Shown: positions 1 to 64,000 of the stretch, piece after piece | Position numbering within the stretch: the stretch's first letter is position 1 | How the letters are laid out: each line of letters opens with the position of its first letter | The notes under the pieces: generated by a model | What the model saw: the letters and a program-made list of their open reading frames with translations, nothing else | Told to the model about the DNA's origin: nothing | The model's database searches: none | Translations under genes and position numbers: made by a program | Origin: Dehalococcoidia bacterium | GTDB taxonomy: Bacteria; Chloroflexota; Dehalococcoidia; Lucifugimonadales; UBA826 | Direction of reading: 5' to 3' | NCBI GenBank assembly: GCA_029936675.1 | Contig: JAPYSB010000005.1 | Coordinates: forward strand, 12,104 to 76,103 | Length of the DNA: 64,000 nucleotides

Positions 1-473
1 GTATATCTGACGACTCTGAGGGAAACATTTATGTCGCTGATTGGCGTAACGACCGAATTCAGAAATTCGATTCAAATGGGAATTACATATCCGCTATTGG
101 GGGCGGGAAGACCTCTGTTCTAGATCGACCTTCTGATGTTGCCGTGGACCCAGATGGGAATATTTATGTCACAGATTGGGGCAGTCAGCGTCTATTGGTT
201 TTAGACCAATCGGGCAGCATTTTGGAAACTAAAAGAGGTGAAGCTGATTTGAATCCGTGGTCAGTGGAATATTTGTCGTCGCAGGACGATGAAAGGAAAG
301 CAAGGGAATCATTTGTTCCGGTCTACCAAGCCGATAGCGAGGATCCTTCGGAGGTGTCTGCCAGAATGGAACCCTACTTCTGGGATCCTGTTGCAGTAGA
401 GCTGGATCAAGATGGAACCGTATATGTACTTGAGACCGGTAGACATCGATTTCAAGTATTTGAACGATTATAG
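1..473 (+). CDS. NHL-repeat beta-propeller protein, C-terminal part (5' end outside window)
   Basis: The frame is open from the window edge to the stop at 471-473. It contains NHL-type blades 'GNIYVADWRNDRIQKF' and 'GNIYVTDWGSQRLLVL'. The C-terminal ~75 aa follow the same pattern as CDS 2026..3021. Confidence 0.8.
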   Translation, partial: ISDDSEGNIYVADWRNDRIQKFDSNGNYISAIGGGKTSVLDRPSDVAVDPDGNIYVTDWGSQRLLVLDQSGSILETKRGEADLNPWSVEYLSSQDDERKARESFVPVYQADSEDPSEVSARMEPYFWDPVAVELDQDGTVYVLETGRHRFQVFERL

Positions 474-543
474 ATCGCATAGAATTCGACATAAATGATG
501 GATAGATTACCCCAATAGGTTAAGTGGACAGACGGAGAGGACC

Positions 544-1998
544 TTGACAACCACGAAGAGCAAGGCTGACATAGGATTGGTAGCACATTTATTAAGAAGG
601 GCTGGATTTGGAGCTACTCCAAATGAAATGGACAGTTTCATTGAAATGGATTACGACGAAATAGTTGATTATCTTATCAATTTCGATCTCCCTGATTACA
701 TCCCACAAGATTTCATTTCTAGATTTCATAAGGATCAGTCTGACCTGAGAATAGCAGATGGTGCGAGAGCCCATTGGATATACCGTATGGTAATGACTAA
801 GACTCCTTTGCGAGAGAAAATGTGTCTGTTCTGGCACAGGATTTTTGCCACGGCTGCGACAAAGTTGATACAAAATAGAGTGGTTGTCAATCAAATTGAC
901 ATGTTTAGAGAAAAGGGATTCGGAAGATTTGATGATCTTTTATTAGGTTTGTCAAGGGATCCAGCAATGATCATGTGGCTCGACAACCAAGATAATCATG
1001 GGTCAAACATTAACGAGAATTACGGCAGGGAAATCCTCGAGTTATTTTCTATGGGGGTAGGCAATTATAGCGAGGACGATATTAAAGATACTGCAAGAGC
1101 ATTCACCGGATGGAGTGTCGTCAACCCAGAATATATGTCGATTAAGATGCGTAATAACACTGTTCGTCCCTACGGGTATATTTCATGGCAATATGAATAC
1201 GATGCTAAAGACCATGACAATGGTGTGAAAACTATATTGGGAGAGACAGGTAATTGGAACGGAGAGGATGCGATTCGTATTATATGCGAACAAAAAGCCA
1301 CTGCGGAGTATATCGCGCGTCATATGTATCATTTTTTTGTAGCGGATGAAGTGCCTGTACCACAATGGCCACATCAATCACCGAGGGACACAGAAGCTAT
1401 CAGCCTTATGGTGGAGTCGTATTTCCAAAACGGACATAGCATTAAATCTATGATGGAAACGATGCTTAAAGCGGAGTTTTTCAAGGAGGAGTCGGCAAGA
1501 TATGCAAGAATAAAAAGTCCGGCGGAAATGGTGGTAGGTACCATGCGGTTGGCAGGCCCAATCGAACTTCCTTCGGACGAAACCTATTATGCTCAGGCTG
1601 TTTGTTCCAATATGGGCCAGGCATTACTGGGGCCGCCCAGTGTCGAAGGATGGCAGGGCGGGAGTGAGTGGATCAACACAGGAACCTATCTTGAAAGAGT
1701 TAATTTCGCAACTAAGATACTTGATAATTCGGACAAAGAAGGAGTGAGGAACATAATTGATCGAATAAAATCGATTAATAATACAGGGAATATGACTTCA
1801 GACAACTTAGTATCAGGATGTCTTGAAATTTTGGGGCCAATAAATGTTTCCACAATGACAGAGAAAAGATTAAAAAAATTTGCTTTGAAATACGAAGAGT
1901 TAACTTGGTCGGATGAAACTTCATCCGACCAGTTTGACACGGCGGCGCTTTCGGTAATCCAACTCATTGTCTGCACTCAGGAGTATCAAACCGCATAG
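544..1998 (+). CDS. DUF1800 domain protein
   Basis: 484-aa ORF with a TTG start 3 nt after GGAGAGG. Motifs 'HLLRRAGFGATP', 'LFWHRIF' and 'NENYGREILELFSMGVGNYSEDDIKDTARAFTGW' are typical of DUF1800. No N-terminal signal sequence. Confidence 0.85.
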   Translation: MTTTKSKADIGLVAHLLRRAGFGATPNEMDSFIEMDYDEIVDYLINFDLPDYIPQDFISRFHKDQSDLRIADGARAHWIYRMVMTKTPLREKMCLFWHRIFATAATKLIQNRVVVNQIDMFREKGFGRFDDLLLGLSRDPAMIMWLDNQDNHGSNINENYGREILELFSMGVGNYSEDDIKDTARAFTGWSVVNPEYMSIKMRNNTVRPYGYISWQYEYDAKDHDNGVKTILGETGNWNGEDAIRIICEQKATAEYIARHMYHFFVADEVPVPQWPHQSPRDTEAISLMVESYFQNGHSIKSMMETMLKAEFFKEESARYARIKSPAEMVVGTMRLAGPIELPSDETYYAQAVCSNMGQALLGPPSVEGWQGGSEWINTGTYLERVNFATKILDNSDKEGVRNIIDRIKSINNTGNMTSDNLVSGCLEILGPINVSTMTEKRLKKFALKYEELTWSDETSSDQFDTAALSVIQLIVCTQEYQTA

Positions 1999-2025
1999 TC
2001 TTAAATAGAGGAGTGCGAATACTAA

Positions 2026-3021
2026 ATGGTAGCGACGAAATTTGAGCTTAAATATAGCTCCAATGTAGGGTTTGCGACCGACCAAGGAGGCCGGGGATTT
2101 CAATTGCCTGCCCACTTGGCAATTAGGTCTGATCAAAGAATTTTTGTGGCAAGTAGAGGAAGAGGGCCAACTGTTGGTGTACAGATGGTATCGAGAGATT
2201 TTGAGTTTTTCGGAAAGATTGGCTCCCAAGGCAAGGATATTGGCCAAATGATGGAACCAAGTGCCGTAGCCTTTGATTCCAACGAGAATTTGTATGTGTC
2301 AGACGAAAAATTGGATAGGATAACCTGCTTTGATCGGGAAGGAGAGCTCGTTGGATCGTGGGGAGTATCGGGAGAAGGGCTAGGCGAAATGCATAGACCG
2401 ACAGGGCTTTTGATATTGGATGATGTGGTTTATGTAACTGATGCAATGAATCATAGGATCCAGCGTTACCATACTGATGGAAGATTTATAGATCAATTGA
2501 ACACGACGAAAAACACAGAATCCCAGTTGCATTACCCTTGGGGAATAGCTAGTGGTGTGAATAATGATGTATACGTCGCTGACTGGGGTAACAACAGGGT
2601 TGTTAGGTTTAATCAGGAAGGCGATTTTATGTCGGAGCTAGTGGGAGGGATAGATGCTGATATGCCATTGAACAGGCCTGCCGATGTCGCGGTGGATAAT
2701 GAAGGTAACTTATACGTCGCTGATTGGGGTAATCAGCAACTTCAAGTTTTTGATGAGAACTATAATTTTTTATATATGAATAGGGGAGAGGCGGACCTGA
2801 ATCGATGGGCATTGGAATATTTTGAATCTCAACGAGATGAGAAACGAGCACGTTCAAGTTATGTACCTGTTTATAAGACCGATACTAGTGACGTTAGAGA
2901 AATTTCTGCGAGAATCGAACCATATTTCTGGGACCCATGTGCAGTAATGGTAGATGGGGATGGAAGGGCCTATGTTCTTGAAACTTGTAGGCATAGATTT
3001 CAAATTTTTGAAAGAATTTAA
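2026..3021 (+). CDS. NHL-repeat beta-propeller protein
   Basis: 331-aa ORF with repeated blades ('NLYVSDEKLDRITCF', 'VVYVTDAMNHRIQRY', 'DVYVADWGNNRVVRF', 'NLYVADWGNQQLQVF'). No signal peptide. Confidence 0.85.
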   Translation: MVATKFELKYSSNVGFATDQGGRGFQLPAHLAIRSDQRIFVASRGRGPTVGVQMVSRDFEFFGKIGSQGKDIGQMMEPSAVAFDSNENLYVSDEKLDRITCFDREGELVGSWGVSGEGLGEMHRPTGLLILDDVVYVTDAMNHRIQRYHTDGRFIDQLNTTKNTESQLHYPWGIASGVNNDVYVADWGNNRVVRFNQEGDFMSELVGGIDADMPLNRPADVAVDNEGNLYVADWGNQQLQVFDENYNFLYMNRGEADLNRWALEYFESQRDEKRARSSYVPVYKTDTSDVREISARIEPYFWDPCAVMVDGDGRAYVLETCRHRFQIFERI

Positions 3022-3056
3022 TAGAATGACCAACATATAGGAAAGAGGAGAACAAT

Positions 3057-4178
3057 ATGGGTGATAAGAAAATAGTCGTTGTCCAGTTATCCGGAGGTAA
3101 CGATTACCTTAATTGTGTGATTCCATATGACAATCCACATTATGTGGACAATCGTCCCAATGTGCGGATAACAGAGGACAGGGTGATACCAATAGGAGAT
3201 GGCTTAGGCTTTAATCCGGTTATGGGCCCTATTAAAGATTTGTATGATCAAGGCAAAGTTGCTGTGATTCACGGGGTGGGATATCCGGAGCCAAACAGAT
3301 CTCACTTTAGGTCTATGGATATTTGGCACACTGCAGAACCAACCAAAGTTGGTAATGAGGGCTGGTTAGGGAATGCTATAAACCAAATGTATCCAAAGCA
3401 TGACAATGTGGTGGCAGCTGTTAATTTCGGTGCCGGACTACCCCGGGCACTGGTATCCCATGGGGCTCCTGTGGCATCGGTGACGGATTTAAACACTTAT
3501 GGCCTAATGAACCATGTCAGTGAGGTAGACCAACGAAATGAGGCCCTTCAGGCATTTAAAGATATGTACTCGCAAGCAATAGGGAGTGGTCCTGTTATGG
3601 ACTACCTAAGCCAGACGGGCCTTGATGCTTTGAAAGGTGCAGAGATAATAGGTGGTGTGACCGATAAGTACTCCTCAGATGTTGAGTACGCTGAAAACTC
3701 GTTTGCAAAAGCAATGAAAGGAGCAGCCCAAGTTTTACAGGCTGATATTGGCACTAGGATTTGCTATACCCAACATGGTAGCTTTGATGCCCACACGAAC
3801 GGGATTGCCCTTCAAGAAGGTTTACTGACCGATGTGTCTGGTGGAATATACGATTTCTACGACGATATGAAGAGGGCAAATAAAAGTGACGATGTAATTA
3901 TGTTTGTCTTCACAGAATTTGGGAGAAGGGTCAAAGACAATGGTAATGGTACAGATCATGGGTCTGGAGGTGTTGCATTTGTTATTGGGGATCAGGTAGA
4001 CGGAGGTCAGTATAGTGAATACCCTTCCCTAGCAGCTGATCAGCTGCTGGAAGGTGATTTGAGGTTCAATTTGGATTTCCGGAGTGTATATACAGAGATC
4101 TTAGAAGACTGGTTGGAAATTGATGCTAGGTCAGTTGTTAAAGGCGAATATGAGAAGGTCGGCTTTCTAAAAAATTAG
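3057..4178 (+). CDS. DUF1501 domain protein (alkaline-phosphatase/sulfatase-like fold)
   Basis: 373-aa ORF with a strong SD (AAGAGGAG) upstream of the ATG. Motifs 'VVQLSGGNDYLN', 'GYPEPNRSHFRSMDIWHT' and 'FTEFGRRVKDNGNGTDHGSGG'. It starts directly in the catalytic domain, with no twin-arginine leader. Confidence 0.85.
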   Translation: MGDKKIVVVQLSGGNDYLNCVIPYDNPHYVDNRPNVRITEDRVIPIGDGLGFNPVMGPIKDLYDQGKVAVIHGVGYPEPNRSHFRSMDIWHTAEPTKVGNEGWLGNAINQMYPKHDNVVAAVNFGAGLPRALVSHGAPVASVTDLNTYGLMNHVSEVDQRNEALQAFKDMYSQAIGSGPVMDYLSQTGLDALKGAEIIGGVTDKYSSDVEYAENSFAKAMKGAAQVLQADIGTRICYTQHGSFDAHTNGIALQEGLLTDVSGGIYDFYDDMKRANKSDDVIMFVFTEFGRRVKDNGNGTDHGSGGVAFVIGDQVDGGQYSEYPSLAADQLLEGDLRFNLDFRSVYTEILEDWLEIDARSVVKGEYEKVGFLKN

Positions 4179-4195
4179 ATAGCCAAATGTCAGGC

Positions 4196-4235
4196 AAAAA
4201 GCCCGCAGGTTTGCAAATGAACCTGCGGGCTTTTG
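4196..4235. terminator. Bidirectional intrinsic terminator between convergent genes
   Basis: Perfect 11-bp GC-rich stem: gcccgcaggtt (4201-4211) pairs with aacctgcgggc (4220-4230), with an 8-nt loop. It is flanked by A5 (4196-4200) and T4 (4231-4234). It lies between the stop at 4178 (+) and the stop at 4236 (-). Confidence 0.75.
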
Positions 4236-5417
4236 CTATAGAGCTCTTTCTTCTATCCAGTTAAGATCTACTTCTATTCCAAACCCAGGCGCGTCAGAGG
4301 GTTTTACTCGACCGTTCTTAATAACTGGTGTTCCCGGTAAGGCGACCATTTCTTCTAACGGAACTCCGGGAGGTGATACTCCTTCGGACCTTTCACCCCA
4401 TGGAATTACAGGCATTGAATATGCTAAATGCTGACCATATGGATAATTCATGCCCGCATGTCCTATGACCGTTAGCCCATGAGCTTCGGCTATATGGCAT
4501 ATTCGCACACTTGCAGTGATACCTCCAACCCATTGCACATCTGGTTGAAGTATATCGACTAATCCTCTCCCAGCCGCGTCAGCAAAAGGGTGAATTGTGT
4601 ACCAATGTTCACCTGTGGCTAAGATTTGGCCAGGAACTCTTTGTCTAAGTTTGGCATAGCTATCCATATCTTCAGGGAGCATGTAATCTTCCAGCCATTT
4701 GATGTTGTATGGCTTGAGTGCTTCTGATACACGAACCGCATACTCTATATTTGACGACATCCATGAATCGACAGCCAATTCAATATCTGGGCCTATCTGT
4801 TCTCTAGTATTTGCGACTATTTCCACATTTTTGTTTAGTCCGGCAAGGCCTTCATCAGGCCCGTGTCTGAGAAATACCTTGACGGCTTTGAAACCTAATT
4901 CAAGGAACCAATCCATATAGTCACTGGTTTTGTACCTCAACATGGTGTTTGAGGCATAGCAAAATATATCGTCTTTTACTGGACCTCCTAGAAGTTCATA
5001 AACAGGCTTTTCTAAAAGTTTTCCCTTGAGATCCCATATAGCATTGTCTAATGCACTAATCGCGTAACTTGCTACTCCTGCAGTCCCATATGATGAAGAG
5101 GATCTACGCATCATGTCCCATAATTTTTCAGTAGCCATTGGGTTTTGGCCTACCAAAAGCTCAGAAAAATGATCATTTATTATAGAAACCACAGGTCCAG
5201 ATTGTATTGTGGTTCCTAGTCCCCAAGTTCCGTCTTCAGCTGTTACAACACATGCGACACGATTCCAGTTTGGACCCGACCTGTACTTTATGTCGTATTT
5301 GTATCGATCCATGGGGCTTACAAAATATCCACCATTTGCATCAAGCTCCACTCTCGGCTGTGTTTTGGGATTGGGGCTTAGATTTACTGCTATTGCTTTA
5401 ATACTTTTGATTTTCAC
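4236..5417 (-). CDS. Enolase-superfamily dehydratase (mandelate racemase/muconate lactonizing family, L-rhamnonate-dehydratase-like)
   Basis: 393-aa ORF. The N-terminal capping domain contains 'ALDNAIWDLKGKLLEKPVYELLGG'. Barrel region contains 'LEDYMLPED' and 'ILATGEH'. Confidence 0.8.
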   Translation of the reverse strand: MKIKSIKAIAVNLSPNPKTQPRVELDANGGYFVSPMDRYKYDIKYRSGPNWNRVACVVTAEDGTWGLGTTIQSGPVVSIINDHFSELLVGQNPMATEKLWDMMRRSSSSYGTAGVASYAISALDNAIWDLKGKLLEKPVYELLGGPVKDDIFCYASNTMLRYKTSDYMDWFLELGFKAVKVFLRHGPDEGLAGLNKNVEIVANTREQIGPDIELAVDSWMSSNIEYAVRVSEALKPYNIKWLEDYMLPEDMDSYAKLRQRVPGQILATGEHWYTIHPFADAAGRGLVDILQPDVQWVGGITASVRICHIAEAHGLTVIGHAGMNYPYGQHLAYSMPVIPWGERSEGVSPPGVPLEEMVALPGTPVIKNGRVKPSDAPGFGIEVDLNWIEERAL

Positions 5418-5485
5418 TGCGATTATTCTCCTAGAATGGAAGATTTGCGACTTTCTTTATTCGGAAAATCCGATTGCAAAGCTTT

Positions 5486-6682
5486 TTATTTTCCCTTTAT
5501 CACTTCTGATGAAATTAGTTCTTTAATCTTTTGTTCATCCATTCCCAAAACATTCTTCATCACCTCTGTTGTATGTTCTCCTAATAAAGGAGGATGACTG
5601 GTTGGTTGGGCGGGCGTCCGACTTAAATGTTGAAGAGCGCTACCCAGCAAATCAATTTTACCAAGACTAGGGTGATCTACCTGCCATAGTGAATTTCGAG
5701 CCTTGGCTTGGGGATCCTTAAAGACTTCGTCCAGGGTGTTTATCGATGTAACTGTTAAACCGGCTTCTTGCAACGCAGATATCCAGTGTGATTTGGGCTT
5801 TTCCACAAATTGTGTATTTAATAAACCCTCAAGTTCTTTCCGGTTTTTGACGCGGTCAGCGTTACTTAAAAACCTCGGATCTTCCGCTAGCTCTGGTATT
5901 CCGACTGTTTCACACATTCGACTAAATTGATTGTCATTATTGGCAGCGGTCATGAAATTACCATCTGATGCAGTGAAATCTTGGTATGGAGCAACTTGTG
6001 GGTGCGCATTCCCGATGCGCCCAGGTGCCTCCCCAGTAGCTAGATAGCTTTGAGCTATATTGGCCATACACGCAATTCCAACGTCAAACAACGAGACATC
6101 CACATGCTGACCCTTACCACTCAATGACCGCTCATGGAGGGCCGATAGTATTCCAATGGTAGATGTGAGACCGGTCATTATGTCGACCCATGCAGCTCCA
6201 ACTTTAGTAGGGCCGCCGTCAGTTTCTCCGGTGACACTCATCACCCCAGTCATTGCCTGTAATGCCGCATCATATCCAGGTTCAGGGGCCCTGGGACCTG
6301 TCTGACCGAATCCTGTAACTGAGGCATAAATTATTTGAGGATTTAAAGTAGAAATAGATTCGTAGTCAAGACCAAATCGAGCTAAATTACCTACCTTGAA
6401 ATTTTCTACAAAAACATCGGCTTTTTCGGCCAAATCTTTGATAATTTTCTGACCTTTCTCATCTCTAAGGTTAACTATAATGCTTTTCTTGCCCCGGTTT
6501 GCAGACAAGTAATACGCGCTTTCCTCCCCCATAAAAGGGGGTCCCCATCCTCGCGTATCATCTCCCCATGGAGATTCGACTTTCCAGACCTCGGCTCCAA
6601 GGTCGGCCAGTATCTGGGTTCCAAAGGGTCCAGCAAGTATTCTCGACAAATCTAAGACTTTTAAGTCTTTTAAGGCACTCAT
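5486..6682 (-). CDS. Family III CoA-transferase (CaiB/BaiF type)
   Basis: 398 aa. Motifs 'LKVLDLSRILAGPFGTQILADLGAEV', 'LSANRGKKS' and 'QAMTG..25 aa..', with the catalytic Asp in 'AWVDIMTG'. Confidence 0.9.
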   Translation of the reverse strand: MSALKDLKVLDLSRILAGPFGTQILADLGAEVWKVESPWGDDTRGWGPPFMGEESAYYLSANRGKKSIIVNLRDEKGQKIIKDLAEKADVFVENFKVGNLARFGLDYESISTLNPQIIYASVTGFGQTGPRAPEPGYDAALQAMTGVMSVTGETDGGPTKVGAAWVDIMTGLTSTIGILSALHERSLSGKGQHVDVSLFDVGIACMANIAQSYLATGEAPGRIGNAHPQVAPYQDFTASDGNFMTAANNDNQFSRMCETVGIPELAEDPRFLSNADRVKNRKELEGLLNTQFVEKPKSHWISALQEAGLTVTSINTLDEVFKDPQAKARNSLWQVDHPSLGKIDLLGSALQHLSRTPAQPTSHPPLLGEHTTEVMKNVLGMDEQKIKELISSEVIKGK

Positions 6683-6818
6683 AGCATCTCCATTATTTTC
6701 AAATAATAATGAATGGTAATAGTTTGTTAAAACCTCTACAACTATATGGGCATCGTCAGCCTAAATCAGAATACTTTTAACTCGATATGAGACTTCTGGA
6801 TTGCCTATTCGCATTTTT

Positions 6819-7598
6819 TTACCTTCTAGGTTCCCACGAAAAAAATTTCAAAGATGTGATAAGACCTATTGCCAGCCAAGCCAGTAAGATCAGGTAATTT
6901 TCTGGGTTGTTTAGAGAACCTGAGGAAAATGGATTATAAGCTTCCTGCAGTGATAGTGAAAATGGTCGTACTGGGAACATCTGGGCGATGGAGTTTAACC
7001 AAATGGGAGCACTGTCCATTGGTATGAAAACATCGGATATGAACATTAACGGTATTATGGACGCGTTGACCATAGGCGCTGCAGCGTCAGAATTAGGTAT
7101 GAGGCTTGTGAAGGCTATACCGAGACTCGTAAAGGTCGCAGCCCCGAGGATCATTGTTAGGAAAAATGTGGCTATAGAATTGCGTGGTAGAGCAACATCA
7201 AATGCAAAAAAAGCTATTAGGGCAATGATTACAGCTAAAACAAATGACACTATGGTGTTGTGGGTGATCTTACCGAGTAGGAATATCATTAATGGTAGCG
7301 GTGTCCCTTTGTAACGTTTTAGAACCCCAATATCCCTATTGATGGTTAAGGTCATCGCAATTCCAGTGTAGGAAGAACCTATCACAGAGAATGCAGTTAT
7401 CATGGGGATGTATTTAGTGGCTCTGGACACGCTACCTCCGTCTATTTCTACAAAATCATTGCCAAAAATTCTAAGCATGAATAGAAAAAGAAGAGGGAAA
7501 ACCAATGTAAAAAAAGCGGCCGCCGGATTTCTCCGATATGATTTGCTTTCATAAACTATTTGTTTCAAAAAAAGAGGGATATGTCTTTTTAAATTCAT
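6819..7598 (-). CDS. ABC-2 type transporter permease
   Basis: 259-aa polytopic hydrophobic protein. It overlaps the upstream ATPase gene by 4 nt. Confidence 0.8.
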   Translation of the reverse strand: MNLKRHIPLFLKQIVYESKSYRRNPAAAFFTLVFPLLFLFMLRIFGNDFVEIDGGSVSRATKYIPMITAFSVIGSSYTGIAMTLTINRDIGVLKRYKGTPLPLMIFLLGKITHNTIVSFVLAVIIALIAFFAFDVALPRNSIATFFLTMILGAATFTSLGIAFTSLIPNSDAAAPMVNASIIPLMFISDVFIPMDSAPIWLNSIAQMFPVRPFSLSLQEAYNPFSSGSLNNPENYLILLAWLAIGLITSLKFFSWEPRR

Positions 7599-8482
7599 TT
7601 AAGAATTCCTAAATATATTTCCTCAAGAGTTTGGCGAGATACTTCCAAATTTGTAAGTTCAATCCCTTCAGAAATCGCCCAGCCTGTTAAATCTGATAAG
7701 ACAGCTGTTGGACTTTCAGTGTTTATTAGAACCATACCTTTTGATATTTTAGAAATTTCTTGTATGTCTTCCGGCAATACGGCTGATGATTCATCCAATT
7801 TGAAGGTGATGGATGTTTGGTTGTGTGAAATTTTTAGATCAGATAAGGATCCTTGGGTCACTAATTTTCCATGATTCATAAGTGCAACTGTGTCTGCAAG
7901 GTATTCTGCTTCTTCCATGTAATGAGTTGTGAGAACAACGGTAGTGCCGTCAGTTTTCAAATTTTTAATCATGTCCCAGAAAGTACGTCGGGCTGAAGGG
8001 TCAAACCCTGTAGTAGGCTCATCTAGAAATAAAAGATCAGGATTGCCACACAGGCCAATTGCTACGTCTAAACGCCGCTTTTGACCCCCTGAAAGTTTCT
8101 TGACCCTTTTGTCTTTCTCTTCCTCTAATCCGGTCATTTCCAATAGGTCTGAAATTGATCTGGGAGACTCATAAAAATGTGTGAATTGTTCTAGAATTTC
8201 AACAGCAGTTAAATATTGTTCTATACCTGTTTCTTGTAAAACTATCCCAACTCTTGAACGAAACTCAGTAGAGTTCTCTGATGGGTCCATTCCCAAGACT
8301 TTGACCTGCCCAGAGGTTTTGAGTCTGTGCCCCTCAAGTATTTCAACTGTTGTAGTTTTACCGGCTCCATTTGGTCCAAGCAATGCAAATATTTCACCCT
8401 CACGAACTTTGAGAGACACACTATTTACAGCTTGAAAATCGCCGTACCTTTTTGTTAATTGATTTGTATCTATTGCTAACAA
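7595..8482 (-). CDS. ABC transporter ATP-binding protein (DrrA/CcmA-like exporter ATPase)
   Basis: Walker A 'GPNGAGKTT', signature 'LSGGQKRRL', Walker B 'LLFLDEPTTGFD'. Confidence 0.9.
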   Translation of the reverse strand: MLAIDTNQLTKRYGDFQAVNSVSLKVREGEIFALLGPNGAGKTTTVEILEGHRLKTSGQVKVLGMDPSENSTEFRSRVGIVLQETGIEQYLTAVEILEQFTHFYESPRSISDLLEMTGLEEEKDKRVKKLSGGQKRRLDVAIGLCGNPDLLFLDEPTTGFDPSARRTFWDMIKNLKTDGTTVVLTTHYMEEAEYLADTVALMNHGKLVTQGSLSDLKISHNQTSITFKLDESSAVLPEDIQEISKISKGMVLINTESPTAVLSDLTGWAISEGIELTNLEVSRQTLEEIYLGILK

Positions 8483-8577
8483 ATGAATTTGGCTACCGGG
8501 TTTATTAAATGTATAAGCTCATTCAATTGTATAATCCATGCGGTAATCAGAGAAGTGTTTGGAATTGGAGTTTTTTA

Positions 8578-9399
8578 ATGACTTATACAGACCTAAAACT
8601 TGATCAAGATGGAGAGGTTCTGAAGATAACTGTTGACCGCCCTGAGGTATTGAATGCTCAAAGTAGGATTATGCGTGAAGAGCTGGATGATGCCTTTGAC
8701 AATGCAGCAACTGATGAATCCGTCAAGGTCGTAATTATTGCAGGGTCAGGAGCTAATTTCTCTGCCGGGCATGATTTAGGAAGTCCACAGGAAATGGCCG
8801 ATAGGGAAAAACGCCCCTATTCCCCTGGCACCGCTGGGGAATATGAAAGGAGCTGGCAGCAGAATGTGGCTAATACCTTTCGGTGGAGGGATTTTCCAAA
8901 ACCCACGATAGCTCAAGTTCAAGGTGTATGTATTATGGGGGGGATAATTTTGGCTTCTTCTTGCGATCTAATTGTTGCTTCTCAAGATGCTCGATTTAGT
9001 GATCGTACCGTAAGGTGGGGTGGCCCCCACGTACAATATTTAGGCCTTCCTTATGAAATTGGTATACGGAAGGCAAAAGAGTACCTTTTTACAGGAGATT
9101 GGATGACAGCCATGGAAGCTGAAAAATTAGGACTTGTTAATAAAGTCGTGCCTCTTGAGCAGTTAGAAGAGGAAACAATGAATTTGGCTCAAAGGATAGC
9201 TTTGCAAGACGCGTTTGCCTTAAGGCTGTCAAAAGCCTCATTGAATCAGGTACAGGATCAAATGGGCTATCGAAATAGCATCATGTCAGGATTTCATAAC
9301 CATGCATTAGGCCTGTCATATAGACGAGAAATTTATGATGGTGAAAAAGTGACCTCAATCGAGCGAGCGAGAGAACGTGATAAAAAATTTGGTGATTAA
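8578..9399 (+). CDS. Enoyl-CoA hydratase/isomerase (crotonase) family protein
   Basis: Motifs 'VVIIAGSGANFSAGHDL' and 'PTIAQVQGVCIMGGIILASSCDLIVAS'. I prefer the ATG at 8578 (GGAG 7 nt upstream) over the track start at 8509. Confidence 0.85.
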   Translation: MTYTDLKLDQDGEVLKITVDRPEVLNAQSRIMREELDDAFDNAATDESVKVVIIAGSGANFSAGHDLGSPQEMADREKRPYSPGTAGEYERSWQQNVANTFRWRDFPKPTIAQVQGVCIMGGIILASSCDLIVASQDARFSDRTVRWGGPHVQYLGLPYEIGIRKAKEYLFTGDWMTAMEAEKLGLVNKVVPLEQLEEETMNLAQRIALQDAFALRLSKASLNQVQDQMGYRNSIMSGFHNHALGLSYRREIYDGEKVTSIERARERDKKFGD

Positions 9400-9404
9400 A
9401 GCCT

Positions 9405-11813
9405 ATGGCGCCTTTCTCTAATCTAAAAGTGTTGGATTTGGCCGCAGATTTTGCGGGAAGCTTTTGTACCCGTCTTCTTGGTGATTTTGGTGCCTCTGTA
9501 AAAAAAATTGTTATCAACGATCGAGAAGATCGTTCATCATCATATGGGCCATTCATAAATGATGACCGGGTTCCCAAATCAAGTGCCATGTTCCACTTCA
9601 TGAATTACAACAAACAGGTTGTATCAATTTCTAGCCAATCCGATACCATTCGAGAATTAGCCTTGTCGGCAGATTTATTAGTCGAGGATTTTTCAAATAA
9701 GGAATTGCGGACGTTGGGGCTGAATTTTGCAAATATACGTGATTTAAACCCAGACATCATCATTTGTTCTATGAGTCCATTTGGAAGAGGAACTAAATGG
9801 GAGGAAAAACCATGGAGCGATTTAACGATCCAGGCCATGACAGGGATGTGCAGTGTAAATGGAGACCAAGGGAAATCTCCATTGAAGGAGCCCGGAACAG
9901 AAAGTGAATTTATTACAGGAGCAAACGCTTTTGTAGCCTCGGGTGCTGCCTTAATTAATAGAGATGCCACAGGAATTGCACAGCAGGTAAATGTATCTGT
10001 TTTGAAGTCAGTTTTGCATAGCTACAGCCCATATCTCCTAGCCGCACTGCATACGGGGAATCCCAGACAGCAACAATCCCAAGGACTTCATTTTGGGCTT
10101 GTACCATGTAAAGATGGATACGTGTCACTTAGTGTCCGCCATGAACCTACATGGGAACATATGTGGTTATTTTTTGGCGATCCCCAGTTTGCTCAAAACC
10201 CAAGGTTTGATACAGCTACCAAGAGACGTGAGAATGAAGAAGAGCTTTGTGAAATACTATTTCCAATACTTGCAAATTATTCCCGAAAGGAGCTACTCCA
10301 CGGATTAAGCCCTCTTCGGATTCTGGTTGGCATTGCAAATTCTGTGTCGGACCTACTAGAAGACGAGCATCTAAAATTTAGAAATGCTTTTGTAGAATTT
10401 GATAACGAAGGAAAATTTTGGAAAATGCCTGGGGCACCTTTTCAGATGTCACTGACACCATGGGAATTTAAAGGTGAGCTGTCTTCAAAAGATTTTTCGG
10501 TTTGGGATCACTCGGCAAACGGTATCAGTAACCCCCCCCCGAATTCTATGGGAGCACAAAGAACAAAAGGTCCTCTTTCAGGAATGAGGGGCGTTGTATT
10601 AACACAAGCCTGGGCAGGTGCTTATAGTACTCAGCTTCTTTCGGATTTAGGAATGGAAATTATACAGGTGGAGTCTGTCACTCGCATTGATCCCTGGCGG
10701 GGTGGAGTTCCCCCTAAACTAGCAGGCTTGTATCCAGAATCAGATCCAGGAGATAGACCGTGGGATAGAAATGCTCTTTATAATGGCGTGAATCGGGGTA
10801 AGAAGGCGATAACTCTTGACCTTAACCATTCAGAATCAAAAGATGCATTTATGGAATTGGTATCGATAAGTGACGTGGTTGTAGAGAACTTTTCTGGAAG
10901 GGTAATAAGTAATTTGGGGTTAGATTATGATTCCCTCAGGTCTGTAAACCCTTCAATAGTTATGGTTAGAATGCCAACTTATGGGACTAGTGGACCCTAT
11001 TCAAATTATGCTGGGAATGGTGGTACAACAGAGCCGGTGTCTGGGATGTCCTACCTTATGGGGTACCGGGACGGACCACCAATAAATTCTGGAATAATGC
11101 ACACTGATGCTTATAGCGGTGTTTTAGCGTGTGGTGCCACGATATCTGCTTTAAGAGAGAGAGTGATTTCTGGGTCAGGTCAGGAGATAGATATCTCTCA
11201 ACAGGAAGCGAGTATGACCCTTTTAGCTGAATATATTATGGAAGGCTCGATCTCGGGGACCTCCCCCATGAGACAAGGCAATAGCAACAGAGACTATGCA
11301 CCTCAGGGGTGCTACCGTGCAAAGGATTCTATCTGGGTAGCTATCTCTGTAAAAACGAATGATCACTGGAGGTCTTTTTGCCGATCTTTAGGGTTGGAGG
11401 ATTTATTTGCCAAGGACGATTATGCGACCAAAGATTCCAGAATAAGAAATGCAATTCAATTGGATAGGGAGATATCTCAATGTATTAGTAAATATGTGTC
11501 TGAGAATGTTGTTCAAAAATTACAGATCGCGTTGGTGCCATGTGAGAAAATTTTGACTTTATTAGAAGCCGCAGAAAATAATGACTTTCACGAAATGAAA
11601 TTATTTGAAAAAATAACTCACCCTGAGTCAGGAAGTTTTGATTACCCGGTACCTCCATGGGATTTTGAATCTACACCGGTCCAACCTCAAGAACCAGCCC
11701 CTACATTAGGCCAACACTCTGAAGAAGTGTTTAGAGACCTCAACGGGTGGTCTGAAAGTGAAATAATACGATTTAAAAACCTTCAATTAACAGGAACGGA
11801 CCCTTTAATTTAA
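9405..11813 (+). CDS. Tandem-fused double family III CoA-transferase (two complete CaiB/BaiF domains)
   Basis: 802 aa. Domain 1 covers about aa 1-370 ('LKVLDLAADFAGSFCTRLLGDFGASV'). Domain 2 covers about aa 390-802 ('VVLTQAWAGAYSTQLLSDLGMEIIQVES', 'NRGKKA'). The linker is '..ANGISNPPPNSMGAQRTKG..'. Confidence 0.85.
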   Translation: MAPFSNLKVLDLAADFAGSFCTRLLGDFGASVKKIVINDREDRSSSYGPFINDDRVPKSSAMFHFMNYNKQVVSISSQSDTIRELALSADLLVEDFSNKELRTLGLNFANIRDLNPDIIICSMSPFGRGTKWEEKPWSDLTIQAMTGMCSVNGDQGKSPLKEPGTESEFITGANAFVASGAALINRDATGIAQQVNVSVLKSVLHSYSPYLLAALHTGNPRQQQSQGLHFGLVPCKDGYVSLSVRHEPTWEHMWLFFGDPQFAQNPRFDTATKRRENEEELCEILFPILANYSRKELLHGLSPLRILVGIANSVSDLLEDEHLKFRNAFVEFDNEGKFWKMPGAPFQMSLTPWEFKGELSSKDFSVWDHSANGISNPPPNSMGAQRTKGPLSGMRGVVLTQAWAGAYSTQLLSDLGMEIIQVESVTRIDPWRGGVPPKLAGLYPESDPGDRPWDRNALYNGVNRGKKAITLDLNHSESKDAFMELVSISDVVVENFSGRVISNLGLDYDSLRSVNPSIVMVRMPTYGTSGPYSNYAGNGGTTEPVSGMSYLMGYRDGPPINSGIMHTDAYSGVLACGATISALRERVISGSGQEIDISQQEASMTLLAEYIMEGSISGTSPMRQGNSNRDYAPQGCYRAKDSIWVAISVKTNDHWRSFCRSLGLEDLFAKDDYATKDSRIRNAIQLDREISQCISKYVSENVVQKLQIALVPCEKILTLLEAAENNDFHEMKLFEKITHPESGSFDYPVPPWDFESTPVQPQEPAPTLGQHSEEVFRDLNGWSESEIIRFKNLQLTGTDPLI

Positions 11814-11818
11814 TATAC

Positions 11819-13033
11819 TTGATTGAAATGACTCAAAAACAAATAGTAAATACACAAATTAGCGAGATTATTTCTAAGGCTTCGGAATTTTTAGAACTTA
11901 CTGATAAAGAAGTTCTCTCACTGGGTAACTATTCAGAAGATCACATAGATGATCTATGCCGTGCTGCATCTAGCATCAGAGATTACGGGAAAGGAAGAAC
12001 AGTCACTTTTTCTCCTAAAGTTTTCATTCCATTGACGAGACTGTGTCGTGATTACTGTGGGTATTGCACGTTTAGGGTAGACCCTGATCAGACAGAAAAT
12101 CTATATATGAGCCCCGCAGAAGTGCTGAATGTGGCAAAGGCGGGAGAAAATTTGGGGTGTACAGAGGCTTTATTTACTCTTGGGGAACGACCAGAATTAA
12201 AGTATGTCGAAGCCAAGAAATGGCTTTCACTTCATGGTTATGACAGCACCTTGGACTATTTGAGCGCTATGACAGAACTGGTAGTGAAAGAGACGAAACT
12301 TTTACCTCACGCCAATCCGGGAACAATGACTCACAGAGAGCTAAACACTTTGAAAGATTCAAACCCCTCAACCGGATTAATGTTGGAAAGTACCAGTGAA
12401 CTTCTTTATCAGGTCGGAGGGCCTCATGAATTTGCCCCAAGTAAGAGGCCGATTGTGAGGTTAAAAACAATTTCGATAGCTGGGGAATTGCGAATTCCAT
12501 TTACCACCGGTTTGCTTATAGGTATAGGGGAAACTATGACAGATAGAATGGAGTCTCTGTTAGAAATTAGGAATATACAGCGAAAGTTTCATCACATACA
12601 GGAGGTAATAATTCAAAATTTTAGAGCGAAGCCAGAGACACCGATGGCAGAATCTCCCGATGCTGAAACTACAGAAATGCTGTGGACTGTTGCTGCTGCG
12701 CGGCTTATTTTAGGCCCTAGTGCCAACATACAAGTGCCGCCAAACCTTAGTTCGGAGAACTACGAGGTTTATTTGAAGGCTGGTATAAATGACTGGGGTG
12801 GGGTTTCTCCTTTGACAATCGATTATGTTAATCCTGAAGCACCGTGGCCTCTCATAACCAACCTGAAATCAAAAACAGAGTCAGCAGGATTTGAATTGCG
12901 GCCAAGATTGGCGGTATACCCAGAGTATTTCCTTGATACTGATGAATACTTACCAGTAGACTTGCTTACAAAGGTGAGAGAATTGGCTGACGATGAAGGA
13001 TATGTAAAGGACGGTATTAACAGGTATGTCTGA
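11819..13033 (+). CDS. cofG: 7,8-didemethyl-8-hydroxy-5-deazariboflavin (FO) synthase subunit 1, radical SAM
   Basis: Radical-SAM cluster motif 'CRDYCGYCTF', with typical CofG length and context. The start could be TTG 11819 or ATG 11828. Confidence 0.8.
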   Translation: MIEMTQKQIVNTQISEIISKASEFLELTDKEVLSLGNYSEDHIDDLCRAASSIRDYGKGRTVTFSPKVFIPLTRLCRDYCGYCTFRVDPDQTENLYMSPAEVLNVAKAGENLGCTEALFTLGERPELKYVEAKKWLSLHGYDSTLDYLSAMTELVVKETKLLPHANPGTMTHRELNTLKDSNPSTGLMLESTSELLYQVGGPHEFAPSKRPIVRLKTISIAGELRIPFTTGLLIGIGETMTDRMESLLEIRNIQRKFHHIQEVIIQNFRAKPETPMAESPDAETTEMLWTVAAARLILGPSANIQVPPNLSSENYEVYLKAGINDWGGVSPLTIDYVNPEAPWPLITNLKSKTESAGFELRPRLAVYPEYFLDTDEYLPVDLLTKVRELADDEGYVKDGINRYV

Positions 13034-14336
13034 TATTGAATCAAATGATTTAAATGTGGACTTTTCGGGTATTTTGGCTTCGATAGATCCGGAAATATCT
13101 CGTGTTTTAAAAGTTGCGATTGCCGGTGGTGATATTTCAGCGTCAGATGCCTGTCTGCTTCTGGATTCCAATGGATTAGAGTACAACGCTACAGTGTTGG
13201 TTGCCGATGTTTTGCGTAGAAGGACTGTGGGAGATGTCGTGACATATGTTGTAAATAGAAACATTAATTTCACTAATGTCTGTATAAAGAGATGTGGATT
13301 CTGCGCATTTAGTAGAGATTTCAGGCAAGAAGAAGGTTATCTATTACCAGTGGAGGAAATAGTCCGTCGATCAAAAGAGGCATGGGATTATGGAGCCACT
13401 GAGGTATGTATACAGGCAGGCCTACCACCTCAAATGGAAGGAGATTTGTACATTCGGCTATGTGAGGCAATAAAAGCTGAACTTCCAGATATTCATATTC
13501 ATGGTTTTTCCCCTGAAGAGGTTCTTTATGGATCAATCCGATCTAAGACATCCATAAGGCAACACCTTAGTGATCTTAAAGACGCAGGTGTCGGAAGTTT
13601 GCCAGGCACCTCAGCAGAGATATTGGATCAGGCCTTAAGGGATAAAATATCCCCGGGCCGTATAACTAAAGATCAATGGATCGAGGTCATAACGACAGCC
13701 CATGAACTGGGTATACAAACTACATCTACTGTGATGTTTGGTCATGTGGAGACAAATCTGCAAATTGCCGAACATATTGATATTATTCGGAACATACAGA
13801 TGGAAACGGGCGGGTTTACAGAATTCGTACCGTTGAGTTTTGTGAACTCTGAAGCCCCTATGTTTCTTAAAGGGTTAATCCCTAATGTTAGAACTGGACC
13901 TACCGGTATGGATGTGGTGAAGGTCCATGCTGTCGCGAGAATCATGTTGAATAATTGGATTCCAAACATTCAGGCCTCTTGGGTTAAAGAGGGAGACCGA
14001 ATTTCTCAATTACTACTTACCGCAGGGGTAAATGATTTGGGGGGTACTTTAATTAACGAAAGTATTTCTACATCCGCAGGGGCTCAACACGGTCAGTTAA
14101 TGAAGCCTTCCCAGTTCAGAGACATGATACGGGATGCAGGAAGGCTACCGGCAGAAAGATTCACAAATTATAGTTTGAGAAAGGTATATGACAAGTCGGA
14201 TAACGAGAAAGATCCGTTAGATCTACTGGAAGATAACGTAGAGGAAATATTTGGTTCGTACAATAAGCTCATTGAGATGGAAAATTTCCGATTTGAGCAC
14301 CCACGAAAGGTCGCCGAAAGAACTGCTGGTGTATGA
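13026..14336 (+). CDS. cofH: FO synthase subunit 2, radical SAM
   Basis: Radical-SAM motif 'CIKRCGFCAF'. It is paralogous to the preceding gene and overlaps cofG by 8 nt, which suggests translational coupling. Confidence 0.8.
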   Translation: MSDIESNDLNVDFSGILASIDPEISRVLKVAIAGGDISASDACLLLDSNGLEYNATVLVADVLRRRTVGDVVTYVVNRNINFTNVCIKRCGFCAFSRDFRQEEGYLLPVEEIVRRSKEAWDYGATEVCIQAGLPPQMEGDLYIRLCEAIKAELPDIHIHGFSPEEVLYGSIRSKTSIRQHLSDLKDAGVGSLPGTSAEILDQALRDKISPGRITKDQWIEVITTAHELGIQTTSTVMFGHVETNLQIAEHIDIIRNIQMETGGFTEFVPLSFVNSEAPMFLKGLIPNVRTGPTGMDVVKVHAVARIMLNNWIPNIQASWVKEGDRISQLLLTAGVNDLGGTLINESISTSAGAQHGQLMKPSQFRDMIRDAGRLPAERFTNYSLRKVYDKSDNEKDPLDLLEDNVEEIFGSYNKLIEMENFRFEHPRKVAERTAGV

Positions 14337-14352
14337 CGATAGGTTAATTGGA

Positions 14353-14916
14353 TTAATGCGGTTGCGCAATTTTCAATAGATGTGCGTGCTTCTCCCTTAA
14401 CTTCATCACCTTTGGTGCAATTATGAACTGACAGTAAGGTTGGTAAGGATTGTTTTTGAAGAATGATTGATGGTAATTCTCACCTTCATAGAATTCTGAG
14501 GCATCGGTCACTTCTGTCACGATTGGATCAGGGAATACTTTCTCATCATTTAGATATTTTATCGACTGTTCAGCGAATTTTTTCTGAGTATCATTGTGAT
14601 AGAAAATTGCAGATCTGTATTGAGTTCCCACATCAGCGCCTTGCCTGTTTAGTGTCGTTGGATCATGGTAACTGAAGAAAATCTCCAGGACAGTTTGATA
14701 ATCTAATACAGTTTGATCGTAATAAACTTCGATTGCCTCTGCGTGTCCAGTGGTACCTGTGCAAATGGCTTCATAGGATGGGTTTTCAATAGTTCCCCCT
14801 ATGTAACCGGATACAACCCTATCTACTCCTTCAACTAGCTCGAAAACAGCTTCAATACACCAAAAACACCCACCTGCCAATGTAGCTTTTTCTATAGCTC
14901 TCATGCTTTTTTCCAC
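14353..14916 (-). CDS. msrA: Peptide-methionine (S)-S-oxide reductase
   Basis: Catalytic motif 'GGCFWC', followed by 'GHAEAIEV' and 'DPTTLNRQGADVGTQYRS'. Confidence 0.9.
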   Translation of the reverse strand: MEKSMRAIEKATLAGGCFWCIEAVFELVEGVDRVVSGYIGGTIENPSYEAICTGTTGHAEAIEVYYDQTVLDYQTVLEIFFSYHDPTTLNRQGADVGTQYRSAIFYHNDTQKKFAEQSIKYLNDEKVFPDPIVTEVTDASEFYEGENYHQSFFKNNPYQPYCQFIIAPKVMKLREKHAHLLKIAQPH

Positions 14917-15050
14917 CTTACAGGTATTTCAGGCTAATTCATGTTTCCTTGATTGGGATTATACCCTTATGCTAAATGATATGTATTAGGTTAGAGATTC
15001 GTGTAGGATTCTCGGATGTTCAGTAACTGTGGAGTAGGTTTAGTAGTTCC

Positions 15051-16268
15051 GTGAGGAAAATTTTAGAAAGGGCTTTTGATTCCCTAAATGTTCGAGGATT
15101 TCGCTTTATGTGGTTGGGAGATTTGGCTCTCTCAACGGCAGAATTTATGGAAATCCTGATCTTGTCTTGGTATATATTGGGTGAAACTGAGTCTCCTCTT
15201 GTTCTGGGAATTTTTGCTGCACTTAGATTTACTGGCACAGTAGTAGCGCCTTTTTTTGGGGTCATAGTCGATCGGATAGGAAGACGTCGGTTATATATAT
15301 TCGGTCGAATTTCATTTGTCATATTGTCTTCGTCGATATTTATATTAACCTTGTTTGATTTTCTAAGCGTAACAGCGGTTTTGATTTTCGCGGCCCTTGT
15401 TGGGCTTTCCCGCTCCTTAGATATGATTGTCAGACAGTCTGTGCTTCCGGTTATCGTTTCTCCATCTCAATTGCAGAACGGTGTTGCCCTTTTGAGAACT
15501 GGAAGAGATATGACACAAATCATCGGCCCAGTTTTCGGAGGGTTTCTATTGGTGTCAATTGGTGTAGGGAAAAGCTATCTTTTCATTATTATTTTGCACT
15601 TATTATCTTTGCTGTTTGTGTTCTTGATCCCGGGAGTACCTAATACGGCTATAAAAACTGCCCAATCTATGTTCGAAAACCTAAAGGGGGGATTTTCTTA
15701 TGTCAAAGTAAACCCGTTTTTGTTTGGCCTGCTTGCTGTTGCATTTATTGTTAACTTAACGGCATTTCCATTAAACAATACCCTCCTGGCAGTGATAGCA
15801 AGACAGGTGATGCATATTGATGCAGCCGGTCTAGGATGGTTGATGGGTACGTACTCTGCCGGCTCCTTACTGGGTTCATTACTTATCGGTTATTTTTCTA
15901 CTATGGATAGAGCAGGGCGGGCAATGATCATCGGTTCAATATTTTGGCACATTGGTATTCTGATAATGGCTTATATGCAATGGTTCTATGTATCCTTACC
16001 GGTTTTGTTTTTTGTAGGTATCTCGCAGTCTTTTGCAATGGTCACTATGGCTATGATGCTGTTGAAATACACTTCGGCAGAAATGCGTGGAAGGGTTCTC
16101 GGCCTTCGCCAATTAGCTGTGTATGGGTTGCCTGTAGGGGTGTTGATTTCTGGATTTATAGCGGAAAATAATGATGCATCACTTGCCTTAATTTTCAATG
16201 GGTTACTTGGTTTGTTTATACTGGTACTCGCCATTGTGAAGTGGCCTGAAATGTTGCAAAGAAGATAA
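15051..16268 (+). CDS. MFS transporter
   Basis: 405 aa with about 12 predicted hydrophobic helices. 'DRIGRRR' loop between TM2 and TM3. Confidence 0.8.
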   Translation: MRKILERAFDSLNVRGFRFMWLGDLALSTAEFMEILILSWYILGETESPLVLGIFAALRFTGTVVAPFFGVIVDRIGRRRLYIFGRISFVILSSSIFILTLFDFLSVTAVLIFAALVGLSRSLDMIVRQSVLPVIVSPSQLQNGVALLRTGRDMTQIIGPVFGGFLLVSIGVGKSYLFIIILHLLSLLFVFLIPGVPNTAIKTAQSMFENLKGGFSYVKVNPFLFGLLAVAFIVNLTAFPLNNTLLAVIARQVMHIDAAGLGWLMGTYSAGSLLGSLLIGYFSTMDRAGRAMIIGSIFWHIGILIMAYMQWFYVSLPVLFFVGISQSFAMVTMAMMLLKYTSAEMRGRVLGLRQLAVYGLPVGVLISGFIAENNDASLALIFNGLLGLFILVLAIVKWPEMLQRR

Positions 16269-16289
16269 TTTCTTTTAAGGACTGAAAAT

Positions 16290-16808
16290 ATGACACCTGA
16301 AGAAGAGAGAGTTAGAGAATACCTCATTTCACAAGGTGAAAAATATCCCTTTAAAGAGCTATGGGTAAGATCAATAGCGGCTCGTCTAGAACTCATAAAA
16401 GAAGTATCAGAGGTAAATCAAAAGCAAGCTGACTTTTCTTTTGATAGTGATGAATGGACTATTTCAGAAATTCTAGAACATGTTGTGACAAGTACATATA
16501 GAGTGACTAATTTGATATCGGAACTCGCCCTTGGAATTACTGGAGATTCTTCTAATATTGACCCTCCAAGGAAGATGTCTAATTTAAGTATTGATGAATT
16601 GCGCAAAGGACTCTTAGACGGGGCATTCAAATGGACATCTATGACGGATAACCTTCCAGCCACCCCAAACATGGATCAAATGTCCAACCATAGTTTTTTT
16701 GGGGATCTGCACGCTGGGGGGTGGTACTTGTTTCAAAGAGTTCATGATTTAGATCATTTGAATCAGGTCAGAAATAATAAATCTCATGCAGATTATCCCA
16801 ATAACTAA
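16290..16808 (+). CDS. DinB-family (four-helix bundle, His-triad) protein
   Basis: 172 aa with His motifs 'ILEHV' and 'VHDLDHLNQV' spaced as in DinB_2-type proteins. This is motif-level evidence only. Confidence 0.5.
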   Translation: MTPEEERVREYLISQGEKYPFKELWVRSIAARLELIKEVSEVNQKQADFSFDSDEWTISEILEHVVTSTYRVTNLISELALGITGDSSNIDPPRKMSNLSIDELRKGLLDGAFKWTSMTDNLPATPNMDQMSNHSFFGDLHAGGWYLFQRVHDLDHLNQVRNNKSHADYPNN

Positions 16809-16833
16809 TACAGAAGGGTGATGGAAATTCCAT

Positions 16834-17877
16834 ATGAAAATAGCAGTACATTCATTCAACGGCGTCACCTCTGATGCTTCAGATTGGAATCAAATAGCAG
16901 AATTTGCGAGAGAGGCCGAAGCCTTAGGGGCTGATTCCATATGGACTTCGGAGGCCTGGGGGACTGATGCGATAACCCCTCTTGCATATCTGGCTGCTTC
17001 TACAACAAAAATACGTCTAGGTACAGGAATAGTACAGGTAGGAAGTCGAACTCCCGGCAATCTGGTCATGACAAGTTTGACTTTGCAATCTATGTCAGGG
17101 GGCCGGTTTATTCTTGGTTTAGGGACAAGCGGGCCTCAAGTTATTGAAGGCTGGCATGGGGTGACATTCGGTAATCCCATATTAAGAACTAAAGAACTTC
17201 TGGAGATTATTAAGATGGGCGTGGCCGGGGAAAAACTTCTATACAAGGGAAACCATTATCAATTGCCTTTGGAAGGTGGAGAAGGCAAAGCTATAAGGAC
17301 GAGTGCCAAGACTTGGGAAGTTCCTGTTTATGTGGCATCCTTGGGTCCCACCAACTTAGAAATGACGGGCGAGAAAGCCGATGGATGGATTGGGGGTTGT
17401 TTTATACCCGAAACAGGAAACGTTTTTCTAGATAAAATCAAGAAAGGAGTCCTGAGGTCCGGTAGAAATATTGAAGATATAGATATATTGATCCCAGTTT
17501 CTTTGGATTTCACCGACGAAGTCGAAGAAACGGCAAAAAAACATGCACGTGGATATGGATTTACATTTGGAGCTATGGGATCGGTAAAAAATAACTTCTA
17601 TAAGAATGCTTACGCCCGACAGGGTTATGGAGAGGTTGTGGATGTGGTCCAAAAGCTGTGGGTGGAAGGTAGGAGAGAAGAGGCTCGGGATATGGTTCCC
17701 AATGAACTTGCTTTGAAATCCAATTTAATTGGCACAGATGAAATGATCAAAGAAAGACTTTTACTCTATAAAAATTTGGGGGTCAACACACTTAAAGTTA
17801 GTTTGCCAGGTGATGATATATCAAGTAAGACTGATGCTTTGGGCAGACTGATGAACCTCGTTTCGGAACTGGGTTAG
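16834..17877 (+). CDS. LLM-class (luciferase-like) F420/flavin-dependent oxidoreductase
   Basis: 347 aa. Motifs 'ADSIWTSEAWGTDAITPLAYLAASTTKIRLGTGI' and 'GRFILGLGTSG'. Confidence 0.8.
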   Translation: MKIAVHSFNGVTSDASDWNQIAEFAREAEALGADSIWTSEAWGTDAITPLAYLAASTTKIRLGTGIVQVGSRTPGNLVMTSLTLQSMSGGRFILGLGTSGPQVIEGWHGVTFGNPILRTKELLEIIKMGVAGEKLLYKGNHYQLPLEGGEGKAIRTSAKTWEVPVYVASLGPTNLEMTGEKADGWIGGCFIPETGNVFLDKIKKGVLRSGRNIEDIDILIPVSLDFTDEVEETAKKHARGYGFTFGAMGSVKNNFYKNAYARQGYGEVVDVVQKLWVEGRREEARDMVPNELALKSNLIGTDEMIKERLLLYKNLGVNTLKVSLPGDDISSKTDALGRLMNLVSELG

Positions 17878-17882
17878 ACGAT

Positions 17883-18923
17883 ATGAAGTTAGGGCTTTTC
17901 ACACATATGTCTTGGCCCGAAGGAGTGAATCAAACTTCGGTATTCCATAATTCTGTAGAACAGGTTAGGTTGGCTGAATCCATGGGATACCATGGGGCTT
18001 GGTTCGCTGAGCACCATTTCACTCGCTACAGTATGGGTTCCTCTGTATTACTAATGCTTGGGCACTTGGCAGCAGTCACAGAGAAAATACGTTTGGGTAC
18101 CGCAGTAATTGTTCCAAATTTACATAATCCTATCAGGATTGCCGAAGATTCCGCCCTTGTAGATCTCTTAAGTAGGGGACGTTTAGATGTTGGCTTCGGT
18201 AGAGGTACATATGGGTATGAATATGGTGGGTTTGGGGTACCCGCTGAAGATACTCAGTCTAGGTTTAGAGAGACCGTGCTAGCAGTAAGGGATTTGTGGT
18301 GTGATAAAGATGTAAGTGTCGACAGCCCTTTCTTTTCTGTTCGTAACGTGGATTTAGTTCCGTCTGTTGTTCAATCACCTCATCCACCTATATATATAGC
18401 TGCAACGAGGTCTGAGGAAACTTTGGATTTTATGATTTCAAACCAGTTTCTTTTGTGTATAGCGGTTGTTCAAGATACAGATGCCGCTCTTGCTTTGGTA
18501 GGAAAATACAGGAAGTTATGTCATCAGAAGGACCAACCTGATCATATGGATGGTGTTCCATTTTTTCGATATGTTCATGTGGCTGAAACCGAGGGAAGAG
18601 CGCTTGAAAACACCAAGAAACATGTAGATTGGATACAGGATATTATGCAGTGGCGCAGGAACCTAGTGGATGCTACCGAGGTTCATTTACCAATGCAAAA
18701 ATGGAGGAGTGAGCGAACCGAGTTACCACCAGATAATCAATATATCTCTGAAAAAAGAGCATTTATAGGAACACCTGAAGCCGTTGCTGAAAAAATTATG
18801 ATGCTAAAAGATCACGGAGTTTCGTATTTTGGATGCAATTTTGCGATGGGAGGCCTCTCACAAGAACAAGTAATTCAGTCTATGAAGTTGTTTGAAAAGA
18901 AAGTAATGCCTTTAATTTCTTGA
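17883..18923 (+). CDS. LLM-class flavin-dependent monooxygenase/oxidoreductase
   Basis: 346 aa. Motifs 'GAWFAEHHFTRYSMGSS..LGHLAAVTEKIRLGTAV' and 'GRLDVGFGRG'. Confidence 0.8.
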   Translation: MKLGLFTHMSWPEGVNQTSVFHNSVEQVRLAESMGYHGAWFAEHHFTRYSMGSSVLLMLGHLAAVTEKIRLGTAVIVPNLHNPIRIAEDSALVDLLSRGRLDVGFGRGTYGYEYGGFGVPAEDTQSRFRETVLAVRDLWCDKDVSVDSPFFSVRNVDLVPSVVQSPHPPIYIAATRSEETLDFMISNQFLLCIAVVQDTDAALALVGKYRKLCHQKDQPDHMDGVPFFRYVHVAETEGRALENTKKHVDWIQDIMQWRRNLVDATEVHLPMQKWRSERTELPPDNQYISEKRAFIGTPEAVAEKIMMLKDHGVSYFGCNFAMGGLSQEQVIQSMKLFEKKVMPLIS

Positions 18924-18930
18924 ACAATGA

Positions 18931-19791
18931 CTATGACAGGAACTCTTTAAACCAGTCTTTAAATTGTTGATCTTTAGTCACTTGGCCCATTAATTCACTA
19001 TCCAGCGCTGTTGTGCTTACTTCTGAAGGTTGTTTGCCTTCAACAAGGGCTTTCATGGTGTCTCTAGTTGCTTTTACAGCTGCCATAAAGGGAAGGTGCC
19101 CTTGGAGCGCAATCTTCACCCCCATTGATGAAAGATACTGGTTGTCGTTTATGTCCTTTGGAGTACTCCCAAGCATTATAGGTATCTCAATGGAATTTTT
19201 AACGGCTTCTAATTGAGATCTGGCATTCAGTCCTGCAAAGAAAATCGCATCAACTCCAACGCTTTCATATGCCTTGGCTCTTTCAATAGCATCTTCCGTA
19301 CCTGTTACTTGGAATGCACTGGTCCTTCCAGCTATCACCAAACTTTGATCCTTTCTACCGGACAATGCTGCTTCCATTTTACCTATACCCTCTGATAGGG
19401 GTATTAACTCTGGCTTTGATTTCCCAAACTGCCTCGGAAGCACAGTATCTTCAATTGTGAGGGCCGCCACTCCGGCGTTTTCTAGTTCTTCCACTGTTCT
19501 TTTAACGTTAAGTGCGTTTCCATACCCATGGTCGGCATCGACCATTATTGGAAGGTCCGAGGCACGACATATTCTTCGTGCCTGCTCTGCAAATTCAGTA
19601 AGAGTTATTAAAATGTGGTCAGGGTCACCCAATATCACGGCCGAGGCTATAGAACCGGCGAACATCCCCACCTGATACTCTAAAGCCTCAGCAATCCGAG
19701 AGGATATGGCGTCAAATACTGACCCTGGATGCACGCACTGATTACCCGTCAGTATTTGTCTGAACTGGCACCTTTTTTGGCTATCGATCAT
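18931..19791 (-). CDS. Isocitrate lyase/PEP mutase superfamily protein (oxaloacetate-decarboxylase/2-methylisocitrate-lyase-like)
   Basis: Motifs 'PIMVDADHGYGNALNVKRTVEELENAGVAALTIEDT'. It lacks the PEP-mutase-specific 'EDKxxxxxNS' motif (see rejected items). Confidence 0.75.
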   Translation of the reverse strand: MIDSQKRCQFRQILTGNQCVHPGSVFDAISSRIAEALEYQVGMFAGSIASAVILGDPDHILITLTEFAEQARRICRASDLPIMVDADHGYGNALNVKRTVEELENAGVAALTIEDTVLPRQFGKSKPELIPLSEGIGKMEAALSGRKDQSLVIAGRTSAFQVTGTEDAIERAKAYESVGVDAIFFAGLNARSQLEAVKNSIEIPIMLGSTPKDINDNQYLSSMGVKIALQGHLPFMAAVKATRDTMKALVEGKQPSEVSTTALDSELMGQVTKDQQFKDWFKEFLS

Positions 19792-20008
19792 TTCTTCCTC
19801 GCATGAACAGGATGGGTTCGACGGATTGTAGCAGACCTTGATTTTGATAGGGTAGTGATTGAATATATGGGAGGTAATGGGGTCTTAAGGATAGGTATAG
19901 CGGGAATAACACGATGGTGGCACACGGCCTATTTTAGGTGATCATCTGATCCACCAAGATAATAATTTCAATGGCTTCTGATTAGCTGGATTTTTTAGAG
20001 GGAGAAAT

Positions 20009-21448
20009 ATGACCAAGATAATATTAGCTGTCTTCGATGGTTTGCAGCCTGCTCAAATTAATAGTTTGGATACACCTAACTTGTTCCAAGTATCCCAAAA
20101 CGGTTCCTTTTTCGAAAACCATCACCCTGTTTTCCCGTCGGTTACTAGAGTAAACGCTGCGTCAATAGTGACAGGTGTGAATCCCGGTAAACATTGGTTG
20201 TCCGGTAACTCTTTTGTAGCTAGAGATTATGATAATTCAAAGGTGATACCAGCTCTCAATGTTCAATTATCGGAGATTCGAAATGCTGGTTTGGATGTGC
20301 TAGGCGTACCAACCTTGCAAGAAATCATTTCGGAAAAAGGTATGGAATATGTCGCGATTGGTGTAGGCACCAGTGGAAATGCTTATGTGCATAATCCTCT
20401 TGCTGATCTTTATGGTGGTGCGACCATTCATCCTGAATTCACAATACCTTCGAGTTTGCATAGGGAACTTGAAGGGTTATTTGGTGGGTGGCCAGAAGAA
20501 CAATTACCCAACACCCCAAGATATAAAAAAGCAGTTGATATATTTATTGAGTATGTGTTGGGCAAAATTAATCCTGAAGTTGCCCTGATTTGGTCTTCAG
20601 AACCAGATAAATCGCAGCATGCATTTGGGGTTGGAAGTGATGCTGCCAAAGCCGCACTAAGGGAGGCTGACCTAGAGTTTGGCAGAATTATGGAGTATAT
20701 CAACGCTTCAGCTCAACATCAGAATTCTGATTTAATGATTCTCTCGGATCATGGGTATTCAACTATTTCTGAAGTCATAGATATTGAAACACTTTTGGGG
20801 TTTTCTAATTTGGTAGGATCTGATGGTTGGCTTTCAGCACAAAATGGTGGGTGCGTGCTTTTTTATTTGAAAAATCAGAACGATGTTCATTTGGTTTCTG
20901 AGTTGGTTGAATGGCTTTCTAGCCAACCATGGTGTGGAACCTTATGCTCTTCTAACCGTTTAGGGGCAGTAGAGGGTACTGTTTCTCTGTCTTCTATTAT
21001 GAATGAGGGGAAAAGGTCTCCCGATATAATAATGTCTTTCAACTGGGACTCCTCTGACAACGTCAATGGATACCCAGGTCATGTGTTCTCAACCGGCGGT
21101 GCAAAAAACCTTGGACAGCACGGTTCCATGAGCTTACATGAGATGAACAATACCCTCATATGCGCTGGTCCTACATTTCTAGAAGGAGAGAAAATATTAT
21201 CACCCACTGGTAACACAGATATTCTGCCGACCATACTGTCAATACTAGGAGAAGAGCCCCCTGCTCATGTAGAAGGGAGAATATTGGAAGAAAGTTTCAA
21301 AGGATCTGATAACGAAATCATATCTGAAATGAAAATACATAAAGCTTCCTTAAGTACAGAATTCGGGACCTATTCGCAGGAAATCACAATATCATCTGTT
21401 GGTCAGACTCAATATATTGATGAAGGAAAATCTTGGTTAAAAAAGTGA
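20009..21448 (+). CDS. Alkaline-phosphatase superfamily protein (type I phosphodiesterase/nucleotide pyrophosphatase family)
   Basis: Motifs 'AVFDGLQP', 'FPSVTRVNAASIVTG', 'SSEPDKSQHAFG' and 'MILSDHGY'. These match the metal-ligand and nucleophile pattern of the NPP/PhnA-type family. Confidence 0.75.
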   Translation: MTKIILAVFDGLQPAQINSLDTPNLFQVSQNGSFFENHHPVFPSVTRVNAASIVTGVNPGKHWLSGNSFVARDYDNSKVIPALNVQLSEIRNAGLDVLGVPTLQEIISEKGMEYVAIGVGTSGNAYVHNPLADLYGGATIHPEFTIPSSLHRELEGLFGGWPEEQLPNTPRYKKAVDIFIEYVLGKINPEVALIWSSEPDKSQHAFGVGSDAAKAALREADLEFGRIMEYINASAQHQNSDLMILSDHGYSTISEVIDIETLLGFSNLVGSDGWLSAQNGGCVLFYLKNQNDVHLVSELVEWLSSQPWCGTLCSSNRLGAVEGTVSLSSIMNEGKRSPDIIMSFNWDSSDNVNGYPGHVFSTGGAKNLGQHGSMSLHEMNNTLICAGPTFLEGEKILSPTGNTDILPTILSILGEEPPAHVEGRILEESFKGSDNEIISEMKIHKASLSTEFGTYSQEITISSVGQTQYIDEGKSWLKK

Positions 21449-21457
21449 GAAAAAATT

Positions 21458-21829
21458 ATGCTTTTTGATGATTCGGTTATTTTGGAGCAATTCATTTGGG
21501 AATCAAATGTTTCCGATAAGGATAATAATTTCAAAAATGATGTTGCTCTATATACTCAGGAGGATCCTCTCCCAACAGTAAGACGGTTAAGTCAAAATCT
21601 GGAAATACCTATTGGATCAGTAGTTAGGTACATTCTTTGTAAATGGGCCATGTCAGGAAGTGAGTCTTTGTTGGATTTGGGTCCTGATATGGTAAGAAAA
21701 ATATCGGATATTTTTGAAGATGCCGAATCGGACGGAACTGATGAAGCTAGGTTGGAAGCTTACAACTCAGTCAAGGCCATTATGAGCTGGATGAAGGTAC
21801 CGCTAGATAACCCCAATTACAGGAGTTAG
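21458..21829 (+). CDS. Hypothetical small protein with a possible helix-turn-helix
   Basis: 123-aa ORF located 9 nt after the preceding gene. The segment 'TVRRLSQNLEIPIGSVVRYIL' looks HTH-like. I recognise no family. Confidence 0.45.
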   Translation: MLFDDSVILEQFIWESNVSDKDNNFKNDVALYTQEDPLPTVRRLSQNLEIPIGSVVRYILCKWAMSGSESLLDLGPDMVRKISDIFEDAESDGTDEARLEAYNSVKAIMSWMKVPLDNPNYRS

Positions 21830-22157
21830 ACTCTCAGCACCTTCTTTTTATAGGGTTCAATTAGTCCCAACTCATCAGTATTTACAAGGGCAAACGCTGA
21901 TGAAGCACTCAACTAATTACAGGTAAACTCAAGGGCATTGCTGCATGTTTGCTGCACGCTAGGCCCGGCAGGTCAAAGTATGCCTACACCTTCATTCAAC
22001 CACGGGAGAGCACTCGACTATATTTCACTGTGATCACGGGTACCAGGTAGGGTGTTGCCAACACTGCTCCCTGTTTTAGGGGACAGCCCATGTCTAGGAG
22101 AGTGATAAATGAAAGGAGGCATGTATGCCAAAACATGCTCCGATCTTAACAAGATCT

Positions 22158-23027
22158 TCAATCACGGGGCTTGCTTCGCGGTCCGAACGGCTCCGGTAGG
22201 AATGGTTCATCCCGCGCCTTAAGGAATGCACCAAAGCCACCTTCTGCCTGCGCGCGATCAAGGTGTTCAACATCCGGACCGTCGTTCGCAGCCTCAACAA
22301 TTGTGGAGAGCGCACCATTCATATTTAGAGCAGAACGCAGACCCATTGCATCGAGTCCGTATGTGGTGATCGCCTTGTTGAGTCGGACCGATTCAGACGG
22401 CACTTTTGCAAGTCGCAATGCTAGTGCTCGAGCTTTTTCTAACAGTTGATCATGCGGTACCACTTCGTTGATCGCTCCAATGCGCAGTGCCTCTTGCGCG
22501 TCGAAATGGTCCCCTGTCAGCGCGTATCGATGCGCATTTTTCCATCCACAGAGCAGTGCAAACAGAACATTTGTATTTGACGTCATTCGAATCTCCGGCT
22601 GACCGAAAGTCGCCTGATCCGAAGCAATCGTGATGTCGCAAGCAAGGGAGTACCAGAAGCCTCCTCCAATACACCAGCCGTTAACTGCAGCGATGATGGG
22701 TTTTGGATGCTCCATTAGATGCATGATGTGCGTAGGTCCGCCCGCGCTGAGCATCGATGAACCCCATTGCCGCTTTAAATGAGTGCTTGTTGGAAGACGA
22801 GGTCGTTTGCTTCTGTCGCCCGAGATGTCGTAGCCAGCTGAGAACGCACGTCCACTACCGGTAACGATAATGGACCGGATTGCTTCGTTTTCTGCAGCAA
22901 TATCGAGCGCATGATGAAATTCGCGCTCGAGATCCTGAGAAATAGCATTGAGTGCGTCTGGTCGGTTCCAGGTAATAGTTAAGACTGGTCCGTCTATTTC
23001 GTAAAGTATGTTCTTGAATTCGGGCAT
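22158..23027 (-). CDS. Enoyl-CoA hydratase/isomerase (crotonase) family protein, GC-rich gene
   Basis: Motifs 'IIVTGSGRAFSAGYD' and 'PIIAAVNGWCIGGGFWYSLACDITIAS'. I prefer the ATG at 23027 (GAGG 5 nt upstream) over 23057. Confidence 0.85.
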   Translation of the reverse strand: MPEFKNILYEIDGPVLTITWNRPDALNAISQDLEREFHHALDIAAENEAIRSIIVTGSGRAFSAGYDISGDRSKRPRLPTSTHLKRQWGSSMLSAGGPTHIMHLMEHPKPIIAAVNGWCIGGGFWYSLACDITIASDQATFGQPEIRMTSNTNVLFALLCGWKNAHRYALTGDHFDAQEALRIGAINEVVPHDQLLEKARALALRLAKVPSESVRLNKAITTYGLDAMGLRSALNMNGALSTIVEAANDGPDVEHLDRAQAEGGFGAFLKARDEPFLPEPFGPRSKPRD

Positions 23028-23280
23028 TGGTACCTCGTTACATCGCGTACGATTCAAATCTTTTGTTTTCAGGCGGCCATTGTATTGTGCGATTGCTGCC
23101 GTTGGGCGAAGAATAAATCATCCAAAACCCCTAGTAACTAGGTACATAAATAGGAAATTGGCAGAGTTATAGCCTATTTAGCCAATGTTCCAAATGCTGA
23201 CCCCTTGCTATTACTGGGGGTTAGAGGAATGGGAACCCTCTTTAAACTTTATAGCCACCCTCACCATTATTAGGACCTGT

Positions 23281-23865
23281 TTAACTTATTCCTAGTTCCG
23301 ATCTCAAATCAGATATCGTTTGCTCTCTGTTTCTTGTAACTCTTCTTTCTCTCATTCCTATAGGTAGGTTTTCGACCTCAGCAGGAACCTTAATAGCTAT
23401 AAAAACTGGGCCATCTTGATTCATAATTTCGTCTAGGCTGGTGGAAAGTTCCTCTAGGTCATCGAAATTATATGTGGCGGCGTAACCTGACCCGGCAGCA
23501 ATTACTGAGTAGTCAATATCTTCGGAGTTAGGTACCGGTTGGCCTCCTGTCGTTGCATAACATCCGTTGTCCAAAAGGAAATGAACAAAATTCGTAGGTT
23601 TTTTACCAGCTATTGAGGCCAACACACCGAGGTTCATCAGCAATGCACCTTCGGTATCAAAATGAACTACCTTTTCGTTTGGAAGGCCCAAGGCCAAACC
23701 AAATATCGCTGCAGTGGACTGACCCATCGCTCCACCCAAAGAAATATCTCTATTTTGGTTGGTGGTTACATCAGCCCAATGTTTTCCAGACGTGCCTTGG
23801 ACCGACACTATCGCATTGCCCCTGTGTGCTTGAAATGCTTCAAATACTTCTTTCGATTCAATCAT
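23281..23865 (-). CDS. Split ThDP-dependent decarboxylase, beta (PP-domain) subunit, sulfopyruvate/phosphonopyruvate-decarboxylase-like
   Basis: 194 aa. ThDP-binding region 'GAMGQSTAAIFGLAL..FDTEGALLMNLG..LLDNGCYATTGGQP'. Confidence 0.7.
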   Translation of the reverse strand: MIESKEVFEAFQAHRGNAIVSVQGTSGKHWADVTTNQNRDISLGGAMGQSTAAIFGLALGLPNEKVVHFDTEGALLMNLGVLASIAGKKPTNFVHFLLDNGCYATTGGQPVPNSEDIDYSVIAAGSGYAATYNFDDLEELSTSLDEIMNQDGPVFIAIKVPAEVENLPIGMRERRVTRNREQTISDLRSELGIS

Positions 23866-23895
23866 TTTTTATACTCCTGATGATTTAAGACCCGA

Positions 23896-24414
23896 TTATC
23901 TATTAAACCCGTGATACTCATCTCCAATTAGGACGACTACAGGTCTTTTAGTCTTGACAGCTTCGTTATAAGCATCAGTTATTCGATCTCCATCTTCGTC
24001 AGTCTCAACCAGATAATAAGTTAAGCGAAAGGCGTTAAGAAATGGTTCAGTGTAAACGGCAGCAGAGTCTGGTGTGTGTCCCTTTCGGGTCCACCCACGA
24101 TACCCAACAACCATCAAAAGAGGAAAACCTGCGTCCAACGCCATGCCTCTGATGGAATCTCCGGATTCCATCATGCCCGTATTCTGGATAAGAACTACGG
24201 GTACCTTACCCGCCACATTGAGCCCCAAGGCTACAGCCATTGATTCTCCTTCCCGGGATACAGGTACTACTTCCAACCAATCTTCTTTCTCCATCAATTC
24301 ATATAGATAATTTGTTTCACTATCAGGGATCGTAATGATATGTGTAACACCGATATTCTTGAACTCTGCTATGAGAGTCTCAGGTCGTAGTATCTGTAAC
24401 TGTTGTTCCACCAT
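23896..24414 (-). CDS. Split ThDP-dependent decarboxylase, alpha (PYR-domain) subunit, ComD-like
   Basis: 172 aa. Motif 'ITIPDSETNYLYE..VSREGESMAVALG..IQNTG', containing the catalytic Glu of PYR domains. It sits directly upstream of the beta subunit. Confidence 0.7.
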   Translation of the reverse strand: MVEQQLQILRPETLIAEFKNIGVTHIITIPDSETNYLYELMEKEDWLEVVPVSREGESMAVALGLNVAGKVPVVLIQNTGMMESGDSIRGMALDAGFPLLMVVGYRGWTRKGHTPDSAAVYTEPFLNAFRLTYYLVETDEDGDRITDAYNEAVKTKRPVVVLIGDEYHGFNR

Positions 24415-24752
24415 GGCCTCTATACCTCCATTTTGTTTTATTTGCCTCTTTTTATCGAGCGCTAGTATAACTGACTAAAACTAACATGTCTTCTCATAAT
24501 GTATATTTATTTGAGTTATTATTTGCGCGGTCGTTTAGATGACTCAATTAAGAGGTATATATGGTTTACGATACCCATTCATATATTCGTGGACCAGAGA
24601 CTGCACCACCTACAAGATAGTTTAAATATACTTGACCCGATCGTTCCTTTATTACATAATTTTTATTCATGAATTTAGCCTAAATTACATGGAAACTCTT
24701 AAAAAGTTTGAGAGTTTTTTTTATATGTTTGATGCGGGTCAGATTGGAGTAT

Positions 24753-26051
24753 ATGAAATCAACTGGATCCACAACCTTATTTGCGCCATTTAAATGGCGC
24801 CACGCTGTCTTTTACGGATGGTGGCTAGTTCTCTTGACCCTTTTTCTTAATGCTGCAACAGGATCCCCAGTTTTTGGTGGAGTAGGTGTATGGATTGACG
24901 CCTTAGAACAGCATTTTGGATGGGGTAGGGCGGAGTTAGCGCTGGCTTTTTCGTTTGGACAACTTGAAAGTGGGTTAGCTGGACCGGTGGTTGGAATATT
25001 AGTTGACCGCTATGGTCCCAAGAAAATTGTGTTTTCTGGGGTCATGATTATTGGATTGGGATTCATTATGTTCAGCCAAACCAATAGCTTGTTGATGTTT
25101 TACGCCTCATACATTGTCATTATGCTAGGGGCCTCTGCCGGTGGTTGGCTGCCAATGATGACTGTTATCAACAACTGGTTTGATAAGAAGAGAACTATAG
25201 CCATGGGGTTTGGGGGGATTGGGTTTTCAATGGGAAGTTTTTTCCTCGTTCCATTACTGGCTTGGATGGTTCAACCTGGAGGGGTGGGTTGGCGGACGAC
25301 GGCAATGTCTTTGGGTATATTTTTCATTTTTATAGCTTATCCAGCCAGCAGGCTCATAAGAAATTCTCCTGAGGAATTTGGAGAAGTTCCAGATGGTATC
25401 AAAAATAAGCAAGTTGAAGAAGCGGGTTCGTCCCAGCCATCAAGTACAAGTAAGAGTACCGATACCAATTACAGTATGATGACAATTGCAAAGATGCCGG
25501 TGTTTTGGGTTTTGGCAATTTGTAATGGCATGTCCACTATGCTAATCGGGACTATGACAGTGCATTTAATTCTGGCTCTTAAAGACCAAGGTATATCGGT
25601 ACAGACAGGTGCCTGGATATGGGGTTCCACGATGCTTTTCTCAGGAGCAGCCCAAATTTTTGGCGGTTATTTAGGAGACAAAGTAGCCAAAAATATATCT
25701 CTTTGTGTTTTCGGAATAATACAAGCATTAGGTGTTATATATGCCACTTCAATCACAAGTGTAAATATGGCTCCCATTTTTGTTGTTGTGTATGGACTTG
25801 GATTTGGAGCCAGGATTCCTTTAGGAACAGCAATCAGAGGAGAATATTTCGGAAGAAAAGCTTTTGGTAAAGTACTTGGCTTATCTATGTTTCCTATGAT
25901 GTTGTTGATGACATTAGGGCCGTACGTTGCTGGGTTAATGTATGACCATTATGGAAACTATGATAGAGCTTTTTATTTGTTGGCCTCGGTATCGATGGTT
26001 GGTAGTATAGGATTCCTTTTTTGCAAAAAGCCAGATTTAACTAAAGTCTAA
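24753..26051 (+). CDS. MFS transporter (oxalate/formate-antiporter-like)
   Basis: About 12 hydrophobic helices, a 'VDRYGPKK' loop and a central hydrophilic loop. The start is uncertain: 24708, 24732 or 24753. Confidence 0.75.
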   Translation: MKSTGSTTLFAPFKWRHAVFYGWWLVLLTLFLNAATGSPVFGGVGVWIDALEQHFGWGRAELALAFSFGQLESGLAGPVVGILVDRYGPKKIVFSGVMIIGLGFIMFSQTNSLLMFYASYIVIMLGASAGGWLPMMTVINNWFDKKRTIAMGFGGIGFSMGSFFLVPLLAWMVQPGGVGWRTTAMSLGIFFIFIAYPASRLIRNSPEEFGEVPDGIKNKQVEEAGSSQPSSTSKSTDTNYSMMTIAKMPVFWVLAICNGMSTMLIGTMTVHLILALKDQGISVQTGAWIWGSTMLFSGAAQIFGGYLGDKVAKNISLCVFGIIQALGVIYATSITSVNMAPIFVVVYGLGFGARIPLGTAIRGEYFGRKAFGKVLGLSMFPMMLLMTLGPYVAGLMYDHYGNYDRAFYLLASVSMVGSIGFLFCKKPDLTKV

Positions 26052-26061
26052 ATGAATATAT

Positions 26062-27744
26062 TCAGTTATGAGATTGGACTCTAGACCAACTGTCTCTCAA
26101 GGAAACTGTTCTGTTGAACACAAGGTTATTACTATTGTCTGAATTCTCTGAATCCAGGCAAAAATAACCTAGCCTTTCGAATTGTATTGGGTTCCCTGGT
26201 GTTGATTCTCTAAGGCTTGGCTCCACTTTCGCCGAGCGTATAATCTCGAGGGAATTTGGATTCAGAACCGTTTCCAAACTTTCGCCATCTGATATATCTG
26301 GTTCAGGGTCTAGGCAAAGTCTTTCATAAAGTCGTACCTCGGCGTCAATCGAATGGTTTGCGCTAACCCAGTGTATGGTTGATTTAACTTTCCTTCCATC
26401 TGGGGCATTTCCACCCCGTGTTTTTGGGTCATAGGTGCATCTTAGCTCTATAACCTCGCCCGTTATAGGATCTTTAATAATCTCAATGCAGGTGATTAAA
26501 TAACCGTACCTAAGTCTAACTTCTCTTCCGACAGTTAATCGAAAGAATTTTTTAGGTGGGTTTTCCATAAAGTCATCTTGCTCGATGTACAGCTCTTTTG
26601 AGAACGGTAGTTTTCTTGTCCCGCTGTCACTATCTTGCGGGTTATTAGCGGCTTCAAGGTACTCGACCTGATCCTCAGGGTAGTTTTCTATTACCAATTT
26701 TATAGGCCGTAACACTGCAAGGGCTCTATTTGCTTTTTTATTTAGGTCTTCTCTTAAGCAATGTTCTAAGAGTTCTATTTCCGCCGTATGCCATCTTTTA
26801 GTTATACTGACCCTACGGCAAAACTCCCGTATAGAATCTGCTGTATAGCCTAGTCGTCTCATACCAGAAATTGTGGGCATTCGTGGGTCATCCCAACCGC
26901 TTACTAATTCAGCTTCCACTAGCTTAGTCAAATTTCGTTTACTTAGGATGGTATGGCTCAGGAAAATCTTTCCAAACTCGATTTGCCTAGATTTGAATAC
27001 CTTGAGCTCATCTATGAACCAATCATACAAAGGTCTGTGATCTTCATACTCCATGGTACACAAGGAATGCGTAACCTCTTCAATTGAGTCTGATAGACCG
27101 TGCGCAAAATCGTACATAGGGTATATAGGCCATTCATCACCCGTTCTATGGTGGGGTGTATCTAAGATTCGGTACATTACCGGATCTCGCATATTTAGAT
27201 TGGGGGAGGACATATCTATTTTTGCTCTTAAAACATGTGAACCAGGTCGATGAATCCCGTTACGCATCTCCTCTAAAAGCTTTATGTTCTCTTGGGGGTT
27301 TCTGTTCCGGTACGGACTATCCGACCCCGGCTCGGTGAGTGTTCCCCTATTTGCTTTAATTTCATCTTGGGTTTGACTATCAATGTAAGCTTTTTCCTGG
27401 CTTATGAGAATCATTGCAAATTCATAAAGTTTTTGAAAATAATCCGAGGCGAAATATTCTCTGTCGTCCCAATCAAAGCCTAACCACTGAATATCTTTCT
27501 TGATAGCTTCTACAAATTCAGTATTTTCTTTTGACGGGTTGGTGTCATCAAACCTGAGATTGCACTTTGCTGAATCATTTTCTTTTCCTATTCCAAAATT
27601 AAGGCATATGGATGCAGCGTGCCCTATGTGTAAGTAGCCGTTTGGTTCAGGAGGAAATCGGGTTGTGATAAATCGGTGTTTGCCTGAGGCCAAATCTTCT
27701 TTGACAATATCTCTAATGAAATCTTGGTTTGTATTTACATCCAC
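26062..27744 (-). CDS. glnS: Glutamine--tRNA ligase
   Basis: Motif '[35 protein letters not shown]' carries the HIGH motif. The KMSKS-type motif is 'ILSKR'. Length is 560 aa. Confidence 0.95.
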
Positions 27745-27796
27745 TATTTTTGATGTCCTGTGTCCCTAATTTTCTAACTGATTAGTAGCATGTATA

Positions 27797-28744
27797 TTAT
27801 GCGTATTGGATGATCTGGCTTAAAGTAGTTTTAAGTCGATCCGTGTGATGTTGCGGCAGATATGGTTCTTCAAGACATTCTACATTCGCCATCAAATGTT
27901 CAATTGAGGCTGTGCCTGTCAATACCGTGGAAACGGTTGTTGGTTCAGCAGCGAATTTGTAACCGGCCTCTATAACGGATTTCACATTCCCTTCTACCAA
28001 CCACCCGAGCGGATCATTGGTAGGAAGAGAGTCAGTATCTATCAGCCCAGAAGATTTCCATTTAGCGATTAATTGCTCTAAAAGAGTAGGATCAGGCAAT
28101 TTCACTCTGACCGCAGCCATGTTAATTACTCCTATATTGTGATTCTGGGCCAAAGGTAATATTTTTGCAGCTGCGGATTGGTTCAATATCCCATATTTCA
28201 GCATCACAACATCCCATAATTCTGGATGTTTCGATAAGCCTAATTCGATACCTTTTTGGGCAGGGTCCTCAGAAAAGCGGCTACTAAAACCAATACTTCT
28301 AATTTTCCCTTCAGATTTCAATCTTTCCATCGTTGGGTAAAGAGATTCAACGATTAGATCGTATTCGTGAGGCATAATCCCGTGGAAAAGCATTATATCT
28401 ATATAATCTGTTTGAAGCCTTTCTAGGCTCTTTTCTATGGATTCGATTAGTTTGGTATGGTCATCGATAGTGTTGTTCACCTCATCTCTGGCTGGCCATT
28501 TAGTACATAGTAGAAACGAATCCCGAGGTATGTCTGACAAACATTCGCCTAATATGGATTCTGAATCTCCATAGTGGGTAGCGGTGTCGAAAATATTGAT
28601 GCCGATGTCGAGGGCTGCTTTGACCAGTCTTTTTTGATCGTATATGGAATGCCCGATTGATTGACCGAGTTGTCTTGCACCACCTGTACCCAGGCTTAAT
28701 AATGAAACCTCCATTCCAGTTTTTCCAAGAATTCTTTTTATCAA
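27797..28744 (-). CDS. Aldo/keto reductase
   Basis: 315 aa. Motifs 'LGTGG', 'FDTATHYGDSE' and 'DIMLFHG'. Confidence 0.85.
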   Translation of the reverse strand: MIKRILGKTGMEVSLLSLGTGGARQLGQSIGHSIYDQKRLVKAALDIGINIFDTATHYGDSESILGECLSDIPRDSFLLCTKWPARDEVNNTIDDHTKLIESIEKSLERLQTDYIDIMLFHGIMPHEYDLIVESLYPTMERLKSEGKIRSIGFSSRFSEDPAQKGIELGLSKHPELWDVVMLKYGILNQSAAAKILPLAQNHNIGVINMAAVRVKLPDPTLLEQLIAKWKSSGLIDTDSLPTNDPLGWLVEGNVKSVIEAGYKFAAEPTTVSTVLTGTASIEHLMANVECLEEPYLPQHHTDRLKTTLSQIIQYA

Positions 28745-28758
28745 GCTTTTGAATCTCC

Positions 28759-29322
28759 TTATAGTTGAATCTCAGTATTGAAAAATGTTTTTCTATACCA
28801 TCTCAATTCTTCAATGCTTTCTCGGATATCCTCTAAAGCAAGATGCGCCCCTTCTTTTTCTGGTAGATCCGCCTTTGGATACCATCTCCTTGCCAGTTCT
28901 TTTATTGTAGATACGTCAATCATCCTGTAATGTAAAAATTTATCGAGTTGTGGCATTTCTCTTCTTATAAATCTCCGATCTGTGCCAATAGAATTGCCGC
29001 ATATCGGGGACTGACCAACTGAAACCCATTTCTTTAAAAAAGTGAGAGTTTGATTTTCTGCAGCAGATATCGTCACGGTTGATTCAGTGACACGTTTAAG
29101 CAGACCGGATGTATGATGTTGGTCTTTTGACCAATCATTGATGTTCTGCATCTCAGATATACTGCGATTTATGGCTAAAGATGGGCCTTCCGCTAGCTCT
29201 TCGAGATTCCCGTTAGTCACTATAGATGCTATCTCTATAATTAAGTGGTCGTCTTCGAGACCTGTCATCTCAAGATCTATCCAGACTAAGTTATTGTCCT
29301 TGTCCAAGTTTGATACCATTAA
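28759..29322 (-). CDS. orn: Oligoribonuclease
   Basis: DEDDh exonuclease motifs 'LVWIDLEMTGL', 'ICGNSIGTDRRFI' and 'HLALEDIRESIEEL'. The start is probably the internal ATG at 29322. Confidence 0.85.
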   Translation of the reverse strand, partial: LMVSNLDKDNNLVWIDLEMTGLEDDHLIIEIASIVTNGNLEELAEGPSLAINRSISEMQNINDWSKDQHHTSGLLKRVTESTVTISAAENQTLTFLKKWVSVGQSPICGNSIGTDRRFIRREMPQLDKFLHYRMIDVSTIKELARRWYPKADLPEKEGAHLALEDIRESIEELRWYRKTFFNTEIQL

Positions 29323-29385
29323 TACACCTTCAGCGTACAAATTGTTTTCTGTAATTTATAGTTTCTACGGTATAATTTTATACTC

Positions 29386-29985
29386 ATGTTTGATAATGCC
29401 AACAATCATTTGAATGTTTTCGCTTACTGGGTCGATCAGGGTAAACTGGCAGCCGGAGAATACCCCGGTAATCAGCTGTCATTCCGACCGTCCACCACTA
29501 TAGCAACTATTGTAAATTCTGTTTCCGGTATGTTTAAAGCCAAGTTTAGGGATAAGAACACCCCATCATACAAAATTGGGAATCTTATGGATTGTGGTAT
29601 AACTTGCTTCATAGATTTGACAGAGCCTGGTGAAAGGCCAGATTATCGTAGGTACCTCCATTCAGAGCGACGTCGTCGATCACTTAAATCTGAATATTTC
29701 CGATTTCCTATAACTGATCGAGGGATACCCGATATTAGTTATATGAAAGACATCTTAGATCTAATTGATTCTCAAATAGAATCCAATAGACCTGTCTATA
29801 TACACTGTTTTAGAGGGCTAGGCAGGACGGGCACAGTCGTTGGATGTTACTTGGTTAGACACGGGTTAACTGGTGAAGAAGCTTTAGATGAAATAATGAA
29901 TTTACGATCAGGTGTCGCAGGTTCTTTTCGGGCATCACCAGAAACTCAAATACAACGGGACTTTATAATGGATTGGCAGGGGTAG
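29386..29985 (+). CDS. Cys-based protein phosphatase (dual-specificity/PTP-like)
   Basis: P-loop signature HCX5R(S/T), seen as 'YIHCFRGLGRTGT'. Confidence 0.7.
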   Translation: MFDNANNHLNVFAYWVDQGKLAAGEYPGNQLSFRPSTTIATIVNSVSGMFKAKFRDKNTPSYKIGNLMDCGITCFIDLTEPGERPDYRRYLHSERRRRSLKSEYFRFPITDRGIPDISYMKDILDLIDSQIESNRPVYIHCFRGLGRTGTVVGCYLVRHGLTGEEALDEIMNLRSGVAGSFRASPETQIQRDFIMDWQG

Positions 29986-30480
29986 TTAAGTTTTAGACAA
30001 ACCTTGAATGACCTTGGAGTTTGGTAATTTGAGTAGTTCTTGAGGATTCACTTGTATTTTACCTGATCTACTTCCTCCTCCTATTATGACGTAATCAATT
30101 GTCATCACATCACTGTCTATGAAAACTGGTAGCGTGTCGGGTAGACCAATAGGAGTCACACCGCCAATCATCATTCCGGTTAGGTGGGTGGTCTCTTCGG
30201 CATTAGCAAAAGAGAGTCTGGAAACCCCCATTAATTCCTTAACTTTTTTATTTACATCAAGTTTGGCGGTGGCTAAAACGATACAGGCACAATATTTTTT
30301 TTCACCTCTCTTAGAGGCCACCAGAATAGTGTTTCCTGATTTTTCCATAGGGTAGTCATACTTCCGGCAGAAATTTTCAGTGTCCGCGAAATCTGGATCT
30401 ACAACAATCCAGGTGTAGGTTATACCTAACATCTCCAGAGTTTGTTTTATTTCCGGTTCAATTTTTCCTGCACTTGCCAT
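29986..30480 (-). CDS. YbaK/ProX-type aminoacyl-tRNA deacylase domain protein
   Basis: 164 aa. Motifs 'GMMIGGVTPIGL' and 'IIGGGSRSGKIQV' are typical of YbaK/EbsC-family editing domains. Confidence 0.65.
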   Translation of the reverse strand: MASAGKIEPEIKQTLEMLGITYTWIVVDPDFADTENFCRKYDYPMEKSGNTILVASKRGEKKYCACIVLATAKLDVNKKVKELMGVSRLSFANAEETTHLTGMMIGGVTPIGLPDTLPVFIDSDVMTIDYVIIGGGSRSGKIQVNPQELLKLPNSKVIQGLSKT

Positions 30481-30511
30481 ATAGGTATGTCCTAGCTATC
30501 AGAGAGAGAGG

Positions 30512-31540
30512 TTAAGTTACTTCTAAAGTAGGGTTTCGCAGAGGTCCTGCATACTGAGTTTGGTCCAGCTCGATGAAGTCTTTTTGATAAACTTGGATTC
30601 TGTAAGATTCAAAATCAGGTATATACAACCTGAAGTCATTGTCAATCCTTACCGACCGGGGTCTTCTCAGATATTTTTCAGACTCAAGCTTTCCCATTTC
30701 TCTTAATCGGTTTGGAACAGCGTTGGTCAACATATAATTGCGGGCCACCTTCGATAAGGTGGCATCACCATAAAAACTCCATATATATTGGCCTTCTGAA
30801 TTGTACATAAGAACCCTGTTATTACCCCAATCAGCCACATAAAAGTCCCCGTGGTTATCTACAGTAATACCGGTTGGTCTATTGAATTGTCCGTTGCCAC
30901 TCCCAAATTCACCCACAACGTTTTTGAGCTCGCCATCTAGAGAAAAAATTTGTACCCTGTGATTACCCCAATCAGAAACATATATATCCCCATTTTCATC
31001 GCAATCCACACCCCATGGGAGATTAAATTGACCTGGTTCCGAGCCGTAGGACCCAAAAGAATCTATGTATTCACCATCTTTTGTGTATCTCTGGATCCGA
31101 CTATTTTTTGAATCACATATTACAAAATGGTCGTTATTATCCAATGCAAACCCTGACGGCCCATCGAATTCGCCTTTACCTTGACCATGCCTGCCAAATT
31201 TGCTGATAAACTCACCGTCTGGGTCAAATTTAGTTATGCGATGATTGGCTTCATCACTAATGAATATGTTTCCTGAATCGTCAGTGATTATGTTGACAGG
31301 CCATCTAAGTTGCCCATCTTCAGATCCGAAATTACCAAATCCTTTTAGCTCGTCGGTCAATTCTTCCATATCGTCTCGAGACCATATACGTATGGCGGCG
31401 ACGCCTTCTGATCTAAGCAGCACATACAAAACGTTGCCCTCGCCAAAAGCGATATCTGTAGGGAAATTGGTCACTCGCCTCATTCCTAAAGTGGTCGAAT
31501 ACGGGTAGCCAGCTCTCAATAGACCATGTGGTCGAGTCAT
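30512..31540 (-). CDS. NHL-repeat beta-propeller protein
   Basis: 342 aa. Blades 'NIFISDEANHRITKF', 'HFVICDSKNSRIQRY', 'DIYVSDWGNHRVQIF' and 'DFYVADWGNNRVLMY'. No signal peptide. Confidence 0.85.
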   Translation of the reverse strand: MTRPHGLLRAGYPYSTTLGMRRVTNFPTDIAFGEGNVLYVLLRSEGVAAIRIWSRDDMEELTDELKGFGNFGSEDGQLRWPVNIITDDSGNIFISDEANHRITKFDPDGEFISKFGRHGQGKGEFDGPSGFALDNNDHFVICDSKNSRIQRYTKDGEYIDSFGSYGSEPGQFNLPWGVDCDENGDIYVSDWGNHRVQIFSLDGELKNVVGEFGSGNGQFNRPTGITVDNHGDFYVADWGNNRVLMYNSEGQYIWSFYGDATLSKVARNYMLTNAVPNRLREMGKLESEKYLRRPRSVRIDNDFRLYIPDFESYRIQVYQKDFIELDQTQYAGPLRNPTLEVT

Positions 31541-31558
31541 CGTAGTTCTCCTAACTTA

Positions 31559-32695
31559 CTAGATATAAAAAGGTTTTATCTGCTCGAATTCGCCCTTTAC
31601 AATTGGCTTCGCATCGAGTCCTAGCCACTGCTCTAATACGGTGCCATATATTCCACGGAAATCTATAGTGTGCTTTAAATCTTCTCCGTGCTCCCAGTCT
31701 TTAGGGTTTAGGGAGGGATATTCTGAATAAAGTCCTCCTTTCACACTGTTACCTATTAGGAAGGCTCCTCCCCCTGATCCATGATCTGTGCCACTGCCGT
31801 TGTCTCGCATTCGCCTACCAAATTCTGTGAAGACCAATATGGCAACATCGTCGGCCGCATCATGTTCTTTAAGATCATCCATAAAATCAGAGATGGCCCC
31901 ACTTAGGTCACTCAATAATTTGGGATGTGCAGGCATTTCATTTGCGTGGGTATCGTATCCACCATGGTTGGTGTAAAAAACTCTGGTACCTAAATTAGCA
32001 AAATGTACCCGAGCCACGTCTCTCAAACTTTTCGCTATAGAGTTGTCAGCATATTCCACAGAAGATTTGTACTGAGTGGCCACATTTGCCAGTAAGTCGG
32101 CCCCTTTTAAAACATCTAATCCGGTTTTCCCAATATATTCAGCTACCGGTCCACTTCCGATAGCTTGGCCGTAAATGTCTTTGAAGGCTTGCAGAGATCT
32201 TTCCTTTAAGCGCTCTTGTTCTATTCTATTCATCACCCCATAACCTTCTAAATCTCCTACCGAGGTTATAGGTACCCCGGAGACAGACATAGCCCTAGGT
32301 AGCCCTTGGCCTATATTAACTCCAGTTAGGACATTTTCACTTTTCGGATCTAGGTCCTTTATGGCTAACCCTAACCAGCCTTCACTACCAACCCTGTCAG
32401 GTTCGCAAGTATGCCATATATCCATTCCACGAAAATGAGATCTGTTTGAGTTTGGATATCCGATTCCTTGAACTATTGCCACCTTTCCTTCATCAAATAG
32501 TCTTTTTAAAGGTCTGGCATTATTGTTGATGGCCAATGTTTCGTTAATTGGCGATACATCATTCTGACTGATTACAATTTTTTTTCGAGCATCGTAATAA
32601 TGTTCATTGTTATAAGGGACTATAGTATTCATAAAATCATTACCGCCAGTCAATTGGATTACGACAAGCGTTTTTTCTTTAGTTTCAGTGGTCAT
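31559..32695 (-). CDS. DUF1501 domain protein
   Basis: 378 aa. Motifs 'LVVIQLTGGNDFMN', 'GYPNSNRSHFRGMDIWHT' and 'FTEFGRRMRDNGSGTDHGSGG'. It is a paralogue of 3057..4178 and has no Tat leader. Confidence 0.85.
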   Translation of the reverse strand: MTTETKEKTLVVIQLTGGNDFMNTIVPYNNEHYYDARKKIVISQNDVSPINETLAINNNARPLKRLFDEGKVAIVQGIGYPNSNRSHFRGMDIWHTCEPDRVGSEGWLGLAIKDLDPKSENVLTGVNIGQGLPRAMSVSGVPITSVGDLEGYGVMNRIEQERLKERSLQAFKDIYGQAIGSGPVAEYIGKTGLDVLKGADLLANVATQYKSSVEYADNSIAKSLRDVARVHFANLGTRVFYTNHGGYDTHANEMPAHPKLLSDLSGAISDFMDDLKEHDAADDVAILVFTEFGRRMRDNGSGTDHGSGGGAFLIGNSVKGGLYSEYPSLNPKDWEHGEDLKHTIDFRGIYGTVLEQWLGLDAKPIVKGEFEQIKPFYI

Positions 32696-32717
32696 TTTGG
32701 TTACCTCTCTTTATGCT

Positions 32718-34109
32718 CTATGCAAACTGGTAATCGACGGTAGACGCCGTCATCTGGATGAGATTATGAACTCCAGCCGAATCCTCTAATTCTTTAAGTT
32801 CTTGAGCATAATCTGTTAAGGATTGGTAGGTTTCATGGCGTACGTTTACCGCTCCTAGTAGATCTAGGCATCTGTCTACTAGCTCAGAGGGATTGTCATC
32901 TAAACTTCCAGCTCGGCTCACCATTTGGGAAACCCCTGGTTTCGTAGGATCTGCAAACTGTTTTTCAACAAATCCTATCCTTTCACTTAACGTGCCTGAG
33001 TCGATCCATTCGGATCCAGTATGCCAGCCTTCTACGGTGGGTGGATTCATGAGTCTTTGGCCCATAATAGCAAGTGGTCCCTCAAATGCAGATCCATTGA
33101 GGGTGGTGACTGCAAACTCGTGAATTCCTGGAGTCGGAGTGTTGAATTCACCTGTTTGCTTAATTACCCCAACTATAAGTTCTGTGGGACTTTTTACTTT
33201 GGGTAAGGTCAAAGAGTTTTTGAAAAAATCCGAATTAAACAAAGTCTTCAATATGTGCCTCATGTCTCCTTTGGATTCCATGTATGCTTTGGATAGTTCT
33301 TCAATGGCCTTGGGGTTTTTAGGTTCTATTGTTTCCCATGAAGGTACTTGAACCTCATCTTCCACAAAAAAATTGTACAGATGTCGTGATAGGAATTTCG
33401 CTGCTGCATTTTGTTCCACGATGATATCTATTATGTCTTTCCCGTCAAAGTTACCGACATGTCCAAGAAATACTTTCTCATCATAATCATGATCTTCAGG
33501 AATGAATTCGAAATCAGCATGGTGATGTCCATATGGGTAAAGGGATAATGGCTGCCTGAAAGTCCACCCTGTAAATGCTCTAGAAGCATTTTTTATGTCA
33601 TCTTCGGTGTAGTTACCAACTCCCATGGAGAATAGTTCTAAAAGTTCTCTCCCATAATTTTCATTTATTTCATCTTTGTGATTTTCGTGATTGTCGAGCC
33701 AAAAAAGCATGGCTGGATCTTGAGATAACCGGAGTAGGATATTTTTAAAATTTGTCAATCCTGTACTCCGAAACATCTCTATCTCTCTATATAAAGACGG
33801 ACCATGCTCACTTTTCCCCCATGCAACAGGGAATATGTGATGCAAAAATAGGCACATTTTCTCTTCTAGGGGTCTTTCGGTGTTGGCCATTCTATAAAGC
33901 CATTTCCCCACATGAACAGCCACCGGTTCACCTGTGTAATATCGCTCCACATAAGACGTATCGATTGGTTCAAACCTTTCTGGCGTCACCAAATCATCTA
34001 CAATTTCCTCATAAGATTTGTCCGATGTAAGGTCGTCTAAATCTTGAGGGGTGGCTCCAAATCCTGCTCTCCTCATCAAGTGTGCTACAAGTTTTCTTTC
34101 TGATTTCAT
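32718..34109 (-). CDS. DUF1800 domain protein
   Basis: 463 aa. Motifs 'HLMRRAGFGATP' and 'NENYGRELLELFSMGVGNYTEDDIKNASRAFTGW'. It is a paralogue of 544..1998. Confidence 0.85.
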   Translation of the reverse strand: MKSERKLVAHLMRRAGFGATPQDLDDLTSDKSYEEIVDDLVTPERFEPIDTSYVERYYTGEPVAVHVGKWLYRMANTERPLEEKMCLFLHHIFPVAWGKSEHGPSLYREIEMFRSTGLTNFKNILLRLSQDPAMLFWLDNHENHKDEINENYGRELLELFSMGVGNYTEDDIKNASRAFTGWTFRQPLSLYPYGHHHADFEFIPEDHDYDEKVFLGHVGNFDGKDIIDIIVEQNAAAKFLSRHLYNFFVEDEVQVPSWETIEPKNPKAIEELSKAYMESKGDMRHILKTLFNSDFFKNSLTLPKVKSPTELIVGVIKQTGEFNTPTPGIHEFAVTTLNGSAFEGPLAIMGQRLMNPPTVEGWHTGSEWIDSGTLSERIGFVEKQFADPTKPGVSQMVSRAGSLDDNPSELVDRCLDLLGAVNVRHETYQSLTDYAQELKELEDSAGVHNLIQMTASTVDYQFA

Positions 34110-34274
34110 AGCATTTTCCTAGTTAATTTTTGCCATTATAACGAAACTTTTGCCCATTATAGCGAAAGTGGAGATACTTTCTAATTCAAGAATGCGAGGC
34201 GTACGCTTTAGGTCTGTTTGATTATCGATCCGCGCGGTACAATTATTTGGTTATTTGTAGCGATGAGGGATTCA

Positions 34275-35495
34275 ATGATCGATACCAACTTTGATGTTAT
34301 AAAGATTCTTTCGGCTGGAGCTAAGGCTTTAGGTGCCGGTGCTGAAGAAGAAAGCAGATGGGAAATTCCAACTGATCATTCTGATCCCATAGACCTTGCG
34401 GTTGGTATGCCTGTACCTGAGGGGATACCCATGGCATCTTTGGCAAATCATTTTTCCGAGGTTTTATCTTCCGGTAGATTTGTGGAGATGGAGTATGAGT
34501 ATGGCAGAGGGAAGATTGATTTAAGAGAATTGTTAAATGATCCGAGCTATGGGTTTACCTCTTTGTCTCAAACTCCAGACAATTTCATACTTTTTAATGG
34601 TGGATCTGGTTGCATGGAAAGTTTTTGCGCTACCTTTTTAAATCCTGGAGATATTGTTTTGGTAGAGGGCCCAAGTTTCTCTGGCACCGTTGAAACCATT
34701 CTTAAATATCAAGGAAAAATCATAGAGGTACCCATGACCCCAGAGGGCATGTCTTATCAGGCAATTGAGGAATTAGTAGCAAAATGTAGGCGAAGTGGGG
34801 ATGTAATCAAAGGAATATACACAATAGATGATTTCCACAATCCTACGGGTGTGACTATGTCTGAAAATAATCGTCGTATGATCGGCCAATTGGCATTAGA
34901 AAATGGAATTATGATTCTAGAGGATTCTACGTACAGTGGGTTGTTTTTTGAAAATACACCTCCGCTTGATATGTATTCTATGAACAGTGGGGAAGGGGTA
35001 TTACGTATGGGAACTTTCAGTAAAACTATTGCGACAGGTCTTAGATTAGGTTGGCTGCAAGGCTCCTCTGAGGCTATTGGTGCCATCGGAAAAACTAGGT
35101 CTGATATGGGAAATGCTCCTTTCATACAAACGGTAGTAAGCAGGTTTATAGAATCATCTGAATATTCCAGCCACGTAAAAAAAATGAGAAATTTATACCA
35201 GTCCCAATGTAAAGCTCTCACTAATTCCCTGACCCAGCATTGTTCAAATTACTTGGAATTTATTGAACCGAGAGGAGGATTTTTCCTGTGGCCGAAATGT
35301 ATAGGTGTTGATTCGGCGGCATTAACAAAATCTGCGGCTGAGCAAGGCGTAATATTTCCTGACGGTTCTTTGTTTTACCAAGATCCGGCTCTTCATGAAA
35401 ATCACATAAGGCTTGCTTTTAGTGGTAACTCTCCAGAAAGGCTGGACGAAGTTGGACTGCGTTTGAGGAAAGCTTTTGAAAAATTACTGGATTGA
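34275..35495 (+). CDS. PLP-dependent aminotransferase (fold type I, class I/II)
   Basis: Motifs 'HNPTG', 'LEDSTYSGL' and the Schiff-base Lys in 'GTFSKTIATGLRLGW'. The start is uncertain: 34218, 34263 or 34275, of which 34275 has GAGG upstream. Confidence 0.8.
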   Translation: MIDTNFDVIKILSAGAKALGAGAEEESRWEIPTDHSDPIDLAVGMPVPEGIPMASLANHFSEVLSSGRFVEMEYEYGRGKIDLRELLNDPSYGFTSLSQTPDNFILFNGGSGCMESFCATFLNPGDIVLVEGPSFSGTVETILKYQGKIIEVPMTPEGMSYQAIEELVAKCRRSGDVIKGIYTIDDFHNPTGVTMSENNRRMIGQLALENGIMILEDSTYSGLFFENTPPLDMYSMNSGEGVLRMGTFSKTIATGLRLGWLQGSSEAIGAIGKTRSDMGNAPFIQTVVSRFIESSEYSSHVKKMRNLYQSQCKALTNSLTQHCSNYLEFIEPRGGFFLWPKCIGVDSAALTKSAAEQGVIFPDGSLFYQDPALHENHIRLAFSGNSPERLDEVGLRLRKAFEKLLD

Positions 35496-35614
35496 TATAC
35501 TTCTTTGATGACCACTAAAGGTAACTGCTCATCACTGATTGATTGCCTAGAGTGACCTTCCCATTATTATCGGTTAAAATCCGTTCGCTAATCACTTAAT
35601 AAGGAGTTCTATTC

Positions 35615-36373
35615 ATGGCATTTAATGGAAAGGTGGCGCTGATTACAGGCGCAGGCACAGGTATTGGTAAAAGTTCAGTGTTGCAGTTGTTGGGAGACGG
35701 CTACTCAGTTGTTTTGGCTGGTCGTCGAATAGAACCCTTAAAAGACACTATTGCTGAAGCTGGCGTAGATGATTCAAGGGCTATCGCTGTTTCTACTGAT
35801 GTTGGCAGTCCGGATTCCGTGGCTGCTCTTTTTGAAAAAACCGAAGCTACTTTTGGCAGATTGGATGTTCTTTTCAATAATGCCGGTATTGGATCTCCAA
35901 GAATGAATATGGAAGATCTTCCAGTAGAAGACTGGCAACGGGTTGTTGACACTAACCTCACAGGTAGTTTTGTTTGCGCTCAGCACGCTATAAGAATAAT
36001 GAAAAATCAAACACCCCAGGGGGGAAGAATCATTAATAATGGTTCAATTTCTGCTCATACTCCTAGGCCTGATGCTGTTGCTTACACTACGACAAAGCAT
36101 GCTATTACGGGTCTTACAAAACAGATATCTTTAGACGGTCGAAAATACAACATTGCATGTAGCCAAGTTGATGTTGGCAATGCAGCTACCCCTATGACAG
36201 CTAGGATGCAAGGTGGGGTATTGCAAGCAAACGGTGAAACAATGCCTGAACCGACTTTTAATGTGGATCATGTAGGTGAAACTGTACTGTACATCTCGAA
36301 CCTACCTCTAGACGCCAATATCCAGTTCGTTACGATAATGGCAACTCAGATGCCTTACGTTGGGAGAGGTTAG
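35615..36373 (+). CDS. Short-chain dehydrogenase/reductase (SDR)
   Basis: Motifs '[10 protein letters not shown]' and 'NNAG', with the catalytic 'Y..TK' in 'AYTTTKHA'. Confidence 0.9.
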
Positions 36374-36404
36374 ATAACGAATTCATGAACGGCCTTTTTG
36401 TGTC

Positions 36405-38450
36405 TCAGGCTTGAATTTTTTCTAGGTCTTCAATGGCGATGTGACAGTTTATTACATGGGTTTCATTGCCAGGTATTTTCTGTATGGGTGGCGCTTCTGT
36501 GTCACAAATAGATTCTAATTTGCGAGGGCATCGACTAGCAAAGAAACAGCCAGTGAATTCCTCACGCATGGTTGGGACAGCACCTTCCAATCTGAGCGGA
36601 TTGGGTTTCGCAGACGGATCTGGTATGGGGACTGCCGATAACAGAGCTTCAGTATAAGGGTGGGATGGGCTGCTTAAGACAGCCTCTGAAGGTCCATATT
36701 CTGCTATGTGACCTGCATATACCACCATTATGTCATCTGAGACGTACCTCACAACCCCAAGGTCATGAGTTATGAAGATATATGAATTGCCTAATTCCTG
36801 CTGCCGATCTTCAAGTAAGCTTAAGACTTGAGCTTGTACTGAAACGTCTAAAGATGACACAGCTTCATCAGCCACTATTATTTCAGGGTTCGTAGCAAAA
36901 GCACCTGCTATAGCAACTCTTTGTTGTTCTCCTCCACTAAGTTCGGATGGGAGTCTTTCCAAATAGCTTGGGTCCAATCCTACTTCTTCCATTAGAGTCG
37001 CAGCTCTTTCTTCACTCTCCTGTTTATTCAACTTTGAAAAACGCATAAATGATCGGATTAGAGTATTTTTTATTTTAAGTTTAGGGTTTAGTGAAGCGGT
37101 AGGGTTTTGGAAAACCATTTGTATCGCCGATTTGTCTTCATTCGAACGTTTTTCCACCGTTTTATCTAATTCCTTGCCATTCAACTGTAGCGATCCATCT
37201 TTAGCCTTTACCAGGCCGACCACAGCTCGGGCTAGTGTTGATTTTCCAGATCCGCTTTCCCCTACTATTCCTAAGGTTTTGCCTTGCGGCATTTCAAAAT
37301 CTATCTTGTTGAGGGCTCTGACTGGTAAATCTATGTCAGGTCCAAAAGCCATATATTTCTTTCGGCGCTTTCCATATTCGTGTGTTATTCCAGTCCCAGT
37401 TAACACGGTTGGGCTGGCAACATCTTTACGGCTTATCCTTTCCTCAGCTCCTCCCCATGTGTCTGGTTCAACTTTGTCGCTATGAAAACATCTCACTTCA
37501 GAGTTTTGACCGATAAATTTCAGGGCGGGAGAAACTGTCGTGCATTCTGAATCTGCAAGTGGACAGCGTTCTGCAAACAAACAAGAACTAACGTCAGATT
37601 CCTCTAATGAATAAACAAATCCTGGGATTCTTTTTAACCTTGAGGAAACTTCTCCAGCTCCTGGTGGTTTAGGAACACATGAAAGAAGACCAGAGGTATA
37701 TGGATGTTTAGGAGAGGCAAATAAATCCTTTACGTTGGATTGTTCAACTGTTTGACCAGCGTACATAACTGCGACTCGATCGGCTACCCTGGCGATAACT
37801 CCGAGATTGTGGGTGACATAAAGTATGCCTGCGTTTACACGCTCTTTTAGGCTTGCCACGAGGTCTAGTATGGTTGCTTCAGTTGTCACGTCTAGCCCAG
37901 TTGTGGGCTCGTCCATAATTAACAAGTCAGGGTCACAGGCTAGAGCCATGGCAATCATCACTCGCTGTTGCATCCCTCCGCTTAATTCGTGTGGATATCT
38001 GTCTCCCACTTGGTCTGTATCCGCTAATCCCACACTTTCAAATAACTCCACCACTTTTTCGTCTCTAGCTGTTTGGTCTAGATTTAAATGTTCTGAGATT
38101 ACTTCTTGGACCTGGATTCCGATCTTCATAGAAGGATTTAACGATGTGGTCGGGTCCTGATATACCATTGCGATTCGGTTGCCTCTCAACTCCCTTAAAT
38201 CTTCTTTGGACAAGGAGGATATATCCTTTCCCTCAAATGATATGGAGCCACCTGTTTCCGCCGTCGTTGGCAAATATCCCATTACAGCAAATGCCGTCGT
38301 TGATTTACCGCATCCTGACTCTCCTACAATTCCTAATACCTCGCCTCTTGAAACCTCAAAAGAGGCCTCTCTTACGGCGGTAACCGTACCTCTTGGTGTG
38401 AAGAATGTCACTGATAAATTTTCTACTTTAAGCAATGGTTCTTTATTCAT
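36405..38450 (-). CDS. Fused double ATPase of a Dpp/Opp-type ABC importer (DppD-DppF fusion)
   Basis: 681 aa with two full cassettes. First cassette: 'GESGCGKST' / 'LSGGMQQR' / 'LLIMDEPTTGLD'. Second cassette: 'GESGSGKST' / 'LSGGEQQR' / 'IIVADEAVSSLD'. Confidence 0.9.
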   Translation of the reverse strand: MNKEPLLKVENLSVTFFTPRGTVTAVREASFEVSRGEVLGIVGESGCGKSTTAFAVMGYLPTTAETGGSISFEGKDISSLSKEDLRELRGNRIAMVYQDPTTSLNPSMKIGIQVQEVISEHLNLDQTARDEKVVELFESVGLADTDQVGDRYPHELSGGMQQRVMIAMALACDPDLLIMDEPTTGLDVTTEATILDLVASLKERVNAGILYVTHNLGVIARVADRVAVMYAGQTVEQSNVKDLFASPKHPYTSGLLSCVPKPPGAGEVSSRLKRIPGFVYSLEESDVSSCLFAERCPLADSECTTVSPALKFIGQNSEVRCFHSDKVEPDTWGGAEERISRKDVASPTVLTGTGITHEYGKRRKKYMAFGPDIDLPVRALNKIDFEMPQGKTLGIVGESGSGKSTLARAVVGLVKAKDGSLQLNGKELDKTVEKRSNEDKSAIQMVFQNPTASLNPKLKIKNTLIRSFMRFSKLNKQESEERAATLMEEVGLDPSYLERLPSELSGGEQQRVAIAGAFATNPEIIVADEAVSSLDVSVQAQVLSLLEDRQQELGNSYIFITHDLGVVRYVSDDIMVVYAGHIAEYGPSEAVLSSPSHPYTEALLSAVPIPDPSAKPNPLRLEGAVPTMREEFTGCFFASRCPRKLESICDTEAPPIQKIPGNETHVINCHIAIEDLEKIQA

Positions 38451-39370
38451 TACTTCTGACCTCGATCCTCAGGGAGCTGAAGGGATTGTCTGATACCGTC
38501 GGAGAATAAATTAACCCCTATGACAAGCGTGCCCATCGCGAAGGCGGGAGCCAAAGAGGCCCAAGGTGCTTGAGATAAATGAGTTCGGCTTTCATTGACC
38601 ATAAGCCCCCAGTCTGGTGTTGGTGGCTGCACTCCGAGTCCTAGGAATCCTAGAGATGCGGTCAACAATAAAGCGAAACTGAGCCTTAGGCTTGCTTCGA
38701 CTCCAATGACAGGAGCTATGTTTGGCAATATTTCCCTAAGCACGATGTGATATAACGGTTCGCCTCTGAGTCGTGCATTTTGAACGAATTCTAGTGGTTT
38801 TATTGTGAGAGCAGCACTTCTAATAACACGGCTGTTATTAGGGGTAAATGCTATTCCTATCACAGCTATTATCAGCCACGATTCGTCTAGTGATGTTCTT
38901 TGCAGGCCGATCGTTATTAACAATAAAGCTAACAGTAAGGATGGGAAGGACAGTAGAAAATCCATAGCCCTCATAGCTATTTGGTCAAACCATCCTCCTA
39001 GATATCCGCTCGTGATACCGATAATAGTTCCAAGGAAAATTCCCAAAGCTGTACCTATTACAGAAATAAAAACTATAGATCTGGCGCCGGCTATGACCCT
39101 ACTTAAAATATCTCGACCATTATGATCAGTACCAAAAAGGTGATTTAGGGACGGAGATTCAAATCGATGGTCTAAATCGTATTCTGTCGGTATATAAGGC
39201 GTTAGCCATGGGCCAAAAATGACTACGATGGAATAAACGGCTAAAACCGACAACCCTATTCGGCCGCTGTTTGTACGAAGTGGTATTTTCAGAAGGCCAG
39301 TGATTTTTGCAAGAGTAACTACAAACATTTGAACGGCCGTTGCCTTTTCTCTCACAGTACTAGCATTCAT
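38450..39370 (-). CDS. ABC importer permease, DppC/OppC-like
   Basis: 306 aa, polytopic. Contains an EAA-type loop region and the motif 'LFGTDHNGRDILSR'. Its stop overlaps the downstream ATPase start. Confidence 0.85.
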   Translation of the reverse strand: MNASTVREKATAVQMFVVTLAKITGLLKIPLRTNSGRIGLSVLAVYSIVVIFGPWLTPYIPTEYDLDHRFESPSLNHLFGTDHNGRDILSRVIAGARSIVFISVIGTALGIFLGTIIGITSGYLGGWFDQIAMRAMDFLLSFPSLLLALLLITIGLQRTSLDESWLIIAVIGIAFTPNNSRVIRSAALTIKPLEFVQNARLRGEPLYHIVLREILPNIAPVIGVEASLRLSFALLLTASLGFLGLGVQPPTPDWGLMVNESRTHLSQAPWASLAPAFAMGTLVIGVNLFSDGIRQSLQLPEDRGQK

Positions 39371-39371
39371 T

Positions 39372-40319
39372 TTATTGTCCTACTCTAACTCTGGGATTCA
39401 AGAGGCCGTAAAGTAGGTCCGCCGCGAGGTTCGCGAATGCATAAATAGCAGCTATGACTAGCGCTGTAGATTGAAGCAATCGCATATCTCGGTTATCGAT
39501 GGCCATAATCAGCAGGCTTCCAATACCTGGGTATGCAAAAACGAATTCAACAACAATGATTCCCCCAAACATCCATCCGACGTTGTTTGCTATTACTGTA
39601 ATAGTGGGGATCATGGCATTCGGTAAGACGTGCTTAAACACAACCTGTCTCATACTGAGGCCTTTTAATATGGCAGTCCTGACGTAATTGCTTTCCATAA
39701 CCTCTATCACGTTGGCTCGAGCCATGCGCAATATATATGCAAATAAAGCCCCAGTGATAGTAAGGGTTGGGAGCACTAATATTTTGGGGGAACCCAAAAT
39801 AGTTTCTCCAGGAAGCAAAATACTGGAGGACGGAAACCAACCAAGTTTGGTGGCAAAAACCATCATTAAAATGACACCAATAATAAATTCTGGTATCGAA
39901 ATTGCAAGGAGACTCCCTATGCTGAGTATCCTGTCGAGTTTTGTGTCTGGTCTAGTGCCCGCCAAGACTCCTGCAAGCAATGAGGTCGGGACCGCTATAA
40001 GGAATGCTACCGCTGCGAGTAGAGCAGAGTTCGGAAGTCTACTTTTAACCATGCTGTTGATGGTAGCGCCGCCTCGAGCCGCCATTCCCAAATCGCCTTG
40101 TACAGCATTTTTGATCCACACGGTATACCTTTCTACCGGATGCCGGTCAAGTCCCATGTTATGGCGCAGGTTTTTCAGGTTGCTCTCTGTGGCTTGTTGG
40201 CCTAAAAGGAGAGAAGCGGCGTCTCCCGGGAGAAACTCGGTAGCTGTAAAGATAGCAACAGAAACAAAGAAAAGAGTAATGACGATAAAAGCTAGCCTTA
40301 TGACGAGGAATCTTAGGAT
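39372..40319 (-). CDS. ABC importer permease, DppB/OppB-like (probable non-canonical start)
   Basis: The track ORF (39372..40157) starts at an internal Met. The same frame stays open up to a TGA at 40346-40344. It encodes the canonical DppB N-terminus 'ILRFLVIRLAFIVITLFFVSVAIFTATEFLPGDAASLLLG'. An AAGGAG sits at 40334-40329. The only candidate starts are ATC or AAT-type codons. Confidence 0.75.
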   Translation of the reverse strand: MLRFLVIRLAFIVITLFFVSVAIFTATEFLPGDAASLLLGQQATESNLKNLRHNMGLDRHPVERYTVWIKNAVQGDLGMAARGGATINSMVKSRLPNSALLAAVAFLIAVPTSLLAGVLAGTRPDTKLDRILSIGSLLAISIPEFIIGVILMMVFATKLGWFPSSSILLPGETILGSPKILVLPTLTITGALFAYILRMARANVIEVMESNYVRTAILKGLSMRQVVFKHVLPNAMIPTITVIANNVGWMFGGIIVVEFVFAYPGIGSLLIMAIDNRDMRLLQSTALVIAAIYAFANLAADLLYGLLNPRVRVGQ

Positions 40320-40361
40320 ATTATGAAACTCCTTAGGCTGAGATCAGATTGGGACGGGTCA

Positions 40362-40410
40362 CGTCAGCACGTGATCTAGGATTGTTTAACACCTAGATCA
40401 CCCACTGACG
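40362..40410 (-). promoter_or_regulatory. Intercistronic stem-loop between the SBP and permease genes
   Basis: cgtcag-cac-gtgatctagg (40362-40380) pairs with cctagatcac-cca-ctgacg (40392-40410). That gives 16 paired positions in two blocks (6 + 10) around a 3-nt internal mismatch, with an 11-nt loop. Confidence 0.5.
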
Positions 40411-40444
40411 CATTCAACGTGTTACGTTTTGGATATTGGTGTAC

Positions 40445-42202
40445 CTATTCGGAACTCCACCAATCTTCCATAAAGGTCCAGCTATTAGGATGAGCTTGCA
40501 CTCCCTGTACGTGGGTTTGATGTGCGACTAGAACTGGGACATAAAGAAGGTAAACACTAGGAACCTCTTCTATAAGGATTTCCTGTATTTCTTTCCAGTA
40601 AGCTTTTCTTTTGTCAAAATCAATTTCAGTCGAGGAGAGTGCCAATAGTTCGTCCATCCGTGGATTGTTGAAATACGACTCGTTCCAACTTCCACCACCC
40701 TTTAGGGCTACGCTGACCGCCTGGGCTGCTGGACGTCCGTTCCATGCGGAAGTAACAGCGGGTGTTCCTCCTGGCATCATCCAGATCGCTTCCCAGAATG
40801 TGGATTCTTCATGCTTTGTAACTTCTATCTCAATGGGTAGATCGGTGGCTTCGACAGACTGTTCTACCGCGAGGGCCATCTCTAACATTTGGTTAAAGTC
40901 TGATGCATCAAGCTCAAAGCTTAATGGGTTAGAGTCGTTGTATCCAGCAGCTGCAAGATAGCTGCGGGAGAGTTCAATGTCTTGATTGCTGAGAGGTTGT
41001 TCATCCCAGTACATTTGGTCTGCAGTACCTATTGGATGGTCGTTAGCATTAGCACCAAATCCATACGTTACTGCTTTTCTTACAAAGTCTCGATCAATAG
41101 CGTACTGCAGAGCCTTTCTAGCATTTTTATCTGCGAATATACTAGCTGGAATTACTTCTCCTGAATCCTCGTCAACCCTTTCACCTCTAGTATCCAAGAC
41201 CAAGTTTCTGATTGTGGCAGAGTCGGTTCCGGTGACTGTGATTGAATCTCGCTCATTGAGACCTTCCACCTGTGCCAAAGAGAAACTGCCGATTACATCG
41301 ATGGCGCCAGATTTTATAGCCTCTATTCTCGTTGCTTCTTCAGGCATGTAGTACATGATAATCCGGTCGTAGAAAGGTTTCCCTTCGACCCAATAACTAT
41401 CATATTTATTCATTACGGTTCTTTCTGCTGGGTTATGATCACCAAGTGTATAGGGACCTGATCCAAAGTCAGTGCTTGACTCCTGGAGTGTCTCCTGGGT
41501 TATGCCGTCAGGAACAATACGTGCATGATAGTCAGATAAATCTTGAGGTAGATTGGTGTTGGAGCCTTTAAGCGTGAATATCACTGTAGCAGCATCAGGA
41601 GTTGTTATCTCACTGATGTAGTCTATTTCCCCTAGTAAAGGGGACGCGGTTGTTTCATCCATAATCCGGTCAAAGGTCCACTTTATATCAGCCGATGTTA
41701 GAGCGGATCCGTCGTGGAATGTGACTCCTTGTCTAACATTGATAGTGTAAACAGACAGATCGTCGTTAGCTGACCATGTTTCGGCTAGTCTGTTTACTAT
41801 CCCACCGTCGTACCATGGTTCGGTGAGGTTGTCATATGCATGATTACTGTATATGGCACTACCTTCCGATAGTCCCATAATAGATGGGTCCATAGCACCG
41901 AAGTCTATAATTCCTAACTTTAAGGTACCACCATATTGCTGGCCGCCTGCCCCTGTTATAACGGGCATTGGAGTAGCCACAACTATTACTTCTTTCTCAA
42001 CTTCAACCTTAACTTCCTTGACGACTTCTTTTATTACTTCTTTTATTACTTCTTTCTCAACTTCAACCTGTACTTCTTTTATGACTTCCACCTCTTTGAC
42101 AATAGTCTCACCTGCGCAGGCGGTCATAAATATGGAAAAAGCTGCGATTGATAGAATCATGAACGAACTCATCAATCTATTCCTTGAAACGTTTTTTAAC
42201 AT
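40445..42202 (-). CDS. ABC importer substrate-binding lipoprotein, family 5 (peptide/opine/nickel type)
   Basis: 585 aa. Signal peptide plus a lipobox-like 'FMTAC', then a (K/E)EV-rich tether, then an SBP_bac_5-like body ('GGTLKLGI..', 'TFHDGSALTSADIKWTFDR'). Confidence 0.85.
   Translation of the reverse strand: MLKNVSRNRLMSSFMILSIAAFSIFMTACAGETIVKEVEVIKEVQVEVEKEVIKEVIKEVVKEVKVEVEKEVIVVATPMPVITGAGGQQYGGTLKLGIIDFGAMDPSIMGLSEGSAIYSNHAYDNLTEPWYDGGIVNRLAETWSANDDLSVYTINVRQGVTFHDGSALTSADIKWTFDRIMDETTASPLLGEIDYISEITTPDAATVIFTLKGSNTNLPQDLSDYHARIVPDGITQETLQESSTDFGSGPYTLGDHNPAERTVMNKYDSYWVEGKPFYDRIIMYYMPEEATRIEAIKSGAIDVIGSFSLAQVEGLNERDSITVTGTDSATIRNLVLDTRGERVDEDSGEVIPASIFADKNARKALQYAIDRDFVRKAVTYGFGANANDHPIGTADQMYWDEQPLSNQDIELSRSYLAAAGYNDSNPLSFELDASDFNQMLEMALAVEQSVEATDLPIEIEVTKHEESTFWEAIWMMPGGTPAVTSAWNGRPAAQAVSVALKGGGSWNESYFNNPRMDELLALSSTEIDFDKRKAYWKEIQEILIEEVPSVYLLYVPVLVAHQTHVQGVQAHPNSWTFMEDWWSSE
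41984..42069 (-). repeat. Intragenic direct repeats encoding the (K/E)EV tether
   Basis: The 26-nt core 'tattacttctttctcaacttcaacct' occurs at 41984-42009 and again at 42044-42069 (60-nt period). A tandem 12-mer 'acttcttttatt' occurs at 42024-42035 and 42036-42047. Confidence 0.8.
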
Positions 42203-42575
42203 ATATTTCTCCTTCGATTATTGGAAAATTTCGGATTTCTTCTATCTGTAAAGATATTTACACCATATATCGAAACCCAAAAGGAAATATCTTGGACCAC
42301 GAATGAAAAGGTTGAGGCACCGGATTGTTGATTGTTTAGTTCATGACCTATGAACTTGGTGCTGCACCATTGTGGTGTTAGGAATTTAGGCTATGCAAGG
42401 ACTAACCTTGGAAGCTTAACAGTGGGGGTATCCACCCCACAAATATGCGGTTGTTTGAAGTTATCTCCCTACTTCGGGTTTGTGGATGATCCTTCCGAAG
42501 ACGTGTCAAATATATCAAAAATGCAAGTCAATGGTCAAGTTTTAAAAGCCCAAATCAAGATAAATCGTGAACCAA

Positions 42576-44240
42576 TTAGACTCTAAACATCGGATTGCTT
42601 CCCCTTATAGTTGCTGGACCTCCTCCAACTGCTATCGGTGACCCATCAGCCCTCCAACAAGCGGCACCATGGATAGATCCGGTGTCGTCGAACAAAACTC
42701 CATTCATACCGCCTGCAACCCTTTCCACTCCTTCAATAACATGCCCCTTTTTGGTCAATGGTTCAATTACTTCTGGGGAAATGTCTGGTTCCAGTTCAAG
42801 ATTTTGACCCTGCGTCCAAACTCTTGGGGCTTCTACGGCTTCTTGAAGCGACATACCATGATCTATAACGTTTATTATCCCTTGTAGCACCGATGGGAAT
42901 ATTCGTCTTGCCCCCGGCGTTCCTAAGGACATGAAAGGTTTACCCGACTTAAATACAGTGATTGGTGCCATGCTGCTCAGGACCCGTTTTCCCGGTGCTA
43001 TAGAATTAGCCGTTCCGGGGTGAGGATCGAAGTTGTACATAGTATTGTTTAGCAAAACCCCTGTTCCGGGCACTGTAACACGTGAACCAAAGGCGTCATT
43101 AAGGGTCTGGGTCATGGATACCACACTGCCGGTTTCATCTGCTACTGTAATGTGGGTAGTGTTTTTTGATTCTGTGGCGAAAGCTGCTGGGTTATCGTGT
43201 TCAAAATCAGATGATTTAGACAAATCTATTTTTTGTCGACAGTGCTGGCCGTAGTCTTTTGATATAAGACCTTCTACTGGTACTTTGACAAAGTCAGGAT
43301 CTCCCATGTACTTGAACCTATCAGCGAAAACCAATTTGAGGGTTTCTGCGATTAGGTGTATGTATTCCACACTACCGAATTGCATTTCCTTTACATTGAA
43401 ACCCTCTATTATGTTTAGGGCTTGAATTATATGGGTGGCTCCAGAACTTACCGGGCCTACACCGACAATTTCATACCCGCGGTAAGTGCCTCGGACAGGT
43501 TTCCTGTATTCAATTTTGTATTGATCTAGGTCATCCAGGGATACGATTCCTTTGTTGGACTTCATGTCTCGGTCAATTGAATTGCCTAATTTACCTTCGG
43601 TAAGGGTAGAAACACCATTTTTAGCAATGTCTTCCAGGGTTTTAGCATAATCAGGGTTAATAAGAAGGTCTCCTGATTTTAGAGCAACGCCCTTTCTTAA
43701 AAAAGTTGTTCTACTGCTAGGGTACGAAGTTAATATGTCCTTGTTGTTTTCTACTATTCCAGAAAGATAGTCGCTTACTTTAAATCCTTCCTTTGAGAAC
43801 CTAATTGCTGGGCTTATAACTTTTTCAATACCCAGAAGTCCATATTTCTCTTCGATATGGGACCAGGCTTGGAGGGCTGCAGGGACTCCCACGGATAGAT
43901 ATCCATACCTGTTTTGATGGTTTTTGGTTTCCATATAATCGGGCCACTTATCAGAAATTGGTGTGAACATGTCTTCAGTAGCTTTTATAGGGGCAGCGCA
44001 GTAATTGTCGATAGTAATGGAAGATTTATCTCTTGAGTTGTAGTAATTGATAAATCCTGCTCCAGTTATACCCACCATCATAGGCTCGACGACAGACAGT
44101 GCGAAAATGGTGGCTATTGCTGCGTCAACTGCATTTCCACCTGATGTGAGCATTTCAATTCCGGCAAGGGATGCTAAAGGGTGGTTAGACGCAACAACTC
44201 CTTTGGAACCGATCACTTCTTGTTTATAGGTAGTTATCAT
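42576..44240 (-). CDS. Gamma-glutamyltranspeptidase family (Ntn-hydrolase) protein
   Basis: The autoprocessing/catalytic Thr lies in 'SKNTTHITVADETGSVVSMTQTLN'; 'GGMNGV' lies near the C-terminus. No signal peptide. The start is ATG 44240 or the upstream alternative at 44264, which would overlap the preceding gene by 17 nt. Confidence 0.85.
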   Translation of the reverse strand: MITTYKQEVIGSKGVVASNHPLASLAGIEMLTSGGNAVDAAIATIFALSVVEPMMVGITGAGFINYYNSRDKSSITIDNYCAAPIKATEDMFTPISDKWPDYMETKNHQNRYGYLSVGVPAALQAWSHIEEKYGLLGIEKVISPAIRFSKEGFKVSDYLSGIVENNKDILTSYPSSRTTFLRKGVALKSGDLLINPDYAKTLEDIAKNGVSTLTEGKLGNSIDRDMKSNKGIVSLDDLDQYKIEYRKPVRGTYRGYEIVGVGPVSSGATHIIQALNIIEGFNVKEMQFGSVEYIHLIAETLKLVFADRFKYMGDPDFVKVPVEGLISKDYGQHCRQKIDLSKSSDFEHDNPAAFATESKNTTHITVADETGSVVSMTQTLNDAFGSRVTVPGTGVLLNNTMYNFDPHPGTANSIAPGKRVLSSMAPITVFKSGKPFMSLGTPGARRIFPSVLQGIINVIDHGMSLQEAVEAPRVWTQGQNLELEPDISPEVIEPLTKKGHVIEGVERVAGGMNGVLFDDTGSIHGAACWRADGSPIAVGGGPATIRGSNPMFRV

Positions 44241-44247
44241 TTGATTT

Positions 44248-45909
44248 CTATATCTTCCCGTCAATAACTACATCGATGAGTGCAGGTTTACCAGATGACA
44301 GAGCCCTTTCCACTGCCCCAGAAATTTCATTTGGATCTGTCACGCGTTCGCTGTGCAGGCCCATACCTTCGGCTATCTTGCATAAGTTGAACGGGGTAAC
44401 GAAATCAGAATAAAGAAGATTGTCTCCAGCAGGCTCTGGTTCGTGAAGTATTTCTTTTTGATATACATTGAAGTTAACCTTGAGAACCCTATACATCCCG
44501 TTGTTGCAGATAACAAACACGCATGGGATGTTGTCGTTGGCGGCTGTCCATAATCCTTGCACCGTCATCATCGCACTGCCATCTCCGATAATTCCTAAAA
44601 CGGGTCTGTCAGGGAAGGCGCATTTAGTACCCATGGTAGCTCCTATCCCACCTCCGATAGATTGTCCTCTAACGCCTCTTATATCATTCCTCTCGTTGGC
44701 GGGGAAATAGTGCCGCATAGCCGCTCTGTTACTTATCGAATCATCGACTACGATTGAATTTTCCGGGATCGATTTTGCCAATTCAGACATCATCCTTGCC
44801 GGTGACATAGGTGTATTGTTCCACTTTTCCCTAACAGAGTCTTCATAAGCATTCCTTTGGGAAGACGCATCAGAAATGACCTGAATTTTTCTTGTCTCTA
44901 CCAGATTTTGGTCCACGACATTGGAAACTTGAGAGATCAGTTCGGCAAGGGCAGTTTTGCAGTTAGAAATTATCCCTACATCTGTTGGTTCTGACCTGCC
45001 GACTCGTCCCGGGATAGGATCTATATGGATCAATTTTTGAGATCTATCTAAAATCACATCACCCCAGTAGAAGAGTTCGTCAAAGGTGTCCATTCCTACA
45101 GCAAGTATTACATCGAATTCTCTTAACGATTCGCGTGACTCTTGTGATCTTAGTGAATGTATTCCTTGGTATTGGGGGTGGGTAGTAGGGAAAGACACCT
45201 CTGCACCACGCGATTGAAATACCGCCATACCCAATAGGTCCGCGATCGCTACGGCTTCATTTAATGCCTTATCGTCAGAAACCCTATCCCCTACCATTAG
45301 GGCAGGGTTTTTTGCTTGGGTCAGTAACTTTGAAGCCTCTTTAATCCCAGCAGGGCTTGGACTAACCTCATCATGCACCTTAGAAGAAGGAACGATATTC
45401 ATATCTGCAATTCCTTCTAGTGCATTTGCAGTAAAACCTACATACACCGGACCTTTAGGATGACTGTTTGCTTCATTAAAAGCCCGTCTCAGCACACTGG
45501 GGATTTGGTCCGGTAGATCCAGTTCAACAGCCCATTTGGTGACAGGCCGAACAAGTTCTGCCAAATCGGTTTTTGTTTCATTTATTTTTCTTGAGTCATA
45601 ATTAGCCGAAGTCACTACCATGGGCGTCCCGCTGTTAAGCGCATCGAGCATTAGTGCAATGCCGTTTGCAAGCCCACTGTCCACATGCAGGCTAACAAAG
45701 GCCGTTTTCTCCGTAGACCGAGCAAAGGATTCACCCATTCCCATAGCAACACTTTCCTGTAGTGCCATGATGTAGTTGAATTCAGGGTACTCTCCCAACA
45801 TATCTATGAGAGGCCCCTCACTGGTCCCCGGATTACCGAAGATATACTCAACGCCTTCGGCCTTTAGCATTTCCAGCACTGCTTGTTTTCCAGACATCGT
45901 TTGTGACAT
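44248..45909 (-). CDS. ThDP-dependent enzyme, benzoylformate-decarboxylase-like
   Basis: 553 aa. Motifs 'EGVEYIFGNPGTSEGPL', 'IMALQESVAMGM' and the ThDP motif 'GDGSAMMTVQGLWTAANDNIPCVFVICNNGMY'. Confidence 0.85.
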   Translation of the reverse strand: MSQTMSGKQAVLEMLKAEGVEYIFGNPGTSEGPLIDMLGEYPEFNYIMALQESVAMGMGESFARSTEKTAFVSLHVDSGLANGIALMLDALNSGTPMVVTSANYDSRKINETKTDLAELVRPVTKWAVELDLPDQIPSVLRRAFNEANSHPKGPVYVGFTANALEGIADMNIVPSSKVHDEVSPSPAGIKEASKLLTQAKNPALMVGDRVSDDKALNEAVAIADLLGMAVFQSRGAEVSFPTTHPQYQGIHSLRSQESRESLREFDVILAVGMDTFDELFYWGDVILDRSQKLIHIDPIPGRVGRSEPTDVGIISNCKTALAELISQVSNVVDQNLVETRKIQVISDASSQRNAYEDSVREKWNNTPMSPARMMSELAKSIPENSIVVDDSISNRAAMRHYFPANERNDIRGVRGQSIGGGIGATMGTKCAFPDRPVLGIIGDGSAMMTVQGLWTAANDNIPCVFVICNNGMYRVLKVNFNVYQKEILHEPEPAGDNLLYSDFVTPFNLCKIAEGMGLHSERVTDPNEISGAVERALSSGKPALIDVVIDGKI

Positions 45910-45966
45910 TTTGGCCCCCTAGAATTTCTTTTTCTTGAGGGAAACATGGTACAGATTGAAATTAAT

Positions 45967-46002
45967 AACGGCAATTAGCAGAAGTCATGCTAATATGCCG
46001 TT
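45967..46002. promoter_or_regulatory. 36-bp imperfect palindrome in a divergent promoter region (candidate operator)
   Basis: aacggca-a-ttagca (45967-45980) and tgctaa-ta-tgccgtt (45988-46002) flank a 7-nt centre. That gives 13 complementary positions. It lies between the divergent starts at 45909 (-) and 46036 (+). Confidence 0.4.
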
Positions 46003-46035
46003 GTTTATATTTTTAAGTCATGTATTTTCACAGGA

Positions 46036-47718
46036 ATGGTTGATATGTCAGAAATTGCAGCAGGCCAGGCAGTAATTGAATTACTTAGGGCTGAAGGTGT
46101 CGAATATGTCTTTGGGGTCACTGGCCTGACGACTAACAGCATGGTGACACAAATGTATGGACGTGAAGATATTAAATTTATCGATACCAGGCATGAAGAA
46201 GGCGCCATTTTGATGGCCTACGGATATTCCAAATCAACAGGTAAGCCTTCTGTTTGTATGACCACCTCAGGCCCAGGCACAATAAATTTGGCTGGCGGTA
46301 TGTCTCTAGCATTGAAGGGAAGAGCCCCTGTTATTGCGATTGCGGGTGATACAGCGATGGAATACATCGGTAGGGATGGGTCGCAGGCCTTTGATTTGGT
46401 CAATGTATTTAAACCGTTGACCAAAATGGCTGTCCAAGCAAATAAAACTGAAAGGGTGCCAGACCTCATTCGGGAAGCTTTTAGGGTTGCTATGTGGGGT
46501 AAGCAAGGGCCAGTACTTCTTGACATTCCGAGAGATTTATTGGACCAGGAAACTCTGTCTGATGAAATGCTAAGCCCCGACCAGTATAGGACCGTAAACG
46601 CTAGAACTTCCGGTGATTTGCAGGCGGTGAGTCAGGCTGCAAATTTGTTGCTTTCAGCTGAGAGACCACTACTGCTCGCTGGCGGGGGTGTAGTAGACGC
46701 GGAGGCTTCCGCTGAAGCTGTACAGTTGGCCGAAATTTTGGATATGGCCATGGTGCCTTCATACGGTCATCATGATGCAATTCCCAACAGTCATCCCAAT
46801 TACATTGGACCTCCCGGTGGTCGTGGTTCAGGAGAAGCTCATGAAGCAATGGATAGGGCTGATGTGATACTGGCATTGGGTACCAAAATAAATCAAGCTT
46901 CTAGCTCATGGGATTATAGTGTTATAAACGAAGACACAAAAATTATTCAAATAGATATTGATCCTATTGAAATAGGTAGGAATTATCCTGTTTCAGTGGG
47001 TATTGTGGGAGATGCTCAAAGGGTTGCTCAACAACTGATTGAGGAAGTACTCAAAATGTCTGTGGATGGTAAAACCAATAATATCTGGAAGTCAGAATTC
47101 CAATCGATAGCTAAGAAGAGAATTGAACGTCTGGGAGCTGAAAAATCTCTAAATGCTAATCCTATGATGCCACAGCAAGTCTACCCAGAGTTGACCAAGG
47201 CATTACCGAAGGGTTGCATGGTCACAATTGATGCTGGTGTTGCACCTGGGCTCTCATACGACAGGATTTTTTTTGAAGAGCCAAGAACCATGTTTAATTA
47301 CGCTGGGCAAGGTGCTCTTGGTATGGGATTTAGCGTGGGGTTAGGAACTAAACTTGGCAGACCTGATAGAACGGCAGTGAGCCTACATGGTGACGGTGGG
47401 TTCCTTTATACCTGCGGGGAGCTGAACACAGCCGTAAGGCACAATATTCCATCAGTTAGCATTGTTTTGAACAATAATTGCATGGGAGCGGAAAAGTCTC
47501 AACAAAAAGCTTTGCATAACGAAAAATATGTGGGCGTTGACCTTGAGAATCCAAGGTTTGATAAGCTAGCAGAGGTTTTTGGAGCAAAAGGTTATTATGT
47601 GGAACACCCCTCAGAGATAGCGGATGTGGTGAGTGAAGCCGTAAAAAATAATGAACCGTCAGTTATCGAGATTCCTGTTCAGGAATATTTCCCCCCATCA
47701 GCCCCCACGCCGCGTTAA
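46036..47718 (+). CDS. ThDP-dependent enzyme, acetolactate-synthase/sulfoacetaldehyde-acetyltransferase-like
   Basis: 560 aa. Motifs 'EGVEYVFGVTG', 'TSGPGTINLAGGM' and the ThDP motif 'GDGGFLYTCGELNTAVRHNIPSVSIVLNNNCMG'. Confidence 0.85.
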   Translation: MVDMSEIAAGQAVIELLRAEGVEYVFGVTGLTTNSMVTQMYGREDIKFIDTRHEEGAILMAYGYSKSTGKPSVCMTTSGPGTINLAGGMSLALKGRAPVIAIAGDTAMEYIGRDGSQAFDLVNVFKPLTKMAVQANKTERVPDLIREAFRVAMWGKQGPVLLDIPRDLLDQETLSDEMLSPDQYRTVNARTSGDLQAVSQAANLLLSAERPLLLAGGGVVDAEASAEAVQLAEILDMAMVPSYGHHDAIPNSHPNYIGPPGGRGSGEAHEAMDRADVILALGTKINQASSSWDYSVINEDTKIIQIDIDPIEIGRNYPVSVGIVGDAQRVAQQLIEEVLKMSVDGKTNNIWKSEFQSIAKKRIERLGAEKSLNANPMMPQQVYPELTKALPKGCMVTIDAGVAPGLSYDRIFFEEPRTMFNYAGQGALGMGFSVGLGTKLGRPDRTAVSLHGDGGFLYTCGELNTAVRHNIPSVSIVLNNNCMGAEKSQQKALHNEKYVGVDLENPRFDKLAEVFGAKGYYVEHPSEIADVVSEAVKNNEPSVIEIPVQEYFPPSAPTPR

Positions 47719-47742
47719 TATATATTTGCTTAGGAGGACACT

Positions 47743-48885
47743 TTGCCAAGGCCAACTAAAATTGAAAAACTGGAAACTTTTCTTTGGGATAGATGGTTAC
47801 TTTTAAAAATACATTGTGAAGACGGGACTGTTGGGATTGGGGAAGGAGGTGTCCATGGTTGGCAGAGACCTACCAAAACCATGATTGAGACCATGGAGGC
47901 GTACCTCATAGGTCAAGACCCGCACAAGATCGAACATCATTATCAGTGGTTATATCGCTCATCACACTTCATGGGGTCGGTAGTACAAGGAGCCTTGTCT
48001 GCAATTGACATAGCGTTGTGGGACATCAAAGGTAAAAGGCTAGAGGTTCCAATTTATGACCTCATGGGAGGCAAGACAAGGGATAAAGTCCGTTGTTATA
48101 TGCATGTTGGATCCGGCAATGGTGGTAGTGTTGAAGACCTAGCTAATGATGCTTTGGCTGCTGTAAAAAAAGGTTATACAGCTGTAAGGTTTTCTCCTTT
48201 TTCATCAGAATATTATTTACACAAATCTTACAGTGAATGGGCCAATGAAGCTGTCACAAGGGTAGGCGCGGTACGGGAAATGGTTGGTCCTGACGTTGAC
48301 GTTTGCATAGAAATACACCGACAAATGAACCCTACTGAAAGTATTTCCTTAGGAAGGAGATTGGAACAATTCAATCCTTTTTTTTATGAAGACCCAATGC
48401 TCCCAGACAGTCCAAAAATTATGGGCGAAATAGCTGATAAATGTAATATCCCTATTGCAACTGGAGAAAGATTCACCACGATTTTCGAATACCAGCAACT
48501 TTTGGAATCTAATGCAGTTTCCTATGTTCGGCCTGATCTGTGTTTGTGCGGAGGCCTCAGCGGATCCAAAAAGGTGGCTGCCATGGCTGAGGCAAACCAT
48601 GTAAAAGTTATTCCTCATAACCCTTTGTCACCCGTAAGTACGGCTGCTTGTGTCCAGCTAGATGCATGCATACCAAATTTTGCTTTGCAAGAATACACGG
48701 GGGAGGATAAGCCCCCAAAGAGCGACTTGTTTGTGGAACCACTCGAGATGATCAACGGCTATCTAACAGTGCCAGAGGGTCCAGGTTTGGGGATCCAAAT
48801 AAATGAGCATGCCTTATCTATGCCTGAAAATCCAAAAGTACTAGATACTCCGATCGGATATGATGGGTCGGTACAAGATAGGTAA
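47743..48885 (+). CDS. Enolase-superfamily dehydratase, D-galactonate-dehydratase-like
   Basis: 380 aa with a TTG start. Motifs 'LLLKIHCEDGTVGIGEG', 'YLIGQDPHKIEHHYQ', 'AIDIALWDIKGKRLEVPIYDLMGG' and 'PFFYEDP'. Confidence 0.85.
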   Translation: MPRPTKIEKLETFLWDRWLLLKIHCEDGTVGIGEGGVHGWQRPTKTMIETMEAYLIGQDPHKIEHHYQWLYRSSHFMGSVVQGALSAIDIALWDIKGKRLEVPIYDLMGGKTRDKVRCYMHVGSGNGGSVEDLANDALAAVKKGYTAVRFSPFSSEYYLHKSYSEWANEAVTRVGAVREMVGPDVDVCIEIHRQMNPTESISLGRRLEQFNPFFYEDPMLPDSPKIMGEIADKCNIPIATGERFTTIFEYQQLLESNAVSYVRPDLCLCGGLSGSKKVAAMAEANHVKVIPHNPLSPVSTAACVQLDACIPNFALQEYTGEDKPPKSDLFVEPLEMINGYLTVPEGPGLGIQINEHALSMPENPKVLDTPIGYDGSVQDR

Positions 48886-49058
48886 ATCGGCCGGAACTAA
48901 TTTTCGTGGAAGTACACAATATCGTTAGCAAAAGGTTTATCACTGCCTTTGATTAGATCGATTTGACCCCGTCCCATAACCGAATTTTTCCGCCCATCTA
49001 TATCAGGATCTCGGCTTGCCATTTATTCCCTCTAGAAAAACTATTTTGTAATAGAAAA

Positions 49059-50126
49059 TTAAACCTCTTTGATGTGGACTGTTGATTCAGTGTCAGATGA
49101 TTCATACATTGCTAACGCCACTTGTAGAACTTGGGATGAGAAATCTATATCCATATCAGGGGATTCTTTTTTTATGATTGAATCTATGAATGCTTTTGCA
49201 GCCCCTTTAAATCCTTCTATCCAATCAGACGGAACACTGTATGAGGTAGTTTCATTACCGTTAATCAATACAACGGGAGGCATATCGAGTAATTCACCAG
49301 TACATCTTGTTACCCATATGGTGCCTTTCGGGCCTATAATTTCGAAGAATTCATCTGCGTTGTAATATTTTCCCTTAATAGTCATCTCGCTAGCGGAAGA
49401 GTAATCAATCGTTATCAGACAGTCTCTATCTTTCACTTTCATGACAGCTGCACTAGGGGTATCAGCAAGAAAATCCTCTGTTCTTGTGACTATACTTGTC
49501 ACTTTTTCCACATTTCCCACCCATGATATTGCGGTGGCGTATTTGTGCCAGCCATCATCATAAAGCATGCCTCCTGGGTTTTTTGAAGGGTCCCTTCTCC
49601 AGACGTAAGCGTCTTTTTCGGGCCTAATCATTGTTTCTGACCCCAAACCTCTAATGGTTCTGATCCTGACAAGAGAAGGGGTTCCGATAGCGCCACCGTC
49701 AATTAGTTCTTTGGCTTTCAAAATGGGAGGGTAATATAGAAAGTTTTCAGTTACCCTAAAAATCTTCCCATTTTGTCGTACAGCTTCTCGAATTTGATTT
49801 ACTTCTTCCATGGATGTGGCTATGGGCTTTTGACACGATATATGTTTTCCAGAATTTAGCCCTGAAATAATTTGTGAAGCATGCAGATGTGTAGGGGATA
49901 GGAGTTCAATCGCATCTACAGAATCATCTTCCAAAAGGCTATCGTAATTTGTGTAGATTTGCGGATTTATTTGCCAATCTTTGGCTTTTGAGATTGCTCG
50001 AGTTTCATCGAGGTCACAAAGAGCAACTATCTCGCAGTCTGGGTGTTCTAAATAGCCTGGAACATTAAGTTGTGAAATTGTTCCGCAACCCACTATTGCC
50101 AATCTGATTTTTGACATCAACTTCAC
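49059..50126 (-). CDS. Gfo/Idh/MocA family NAD(P)-dependent oxidoreductase
   Basis: Rossmann N-terminus 'IRLAIVGCGTISQ..' and the motif 'KHISCQKP'. Confidence 0.85.
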   Translation of the reverse strand: MKLMSKIRLAIVGCGTISQLNVPGYLEHPDCEIVALCDLDETRAISKAKDWQINPQIYTNYDSLLEDDSVDAIELLSPTHLHASQIISGLNSGKHISCQKPIATSMEEVNQIREAVRQNGKIFRVTENFLYYPPILKAKELIDGGAIGTPSLVRIRTIRGLGSETMIRPEKDAYVWRRDPSKNPGGMLYDDGWHKYATAISWVGNVEKVTSIVTRTEDFLADTPSAAVMKVKDRDCLITIDYSSASEMTIKGKYYNADEFFEIIGPKGTIWVTRCTGELLDMPPVVLINGNETTSYSVPSDWIEGFKGAAKAFIDSIIKKESPDMDIDFSSQVLQVALAMYESSDTESTVHIKEV

Positions 50127-50205
50127 CTTCCAATCGGTTGAATCAATTATTACTTTTGTGTCATATTACTATTTATAACAAATAAATCTAATCAGGTGGC
50201 ATATT

Positions 50206-50619
50206 ATGGTGAACATCAGTAGTGAGGCAAATACGTTTTTAACTCAAACTCAAATAGCAGTTATCAGCACCGTTGACTCAGATAATCGTCCTCATTCCGT
50301 CCCGATATGGTATCAGTGGGATGGGAGTTCGGCGCTAATGTTCACAGGTGCAAAGACTTTGAAATGGAAAAATTTGTCTGTCAACCCGTATGCTAGTTTA
50401 TGCGTAGATTTTCGGGAACCGCCGTATAGGTCAGTTGTCGTTCATGGCAAAATAAGGAGAGTCGAGAAATCAATACATGAATTTGTTAAGAATATGGCTC
50501 ACCGATATTACGGACCAGCTGAAGGGACTGAATTCGCCGCATTGTACCCGGACAACAAGAAAGGGGTAGTCGTATTCAGATTGGTTCCAGACAAAATTAT
50601 TGAAGAGTTGGATGTTTAA
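50206..50619 (+). CDS. Pyridoxamine-5'-phosphate-oxidase-fold (PPOX-class, possibly F420-dependent) protein
   Basis: 137 aa. 'IAVISTVDSDNRPHSVPIWYQWDG' is typical of split-barrel PPOX-class proteins. Confidence 0.65.
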   Translation: MVNISSEANTFLTQTQIAVISTVDSDNRPHSVPIWYQWDGSSALMFTGAKTLKWKNLSVNPYASLCVDFREPPYRSVVVHGKIRRVEKSIHEFVKNMAHRYYGPAEGTEFAALYPDNKKGVVVFRLVPDKIIEELDV

Positions 50620-50652
50620 TTAAAATATTGAATTTAATGAATATAGGCTCTA

Positions 50653-51849
50653 TTAGCTGAATACAGCCTTCGCACCCATCAATAGTTTGATCTCATCTTT
50701 TGAGTACCCAATTTCCTCGAGGATATCTTCAGAGTCTGCACCAGGAATCCTTCCTAACGTTCTTATGGAGCCTGGGGTATTCATTAGCTTAGATCCAATT
50801 CCTACCTGGGTTATAGGGTCACCATCTATAGTTCCAGCTTGAATAAACATATCTCTAGCTTTGGAATGCGGGTCTCCGATCACTTCATCAAAGTCGTAAA
50901 CTGGCGCTGCTGCGATGTCTTTAGTTTTTCTGAACAAATCCCACCATTCATCCCTTTTTTTGGTCATAAATATGGTTTTGAGGTTCTGCATGATTTCAGC
51001 GTATTTCTCAGTGTCGTGCTGGCTGTCGGAAAACTTATTTAATCCTAAAGTTAGGCAAAGATTCCGCCAGAAATTGGGCTCTATACAACCAAGGCTTATG
51101 TATTTGCCGTCTTCACATTCAAAAACGTTATAATATGGCACCCCTCCATTCAAAGTCATTTGTCCAGGCTTTGGAACTGTTCCTGATCTAAAGTATTCAC
51201 CTGATATTGACGATAAGAGATACGTCACACCATCTGACATTGATATATCTATTTGTTGTCCTTCACCGGTGTTTGTTCGAGAAAAAAGTGCACATACTAT
51301 CGAGAATGCTGCATTCATTCCTCCCGCTGCAAAATCAGCAATAATGTTGTAGGGAATCGAAGGTCTATCGTCCTCAGTCCCAATTAAGCCGAGGGCCCCA
51401 CCAATGGAAATATAGTTCACATCATGTCCCACCAAATCTTTGTACGGTCCAGTTTGTCCATACCCAGAGATCGAACAATAAATTATTGATGGATTGATTT
51501 TCTTTATAGTTTCGTAGTCGCAACCCAGCCTATTTACCACCCCAGGTCTAAAGCCTTCAATGAATATATCAGCATCTCGGCATATCTGGTGAAGTACCTC
51601 TATTCCGACTTCTTTTTTTAGGTCTAGAATGATGCTTCGTTTGTTGCGATTGAGAGGATTTGTTGCTGCTATCTTTCTGTTTTGGGGATCATTCGAGGTT
51701 TTATTTGCTATTATCCTGGCTGTTGGGGGCGCGTCTACCTTAATTACATCAGCTCCCATATCACCAAGCATCATAGAGCAAAAAGGGCCTGGTGCCATCC
51801 TACTCAAATCAACTATTTTTATGCCATCCAATGCGGTTTTAGTTATCAA
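50653..51849 (-). CDS. Family III CoA-transferase (Asp type)
   Basis: 398 aa. Motifs 'IKIVDLSRMAPGPFCSMMLGDMGADVIKV' and 'NRNKRS', with the catalytic Asp in 'NIIADFAAGG'. It overlaps the upstream gene by 4 nt. Confidence 0.9.
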   Translation of the reverse strand: MITKTALDGIKIVDLSRMAPGPFCSMMLGDMGADVIKVDAPPTARIIANKTSNDPQNRKIAATNPLNRNKRSIILDLKKEVGIEVLHQICRDADIFIEGFRPGVVNRLGCDYETIKKINPSIIYCSISGYGQTGPYKDLVGHDVNYISIGGALGLIGTEDDRPSIPYNIIADFAAGGMNAAFSIVCALFSRTNTGEGQQIDISMSDGVTYLLSSISGEYFRSGTVPKPGQMTLNGGVPYYNVFECEDGKYISLGCIEPNFWRNLCLTLGLNKFSDSQHDTEKYAEIMQNLKTIFMTKKRDEWWDLFRKTKDIAAAPVYDFDEVIGDPHSKARDMFIQAGTIDGDPITQVGIGSKLMNTPGSIRTLGRIPGADSEDILEEIGYSKDEIKLLMGAKAVFS

Positions 51850-53102
51850 AAAGATTGCTCCAGTACGCCTTCATTTAATAGGGTTTGGACTTCTGATGAC
51901 CCCATAGAAAGTATCTCTGTCAATATTTCTTTGTTGTCTTCTCCAACCATTGCTTGTGCTCGAGTTAGTTTGCCGGGAGTTTCTGAAAGTTGGAATTGCA
52001 GTCCATCGTATGGCATAGGCCCAACCTCAGTGTGGCGAAGCCATTGGAAAAACCCCTGATGCTCAAGCTGAGGGTCCTCCCACATATCAGACTGGCTTTG
52101 TACCATCCCCGAGGGTATTTTGTGGGACTGAAGTAAGTTCATTATGGATCTCGATTCGTCTCGTGAAGTCCAGGCGGTAATTAAATGATCAATCCGATCC
52201 CTATCAGATTTTCTTTCTTTTAAATTTTGATCTGATGTTTCTTTGCTAAGATTCAATAATTTTGCGAAATCTAACCACTGTGCTTCTGTTCTTATTGCTA
52301 TGGCAATCCACGATTCTGTAATGTCGGTGAGGGATCTTTTATGATCAAGGCACCGGTATATACCATGCGGGTACATTTCATCATCTTCATTCCCTTTTCG
52401 CTCTAAAATTGACCCATCTTCGTTATATTTCATGATGTGTGGTGAGAGAAAATGCATAGCTCCTTCATATTGTGATAGGTCAATATGCTGGCCTCTCCCA
52501 TGCCTGTCTCTATAATCGAGTGCTGCAACTATCGAACCAAAAGCCACTGGCGGATTGAGGAAATCTGAATATGCCCCATAAGGTCCAGCGGGACCCCTGT
52601 CAGGCCATCCGGTGATTTCATAAAACCCTGCCATTGCTCCGGCCAGTTGGCCATATCCTGCATAGTTATTATGTGGTCCGAATTGCCCCATTAAACAGGT
52701 ACTAAAATAAATTACATCAGGCAACAGTTTTTTTATAGAAACGTAATCAAGCTCCCATGACTTCATAACTCGTGGTGTGAAACTTTCCGCTATTACATCC
52801 GGTTTCCATTTGCTGATGAGGTTTCTAATCAGTTGTCTAGATTGGGGGATTGCTAAATTGAGTCCAAGGTTTCTTTTGTTTGAATTGTAGTTACCGCTGA
52901 ACTGGCTTCTATTTATTCCTGGAATCCCGTCTTTAAATGGTGGCGCTCCCCTTAAAACGTCAGGTTTGCTAACCGATTCTATTTTTATTACGTCGGCTCC
53001 GTGGTCGGCCAAATATTTAGTCGTGATTGGACCTACACCGACCCATGTAAAATCTAAAACTTTTAAGCCATTAAAAAGGATGTTTTGTGTCCTCTCTGCC
53101 AC
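51846..53102 (-). CDS. Family III CoA-transferase (Asp type, 'NYAG' subtype)
   Basis: 418 aa. Motifs 'LKVLDFTWVGVGPITTKYLADHGADVIKIES' and 'GPHNNYAGYG', with Asp in 'GAYSDFLNP'. Its GTG start shares one nt with the upstream stop (TAGTG). Confidence 0.9.
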   Translation of the reverse strand: MAERTQNILFNGLKVLDFTWVGVGPITTKYLADHGADVIKIESVSKPDVLRGAPPFKDGIPGINRSQFSGNYNSNKRNLGLNLAIPQSRQLIRNLISKWKPDVIAESFTPRVMKSWELDYVSIKKLLPDVIYFSTCLMGQFGPHNNYAGYGQLAGAMAGFYEITGWPDRGPAGPYGAYSDFLNPPVAFGSIVAALDYRDRHGRGQHIDLSQYEGAMHFLSPHIMKYNEDGSILERKGNEDDEMYPHGIYRCLDHKRSLTDITESWIAIAIRTEAQWLDFAKLLNLSKETSDQNLKERKSDRDRIDHLITAWTSRDESRSIMNLLQSHKIPSGMVQSQSDMWEDPQLEHQGFFQWLRHTEVGPMPYDGLQFQLSETPGKLTRAQAMVGEDNKEILTEILSMGSSEVQTLLNEGVLEQSF

Positions 53103-54361
53103 TATATAACCTCTTCTTTTTCTAGCTTTTCAATTTGAGCCAGACTTAAACCGATATCTTTGAATATTTCCTCGTTATCACCCCCAATAGATGGTGAAGG
53201 AAAAAATATTTTTAAAGGTGTCTCGGACATTTTCATATAAGGGCCCAGATGGGTTATGTTCCGGCTAAATTCGGGGTGATATATATCCAACCAAAATGAT
53301 CTAGCCTCTAGCTGTGGGCTTTTTCTAATATCCTCTACCGTGTTGCAAGGAGCGAGTAAAAGTTTTGCTTCGAGAGCTTTTCCGAAAATTTTGTGTTTGG
53401 TTTTCTTTGATAGAAAACTTTCTATTGTTTTTTCAACCCTTTTAAACTCAGTTGCGTCCTTTCCATGTGGATCGCTATCAGGCTTTAATTCCCACTCATC
53501 CATATCGAATTCAAGAATTTCCTTTTCCACCTCTATTTCTTCGGATATCCATGCTAGAAGTCCCTTTAGTGTTTTAGCCTGCGCGTTCATGCTTACATAA
53601 CCGTCAGCGCATTTGAAAACGTGTCGGGCATCAATAGGACCTCTTTTTCTAAAAGCCCCTGTTCTGGTTACATCGGTACCGTGGAGTTTTGGGAATGGAG
53701 TTGCATTCATCAGAGTCCACATCACAGAAATTTGCTCTGACACATCCACATGCTGGCCGATTTTATAATTTCTACTATGTCTCAAAGCAGCTACAGTCGC
53801 TCCAAATGCCTGGGACCCTGCTACAAGTTCAGCTTGCGGGAAACTTATTCTTACGGGGGGGCGGTCTTCATCACCACTGATAAAGGGCATCCCACCCATA
53901 GCAGAAGAAATTAGGTCAGTAGATACAAAGCCGGCATAGGGCCCAGTAGGACCAAAAGGTGTCATAGTGGTATGTACTAGTTGGGGATTGCGGTCTATTA
54001 AGGTTTCGTATCCGATATTCAGTGAATCTAGGTATTTTGGCTGGAAGGATTCTAGGATGGCATCGGATTGATCAACTAATTTTAGAAAAACTTGTCTGCC
54101 GGCTTCAGTATCAAGAGCAAGTGAAATACCTTTTTTGTTGGAGTTGTAAGCTGCCCAATATAAACTTTTGGGGCTTCCGTCGGAATCAAGCGCAAACGGT
54201 CCTCGGAGTCTGGTTTGGCTACCTTTCGGGGGTTCGATCCTTATGACATTGGCGCCCATGTCTCCCAACAGACGACCACAGATGTTATGGCCACCTTCAG
54301 ATAAATCCAATACGGTATATGGGAACAAAGCACCTTGGAACGGAGGATTTAAAGATGCCAT
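53102..54361 (-). CDS. Family III CoA-transferase homologue with Glu at the catalytic-Asp position
   Basis: 419 aa. Motifs 'YTVLDLSEGGHNICGRLLGDMGANVIRIE' and 'NSNKKG'. The aligned active-site segment reads 'FPQAELVAG'. Confidence 0.85.
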   Translation of the reverse strand: MASLNPPFQGALFPYTVLDLSEGGHNICGRLLGDMGANVIRIEPPKGSQTRLRGPFALDSDGSPKSLYWAAYNSNKKGISLALDTEAGRQVFLKLVDQSDAILESFQPKYLDSLNIGYETLIDRNPQLVHTTMTPFGPTGPYAGFVSTDLISSAMGGMPFISGDEDRPPVRISFPQAELVAGSQAFGATVAALRHSRNYKIGQHVDVSEQISVMWTLMNATPFPKLHGTDVTRTGAFRKRGPIDARHVFKCADGYVSMNAQAKTLKGLLAWISEEIEVEKEILEFDMDEWELKPDSDPHGKDATEFKRVEKTIESFLSKKTKHKIFGKALEAKLLLAPCNTVEDIRKSPQLEARSFWLDIYHPEFSRNITHLGPYMKMSETPLKIFFPSPSIGGDNEEIFKDIGLSLAQIEKLEKEEVI

Positions 54362-54399
54362 TCGGTTGGAAACCTCCGCGTATGACTGAACCTACTGAA

Positions 54400-55587
54400 C
54401 TAAGCTCGAGGCAATCCCAAACCTCTATTTGCTATGATGTTTCTCTGGATTTCAGAAGTGCCAGCGGCAATGGTAGAGGAAATTGAGCTTAAATACATTT
54501 TTTGGACAGCCCCGGCCAGAGGGGAGAGATGTGATTCATGGGAAAGTAAACCTTTCATGTCTATTATATTCATGGCTGTATTGGCCACTCTTTGTACCAA
54601 TTCTGCACCAAATAATTTTGACATTGACGCTTCAGAGTTTGGAACCATGCCATTACTTTGCATCCAGGCAACCCTGTAAGACATGGCTCGGGAGACCTCA
54701 GTTTCGATATGCCGTTCAGCTAGTCTATTTCTAATTACCTGATTTTCAGACAGTGGTTTGCCATTTTTCTTTTCTGACTTGACATAATCTGTGAGGGCCT
54801 CAAGTATTCTTCGTGAATTTGCCGAGAAGCCGACTCCTGATCTTTCAAAGTCCAAAGCAACTGCCAGTGTGTACCAACCTCGGTTTTCCTCCCCAACAAG
54901 GTTTCTTGATGGAATCCTAACGTCTTCAAAAAAAACTTCATTAAACTCATGAGATCCTGCCATGTTGTATATCGGTCGAACTGTAACACCAGGGGTTTGC
55001 ATATCCACCATAAACAAACTGATTCCCCTATGTTTTGGAGCTTCTGAGTCAGTTCTGGCTGCTAGCCAACCATAGTCAGCAATATGAGCTGAACTGGTCC
55101 ATATTTTCGACCCGTTTATTACATAATCATCTCCATCTTTTATTGCTTGAGTTTGAAGTGATGCGAGATCCGATCCTGATCCAGGTTCACTGTACAGGGT
55201 GCACCAATACCTATCACCATCTCCGATTGGGGGTAGATGTTCTTTTCTCTGATCATGTGTTCCGGCGATCATCAAAGTGGGGCCTACCCAGCTAATTGCA
55301 CCTGTACCTAGGTCGGTACCAGGCACATCACGATAAGTCATTTCTTCCCGGTAAATTAATTGCTCCATGATTGAGCGGCCTTGGCCTCCGTACTCCTCAG
55401 GCCAAGCCATGGTTAACCAACCCTTTTTAGCGAGTTTTTTGGCCATGGATTTGGTAAAAGGTAAATTGTCCTGTGAAAAATGATTTGCCGGAGAGAGAGA
55501 ATTCCAATCCTCAGGTAATTCCTCTTCTAGAAATTCTAAAAGATCGCTTCTGAAGGACTCTTCTTTTTCTGTAAATGTGTACTGCAT
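54400..55587 (-). CDS. Acyl-CoA dehydrogenase
   Basis: 395 aa. Motifs 'YSEPGSGSDLASL', 'INGSKIWTS' and the C-terminal 'AAGTSEIQRNIIA'. Confidence 0.9.
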   Translation of the reverse strand: MQYTFTEKEESFRSDLLEFLEEELPEDWNSLSPANHFSQDNLPFTKSMAKKLAKKGWLTMAWPEEYGGQGRSIMEQLIYREEMTYRDVPGTDLGTGAISWVGPTLMIAGTHDQRKEHLPPIGDGDRYWCTLYSEPGSGSDLASLQTQAIKDGDDYVINGSKIWTSSAHIADYGWLAARTDSEAPKHRGISLFMVDMQTPGVTVRPIYNMAGSHEFNEVFFEDVRIPSRNLVGEENRGWYTLAVALDFERSGVGFSANSRRILEALTDYVKSEKKNGKPLSENQVIRNRLAERHIETEVSRAMSYRVAWMQSNGMVPNSEASMSKLFGAELVQRVANTAMNIIDMKGLLSHESHLSPLAGAVQKMYLSSISSTIAAGTSEIQRNIIANRGLGLPRA

Positions 55588-55678
55588 AGACCATTATTTT
55601 GAGGAAAGTTTGACGGACAATATTCTGGAATCCTACTATATAAAGGTATCGGAAAGGAACATTCGGTGCCCAGTACAC

Positions 55679-56467
55679 TTAAAGCTTTCCGGGCATTCCT
55701 CCATCGACATTTATTATTTCCCCTGTAATAAATCTAGAATCACTAGATACTAAGAACAACACTGTATTAGCTACATCATCGGGATACCCAGGCCCATCCA
55801 GTATTTGAATGAAGTCGAATGCTCCTTTAAGAGAATGGTTTCCTCCTCCCACATCAGTTAAGGGAGTGATGATTTGACCTGGTCGTACCCCATTCACTCT
55901 AATATTGTGCTGGCCTCCCATACCGGCAGCGTATCGGGTAAAAGCATCAACGCCTGCTTTGGCAGCGTAATAAGATGACGAAGGACCTCGCCCTACGAGA
56001 TCGTACATGTTTTTACTGAAACCTCTTTGAGCGGCGAGAGACGACATGTTTACGATGCGTCCCCGTCCCGATTCGATCAAATGGGGCCAAACAGCACGGC
56101 ATACATAAAAGGTTCCATTTAAATTTACGGCAATCACCCTTTCCCAACCTTCGTCTGTTTCGTTTGGGAAATTTCCTTTATCCCCACCACCTGCGTTGTT
56201 AAATAGAACACTTATTTTCCCGTACGTTGAGACAACATTATTGATTACTTCATCAATTTGATTTCGATCAGCGACGTCACATTGGAAAAATTTCGCTTCT
56301 CCACCTGATGCGTTTATAGCAGATTCGACTTCCTTTCCCTCTTTTTCTCTTCTGGCTAGTAACGCGACCTTCGCCCCTTCTTTAGCGAATAAATGGGCTG
56401 TGGCTTCTCCTATTCCACTATTACCACCTGTCACGATTGCTACATCCCCTTCTAGTTTATTTCCCAT
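55679..56467 (-). CDS. Short-chain dehydrogenase/reductase (SDR)
   Basis: Motifs 'VTGGNSGIGEA' and 'NNAG', with catalytic 'YYAAK'. Confidence 0.9.
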   Translation of the reverse strand: MGNKLEGDVAIVTGGNSGIGEATAHLFAKEGAKVALLARREKEGKEVESAINASGGEAKFFQCDVADRNQIDEVINNVVSTYGKISVLFNNAGGGDKGNFPNETDEGWERVIAVNLNGTFYVCRAVWPHLIESGRGRIVNMSSLAAQRGFSKNMYDLVGRGPSSSYYAAKAGVDAFTRYAAGMGGQHNIRVNGVRPGQIITPLTDVGGGNHSLKGAFDFIQILDGPGYPDDVANTVLFLVSSDSRFITGEIINVDGGMPGKL

Positions 56468-56600
56468 GGATAGTTCCTTTTTTTAAATATTTATTTAACA
56501 ACAACTGATACATATAAATCGTGTATTCTCGTTTCTTTTATTATCAAAAATTCGCCCAAACACAATCAGTGTACTCTCCTAACAATGGGCGCTTATCGAA

Positions 56601-58088
56601 TCAGGGATCTTTGGTTGTCGTATTGGCTCTTGGCAGCCCGTTCTCTCTTTTAGGTGCCTTATCTGGAACAGAATTCTGATTAACTGAAGGATGGTCTGAT
56701 ATCAGTTCTGGCAAATGATCGTCGAGGAAATTCGTGTTTACATTACCGGACAGAAAATCAGGGTGTGACATGAGCTTCAAATGGAACTCAATATTAGTTT
56801 CAACTCCGGATATCTCAAATTCTTTTAATGCCCTTTTTGATCGAATCACTGCGTCGAGGAAACTATTGGAATTGGAGTGGCATATGAGTTTTGCAATAAG
56901 AGAATCAAATGCCCTACTAGTCTCGTACCCAGAGTATGCGAATCCATCAGTCCTAATTCCTGGCCCCTCCGGGGGACAATAGGTGGTTATTTTTCCGGCT
57001 GAAGGTTTTATTTGCCCCGAATCAGAGATAGTTTCGCAGTTGATTCTATTTTGTATTGCGTAACCTCGGACAATAGTTGGTTTGTCCGCGTCAAGCCCTA
57101 GTTCAGTTAAGCTAGTTCCGGCTGCTAATTTAATTTGAGACTGGACAATATCTACCCCGGTTACTTCCTCCGTTACTGTATGTTCGACCTGCAGTCTGGC
57201 GTTCCCTTCTATGAAGACAAACGAGTCGTATTCAGATTGGGTACTTTGGAATACTAAAAATTCAAAAGTGCCTAGATTGGAATAATCAACACTCTTGGCA
57301 AGATTCATAGCGGATTCAATAATTTTACCGCGCAGGGTTTCGGTAATAAAAGGGGCTGGAGCAACTTCCACTAGTTTCTGGTATCTTCGCTGGATACTGC
57401 ATTCTCTTTCCCAGAGATGCGTCACATTGCCGAAATTGTCTCCTATTATCTGAACTTCAATGTGTCTAGCGTTTTCTATGAGCTGCTCAGCATATAAATC
57501 GCCATTACCAAAGCTCCTTTTCGCTTCAGATTGGCAGCGTTTAAACAGTCTTTCTATTTCTGATGAATTGCTTATCGATCTTGTTCCTCTTCCTCCTCCT
57601 CCTGCTACTGCCTTGAGCATCATCCGGCTATCTTTTGGAAGCGTGTTGAAAAACGCTCTGGCTGACTCAATAGTAATAGGCCCTTCTACCCCTGCTGGTA
57701 TTGGAAGGCCGGCGTTTTTCGCTGCCAACCTCGCTCGTCCTTTATCTCCGAACAGTTCCAGCATTTCGATATTTGGTCCGATAAATACGATCCCCTCTTT
57801 TTGGCACCTTTTAGCAAACTCAGCGTTTTCGGCTAAAAACCCGTACCCAGGATGTATGGAGTCTGCGCCAGATTTCTTGGCAATTCTTATTATGTTGTCA
57901 ATATCTAAATAACCGGGTACTCCATTTCCATCCAATTGGAAAGTTGCACCTGTATTTCGAATATGAAGCGATGATTTATCGTCATTCGAGTATATAGAAA
58001 CAGTATTAATATTTAGCTCTGAGGCTGCTCTGGCAATTCGAATTGCGATTTCCCCTCGATTGGCTATCAGCAATTTATTAAATGTCAT
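56601..58088 (-). CDS. Biotin carboxylase (ATP-grasp) subunit, stand-alone
   Basis: Motifs 'LLIANRGEIAIRIARA', 'HPGYGFLAEN', 'KAVAGGGGRG' and 'IEGNARLQVEHTVTEEVTGVDIV'. No biotinyl (xMKM/L) domain. Confidence 0.85.
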   Translation of the reverse strand: MTFNKLLIANRGEIAIRIARAASELNINTVSIYSNDDKSSLHIRNTGATFQLDGNGVPGYLDIDNIIRIAKKSGADSIHPGYGFLAENAEFAKRCQKEGIVFIGPNIEMLELFGDKGRARLAAKNAGLPIPAGVEGPITIESARAFFNTLPKDSRMMLKAVAGGGGRGTRSISNSSEIERLFKRCQSEAKRSFGNGDLYAEQLIENARHIEVQIIGDNFGNVTHLWERECSIQRRYQKLVEVAPAPFITETLRGKIIESAMNLAKSVDYSNLGTFEFLVFQSTQSEYDSFVFIEGNARLQVEHTVTEEVTGVDIVQSQIKLAAGTSLTELGLDADKPTIVRGYAIQNRINCETISDSGQIKPSAGKITTYCPPEGPGIRTDGFAYSGYETSRAFDSLIAKLICHSNSNSFLDAVIRSKRALKEFEISGVETNIEFHLKLMSHPDFLSGNVNTNFLDDHLPELISDHPSVNQNSVPDKAPKRENGLPRANTTTKDP

Positions 58089-58269
58089 AAATGCATCCTA
58101 TCTATTGGTAATAGTGGCCATTTTACTTCAGTCCTCCTCTTTTTTTGTTTTCCATGCAACCTGAAAAAATATTTATAGATTGGTCATCCTTTAAATAGGT
58201 AAATAGATTCTCTGGTATTATTCGCCGAAATCGATATCTATTCACTGAAATCTGTAAAGGGGGCGGAAT

Positions 58270-59457
58270 ATGATTACCAATTTCGATAGCCTTTATGCCG
58301 GCCATGTAGATTTGTCCGATGTTGGATATGCCGGTAAACCTGTAAATGACCGTACTTTCGGTAATGGTTACCTTATCTCAGCCTTTGATAAGGCAACAGA
58401 GATAGCTCAAACCATGGACCGGTGTGGCTACGATACATTCTGGATGGCCGAGCATCATTTTCAACCTGAAGGTTATGAATGTTTACCCAATGTTCTCATG
58501 ATGGCTCTCCACTTGGCGCATCTGACCAAAAATGTGAGATTGGGATGTGGTTTTAATATTGCCCCGATGTGGCATCCTTTGAGACTCGCAGAAGATTATG
58601 CTACCGCCGATGTTTTAACTGGAGGGAGGGTTGTATTTGGTGTAGGAAGGGGATACCACACGCGAGAGGTCGAAACCTTCGGGTCACCTCTCCTGGATCA
58701 GCCCGCTAATAGAGAATTATTTGAAGAGCAGGTGGATATAATATTCAAGGCCTTTAATGAGGAGTCTTTTTCGCATAAAGGTTCCCATTACACCATTCCT
58801 CCGGAGGTTCCTTACAGAGGCTATGATCTGAAGGAAATTACTCTAGTTCCGCGACCAGTGAATCGGCCAGTTGAATGTTGGCAGCCGATTCAAAGCGCAA
58901 CTCCACGCGGATTAGATTTCATGGCCAAACATGGGATAAAAGGGATCATAGGTGGGGGTAGCTCTGAAGGCGGAGCCATGGATAAGGCGGTACAAGGACT
59001 TAGAGAGGCATATTCCAGGACAGGAGTGGAGACCGAACCAGGTGAAAACCTGGCGATTGGATTTCATTTCCATATAGCCGAAACTCAAAAACAAGCTATG
59101 AAAGAAGTAGGCCAATTCTACGAAGAAAATTTGAAAATGTTTGGACCTCTTAGGTTGGTAAAAGCCCTAAGCGACGAACAAATCGAGGCTATGGGTAATC
59201 CTGAAACAGCTCTAAAGGCCGGATTGCCTAGTATTGAAGATGCTGTAGCTGCCGGTGGAGTGCTTGCGGGTCCTGCGGAATTAATTATCGAGCAGTTAAA
59301 AGCCTTGGAACAGAAATATCCTGGGCTCAACAGAGTCAGTGTGAGCCATCCAGTTGGCACTCCGAAATCAATGATAACTGAGCAACTCGAACGATTCTCA
59401 GAGGAAGTTATGCCGGCCTTCAAAGGATCAGTTCCAGAACTGGTTTCTGGGGACTAG
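58270..59457 (+). CDS. LLM-class flavin-dependent monooxygenase
   Basis: 395 aa. Motifs 'DTFWMAEHHFQPEGYECLPN', 'VRLGCGFNI' and 'GGRVVFGVGRGY'. Confidence 0.8.
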   Translation: MITNFDSLYAGHVDLSDVGYAGKPVNDRTFGNGYLISAFDKATEIAQTMDRCGYDTFWMAEHHFQPEGYECLPNVLMMALHLAHLTKNVRLGCGFNIAPMWHPLRLAEDYATADVLTGGRVVFGVGRGYHTREVETFGSPLLDQPANRELFEEQVDIIFKAFNEESFSHKGSHYTIPPEVPYRGYDLKEITLVPRPVNRPVECWQPIQSATPRGLDFMAKHGIKGIIGGGSSEGGAMDKAVQGLREAYSRTGVETEPGENLAIGFHFHIAETQKQAMKEVGQFYEENLKMFGPLRLVKALSDEQIEAMGNPETALKAGLPSIEDAVAAGGVLAGPAELIIEQLKALEQKYPGLNRVSVSHPVGTPKSMITEQLERFSEEVMPAFKGSVPELVSGD

Positions 59458-59474
59458 TAATTTTAAATTTAGAA

Positions 59475-60392
59475 CTAACTCGACTGTCCTAATCTGACCT
59501 CTATATTACCTGCTCTTTCTTCTTGAAGGAGCAGGCTGATCCTGGAGTCCTTGTTCTCCCATCCTCTGTTTACAGCAGAAGTCAGCTCATTGTAAGCGTG
59601 ACTTGCCGCTTCCATTGGAACGTTATATTCTCGGCCAAGTTCCAGTGCTAAGGACACATCTTTTCTTGCCAGCTTGAGGGCAAAATTAGGAGGATCAAAT
59701 TTACCTTGCAGATATGTGTCCGGCAACGTGACATTGAGTAAATTACCTCTTCCTACACTCCCGTTTTTTATGCATTCGAATAAGTTTCCCGGATCTACTC
59801 CGGCCTTCACTCCAAGAGTTAGGCACTCAGATATGATCATCTGCATTCCATACCCGATGGTGTTGTGCATCAATTTACATATACTGCCAGAACCGATAGA
59901 ACCCGTATAACTTACTTTATCCCCGAAAGATTCTAGGATCGATTTTATTTGATTGAAAACGCTTTCGCTTCCCCCAACCATGATTGCCAATTTACCTGTT
60001 TGAGCTCCTTTCACACCACCACTGACCGGGGCATCCAATACAGAAGCGCCTTGCTTTTCGAATTCTTCAGATAATTCTCTAATCAGAGTGGGAGAGCTTG
60101 TACTGAGATCAATCCATATTGATCCGCTCGACACCCCTTCTATTAACCCGTCGACACCTGTTGATACTGATTTAACCTCAGTTGGACCGGGGAGTGAGGT
60201 GAAGATTACATCAACTGATTCTGCCAATTCTTTAGGGGTATCGGCCCATTCTGCACCTAATTCCAGAAGATTTGTCGCAGCAGCTCTATTTATATCGTGA
60301 ACTACCATGTCATAGCCTGATTTGGCTATATTCATAGACATCCCCCCTCCCATGTTTCCGAGCCCGATGAACCCAACTTTAATTTTTTCCAT
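59475..60392 (-). CDS. NAD(P)-dependent 3-hydroxyisobutyrate/beta-hydroxyacid dehydrogenase family protein
   Basis: Motifs 'KVGFIGLGNMGGGMSMNI' and 'GSGSICKLMHN'. I take the start at ATG 60392 (AGGGAGA upstream). The 77-aa N-terminal extension in the track ORF looks spurious. Confidence 0.85.
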   Translation of the reverse strand: MEKIKVGFIGLGNMGGGMSMNIAKSGYDMVVHDINRAAATNLLELGAEWADTPKELAESVDVIFTSLPGPTEVKSVSTGVDGLIEGVSSGSIWIDLSTSSPTLIRELSEEFEKQGASVLDAPVSGGVKGAQTGKLAIMVGGSESVFNQIKSILESFGDKVSYTGSIGSGSICKLMHNTIGYGMQMIISECLTLGVKAGVDPGNLFECIKNGSVGRGNLLNVTLPDTYLQGKFDPPNFALKLARKDVSLALELGREYNVPMEAASHAYNELTSAVNRGWENKDSRISLLLQEERAGNIEVRLGQSS

Positions 60393-60517
60393 TTCGATTT
60401 TCTCCCTTTGTCGATCTTTAGATAAATGCTTGTGAAAAAAAGGCATACAATGTCGGCGTGAGTTTATCAGGCCCGGAGTAAACAGGGATTGCTTATAAGC
60501 GTAGTCGGGGATATTCA

Positions 60518-61357
60518 ATGCAAGAGAAGCTGCAAATAGGCAATTTAGAGATCCTGTCACTGATGGATATGGTTCCGCCTTCCCGCTCTCCGGAGGATTT
60601 TTTCCCAGATGTGGACATAGCACTATGGGAGCCTTACAGGAGTGAAGTTTTAGATAAGGGTATGGTTCAGCTTTATTATGGATGTTTTGTTGTTAGGTCA
60701 AAAGGGAAAATAGTGCTGGTGGATACTGGAATAGGCCCGGGACCTCACCCTACCCGAGGGGATAAAAAGGGTGATCTGCTAAATGATCTCAGAAGGCAGG
60801 GTATCGAACCAGAGGAAATTGATATCGTGGTACATAGCCATCTACATATTGATCATGTCGGTTGGAATTTGGATCTTTCTTTAGACCCACCCCGCCCGTA
60901 TTTTCCGAATGCGAGATATTTGGTTCCATCTATAGACTGGGATTATTTCACCAGGCCTGAGAATCTAATTAATGCTCCATGGGTAAGTGAAAATGTCATG
61001 CCGTTGGAGACCTTGTCTTTGATGGATCTATTTGGTGATGGATTTAATGTCACCGATGAAATAACTTCACTCTTAACCCCCGGGCATACCCCTGGGCATA
61101 TGTCATTTTTATTGAATTCTGGTGGACAGAAAGCAGCTATCGTCGGGGATGCGATTCACAGCAAAGTCCAAATAAGCGAACCATCGTGGTGTGCGGGGGT
61201 AGACGTCGATAAGACAGCTAGTGAAAGAAGCAGACGTGATCTCATAGAGCGGTCAGTTTCACAAGGCATGATCATAGCGGCAGGGCATTTCAACCCCGAT
61301 GAACATTTCGGAAGAGTCCATCGACACGATGAGGCTATGTCTTGGGAAACTGTATAG
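60518..61357 (+). CDS. MBL-fold metallo-hydrolase (lactonase-like)
   Basis: Metal motif 'HSHLHIDHVGWN', a downstream 'PGHTPGH' and the motif 'GHF'. Confidence 0.8.
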   Translation: MQEKLQIGNLEILSLMDMVPPSRSPEDFFPDVDIALWEPYRSEVLDKGMVQLYYGCFVVRSKGKIVLVDTGIGPGPHPTRGDKKGDLLNDLRRQGIEPEEIDIVVHSHLHIDHVGWNLDLSLDPPRPYFPNARYLVPSIDWDYFTRPENLINAPWVSENVMPLETLSLMDLFGDGFNVTDEITSLLTPGHTPGHMSFLLNSGGQKAAIVGDAIHSKVQISEPSWCAGVDVDKTASERSRRDLIERSVSQGMIIAAGHFNPDEHFGRVHRHDEAMSWETV

Positions 61358-61379
61358 ACAACACATCGGGAGGTATGGA

Positions 61380-62138
61380 ATGAATAGACTTGAAGGTAAG
61401 GTGGCCCTTATTTCAGGGGCGGCGAAGGGCCAAGGGGCCGAAGAAGTTGCCCTTTTTGCTGCTGAGGGTGCTCAAGTAATATTTGGAGATATATTAGATG
61501 ATTTGGGTTTAGAGGTTGAGAAAAAGATTACGTCCGCTGGTCAAAATGCCAAATACATGCATTTGGATGTAACGAATGCTCAGGATTGGGAAAAAGCTAT
61601 AATATTGGCGGAATCTGAGTACGGTACATTAGATATTCTAGTTAATAACGCAGGCATAGCACTGCCGCAAGATTATCTCGACGTTTCTTCCGAGGATTGG
61701 GATCGAACAATGGAGATTAACGCCAAAGGTGTGTTTTTAGGGATCAAATATGCTGTGCCAGCAATGCAAAGAGCCGGAGGCGGATCTATTGTGAATATCT
61801 CCTCAATAGCAGGCATTGTAGGTCGGCCGCTATCTTCACCTGCATATGCAGCATCTAAGGGAGCTGTTAGAGTTCTAACTAAATCTACAGCTGGGCGATT
61901 CGCGTCTGAAAACATAAGATGCAATTCTGTTCATCCGGGACCTATCAACACTGACATGATTAGATCTGTCACGCATTCTGTCGATCCCGAGTCAAGAGTT
62001 GGCTCTATACCACTTGGCCGTATCGGGCAATCAATTGATGTTGCTTATGGAGTTTTATACCTTGCTTCTGATGAATCCTCATTTGTCACTGGCATAGAGC
62101 TGGTCATAGATGGCGGAGTAACAGGTATAAGGGAATAA
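61380..62138 (+). CDS. Short-chain dehydrogenase/reductase (SDR)
   Basis: Motifs 'ISGAAKGQGAE' and 'NNAG', with catalytic 'YAASK'. The start is ATG 61380, 6 nt after GGGAGG. Confidence 0.9.
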   Translation: MNRLEGKVALISGAAKGQGAEEVALFAAEGAQVIFGDILDDLGLEVEKKITSAGQNAKYMHLDVTNAQDWEKAIILAESEYGTLDILVNNAGIALPQDYLDVSSEDWDRTMEINAKGVFLGIKYAVPAMQRAGGGSIVNISSIAGIVGRPLSSPAYAASKGAVRVLTKSTAGRFASENIRCNSVHPGPINTDMIRSVTHSVDPESRVGSIPLGRIGQSIDVAYGVLYLASDESSFVTGIELVIDGGVTGIRE

Positions 62139-62170
62139 GAGATATTTAAAGACTTTCCAAAAGGAGAACC

Positions 62171-62953
62171 ATGTCTTTTGCGGATGTAAATGGAGTCTCA
62201 ATGTACTATGAGGTACATGGGGAGGGTTCTTCCGTTGTCTTTGCTCATGGTTCTGGAGGAAATCACATATCTTGGTGGCAGCAAATCCCCTATTTTTCCA
62301 AATACTATAAATGTGTCATTTTTGATCATAGGACATTTGGTAGAACACCGGATGAGTCTGAACCCAAAGGGAGAACCGCTTTTGCAGATGATTTAGAAGG
62401 CTTGCTCAATCATCTTGATATAGAGAGAACGGCTATCGTGGCCCATTCTATGGGAGGTCGGACCGCGTCAGTATTCTCAATGAGAAACCCGGAACGTGTA
62501 TCAGCATTAGTTCTTTCAGGTACTAATGGGGGATCGGATAATGAAGAGTCCCAGGAAGTGCGGAGAAAACACAAAGCATCCCCCCCTTTTTTACCGGAAG
62601 GGGCAATAAAGGCCCTGTCCCCTGAATTTTCAGAAAGATTTCCAGAGAAATCTTTGTTGTATAGACAAATCATGAGAATGAATCCACGACATAGTCCCGA
62701 TTTTCTTGCTCCCAGACCTAATCATAAAGGTTCCACAGACGGAAGGTTCAGGGACTTAGGAATACCAATGCTTTTTATGGTTGGCAAAGAAGACCAATTG
62801 GTCCACCCTAAAACTATAGAAATAGCTTCCTCGCTGATTCCCCACTCGGAATTCATCATGGTAGATCGAGCTGGGCATTCTGTTTATTATGAGCGACCTG
62901 AGTTCTTTAATGGTTTAGTCCATAAATTCTTGAAAACCAACTTAGCTTCATAA
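62171..62953 (+). CDS. Alpha/beta-fold hydrolase
   Basis: Motif 'HGSGGN', nucleophile elbow 'AHSMGG' and C-terminal 'AGHSV'. Confidence 0.85.
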   Translation: MSFADVNGVSMYYEVHGEGSSVVFAHGSGGNHISWWQQIPYFSKYYKCVIFDHRTFGRTPDESEPKGRTAFADDLEGLLNHLDIERTAIVAHSMGGRTASVFSMRNPERVSALVLSGTNGGSDNEESQEVRRKHKASPPFLPEGAIKALSPEFSERFPEKSLLYRQIMRMNPRHSPDFLAPRPNHKGSTDGRFRDLGIPMLFMVGKEDQLVHPKTIEIASSLIPHSEFIMVDRAGHSVYYERPEFFNGLVHKFLKTNLAS

Positions 62954-62975
62954 ACAAATTTAAAAGGGAATAAAA

Positions 62976-63920
62976 ATGGAATTTGGATTTTATTTGCCAA
63001 CTCATGGGCCACTCGCTAAGAGAGATCCAATACTGAAAATCGCCTCTCACGCTGAAGATATAGGGTTCGACTCAATGGTCGCAGGCGATCACGTGATAGC
63101 TCCGATAAACCCGGAATCCCAGTACCCATACTCTGTCGGATCAGAGGTGCCATGGGATAGTTCTGGAGAGCATTTAGAAATGATCACAGAGCTGGCATTC
63201 CTGGCTGGGGTTACAAGGAATGCGAAACTTGTAACGAGCGTAATGATTGTTCCCCATAGGAATCCCGTCCTAACGGCTAAAATGTTATCCACCATAGATG
63301 TGCTTTCCGGTGGGAGATTAGTAGTAGGTGTGGGGGTCGGTTGGCTTGAAGAGGAATTTGAATCCTTGGATACTCCTCCATTTAATCGGCGCGGTAAGGT
63401 GACTGACGAGTATATAAGTATTTTCAAGGAATTATGGAGTGAGGAGGAGCCTTCCTATGACGGAGAATTCTATTCTTTCAAACCGCTTCAATTCTCTCCC
63501 AAGCCAATACAAAAACCAGGCCCCCCGATTTGGATTGGAGGCCAAAGCAGAGCAGCTATTCGAAGAGTAGTTAAAATGGCGGATGCATGGCATCCTGTAG
63601 GTGCTAATCCAGCTTCTCCACTGGAGCCTTCAGAAATGACCGTTGAAATAGATTATATGGATTCGTATTGTGAAAAAATTGGACGAAATCGATCAGAGAT
63701 ATCCATAGTTTTAAAGGCACCGGTATATGACAAAGAAAATTCTTTCGGTGGTAACAGACGGCGGTTTTCTGGGAATCCAGAACAAATAGTGGCAGATATA
63801 AAAGAATATGAGAATCTAGGTGTGAGTCATATTGTTTTGGACACCCGATCCACTGACTTGAATAAGTCACTGGAGAAAATGGATTGGTTATCTGAAGAGG
63901 TAATGTCCTCTTTCAGGTAG
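62976..63920 (+). CDS. LLM-class F420-dependent oxidoreductase
   Basis: 314 aa. Motifs 'FDSMVAGDHV', 'GGRLVVGVGVGW' and 'PPIWIGG'. Confidence 0.8.
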   Translation: MEFGFYLPTHGPLAKRDPILKIASHAEDIGFDSMVAGDHVIAPINPESQYPYSVGSEVPWDSSGEHLEMITELAFLAGVTRNAKLVTSVMIVPHRNPVLTAKMLSTIDVLSGGRLVVGVGVGWLEEEFESLDTPPFNRRGKVTDEYISIFKELWSEEEPSYDGEFYSFKPLQFSPKPIQKPGPPIWIGGQSRAAIRRVVKMADAWHPVGANPASPLEPSEMTVEIDYMDSYCEKIGRNRSEISIVLKAPVYDKENSFGGNRRRFSGNPEQIVADIKEYENLGVSHIVLDTRSTDLNKSLEKMDWLSEEVMSSFR

Positions 63921-64000
63921 ATGGTTTTTCTTCTTTGTTGAAGTTCGACTGAGGCCCCGATCAATTTGGAAGACAAAAGGGATTTATAAAAATATGAAAT

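Follow-up and report, generated by a model that had tools for sequence, protein, structure and literature searches.

In family III CoA-transferases such as Frc/YfdW, CaiB, SUGCT, and YfdE, the two chains of an interlocked dimer both contribute to the active sites, and in the structures of formyl-CoA transferase and CaiB, one chain provides the large sub-domain and its partner the small one. These enzymes are homodimers of identical chains with two equivalent sites. BbsEF comprises two unlike family III protomers, one bearing Asp178 and the other a Tyr in its place. The BbsEF structures 9fn0, 9fol, and 9fun were used here via their PDB titles and via alignments; the title of 9fol names Asp178 as the carrier of the CoA adduct, and the number 178 in chain B of 9fn0 (9fn0_B) comes from a hand count along the printed alignment. 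Chain A is taken here to be BbsE.

The PtmU4/DddD class is described as having tandem family III domains in one chain, a poorly conserved linker between them, and a conserved catalytic Asp confined to the C-terminal domain; Rv1866 is presumably another two-domain member. The characterized members are PtmU4, which acts in platensimycin thioacid formation, and DddD, a DMSP CoA-transferase/lyase, and 2,401 homologs of the class were counted in 2017, with a 2018 survey placing it mostly in Actinobacteria and Proteobacteria (PMC6006322). Genomes of the SAR202 group contain dozens of such transferases, thought to be active on recalcitrant dissolved organic matter, and some of these CaiB-like proteins have DddD as their top Swiss-Prot match (Landry et al.).

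The gene described here lies at 9405..11813 on the + strand of the window, the stretch of 64,000 nucleotides from a Dehalococcoidia bacterium that was analyzed as a whole. It starts with ATG and encodes 802 aa, the stop codon being included in these coordinates (ORF list). Its product shares with the PtmU4/DddD class the tandem domains, the poorly conserved linker, and the restriction of the conserved Asp to the C-terminal domain, and differs from the bulk of the 2018 survey in lineage, which is Dehalococcoidia/SAR202. With a probability of roughly 80%, we read it as a single-chain αβ family III CoA-transferase that has one active site and works with a hydratase on some acid. The corresponding annotation would be one enzyme with one active site at Asp568, and neither two transferases nor a Glu-dependent variant. 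The domain layout, the residues of the catalytic column, the unequal conservation, the split orthologs, and the hydratase linkage are observed, and the single active site, the choice of small sub-domain serving it, CoA transfer as such, and the role in a pathway are inferred.

Domain architecture and the catalytic column

The Pfam profile PF02515 (CoA_transf_3) matches the 802-aa protein in two stretches with 538 bits, against a cut-off of 23.3, and this match, the ORF list, and more than 100 full-length homologs identify a two-domain family III CoA-transferase gene. Domain 2 (aa 389-802; 10569..11810, + strand) covers profile positions 1-366 of 366 and has as its best PDB match the catalytic Bbs chain 9fn0_B (171 bits, Foldseek TM 0.93); together with its conservation, these matches mark it as the predicted catalytic protomer. 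It has the fold, the Pfam family, and the position of the catalytic Asp in common with Frc/YfdW, CaiB, SUGCT, and YfdE. Domain 1 (aa 1-360; 9405..10484, + strand) consists of a Rossmann-type large sub-domain (about aa 1-200) and a small sub-domain (about aa 205-325) and is, judging by alignments and conservation, a degenerate and probably non-catalytic protomer. It measures ~360 aa compared with ~414 aa for domain 2, is without the C-terminal helices and the 'LGxH..EV' motif found in canonical members, and is 21% identical to domain 2. The initial annotation had described two complete CaiB/BaiF-type domains in a single ORF; PF02515 bears out the presence of two domains, but domain 1 is not quite complete.

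The profile of domain 1 scores 213 bits with 4ed9, 200 bits with the Tyr-bearing Bbs chain, and 172 bits with the catalytic Bbs chain, and because the best of these matches is the canonical, Asp-bearing 4ed9, common descent with the Bbs heteromer does not follow. An AlphaFold2 model of the whole protein is compact with a disordered linker (pLDDT 85.9, pTM 0.92), values which suggest that the two domains form a compact arrangement placed with confidence.

In domain 1, the last residue of the motif QAMTG is number 147, and Glu168 (codon GAA, 9906..9908, + strand) stands 21 residues downstream; in domain 2, the last residue of EPVSG is number 547, and Asp568 (codon GAT, 11106..11108, + strand), the predicted catalytic nucleophile, stands at the same +21 distance. 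The proposal that this spacing identifies the catalytic column, with Glu in domain 1 and Asp in domain 2, was confirmed by alignments to solved structures. Glu168 falls in the catalytic-Asp column in independent phmmer and profile alignments to 4ed9, 10uh, and SUGCT, three independent alignments pair it with the Tyr found in the non-catalytic Bbs subunit, and Asp568 lies opposite Asp178 of 9fn0 chain B. In the AlphaFold2 model, the two residues occupy the third position of equivalent long helices, 166-189 and 566-589. No other residue of domain 1 aligns with the column, and neither does a nearby Asp, the closest one, Asp154, being located 14 residues upstream of Glu168. A joint MAFFT alignment of the N- and C-terminal halves paired residue 168 with 569, which is one residue off, and the profile- and structure-based assignments were preferred.

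The two columns are conserved very unequally. Of 147 fused proteins, 146 have Asp in the domain 2 column, as do all 47 orthologs, each of which has the motif MH(T/S)D. The domain 1 column of the same 147 fused proteins holds Glu (34), Gln (29), Ser (21), Ala (17), Asp (14), His (7), Tyr (7), or Gly (5). The homolog P0118 has Asp in its domain 1 column.

The exchange of Asp for Glu had been put forward as meaningful, and one way to give it meaning is to suppose a chemically different second site in domain 1, with Glu168 acting as a family I-like nucleophile or as a general base and the enzyme having two specificities. Glu forms anhydrides in family I enzymes and is thus chemically capable of this role; it is also the commonest residue of the column, being present in 12 of the 19 fused orthologs, and the loop PLKEPG just before it is nearly invariant in the clade. 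The column nevertheless varies among Glu, Gln, Ala, Ser, Tyr, Leu, His, and Cys in close and distant orthologs, so that it is an unconstrained position with no conserved alternative nucleophile, and the Glu can hardly be regarded as a significant replacement. The canonical CoA-binding motif ENF(R)PG reads EDFSNK in domain 1 and is variable among homologs, and the large sub-domain is far less conserved in domain 1 than in domain 2. Mutants of related enzymes speak against Glu as a substitute as well. The D169E variant of formyl-CoA transferase, which has a structure in the PDB (1vgr), is reportedly inactive. In PtmU4, replacement of the conserved Asp of the C-terminal domain (D430A/E/N) lowers activity 125-400-fold (PMC6006322). 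A working Glu site in domain 1 is consequently considered very improbable.

Conservation of the sub-domains

Among the 47 orthologs, 40% of positions in the large sub-domain of domain 2 are conserved at the level of ≥95%, compared with 16% in the large sub-domain of domain 1; for the small sub-domains, the figures are 21% in domain 1 and 6% in domain 2. Conservation is therefore reciprocal between the large and small sub-domains of the two domains.

If the protein has a single active site, as we favor, domain 2 would be the working protomer, with a Rossmann-type large sub-domain that binds the CoA donor, and the family III mechanism would run through an acyl-aspartyl anhydride and an aspartyl-CoA thioester formed on Asp568. 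Domain 1 would have lost the catalytic Asp (now Glu168) and part of the CoA-binding motifs while serving as the obligatory partner in an interlocked pseudo-dimer, and its well-conserved small sub-domain probably closes and shapes the acceptor-acid pocket of the remaining active site. The symmetry-related second site, made from the large sub-domain of domain 1 and the small sub-domain of domain 2, would have decayed. Such an enzyme would differ from the homodimers in having one chain with diverged halves and apparently one site. In the wider fused family, no part of the protein is less conserved than the small sub-domain of domain 1, so the role assigned to it in the pocket derives solely from its conservation within the clade; this conservation appears to be a pattern specific to the clade and absent across the family as a whole.

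Several residues remain conserved around the dead site of domain 1, namely P159, K161, P163, G164, F169, G172, N67, and K70, and these could reflect retained ligand binding or a second function. A vestigial site might have been re-used for a DddD-like eliminating (lyase) step, in which case the freed enoyl-CoA could feed the partner hydratase, or as an allosteric site for a CoA ester or acid that regulates domain 2. A re-use of this kind was raised as a possibility for the SAR202 proteins with DddD as top Swiss-Prot match (Landry et al.). We consider it unlikely: no evidence locates the lyase activity of DddD to its N-terminal domain, in domain 1 both the column residue and the CoA motifs vary without restraint, and a site in domain 1 would have to be completed by domain 2's small sub-domain, the least conserved part of the orthologs. 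Also unlikely is the fuller version of this idea, in which the dead N-terminal site performs a lyase-type step or senses a CoA ester, and the hydratase and transferase form a module that processes an abundant marine carboxylate in SAR202. If the site were indeed re-used, the repeated fusion and fission described below would amount to a natural experiment in the passage from a heteromeric family III enzyme to a single chain.

Fused homologs of ~800 aa number more than 100, with identities down to 42% and with different linkers, and when the best 150 cluster representatives are considered, more than 130 are fused. The closest fused proteins in cultured bacteria, from Bosea and Rhodococcus, are ~28-29% identical (tblastn, plasmid matches). 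With Asp kept in the domain 2 column of 146 of the 147 fused proteins and a free column in domain 1, N-terminal loss of the catalytic Asp characterizes two-domain enzymes as a class, and it ties the class conceptually to heteromers like BbsEF that have one catalytic subunit.

Fused and split orthologs

The 47 orthologous loci from Dehalococcoidia/SAR202 comprise 19 with a fused gene and 28 in which the two halves are separate genes. The split halves abut or overlap in different reading frames, and in all 28 loci the non-catalytic half comes first and the catalytic half second, an order which, if chain A is BbsE as we assume, matches bbsE followed by bbsF. At least three fusion or fission transitions have taken place among the 47 loci, and the fused clades are nested within split ones with 93-100% bootstrap support; this nesting and the constant gene order argue that the fused and split forms are interchangeable. 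An origin of the split orthologs in long-read frameshift errors was considered and rejected, as they come from 28 species-level genomes of different projects and assemblers and have proper stop/start junctions at differing positions.

These loci support the initial annotation's suggestion that the fusion hard-wires a pseudo-heterodimer in which a canonical protomer is joined to an altered one, as do the compact AlphaFold2 model and the heteromeric make-up of BbsEF, the nearest solved structure. The two unlike protomers of BbsEF, one with Asp178 and the other with Tyr, parallel the two domains seen here, with the difference that here the protomers are fused into one chain. Because related SAR202 genomes include both split and fused orthologs, with at least three transitions between them, they also provide a clean comparative set for studies of protomer fusion.

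The inter-domain linker (aa 361-388; 10485..10568, + strand) is delimited by pLDDT, conservation, and comparison of homologs. Residues 371-384 are predicted to be disordered (pLDDT <50, AlphaFold2), conservation in the linker block is 0.26, and the sequence differs among homologs. Within it lies an in-frame homopolymer of nine C (10532..10540, + strand) that encodes Pro377-379 and is unique to this genome. A miscounted C9 tract could in principle have joined two neighboring genes during sequencing or assembly: the tract falls exactly within the linker, the gain or loss of a single base leads to a stop within ~15-30 codons, domain 2 could be restarted from an in-frame ATG at 10549, and two-gene orthologs exist. 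The same fusion is nevertheless present without a C-run in all 18 other fused orthologous loci and in more than 100 database proteins of 799-820 aa, and the tract itself aligns without gaps to the in-frame sequence of four relatives (L005, L006, L007, and L014). Every member of the window's own clade, which has 100% bootstrap support, is fused. The chance that the fusion is an artefact is thus negligible, and the gene can be treated as genuine.

The hydratase partner and gene neighborhood

An enoyl-CoA hydratase of the crotonase fold is encoded directly upstream at 8509..9399 (+ strand), as identified by Pfam ECH_1 and by NCBIfam PRK08290 (291 bits), and its stop lies 5 nt before the start of the CoA-transferase. 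Of the orthologous loci fetched, 45 of 46 have the hydratase in the same position, as in the window, with identities of 66-97%, and it is a conserved operon partner of the CoA-transferase. The solved relatives nearest to this hydratase are uncharacterized mycobacterial proteins. The two genes would be co-transcribed and are probably translationally coupled, and the transferase and hydratase may together convert a carboxylic acid to its CoA thioester and then hydrate or dehydrate it, as part of the large SAR202 repertoire for degradation of organic acids.

Other neighbors within ~5 kb include an enolase-superfamily protein, a single-domain CoA-transferase, an ABC transporter, and CofG/CofH; the hydratase is the sole neighbor conserved across loci. 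A functional link to CofG/CofH, located downstream, was rejected, as this linkage is found only in near relatives of the window (7 of 46 loci). The Pfam-named neighbors include no acyl-CoA synthetase, no sulfur-carrier 'thioacid cassette', and no ddd-type genes, and the locus thus differs from those of PtmU4 and DddD in having a conserved crotonase-type hydratase instead of thioacid-cassette or ddd-type neighbors. The comparison with BbsEF is similar, in that no bbs/bss operon for β-oxidation (acyl-CoA dehydrogenase, SDR, thiolase) was found around the fused gene, whose single linked neighbor is the hydratase.

With its strictly conserved hydratase partner, the transferase makes up a two-step module whose expression could lead to the substrate, which is of value because SAR202 genomes have dozens of such transferases (Landry et al.). 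Elsewhere in the window, at ~50.6-56.5 kb, there is a bbs-like cluster, and the split pair at 51846..54361 is much more BbsEF-like than the 802-aa fusion.

Catalytic columns of the two-domain protein

The 802-codon open reading frame at 9405..11813 (+) encodes two family III CoA-transferase domains, as the initial annotation had described, and the ORF list and the Pfam profile CoA_transf_3 (PF02515; 538 bits in two stretches of the protein) bear this out. Both domains had been called complete; the second stretch does fill the entire profile, but domain 1 (∼360 aa vs ∼414 aa for domain 2) is slightly incomplete, its final helices and LGxH..EV motif being absent. The proposed spacing of 21 residues between an anchor motif and the catalytic position is exact in both halves: QAMTG ends at residue 147, with Glu168 (GAA, 9906..9908, +) at +21, and EPVSG ends at residue 547, with Asp568 (GAT, 11106..11108, +) at +21. 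Alignment to solved structures places both residues in the catalytic column. Glu168 falls opposite the catalytic Asp of 4ed9, 10uh, and human SUGCT, in the profile version of the alignment as well, and Asp568 falls opposite Asp178 of chain B of 9fn0, a benzylsuccinate CoA-transferase (BbsEF) whose Asp178 carries the CoA adduct according to the title of entry 9fol. In the AlphaFold2 model, both stand at position three of long helices that correspond to each other (166-189 and 566-589), and the Asp closest to Glu168, Asp154, lies 14 residues upstream. The observation of Glu in place of Asp in domain 1 is thus confirmed.

Across 147 fused proteins aligned with MAFFT, Asp occupies the C-domain column in all but one (146/147), and the N-domain column is E34, Q29, S21, A17, D14, H7, Y7, and G5, among others, with E, Q, D, or A in the closer homologs; catalytic constraint has therefore been lost from the N-terminal half across the entire two-domain class. 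Domain 2 keeps the ENF(R)PG CoA-contact motif intact and without variation (E494, N495, R499), and the corresponding position in domain 1 reads EDFSNK and varies among homologs. On this evidence, Glu168 is not special. PDB entry 1vgr is the D169E variant of formyl-CoA transferase, and this variant is reportedly inactive. In PtmU4, a characterized relative, D430E lowered activity 125-400-fold, with no rescue of function by the change from Asp to Glu (Dong et al., PMC6006322). Of the earlier proposal of a fused pseudo-heterodimer with an altered first protomer, the heterodimer is supported by the split and fused orthologs described below, but the significance attached to Glu is not supported, given the variable column and PtmU4 D430E.

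The architecture itself is already known, including in SAR202. Dong et al. (PMC6006322) counted 2,401 two-domain homologs, described the tandem domains, the poorly conserved linker, and the Asp that the C-terminal domain conserves, and characterized PtmU4, citing DddD as the sole two-domain member characterized before it. Among the numerous CaiB/BaiF proteins of SAR202, Landry et al. (2017) identified some whose top Swiss-Prot hit is DddD, and they speculated on lyase functions. The 802-aa protein belongs to this kind, sharing its tandem domains, poorly conserved linker, and C-terminal-domain Asp, with DddD and PtmU4 compared by description. What is added here is that loss of the N-domain Asp is general to the class, that SAR202 lineages switch between split and fused forms of the ortholog, and that an enoyl-CoA hydratase is the strictly conserved partner.

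Reality of the fusion and its split counterparts

A run of nine cytosines at 10532..10540 (+) encodes Pro377-379 in the linker, and the initial annotation had allowed that the fusion might be an assembly artefact at this tract. The concern was reasonable, because a one-base slip in either direction leads to a stop within ∼15-30 codons, and domain 2 could be restarted from an ATG at 10549. An artefact is ruled out, as a protein search yielded over 100 proteins of 799-820 aa, from 92% down to 42% identity, all fused and with linkers lacking a C-run; the window aligns ungapped with four relatives across the tract; and in an exhaustive search, fused proteins of ∼780-880 aa at roughly 30% identity account for over 130 of the 150 best cluster representatives. 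Among cultured bacteria, Bosea, Rhodococcus, Neorhizobium, and Paraburkholderia likewise carry fused homologs, whose annotation is simply "CoA transferase". The C9 run is restricted to this genome, with AAAGTTTTCCC and similar sequences in relatives, and no evidence of variation in its length was found; a slip of one base there would recreate a split gene pair, the natural arrangement in 28 orthologs.

Scanning a single genome per species gave 69 loci, every one of them in Dehalococcoidia/SAR202, and tblastn with both halves plus the upstream hydratase defined a hydratase-linked orthologous group of 46 fetched loci (47 with the window). The halves share one frame in 19 of the 47 and lie in different frames in 28. 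Read as ORFs, the split loci are genuine gene pairs, the first gene having 377-411 codons and the second 417-427, and the two abut or overlap (stop 5134/start 5136 in locus L054, 5161/5163 in L025, and an 8-nt overlap in L024). A shared sequencing error was rejected as their source because many projects and assemblers are represented among these loci. The catalytic column of the first subunit is S, Y, A, L, H, C, Q, or E, and the second subunit carries MH(T/S)D in every case.

In a bootstrapped neighbor-joining tree, the window's clade is fused throughout (100%), and two fused clades sit inside split ones, L020/L021 as sister to split L037 (93%) and L016/L017/L019 as sister to split L044/L051 (100%). 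Fitch parsimony counts four changes on the rooted tree, and hence at least three fusion or fission transitions, in either direction, within the group. Because fused clades are nested in split ones, the two forms are functionally interchangeable, and their alternation directly supports, on comparative grounds, the idea of a hard-wired heterodimer.

A probable single active site and the heteromeric BbsEF

Active sites of family III enzymes are composed of both chains of an interlocked dimer. In Frc and CaiB, each site combines the large sub-domain of one chain with the small sub-domain of the other. Counted over the 47 orthologs, positions at least 95% conserved make up 40% of the large sub-domain of domain 2 and 21% of the small sub-domain of domain 1, against 16% of the large sub-domain of domain 1 and 6% of the small sub-domain of domain 2, and a block-wise view agrees. 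If the Frc/CaiB pairing holds, this reciprocal pattern would mean that the Asp568 site has been maintained and the symmetry-related Glu168 site has decayed. The AlphaFold2 model (mean pLDDT 85.9, pTM 0.92) confines disorder to linker residues 371-384, so the two halves are predicted with confidence to pack against each other, and its best Foldseek matches are the Asp178-bearing Bbs chains (TM 0.93 normalized to target).

The heteromeric BbsEF is the closest solved structure, scored highest by domain 2 (171 bits). The domain 1 profile prefers the Tyr-bearing Bbs chain (200 bits) to the catalytic chain (172 bits), yet canonical 4ed9 ranks first (213 bits), so that descent from a common heteromer is no more than compatible with the data. 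The same window holds a split heteromeric pair at 51846..54361 (-), whose ORFs overlap by one base (53102). For ORF 54361..53102, the top match is the Tyr-bearing Bbs subunit (9fn0_A, 159 bits), and Glu again fills the catalytic-Asp column (FPQAELVA); for ORF 53102..51846, it is the catalytic subunit (9fn0_B, 231 bits), and the column holds Asp. With a third family III transferase (50653..51849), an acyl-CoA dehydrogenase (54400..55587), and an SDR (55679..56467), the pair reads as a bbs-like β-oxidation cluster.

SAR202 genomes also hold further two-domain paralogs. Locus L001 has a second one (16164..18433, at least 816 aa) ∼6 kb away, and a fused group at 28% identity (among L057-L066, L070, and L072) that has no hydratase shares MAGs with the orthologs: CAYFIW01 (L018, L064) and CAZCOH01 (L010, L066). 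Stand-alone single-domain genes with the domain 2 motifs NSG.MHTD and GNGG..EP (L026, L029, L030, L034, L038, L047, L049, and L073) are 47-49% identical to domain 2 and have no hydratase nearby; the best domain 1 match at these loci (23-25% identity; none in L047) coincides with the domain 2-like gene. Such genes may encode homodimeric relatives of the catalytic half.

The hydratase partner and other neighbors

A crotonase-type enoyl-CoA hydratase gene (8509..9399) ends 5 nt before the transferase start codon, and a hydratase lies directly upstream in 45 of the 46 orthologous loci; no other conserved neighbor was found across the 46. Hydratase identity across loci (66-97%) exceeds that of the transferase, whose halves are ∼40-49% identical in distant loci. 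In distant loci, the hydratase retains 66-73% identity vs ∼40% and 47% for the two transferase halves, which suggests a tightly constrained hydratase substrate. The nearest solved relatives of the hydratase are uncharacterized mycobacterial proteins, and its NCBIfam name is generic only. Most likely, a carboxylic acid is activated by accepting CoA from a donor thioester, and the resulting product is then hydrated or dehydrated.

Downstream, 5 nt past the transferase stop, lie CofG- and CofH-like radical SAM genes (11819..14336, +; Pfam Radical_SAM, CofH_C), probably the two halves of the synthase for the F420 precursor FO. Their linkage is kept in the window's near clade only (7 of 46 loci), so it probably does not reflect functional coupling to the transferase. 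A trio of DUF1800, NHL-repeat, and DUF1501 genes (544..4178, +) is found close to the transferase in the window and recurs beside distant orthologs (L001, 2785..6545; L043, 2..3600). Enolase-superfamily (MR_MLE) genes occur at 4236..5417 (-) and 47743..48885 (+), the former L-rhamnonate-dehydratase-like at 250 bits, under the family cut-off of 393. Two-domain CoA-transferases repeatedly have such a gene within a few kb, as in L001, L002, L003, L020, L021, L048, and Bosea plasmid pNBC550, and a loose functional link to the dehydration of acid sugars or acids is possible.

Follow-up and report, generated by a model that had tools for sequence, protein, structure and literature searches.

Two adjacent paralogous genes in a marine SAR202 (Chloroflexota) genome, here called A and B, raise the question of whether they encode two separate CoA-transferases or the two halves of a single one. 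SAR202 bacteria abound in the deep ocean, and family III CoA-transferases, to which both proteins are related, are interlocked dimers. The many CaiB/BaiF-type paralogues of SAR202 have been suggested to channel refractory organic acids into oxidation at no ATP cost (PMC5395668). The answer we favour, and regard as likely, is that A and B are the two subunits of an enzyme of the type of BbsEF, the benzylsuccinate CoA-transferase, with B as the catalytic subunit and A as its partner, and that gene C, the acyl-CoA dehydrogenase and the SDR encoded in the same operon serve downstream steps. An enzyme design with one catalytic subunit is already known, and the finding overturns nothing in current understanding.

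Organization of the locus

The operon lies on the minus strand of a 64-kb window, by which we mean the whole stretch of DNA analysed (Table 1). An ORF check found the five reading frames at the coordinates of the original prediction, and Pfam bore out their identities as an SDR, a three-domain acyl-CoA dehydrogenase and three CoA_transf_3 proteins. The CoA_transf_3 (PF02515) matches of A, B and C are all full-length, that of C having an E-value of 5.6e-96. All seven peptide motifs that had been quoted were found where they had been placed, including those of a two-domain fusion protein encoded elsewhere in the window.

Table 1. Features of the operon and of the comparator gene
Feature	Position	Strand	Evidence
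SDR, 262 aa	55679..56467	-	Pfam adh_short
Acyl-CoA dehydrogenase, 395 aa	54400..55587	-	Pfam N, M and C domains
Gene A, BbsE-like subunit of a putative heteromeric family III CoA-transferase, 419 aa	53102..54361	-	CoA_transf_3, 7.4e-70
Glu178 codon of gene A, in the family III nucleophile-Asp column	53828..53830	-	Alignments
Gene B, BbsF-like putative catalytic subunit, 418 aa; nucleophile Asp180 codon 52563-52565	51846..53102	-	Pfam, 6.5e-84
A/B junction TAGTG	53100..53104	-	Read directly from sequence
Gene C, α-methylacyl-CoA-racemase-like member of the family III fold, 398 aa; His142 and Asp172	50653..51849	-	PDB matches
Comparator outside the operon, two-domain single-chain paralogue, 802 aa; Glu168 in domain 1, Asp568 in domain 2	9405..11813	+	Two CoA_transf_3 domains

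The acyl-CoA dehydrogenase gene is located 38 nt upstream of gene A. Direct reading confirmed that the TAG stop codon of A and the GTG start codon of B have one base in common, at position 53102, and that the TGA stop codon of B overlaps the TTG start codon of C by 4 nt (TTGA at 51846-51849). A Shine-Dalgarno-like site, GAAGAGG, precedes the start of B by about 8 nt. The 1-nt A/B overlap recurs in three related loci (L001-L003), and overlaps of 4 nt are present in two others (L007 and L008). Such a tight junction would help to keep the two subunits at equal levels. A promoter and terminator scan returned fewer sites than were obtained with shuffled sequence and left the operon boundaries undefined.

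Genes A and B match different chains of BbsEF

The best PDB match of gene B was chain B of BbsEF (9fn0_B, 2e-67), with 238 bits against this chain and 92 against chain A. Gene A, on the other hand, had its best PDB match in chain A (9fn0_A, 1.7e-45), and in BLASTP it scored 172 bits against 9fn0_A, 105 against chain B and 96-116 against its paralogues in the window. The A-family HMM gave 339 bits for chain A versus 187 for chain B, while the B-family HMM gave 378 bits for chain B versus 140 for chain A. In addition, homologues of gene A bear the JGI name 'BbsE subunit', and no equivalog cut-off in NCBIfam was reached by any of the proteins.

The conserved nucleophile of the family, Asp169 in Frc and CaiB, is represented by Asp180 in B and by Asp172 in C, whereas A has Glu178 instead. 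Asp180 of B aligned to Asp178 of 9fn0_B, and the title of PDB entry 9fol refers to a 'D178-CoA adduct'. Counted from the alignment of B with 9fn0_B, residue 178 is an Asp only in chain B of BbsEF, and on this reading of the sequences the adduct residue fits only the B-type chain. A literature search returned no paper describing the BbsEF structure (PDB 9fn0/9fol), and the chain roles used here are for this reason those given by PDB entry titles and alignments. The nucleophile Asp is present in 67 of 68 B orthologues.

The likeness to BbsEF extends to the order of the genes, which in both cases are adjacent paralogues with the Asp-less one first, each of the two genes here being closest to a different BbsEF chain, and the Asp is likewise confined to the B/F-type chain (Asp178 in BbsEF, Asp180 here). 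Furthermore, an acyl-CoA dehydrogenase and an SDR share the operon here, as BbsG and BbsCD do in the bbs operons (PMC10818641). However, A and B are only 30-34% identical to the BbsEF chains, Glu178 of A is replaced by Tyr in chain A, an MCR-like gene is attached here, the subunits are fused in most relatives, and the host is an aerobic marine SAR202 bacterium rather than an anaerobic toluene degrader. Unlike the benzylsuccinate pathway with its bss, BbsG, BbsH, BbsCD and BbsAB components, the operon has only the acyl-CoA dehydrogenase and the SDR; the ORF list and Pfam revealed no hydratase, thiolase or glycyl-radical enzyme gene in it, and no gene for benzylsuccinate synthase, a hydratase or a thiolase within the 64-kb window. 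By analogy, the A/B pair should work like BbsEF, yet it is not a benzylsuccinate enzyme, because the operon is devoid of these three activities, and its substrate is almost certainly a different one. The β-oxidation-like route originally envisaged for the operon was thus supported in part, the missing hydratase and thiolase speaking against the remainder.

Frc, YfdW, CaiB, SUGCT and Mct belong to the same Pfam family and have the same fold, but they consist of identical subunits with both sites active, in contrast to A and B, which differ from each other and have the Asp in one of the two. SmtAB is the succinyl-CoA:(S)-malate CoA-transferase of Chloroflexus; a literature search on the names SmtA and SmtB yielded metallothionein papers only.

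Orthologues of A and B are mostly fused or adjacent

Among 80 related Dehalococcoidia/SAR202 genome loci, which were retrieved with a 13-sequence E-type alignment and are therefore biased towards the E-type clade, A and B were fused in 48, split but adjacent in the order A then B in 20, and represented by A alone in 7, the A/B state being assessable in 75. A broader alignment of 37 sequences contained no block conserved enough for a locus search. The split genes overlapped or nearly abutted in 17 of 20 loci (gaps of -4 to +5 nt), wider spacings being those of L012 (-229), L070 (+23), L077 (+20) and L034 (+171, a probable frameshift). As had been noted for the order of the genes, the Asp-less part comes first in the single-chain versions also.

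A fused A+B orthologue has a length of about 835 residues, and the protein database listing contained over 100 different fusions of between 826 and 869 aa. One fused orthologue (P0127) shares 49% identity with A and 59% with B. The AlphaFold2 model of a fused orthologue reached a pLDDT of 91.8 and a pTM of 0.93, with only the linker (residues 404-419) disordered, and its best structural matches were the BbsEF chains, with TM-scores of 0.94 and 0.85. Nearly invariant positions in the small domain were similar in number in A and B, and gave no pointer to the live site.

Together, these findings make it very probable that a heteromeric family III CoA-transferase is built from A and B, whose physical association we infer. 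A heteromer had been proposed originally, and this part of the proposal is well supported by the BbsEF chains and the orthologous fusions, though not by the two-domain protein of the window that had been put forward as evidence. Conceivably, A and B could instead be independent homodimeric enzymes with different substrates that simply happen to lie side by side in a catabolic operon. Homodimers do prevail among the characterised family III enzymes, dozens of CaiB/BaiF paralogues are present per SAR202 genome (PMC5395668), and A occurs by itself in seven loci. We nevertheless consider this highly improbable, as A is without the nucleophile Asp, the A-B order is maintained in all those fusions, the split genes are so closely spaced, and the best matches are two different chains of one solved heteromer.

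The seven loci with A alone, in which the gene stands amid housekeeping genes, contradict the expectation that a Glu-type gene would always be adjacent to its partner. Since A is without an adjacent B in 7 of the 75 assessable loci, some A-type proteins may function by themselves or with a partner whose gene lies at another site.

A lyase-type step on a CoA ester is carried out by DddD. The tandem-domain architecture of the fused orthologues, and of the 802-aa protein in the window, is the same as that of this enzyme from Endozoicomonas, a DMSP CoA-transferase/lyase with two family III domains (1-416 and 439-821) in a single chain (PMC7174347), whereas in the window a stop codon divides A and B into two ORFs. 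Landry et al. described SAR202 CoA-transferases with DddD as top hit (PMC5395668). The name DddD was absent among the listed hits of our homology searches, and nothing found here pointed to DMSP.

The nucleophile column is degenerate in the A family

In both an HMMER alignment to 4ed9 and a MAFFT alignment, Glu178 of A fell in the column where canonical family III enzymes have their nucleophile Asp; the Glu of A and of domain 1 of the 802-aa protein, and the Asp of B, were confirmed. Among 77 A orthologues this column holds Glu in 68, Asp in five and Gln in four, and the five sequences with Asp are fused orthologues. In a wider set of 120 homologues and 8 reference or paralogue domains, it reads Glu in 46, Tyr in 28, Trp in 22 and Phe in 15, besides other residues. 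The 4 Asp in that set belong to B, to domain 2 of the 802-aa protein, to the transferase encoded at 5486-6682, and to one homologue only (P0048). An Asp-bearing BbsF-like gene was located immediately downstream of all four wider BbsE-like homologues that were sampled. As judged from these alignments, "Glu type" does not denote a catalytic class, contrary to the original prediction of a distinct catalytic type, and gene A belongs to the fold family of the family III enzymes but probably not to their catalytic class.

The Glu is, however, invariant in the 13-sequence E-type alignment, which reaches down to 41% identity, and A retains nearly all other family III motifs, among them GA.VI.VE, N.NK, ESF.P and G.GQ.VDVS. 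Given these motifs, the conservation of the Glu to about 40% identity and the Asp of five orthologues, the A-side site may not be simply dead. Glu is the nucleophile of family I CoA-transferases. Both sites of the A/B pair might then be functional, with Glu178 as a nucleophile or general base and two chemically different sites, for example a transferase and an isomerase or lyase. The preference for Glu in the first domain of the independent fusion family (110 of 116) would also agree with this, but we regard it as unlikely. Gln is tolerated in four A orthologues, and Gln or Ala in the fusion family; aromatic residues occupy the position in wider BbsE-like homologues and in BbsEF chain A; the BbsEF entries name only one CoA adduct, which is formed on Asp178 of chain B; and the chemistry of family III has been described as needing the conserved Asp (PMC9196870). 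A literature search on the D169E variant of formyl-CoA transferase, whose existence is known from the title of PDB entry 1vgr, returned no paper giving its activity. A related and similarly doubtful idea is that the Asp-less subunit is a second CoA-ester site with a different reaction of the lyase or isomerase type, and that A/B and its fused form constitute a bifunctional SAR202 class. If true, such an enzyme class would be one peculiar to the breakdown of refractory organic acids by SAR202.

For the BbsEF-type enzyme that we favour, B would provide the nucleophile Asp180, forming acyl-anhydride and CoA-thioester intermediates. A, having lost its own nucleophile Asp, would most likely be an obligatory interlocking partner, the small domain of which closes and shapes the active site of B, so that each A/B pair would contain a single complete active site. 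Most related lineages produce both subunits together in one polypeptide.

The 802-aa protein represents a separate lineage

According to the original prediction, the 802-aa protein of the window is the fused counterpart of A+B, the Glu-bearing proteins form one clade always accompanied by NYAG partners, and the operon encodes three transferases. The polarity, a Glu domain followed by an Asp domain, is indeed the same, and the motif GP(H/Y)..Y.G.G is common to B, fusion domain 2 and BbsEF chain B. The AlphaFold2 model of the 802-aa protein is likewise compact (pTM 0.92), its two domains being joined by a disordered linker, residues 353-386. Within its family (n=116), the domain 1 column contains Glu in 110, Gln in 3, Ala in 2 and Asp in 1, while domain 2 has Asp in 116/116.

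However, the pairwise comparison of the split proteins with the fusion domains went against the prediction for A, for which domain 1 (96 bits) was the weakest match among all paralogues of the window. The N-terminal likeness that had been noted between A and domain 1 is not specific either, 'C.RLLGD.GA.V' being a family-wide motif that is present in gene C as CSMMLGDMGADV. On the A-family profile, domain 1 was the lowest of all domains tested, with 156 bits versus 231 for the ordinary transferase at 5486-6682, and on the B-family profile domain 2 obtained 242 bits versus 248 for an ordinary single-domain transferase. By these measures, the 802-aa fusion has no specific relationship to A or B and forms a distant lineage of its own, and the pairwise and profile scores largely refute this version of the pairing. 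With A alone in some loci and an MCR-like third gene in addition, we give it hardly any credence.

Gene C and the upstream genes

The third gene had been classed as a canonical Asp-type transferase. Although the Asp is present, the seven best PDB matches of gene C were all MCR entries, led by 8rmw/1x74 (2.5e-69, residues 6-339), and its GHDVNY (His142) and IIADF (Asp172) segments align with MCR residues, GHD(V/I)NY being shared. We take His126 and Asp156 to be the catalytic pair of M. tuberculosis MCR (1x74), with His142 and Asp172 as their equivalents. Gene C follows A/B in 45 of 68 loci, and both residues are invariant in the 45-46 orthologues found in this position. Unlike MCR, gene C extends for some 35 additional residues at the C-terminus and is encoded directly after a transferase pair. 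It looks like an α-methylacyl-CoA racemase-like protein rather than a third transferase.

The acyl-CoA dehydrogenase had its best PDB matches in 4x28_A (8e-73) and Tcur3483, and structurally it is nearest to subunits of heteromeric acyl-CoA dehydrogenases. The nearest NCBIfam model was the PimC large subunit, under its cut-off. This gene lies immediately ahead of A/B in 16 of 68 loci. PDB matches of the SDR were generic (2et6, a (3R)-hydroxyacyl-CoA dehydrogenase domain, 2e-40; BbsD, 7e-34).

Gene C would most likely epimerise the α-carbon of the CoA ester made by A/B, which would then be oxidised by the acyl-CoA dehydrogenase, joined in close relatives by the SDR. The whole set could be an ATP-free entry module in SAR202 for a 2-substituted (α-chiral) carboxylic or dicarboxylic acid; the linkage to a racemase-like gene and a heteromeric-type dehydrogenase points to α-branched or α-substituted substrates. 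Some SAR202 CoA-transferase genes appear to be half-enzymes, working only in pairs or as fusions. Recognising them would correct paralogue counts and annotations that now read "CaiB-like" or "CoA transferase", and the A/B pairing tells which genes need co-expression for biochemistry. The repeated split and fused states also offer a natural experiment for studying the evolution of pseudo-symmetric heterodimers out of homodimers.

Synteny of the SDR with the operon is kept only in the closest relatives (L001-L006). A biotin carboxylase gene at 56601-58088 was considered as a further operon member and rejected, being kept only in L001 and L005 among these six loci; in L002-L004 and L006, another transferase pair takes its place.

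Gene string and junctions

The five minus-strand open reading frames between 50653 and 56467 matched their originally predicted coordinates exactly, and all peptide motifs quoted with them were found in the sequence. The fusion protein with which they had been compared is likewise present as a single reading frame with two CoA_transf_3 domains (hereafter the in-window fusion).

Genes of the A/B operon and other features of the window discussed here
Feature	Position	Strand	Length (aa)	Assignment
Biotin carboxylase	56601-58088	minus	495	stand-alone; best likeness to N-terminal part of pyruvate carboxylase
SDR	55679-56467	minus	262	Pfam adh_short
ACAD	54400-55587	minus	395	Pfam acyl-CoA dehydrogenase, three domains
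Gene A	53102-54361	minus	419	Pfam CoA_transf_3
Gene B	51846-53102	minus	418	Pfam CoA_transf_3
Gene C	50653-51849	minus	398	Pfam CoA_transf_3
Two radical-SAM genes	11819-14336	plus		one CofH/MqnC-like
In-window fusion	9405-11813	plus	802	two CoA_transf_3 domains
Enoyl-CoA hydratase gene	8509-9399	plus
Fifth family III CoA-transferase gene	5486-6682	minus		ordinary single-domain Asp type
Enolase-superfamily gene	4236-5417

On the coding strand, the GTG start of B and the TAG stop of A share one base (...ATA TAG TG...), and a four-base overlap joins the TGA stop of B to the TTG start of C (...TTT TGA TAA...). Shine-Dalgarno-like sites, GAAGAGG and GGAG, lie upstream of the B and C starts, and no start codon other than GTG retains the conserved N-terminus of B. 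Gaps of 38 nt and 91 nt separate ACAD from A and SDR from ACAD, respectively. A promoter and terminator scan yielded fewer sites than shuffled sequence and was hence uninformative. The SDR is of a generic type, and its linkage to the operon was found in the closest relatives only. Since neither an enoyl-CoA hydratase nor a thiolase gene was found in the operon, the predicted 'β-oxidation-like' route holds for activation, probable epimerisation and dehydrogenation, but not beyond these steps.

A and B resemble the two chains of BbsEF

The best PDB match of A was chain A of the benzylsuccinate CoA-transferase BbsEF (9fn0_A, 1.7e-45), and that of B was chain B of this enzyme (9fn0_B, 2e-67). In BLASTP comparisons, A scored 172 bits against BbsEF chain A and 96-116 bits against its paralogues in the window, while B scored 238 bits against BbsEF chain B and 149 bits against domain 2 of the in-window fusion. 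The A-family profile gave 339 bits to chain A and 187 to chain B, and the B-family profile 378 bits to chain B and 140 to chain A. In addition, several A homologues carry the JGI name 'BbsE subunit'. PDB entry 9fol is entitled "BbsEF, D178-CoA adduct + succinate"; a count along the alignments gives Asp at residue 178 in BbsEF chain B only (..NYTD178H..), opposite Asp180 of B. In chain A, position 178 is Ala, and Tyr171 occupies the nucleophile column, the alignment position of the family III catalytic Asp, opposite Glu178 of A; this Glu178 likewise falls opposite the Asp of the canonical enzyme 4ed9. Together, the BbsEF alignments and the D178 adduct indicate that B corresponds to the catalytic type of subunit in a known heteromer, and A to its Asp-less partner type. 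We consider it probable that A and B form a BbsEF-like heteromeric family III CoA-transferase in both architecture and mechanism; the predicted heteromer now has a much firmer footing than the evidence first offered for it. Any particular choice of substrate for this enzyme would be doubtful.

Fused and split orthologues

A pattern scan with one genome per species gave 80 loci with relatives of A (L numbers), in which reading frames were called per locus and classified against reference proteins. In 48 of these, A and B were fused in one continuous frame of ~835-850 aa, the A domain preceding the B domain; 20 had separate, adjacent A and B genes in that order (in 17 of them -4 to +5 nt apart), seven had A without B nearby, and five were cut by a contig end. 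'Always adjacent' is thus too strong a description of the pair: it holds for 68 of the 75 assessable loci, given the seven partnerless ones. The latter (L029, L031, L036, L041, L049, L073 and L078) encode Glu-type A proteins in housekeeping-gene surroundings such as SelB, HemN-like and YchF genes, so that any partner they have must lie at another place in the genome. At L029, A has as neighbours an aldo/keto reductase, SelB, a HemN-like radical-SAM gene and YchF.

Fused proteins of 826-869 aa account for more than 100 distinct entries in the protein database; these stem from independent gene calls, complete long-read chromosomes included. One such orthologue, P0127, shares 49% identity with A over its first half (394 bits) and 59% with B over its second (523 bits). 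The fusions carry a poorly conserved, low-complexity linker of ~25 residues in place of the C-terminal helix of A and resume, Met first, at a conserved "MPF.G.KVLDFTWVG" (as in 'MPFDGIKVLDF'; in P0127 the junction falls at ~400-425). The Met that opens the B domain resembles a leftover of an earlier start codon, and may alternatively be an internal start. An AlphaFold2 model of P0127 (61-sequence alignment) reached a pLDDT of 91.8 and a pTM of 0.93, with disorder at residues 404-419 only, and its best Foldseek matches were BbsEF chains B/D (TM 0.94, 37% identity) and chain A (TM 0.85). We infer an interlocked topology for P0127, given its high pTM and what is known of the family. In a neighbour-joining tree of A domains, split and fused clades were interleaved, and the split clade of the window was sister to a large fused clade; as this tree carries no support values, we conclude only that the split or fused state changed more than once. 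This widespread single-chain form of a BbsEF-like transferase seems to be undescribed in searchable papers.

The nucleophile column of A

The original prediction spoke of a 'Glu type'; as a catalytic class, this does not agree with the variability of the nucleophile column. Among 77 A orthologues it holds Glu (68), Asp (5) or Gln (4), and among 120 wider A homologues, aligned together with eight reference and paralogue domains, Glu (46), Tyr (28), Trp (22) and Phe (15), plus Ala, Cys, Ser, His, Met, Asn and Asp. B orthologues have Asp there in 67 of 68 cases, and a BbsF-like, Asp-bearing gene lay directly downstream in all four Tyr-, Trp- or Phe-type A homologues sampled. Because Gln can occupy the column, as can aromatic side chains among relatives, these alignments make it unlikely that the Glu of A would act as a covalent nucleophile. 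A conserved Asp has been described as required for family III catalysis (PMC9196870). Most simply, the pair would have a single live site, composed of the large domain of B and the small domain of A, and one degenerate site. Other family motifs are kept in A and the Glu is conserved within its subclade, which would allow a residual function of the A-side site, though we regard this as quite improbable. In five fused orthologues the A-domain column holds an Asp that was either regained or never lost ('PQADFH'; L051, L053, L056, L057 and L059), and these could have two live sites; Gln is found there at L024, L035, L063 and L064.

The in-window fusion

As a Rosetta stone for A/B, the in-window fusion has the predicted polarity, with Glu first and Asp second, but not the orthology. 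A scored 96 bits against domain 1, below its scores against B, C, domain 2 or the fifth transferase, which served as the generic paralogue control. Domain 1 gave the lowest score of all domains with the A-family profile (156 bits), and domain 2 gave 242 bits with the B-family profile, compared with 248 for the ordinary transferase. Judged from these scores, the resemblance is a genuine parallel between two independent lineages. Across 116 members of the in-window fusion family, an independent SAR202 lineage, the nucleophile column of domain 1 holds Glu (110), Gln (3), Ala (2) or Asp (1), and that of domain 2 always Asp. The AlphaFold2 model of the in-window fusion was compact (pTM 0.92), and residues 353-386 formed a disordered linker. 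A single chain with tandem family III domains, as in this protein, had a precedent in DddD (PMC7174347), and Landry et al. reported DddD-like hits in SAR202 (PMC5395668). The in-window fusion starts 5 nt after the enoyl-CoA hydratase gene and is followed by the two radical-SAM genes; the fifth transferase gene adjoins the enolase-superfamily gene.

Gene C, ACAD and the genomic neighbourhood

Gene C had been counted as a third CoA-transferase. Its seven best PDB matches, however, were all α-methylacyl-CoA racemases (2.5e-69), and its GHDVNY (His142) and IIADF (Asp172) motifs align with the catalytic His/Asp pair of these enzymes. C lies downstream of A/B in 45 of 68 loci, with both residues invariant, and the description 'racemase-like' suits it better than 'third transferase'. 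Such a conserved companion gene likewise seems not to have been reported in searchable papers. ACAD was closest to 4x28_A and Tcur3483, which belong to heteromeric acyl-CoA dehydrogenases of steroid side chains and, as subunits of these, act on 2-methyl-branched acyl-CoAs. Among NCBIfam models, the PimC large subunit came nearest to ACAD but stayed below cut-off. No second ACAD gene was found in the window; one is present after gene C in L007-L010.

The closest homologues, like every one of the 80 related loci, came from Dehalococcoidia/SAR202 (Chloroflexota) metagenome-assembled genomes. Locus L001 has the gene order of the window: biotin carboxylase, SDR, ACAD, A, B, C, an opposite-strand PNPOx-like gene and a GFO-family oxidoreductase. 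The remaining window genes are SAR202-typical (enolase-superfamily proteins, TPP enzymes, luciferase-like monooxygenases and SDRs), and CaiB/BaiF-type CoA-transferases are greatly expanded in SAR202 genomes (PMC5395668). The biotin carboxylase gene lies 133 nt upstream of SDR, and its synteny is confined to the closest relatives (L001, L005). Neither a carboxyltransferase nor a biotin-carrier gene was found in the operon or the neighbours scanned (40445-63920). A second BbsE-like/BbsF-like pair adjoins the A/B locus in several related genomes: upstream of SDR in L002-L004 and L006, where it replaces the biotin carboxylase gene of the window, and at 6.6-9.4 kb on the minus strand in L069, L071, L074 and L076.
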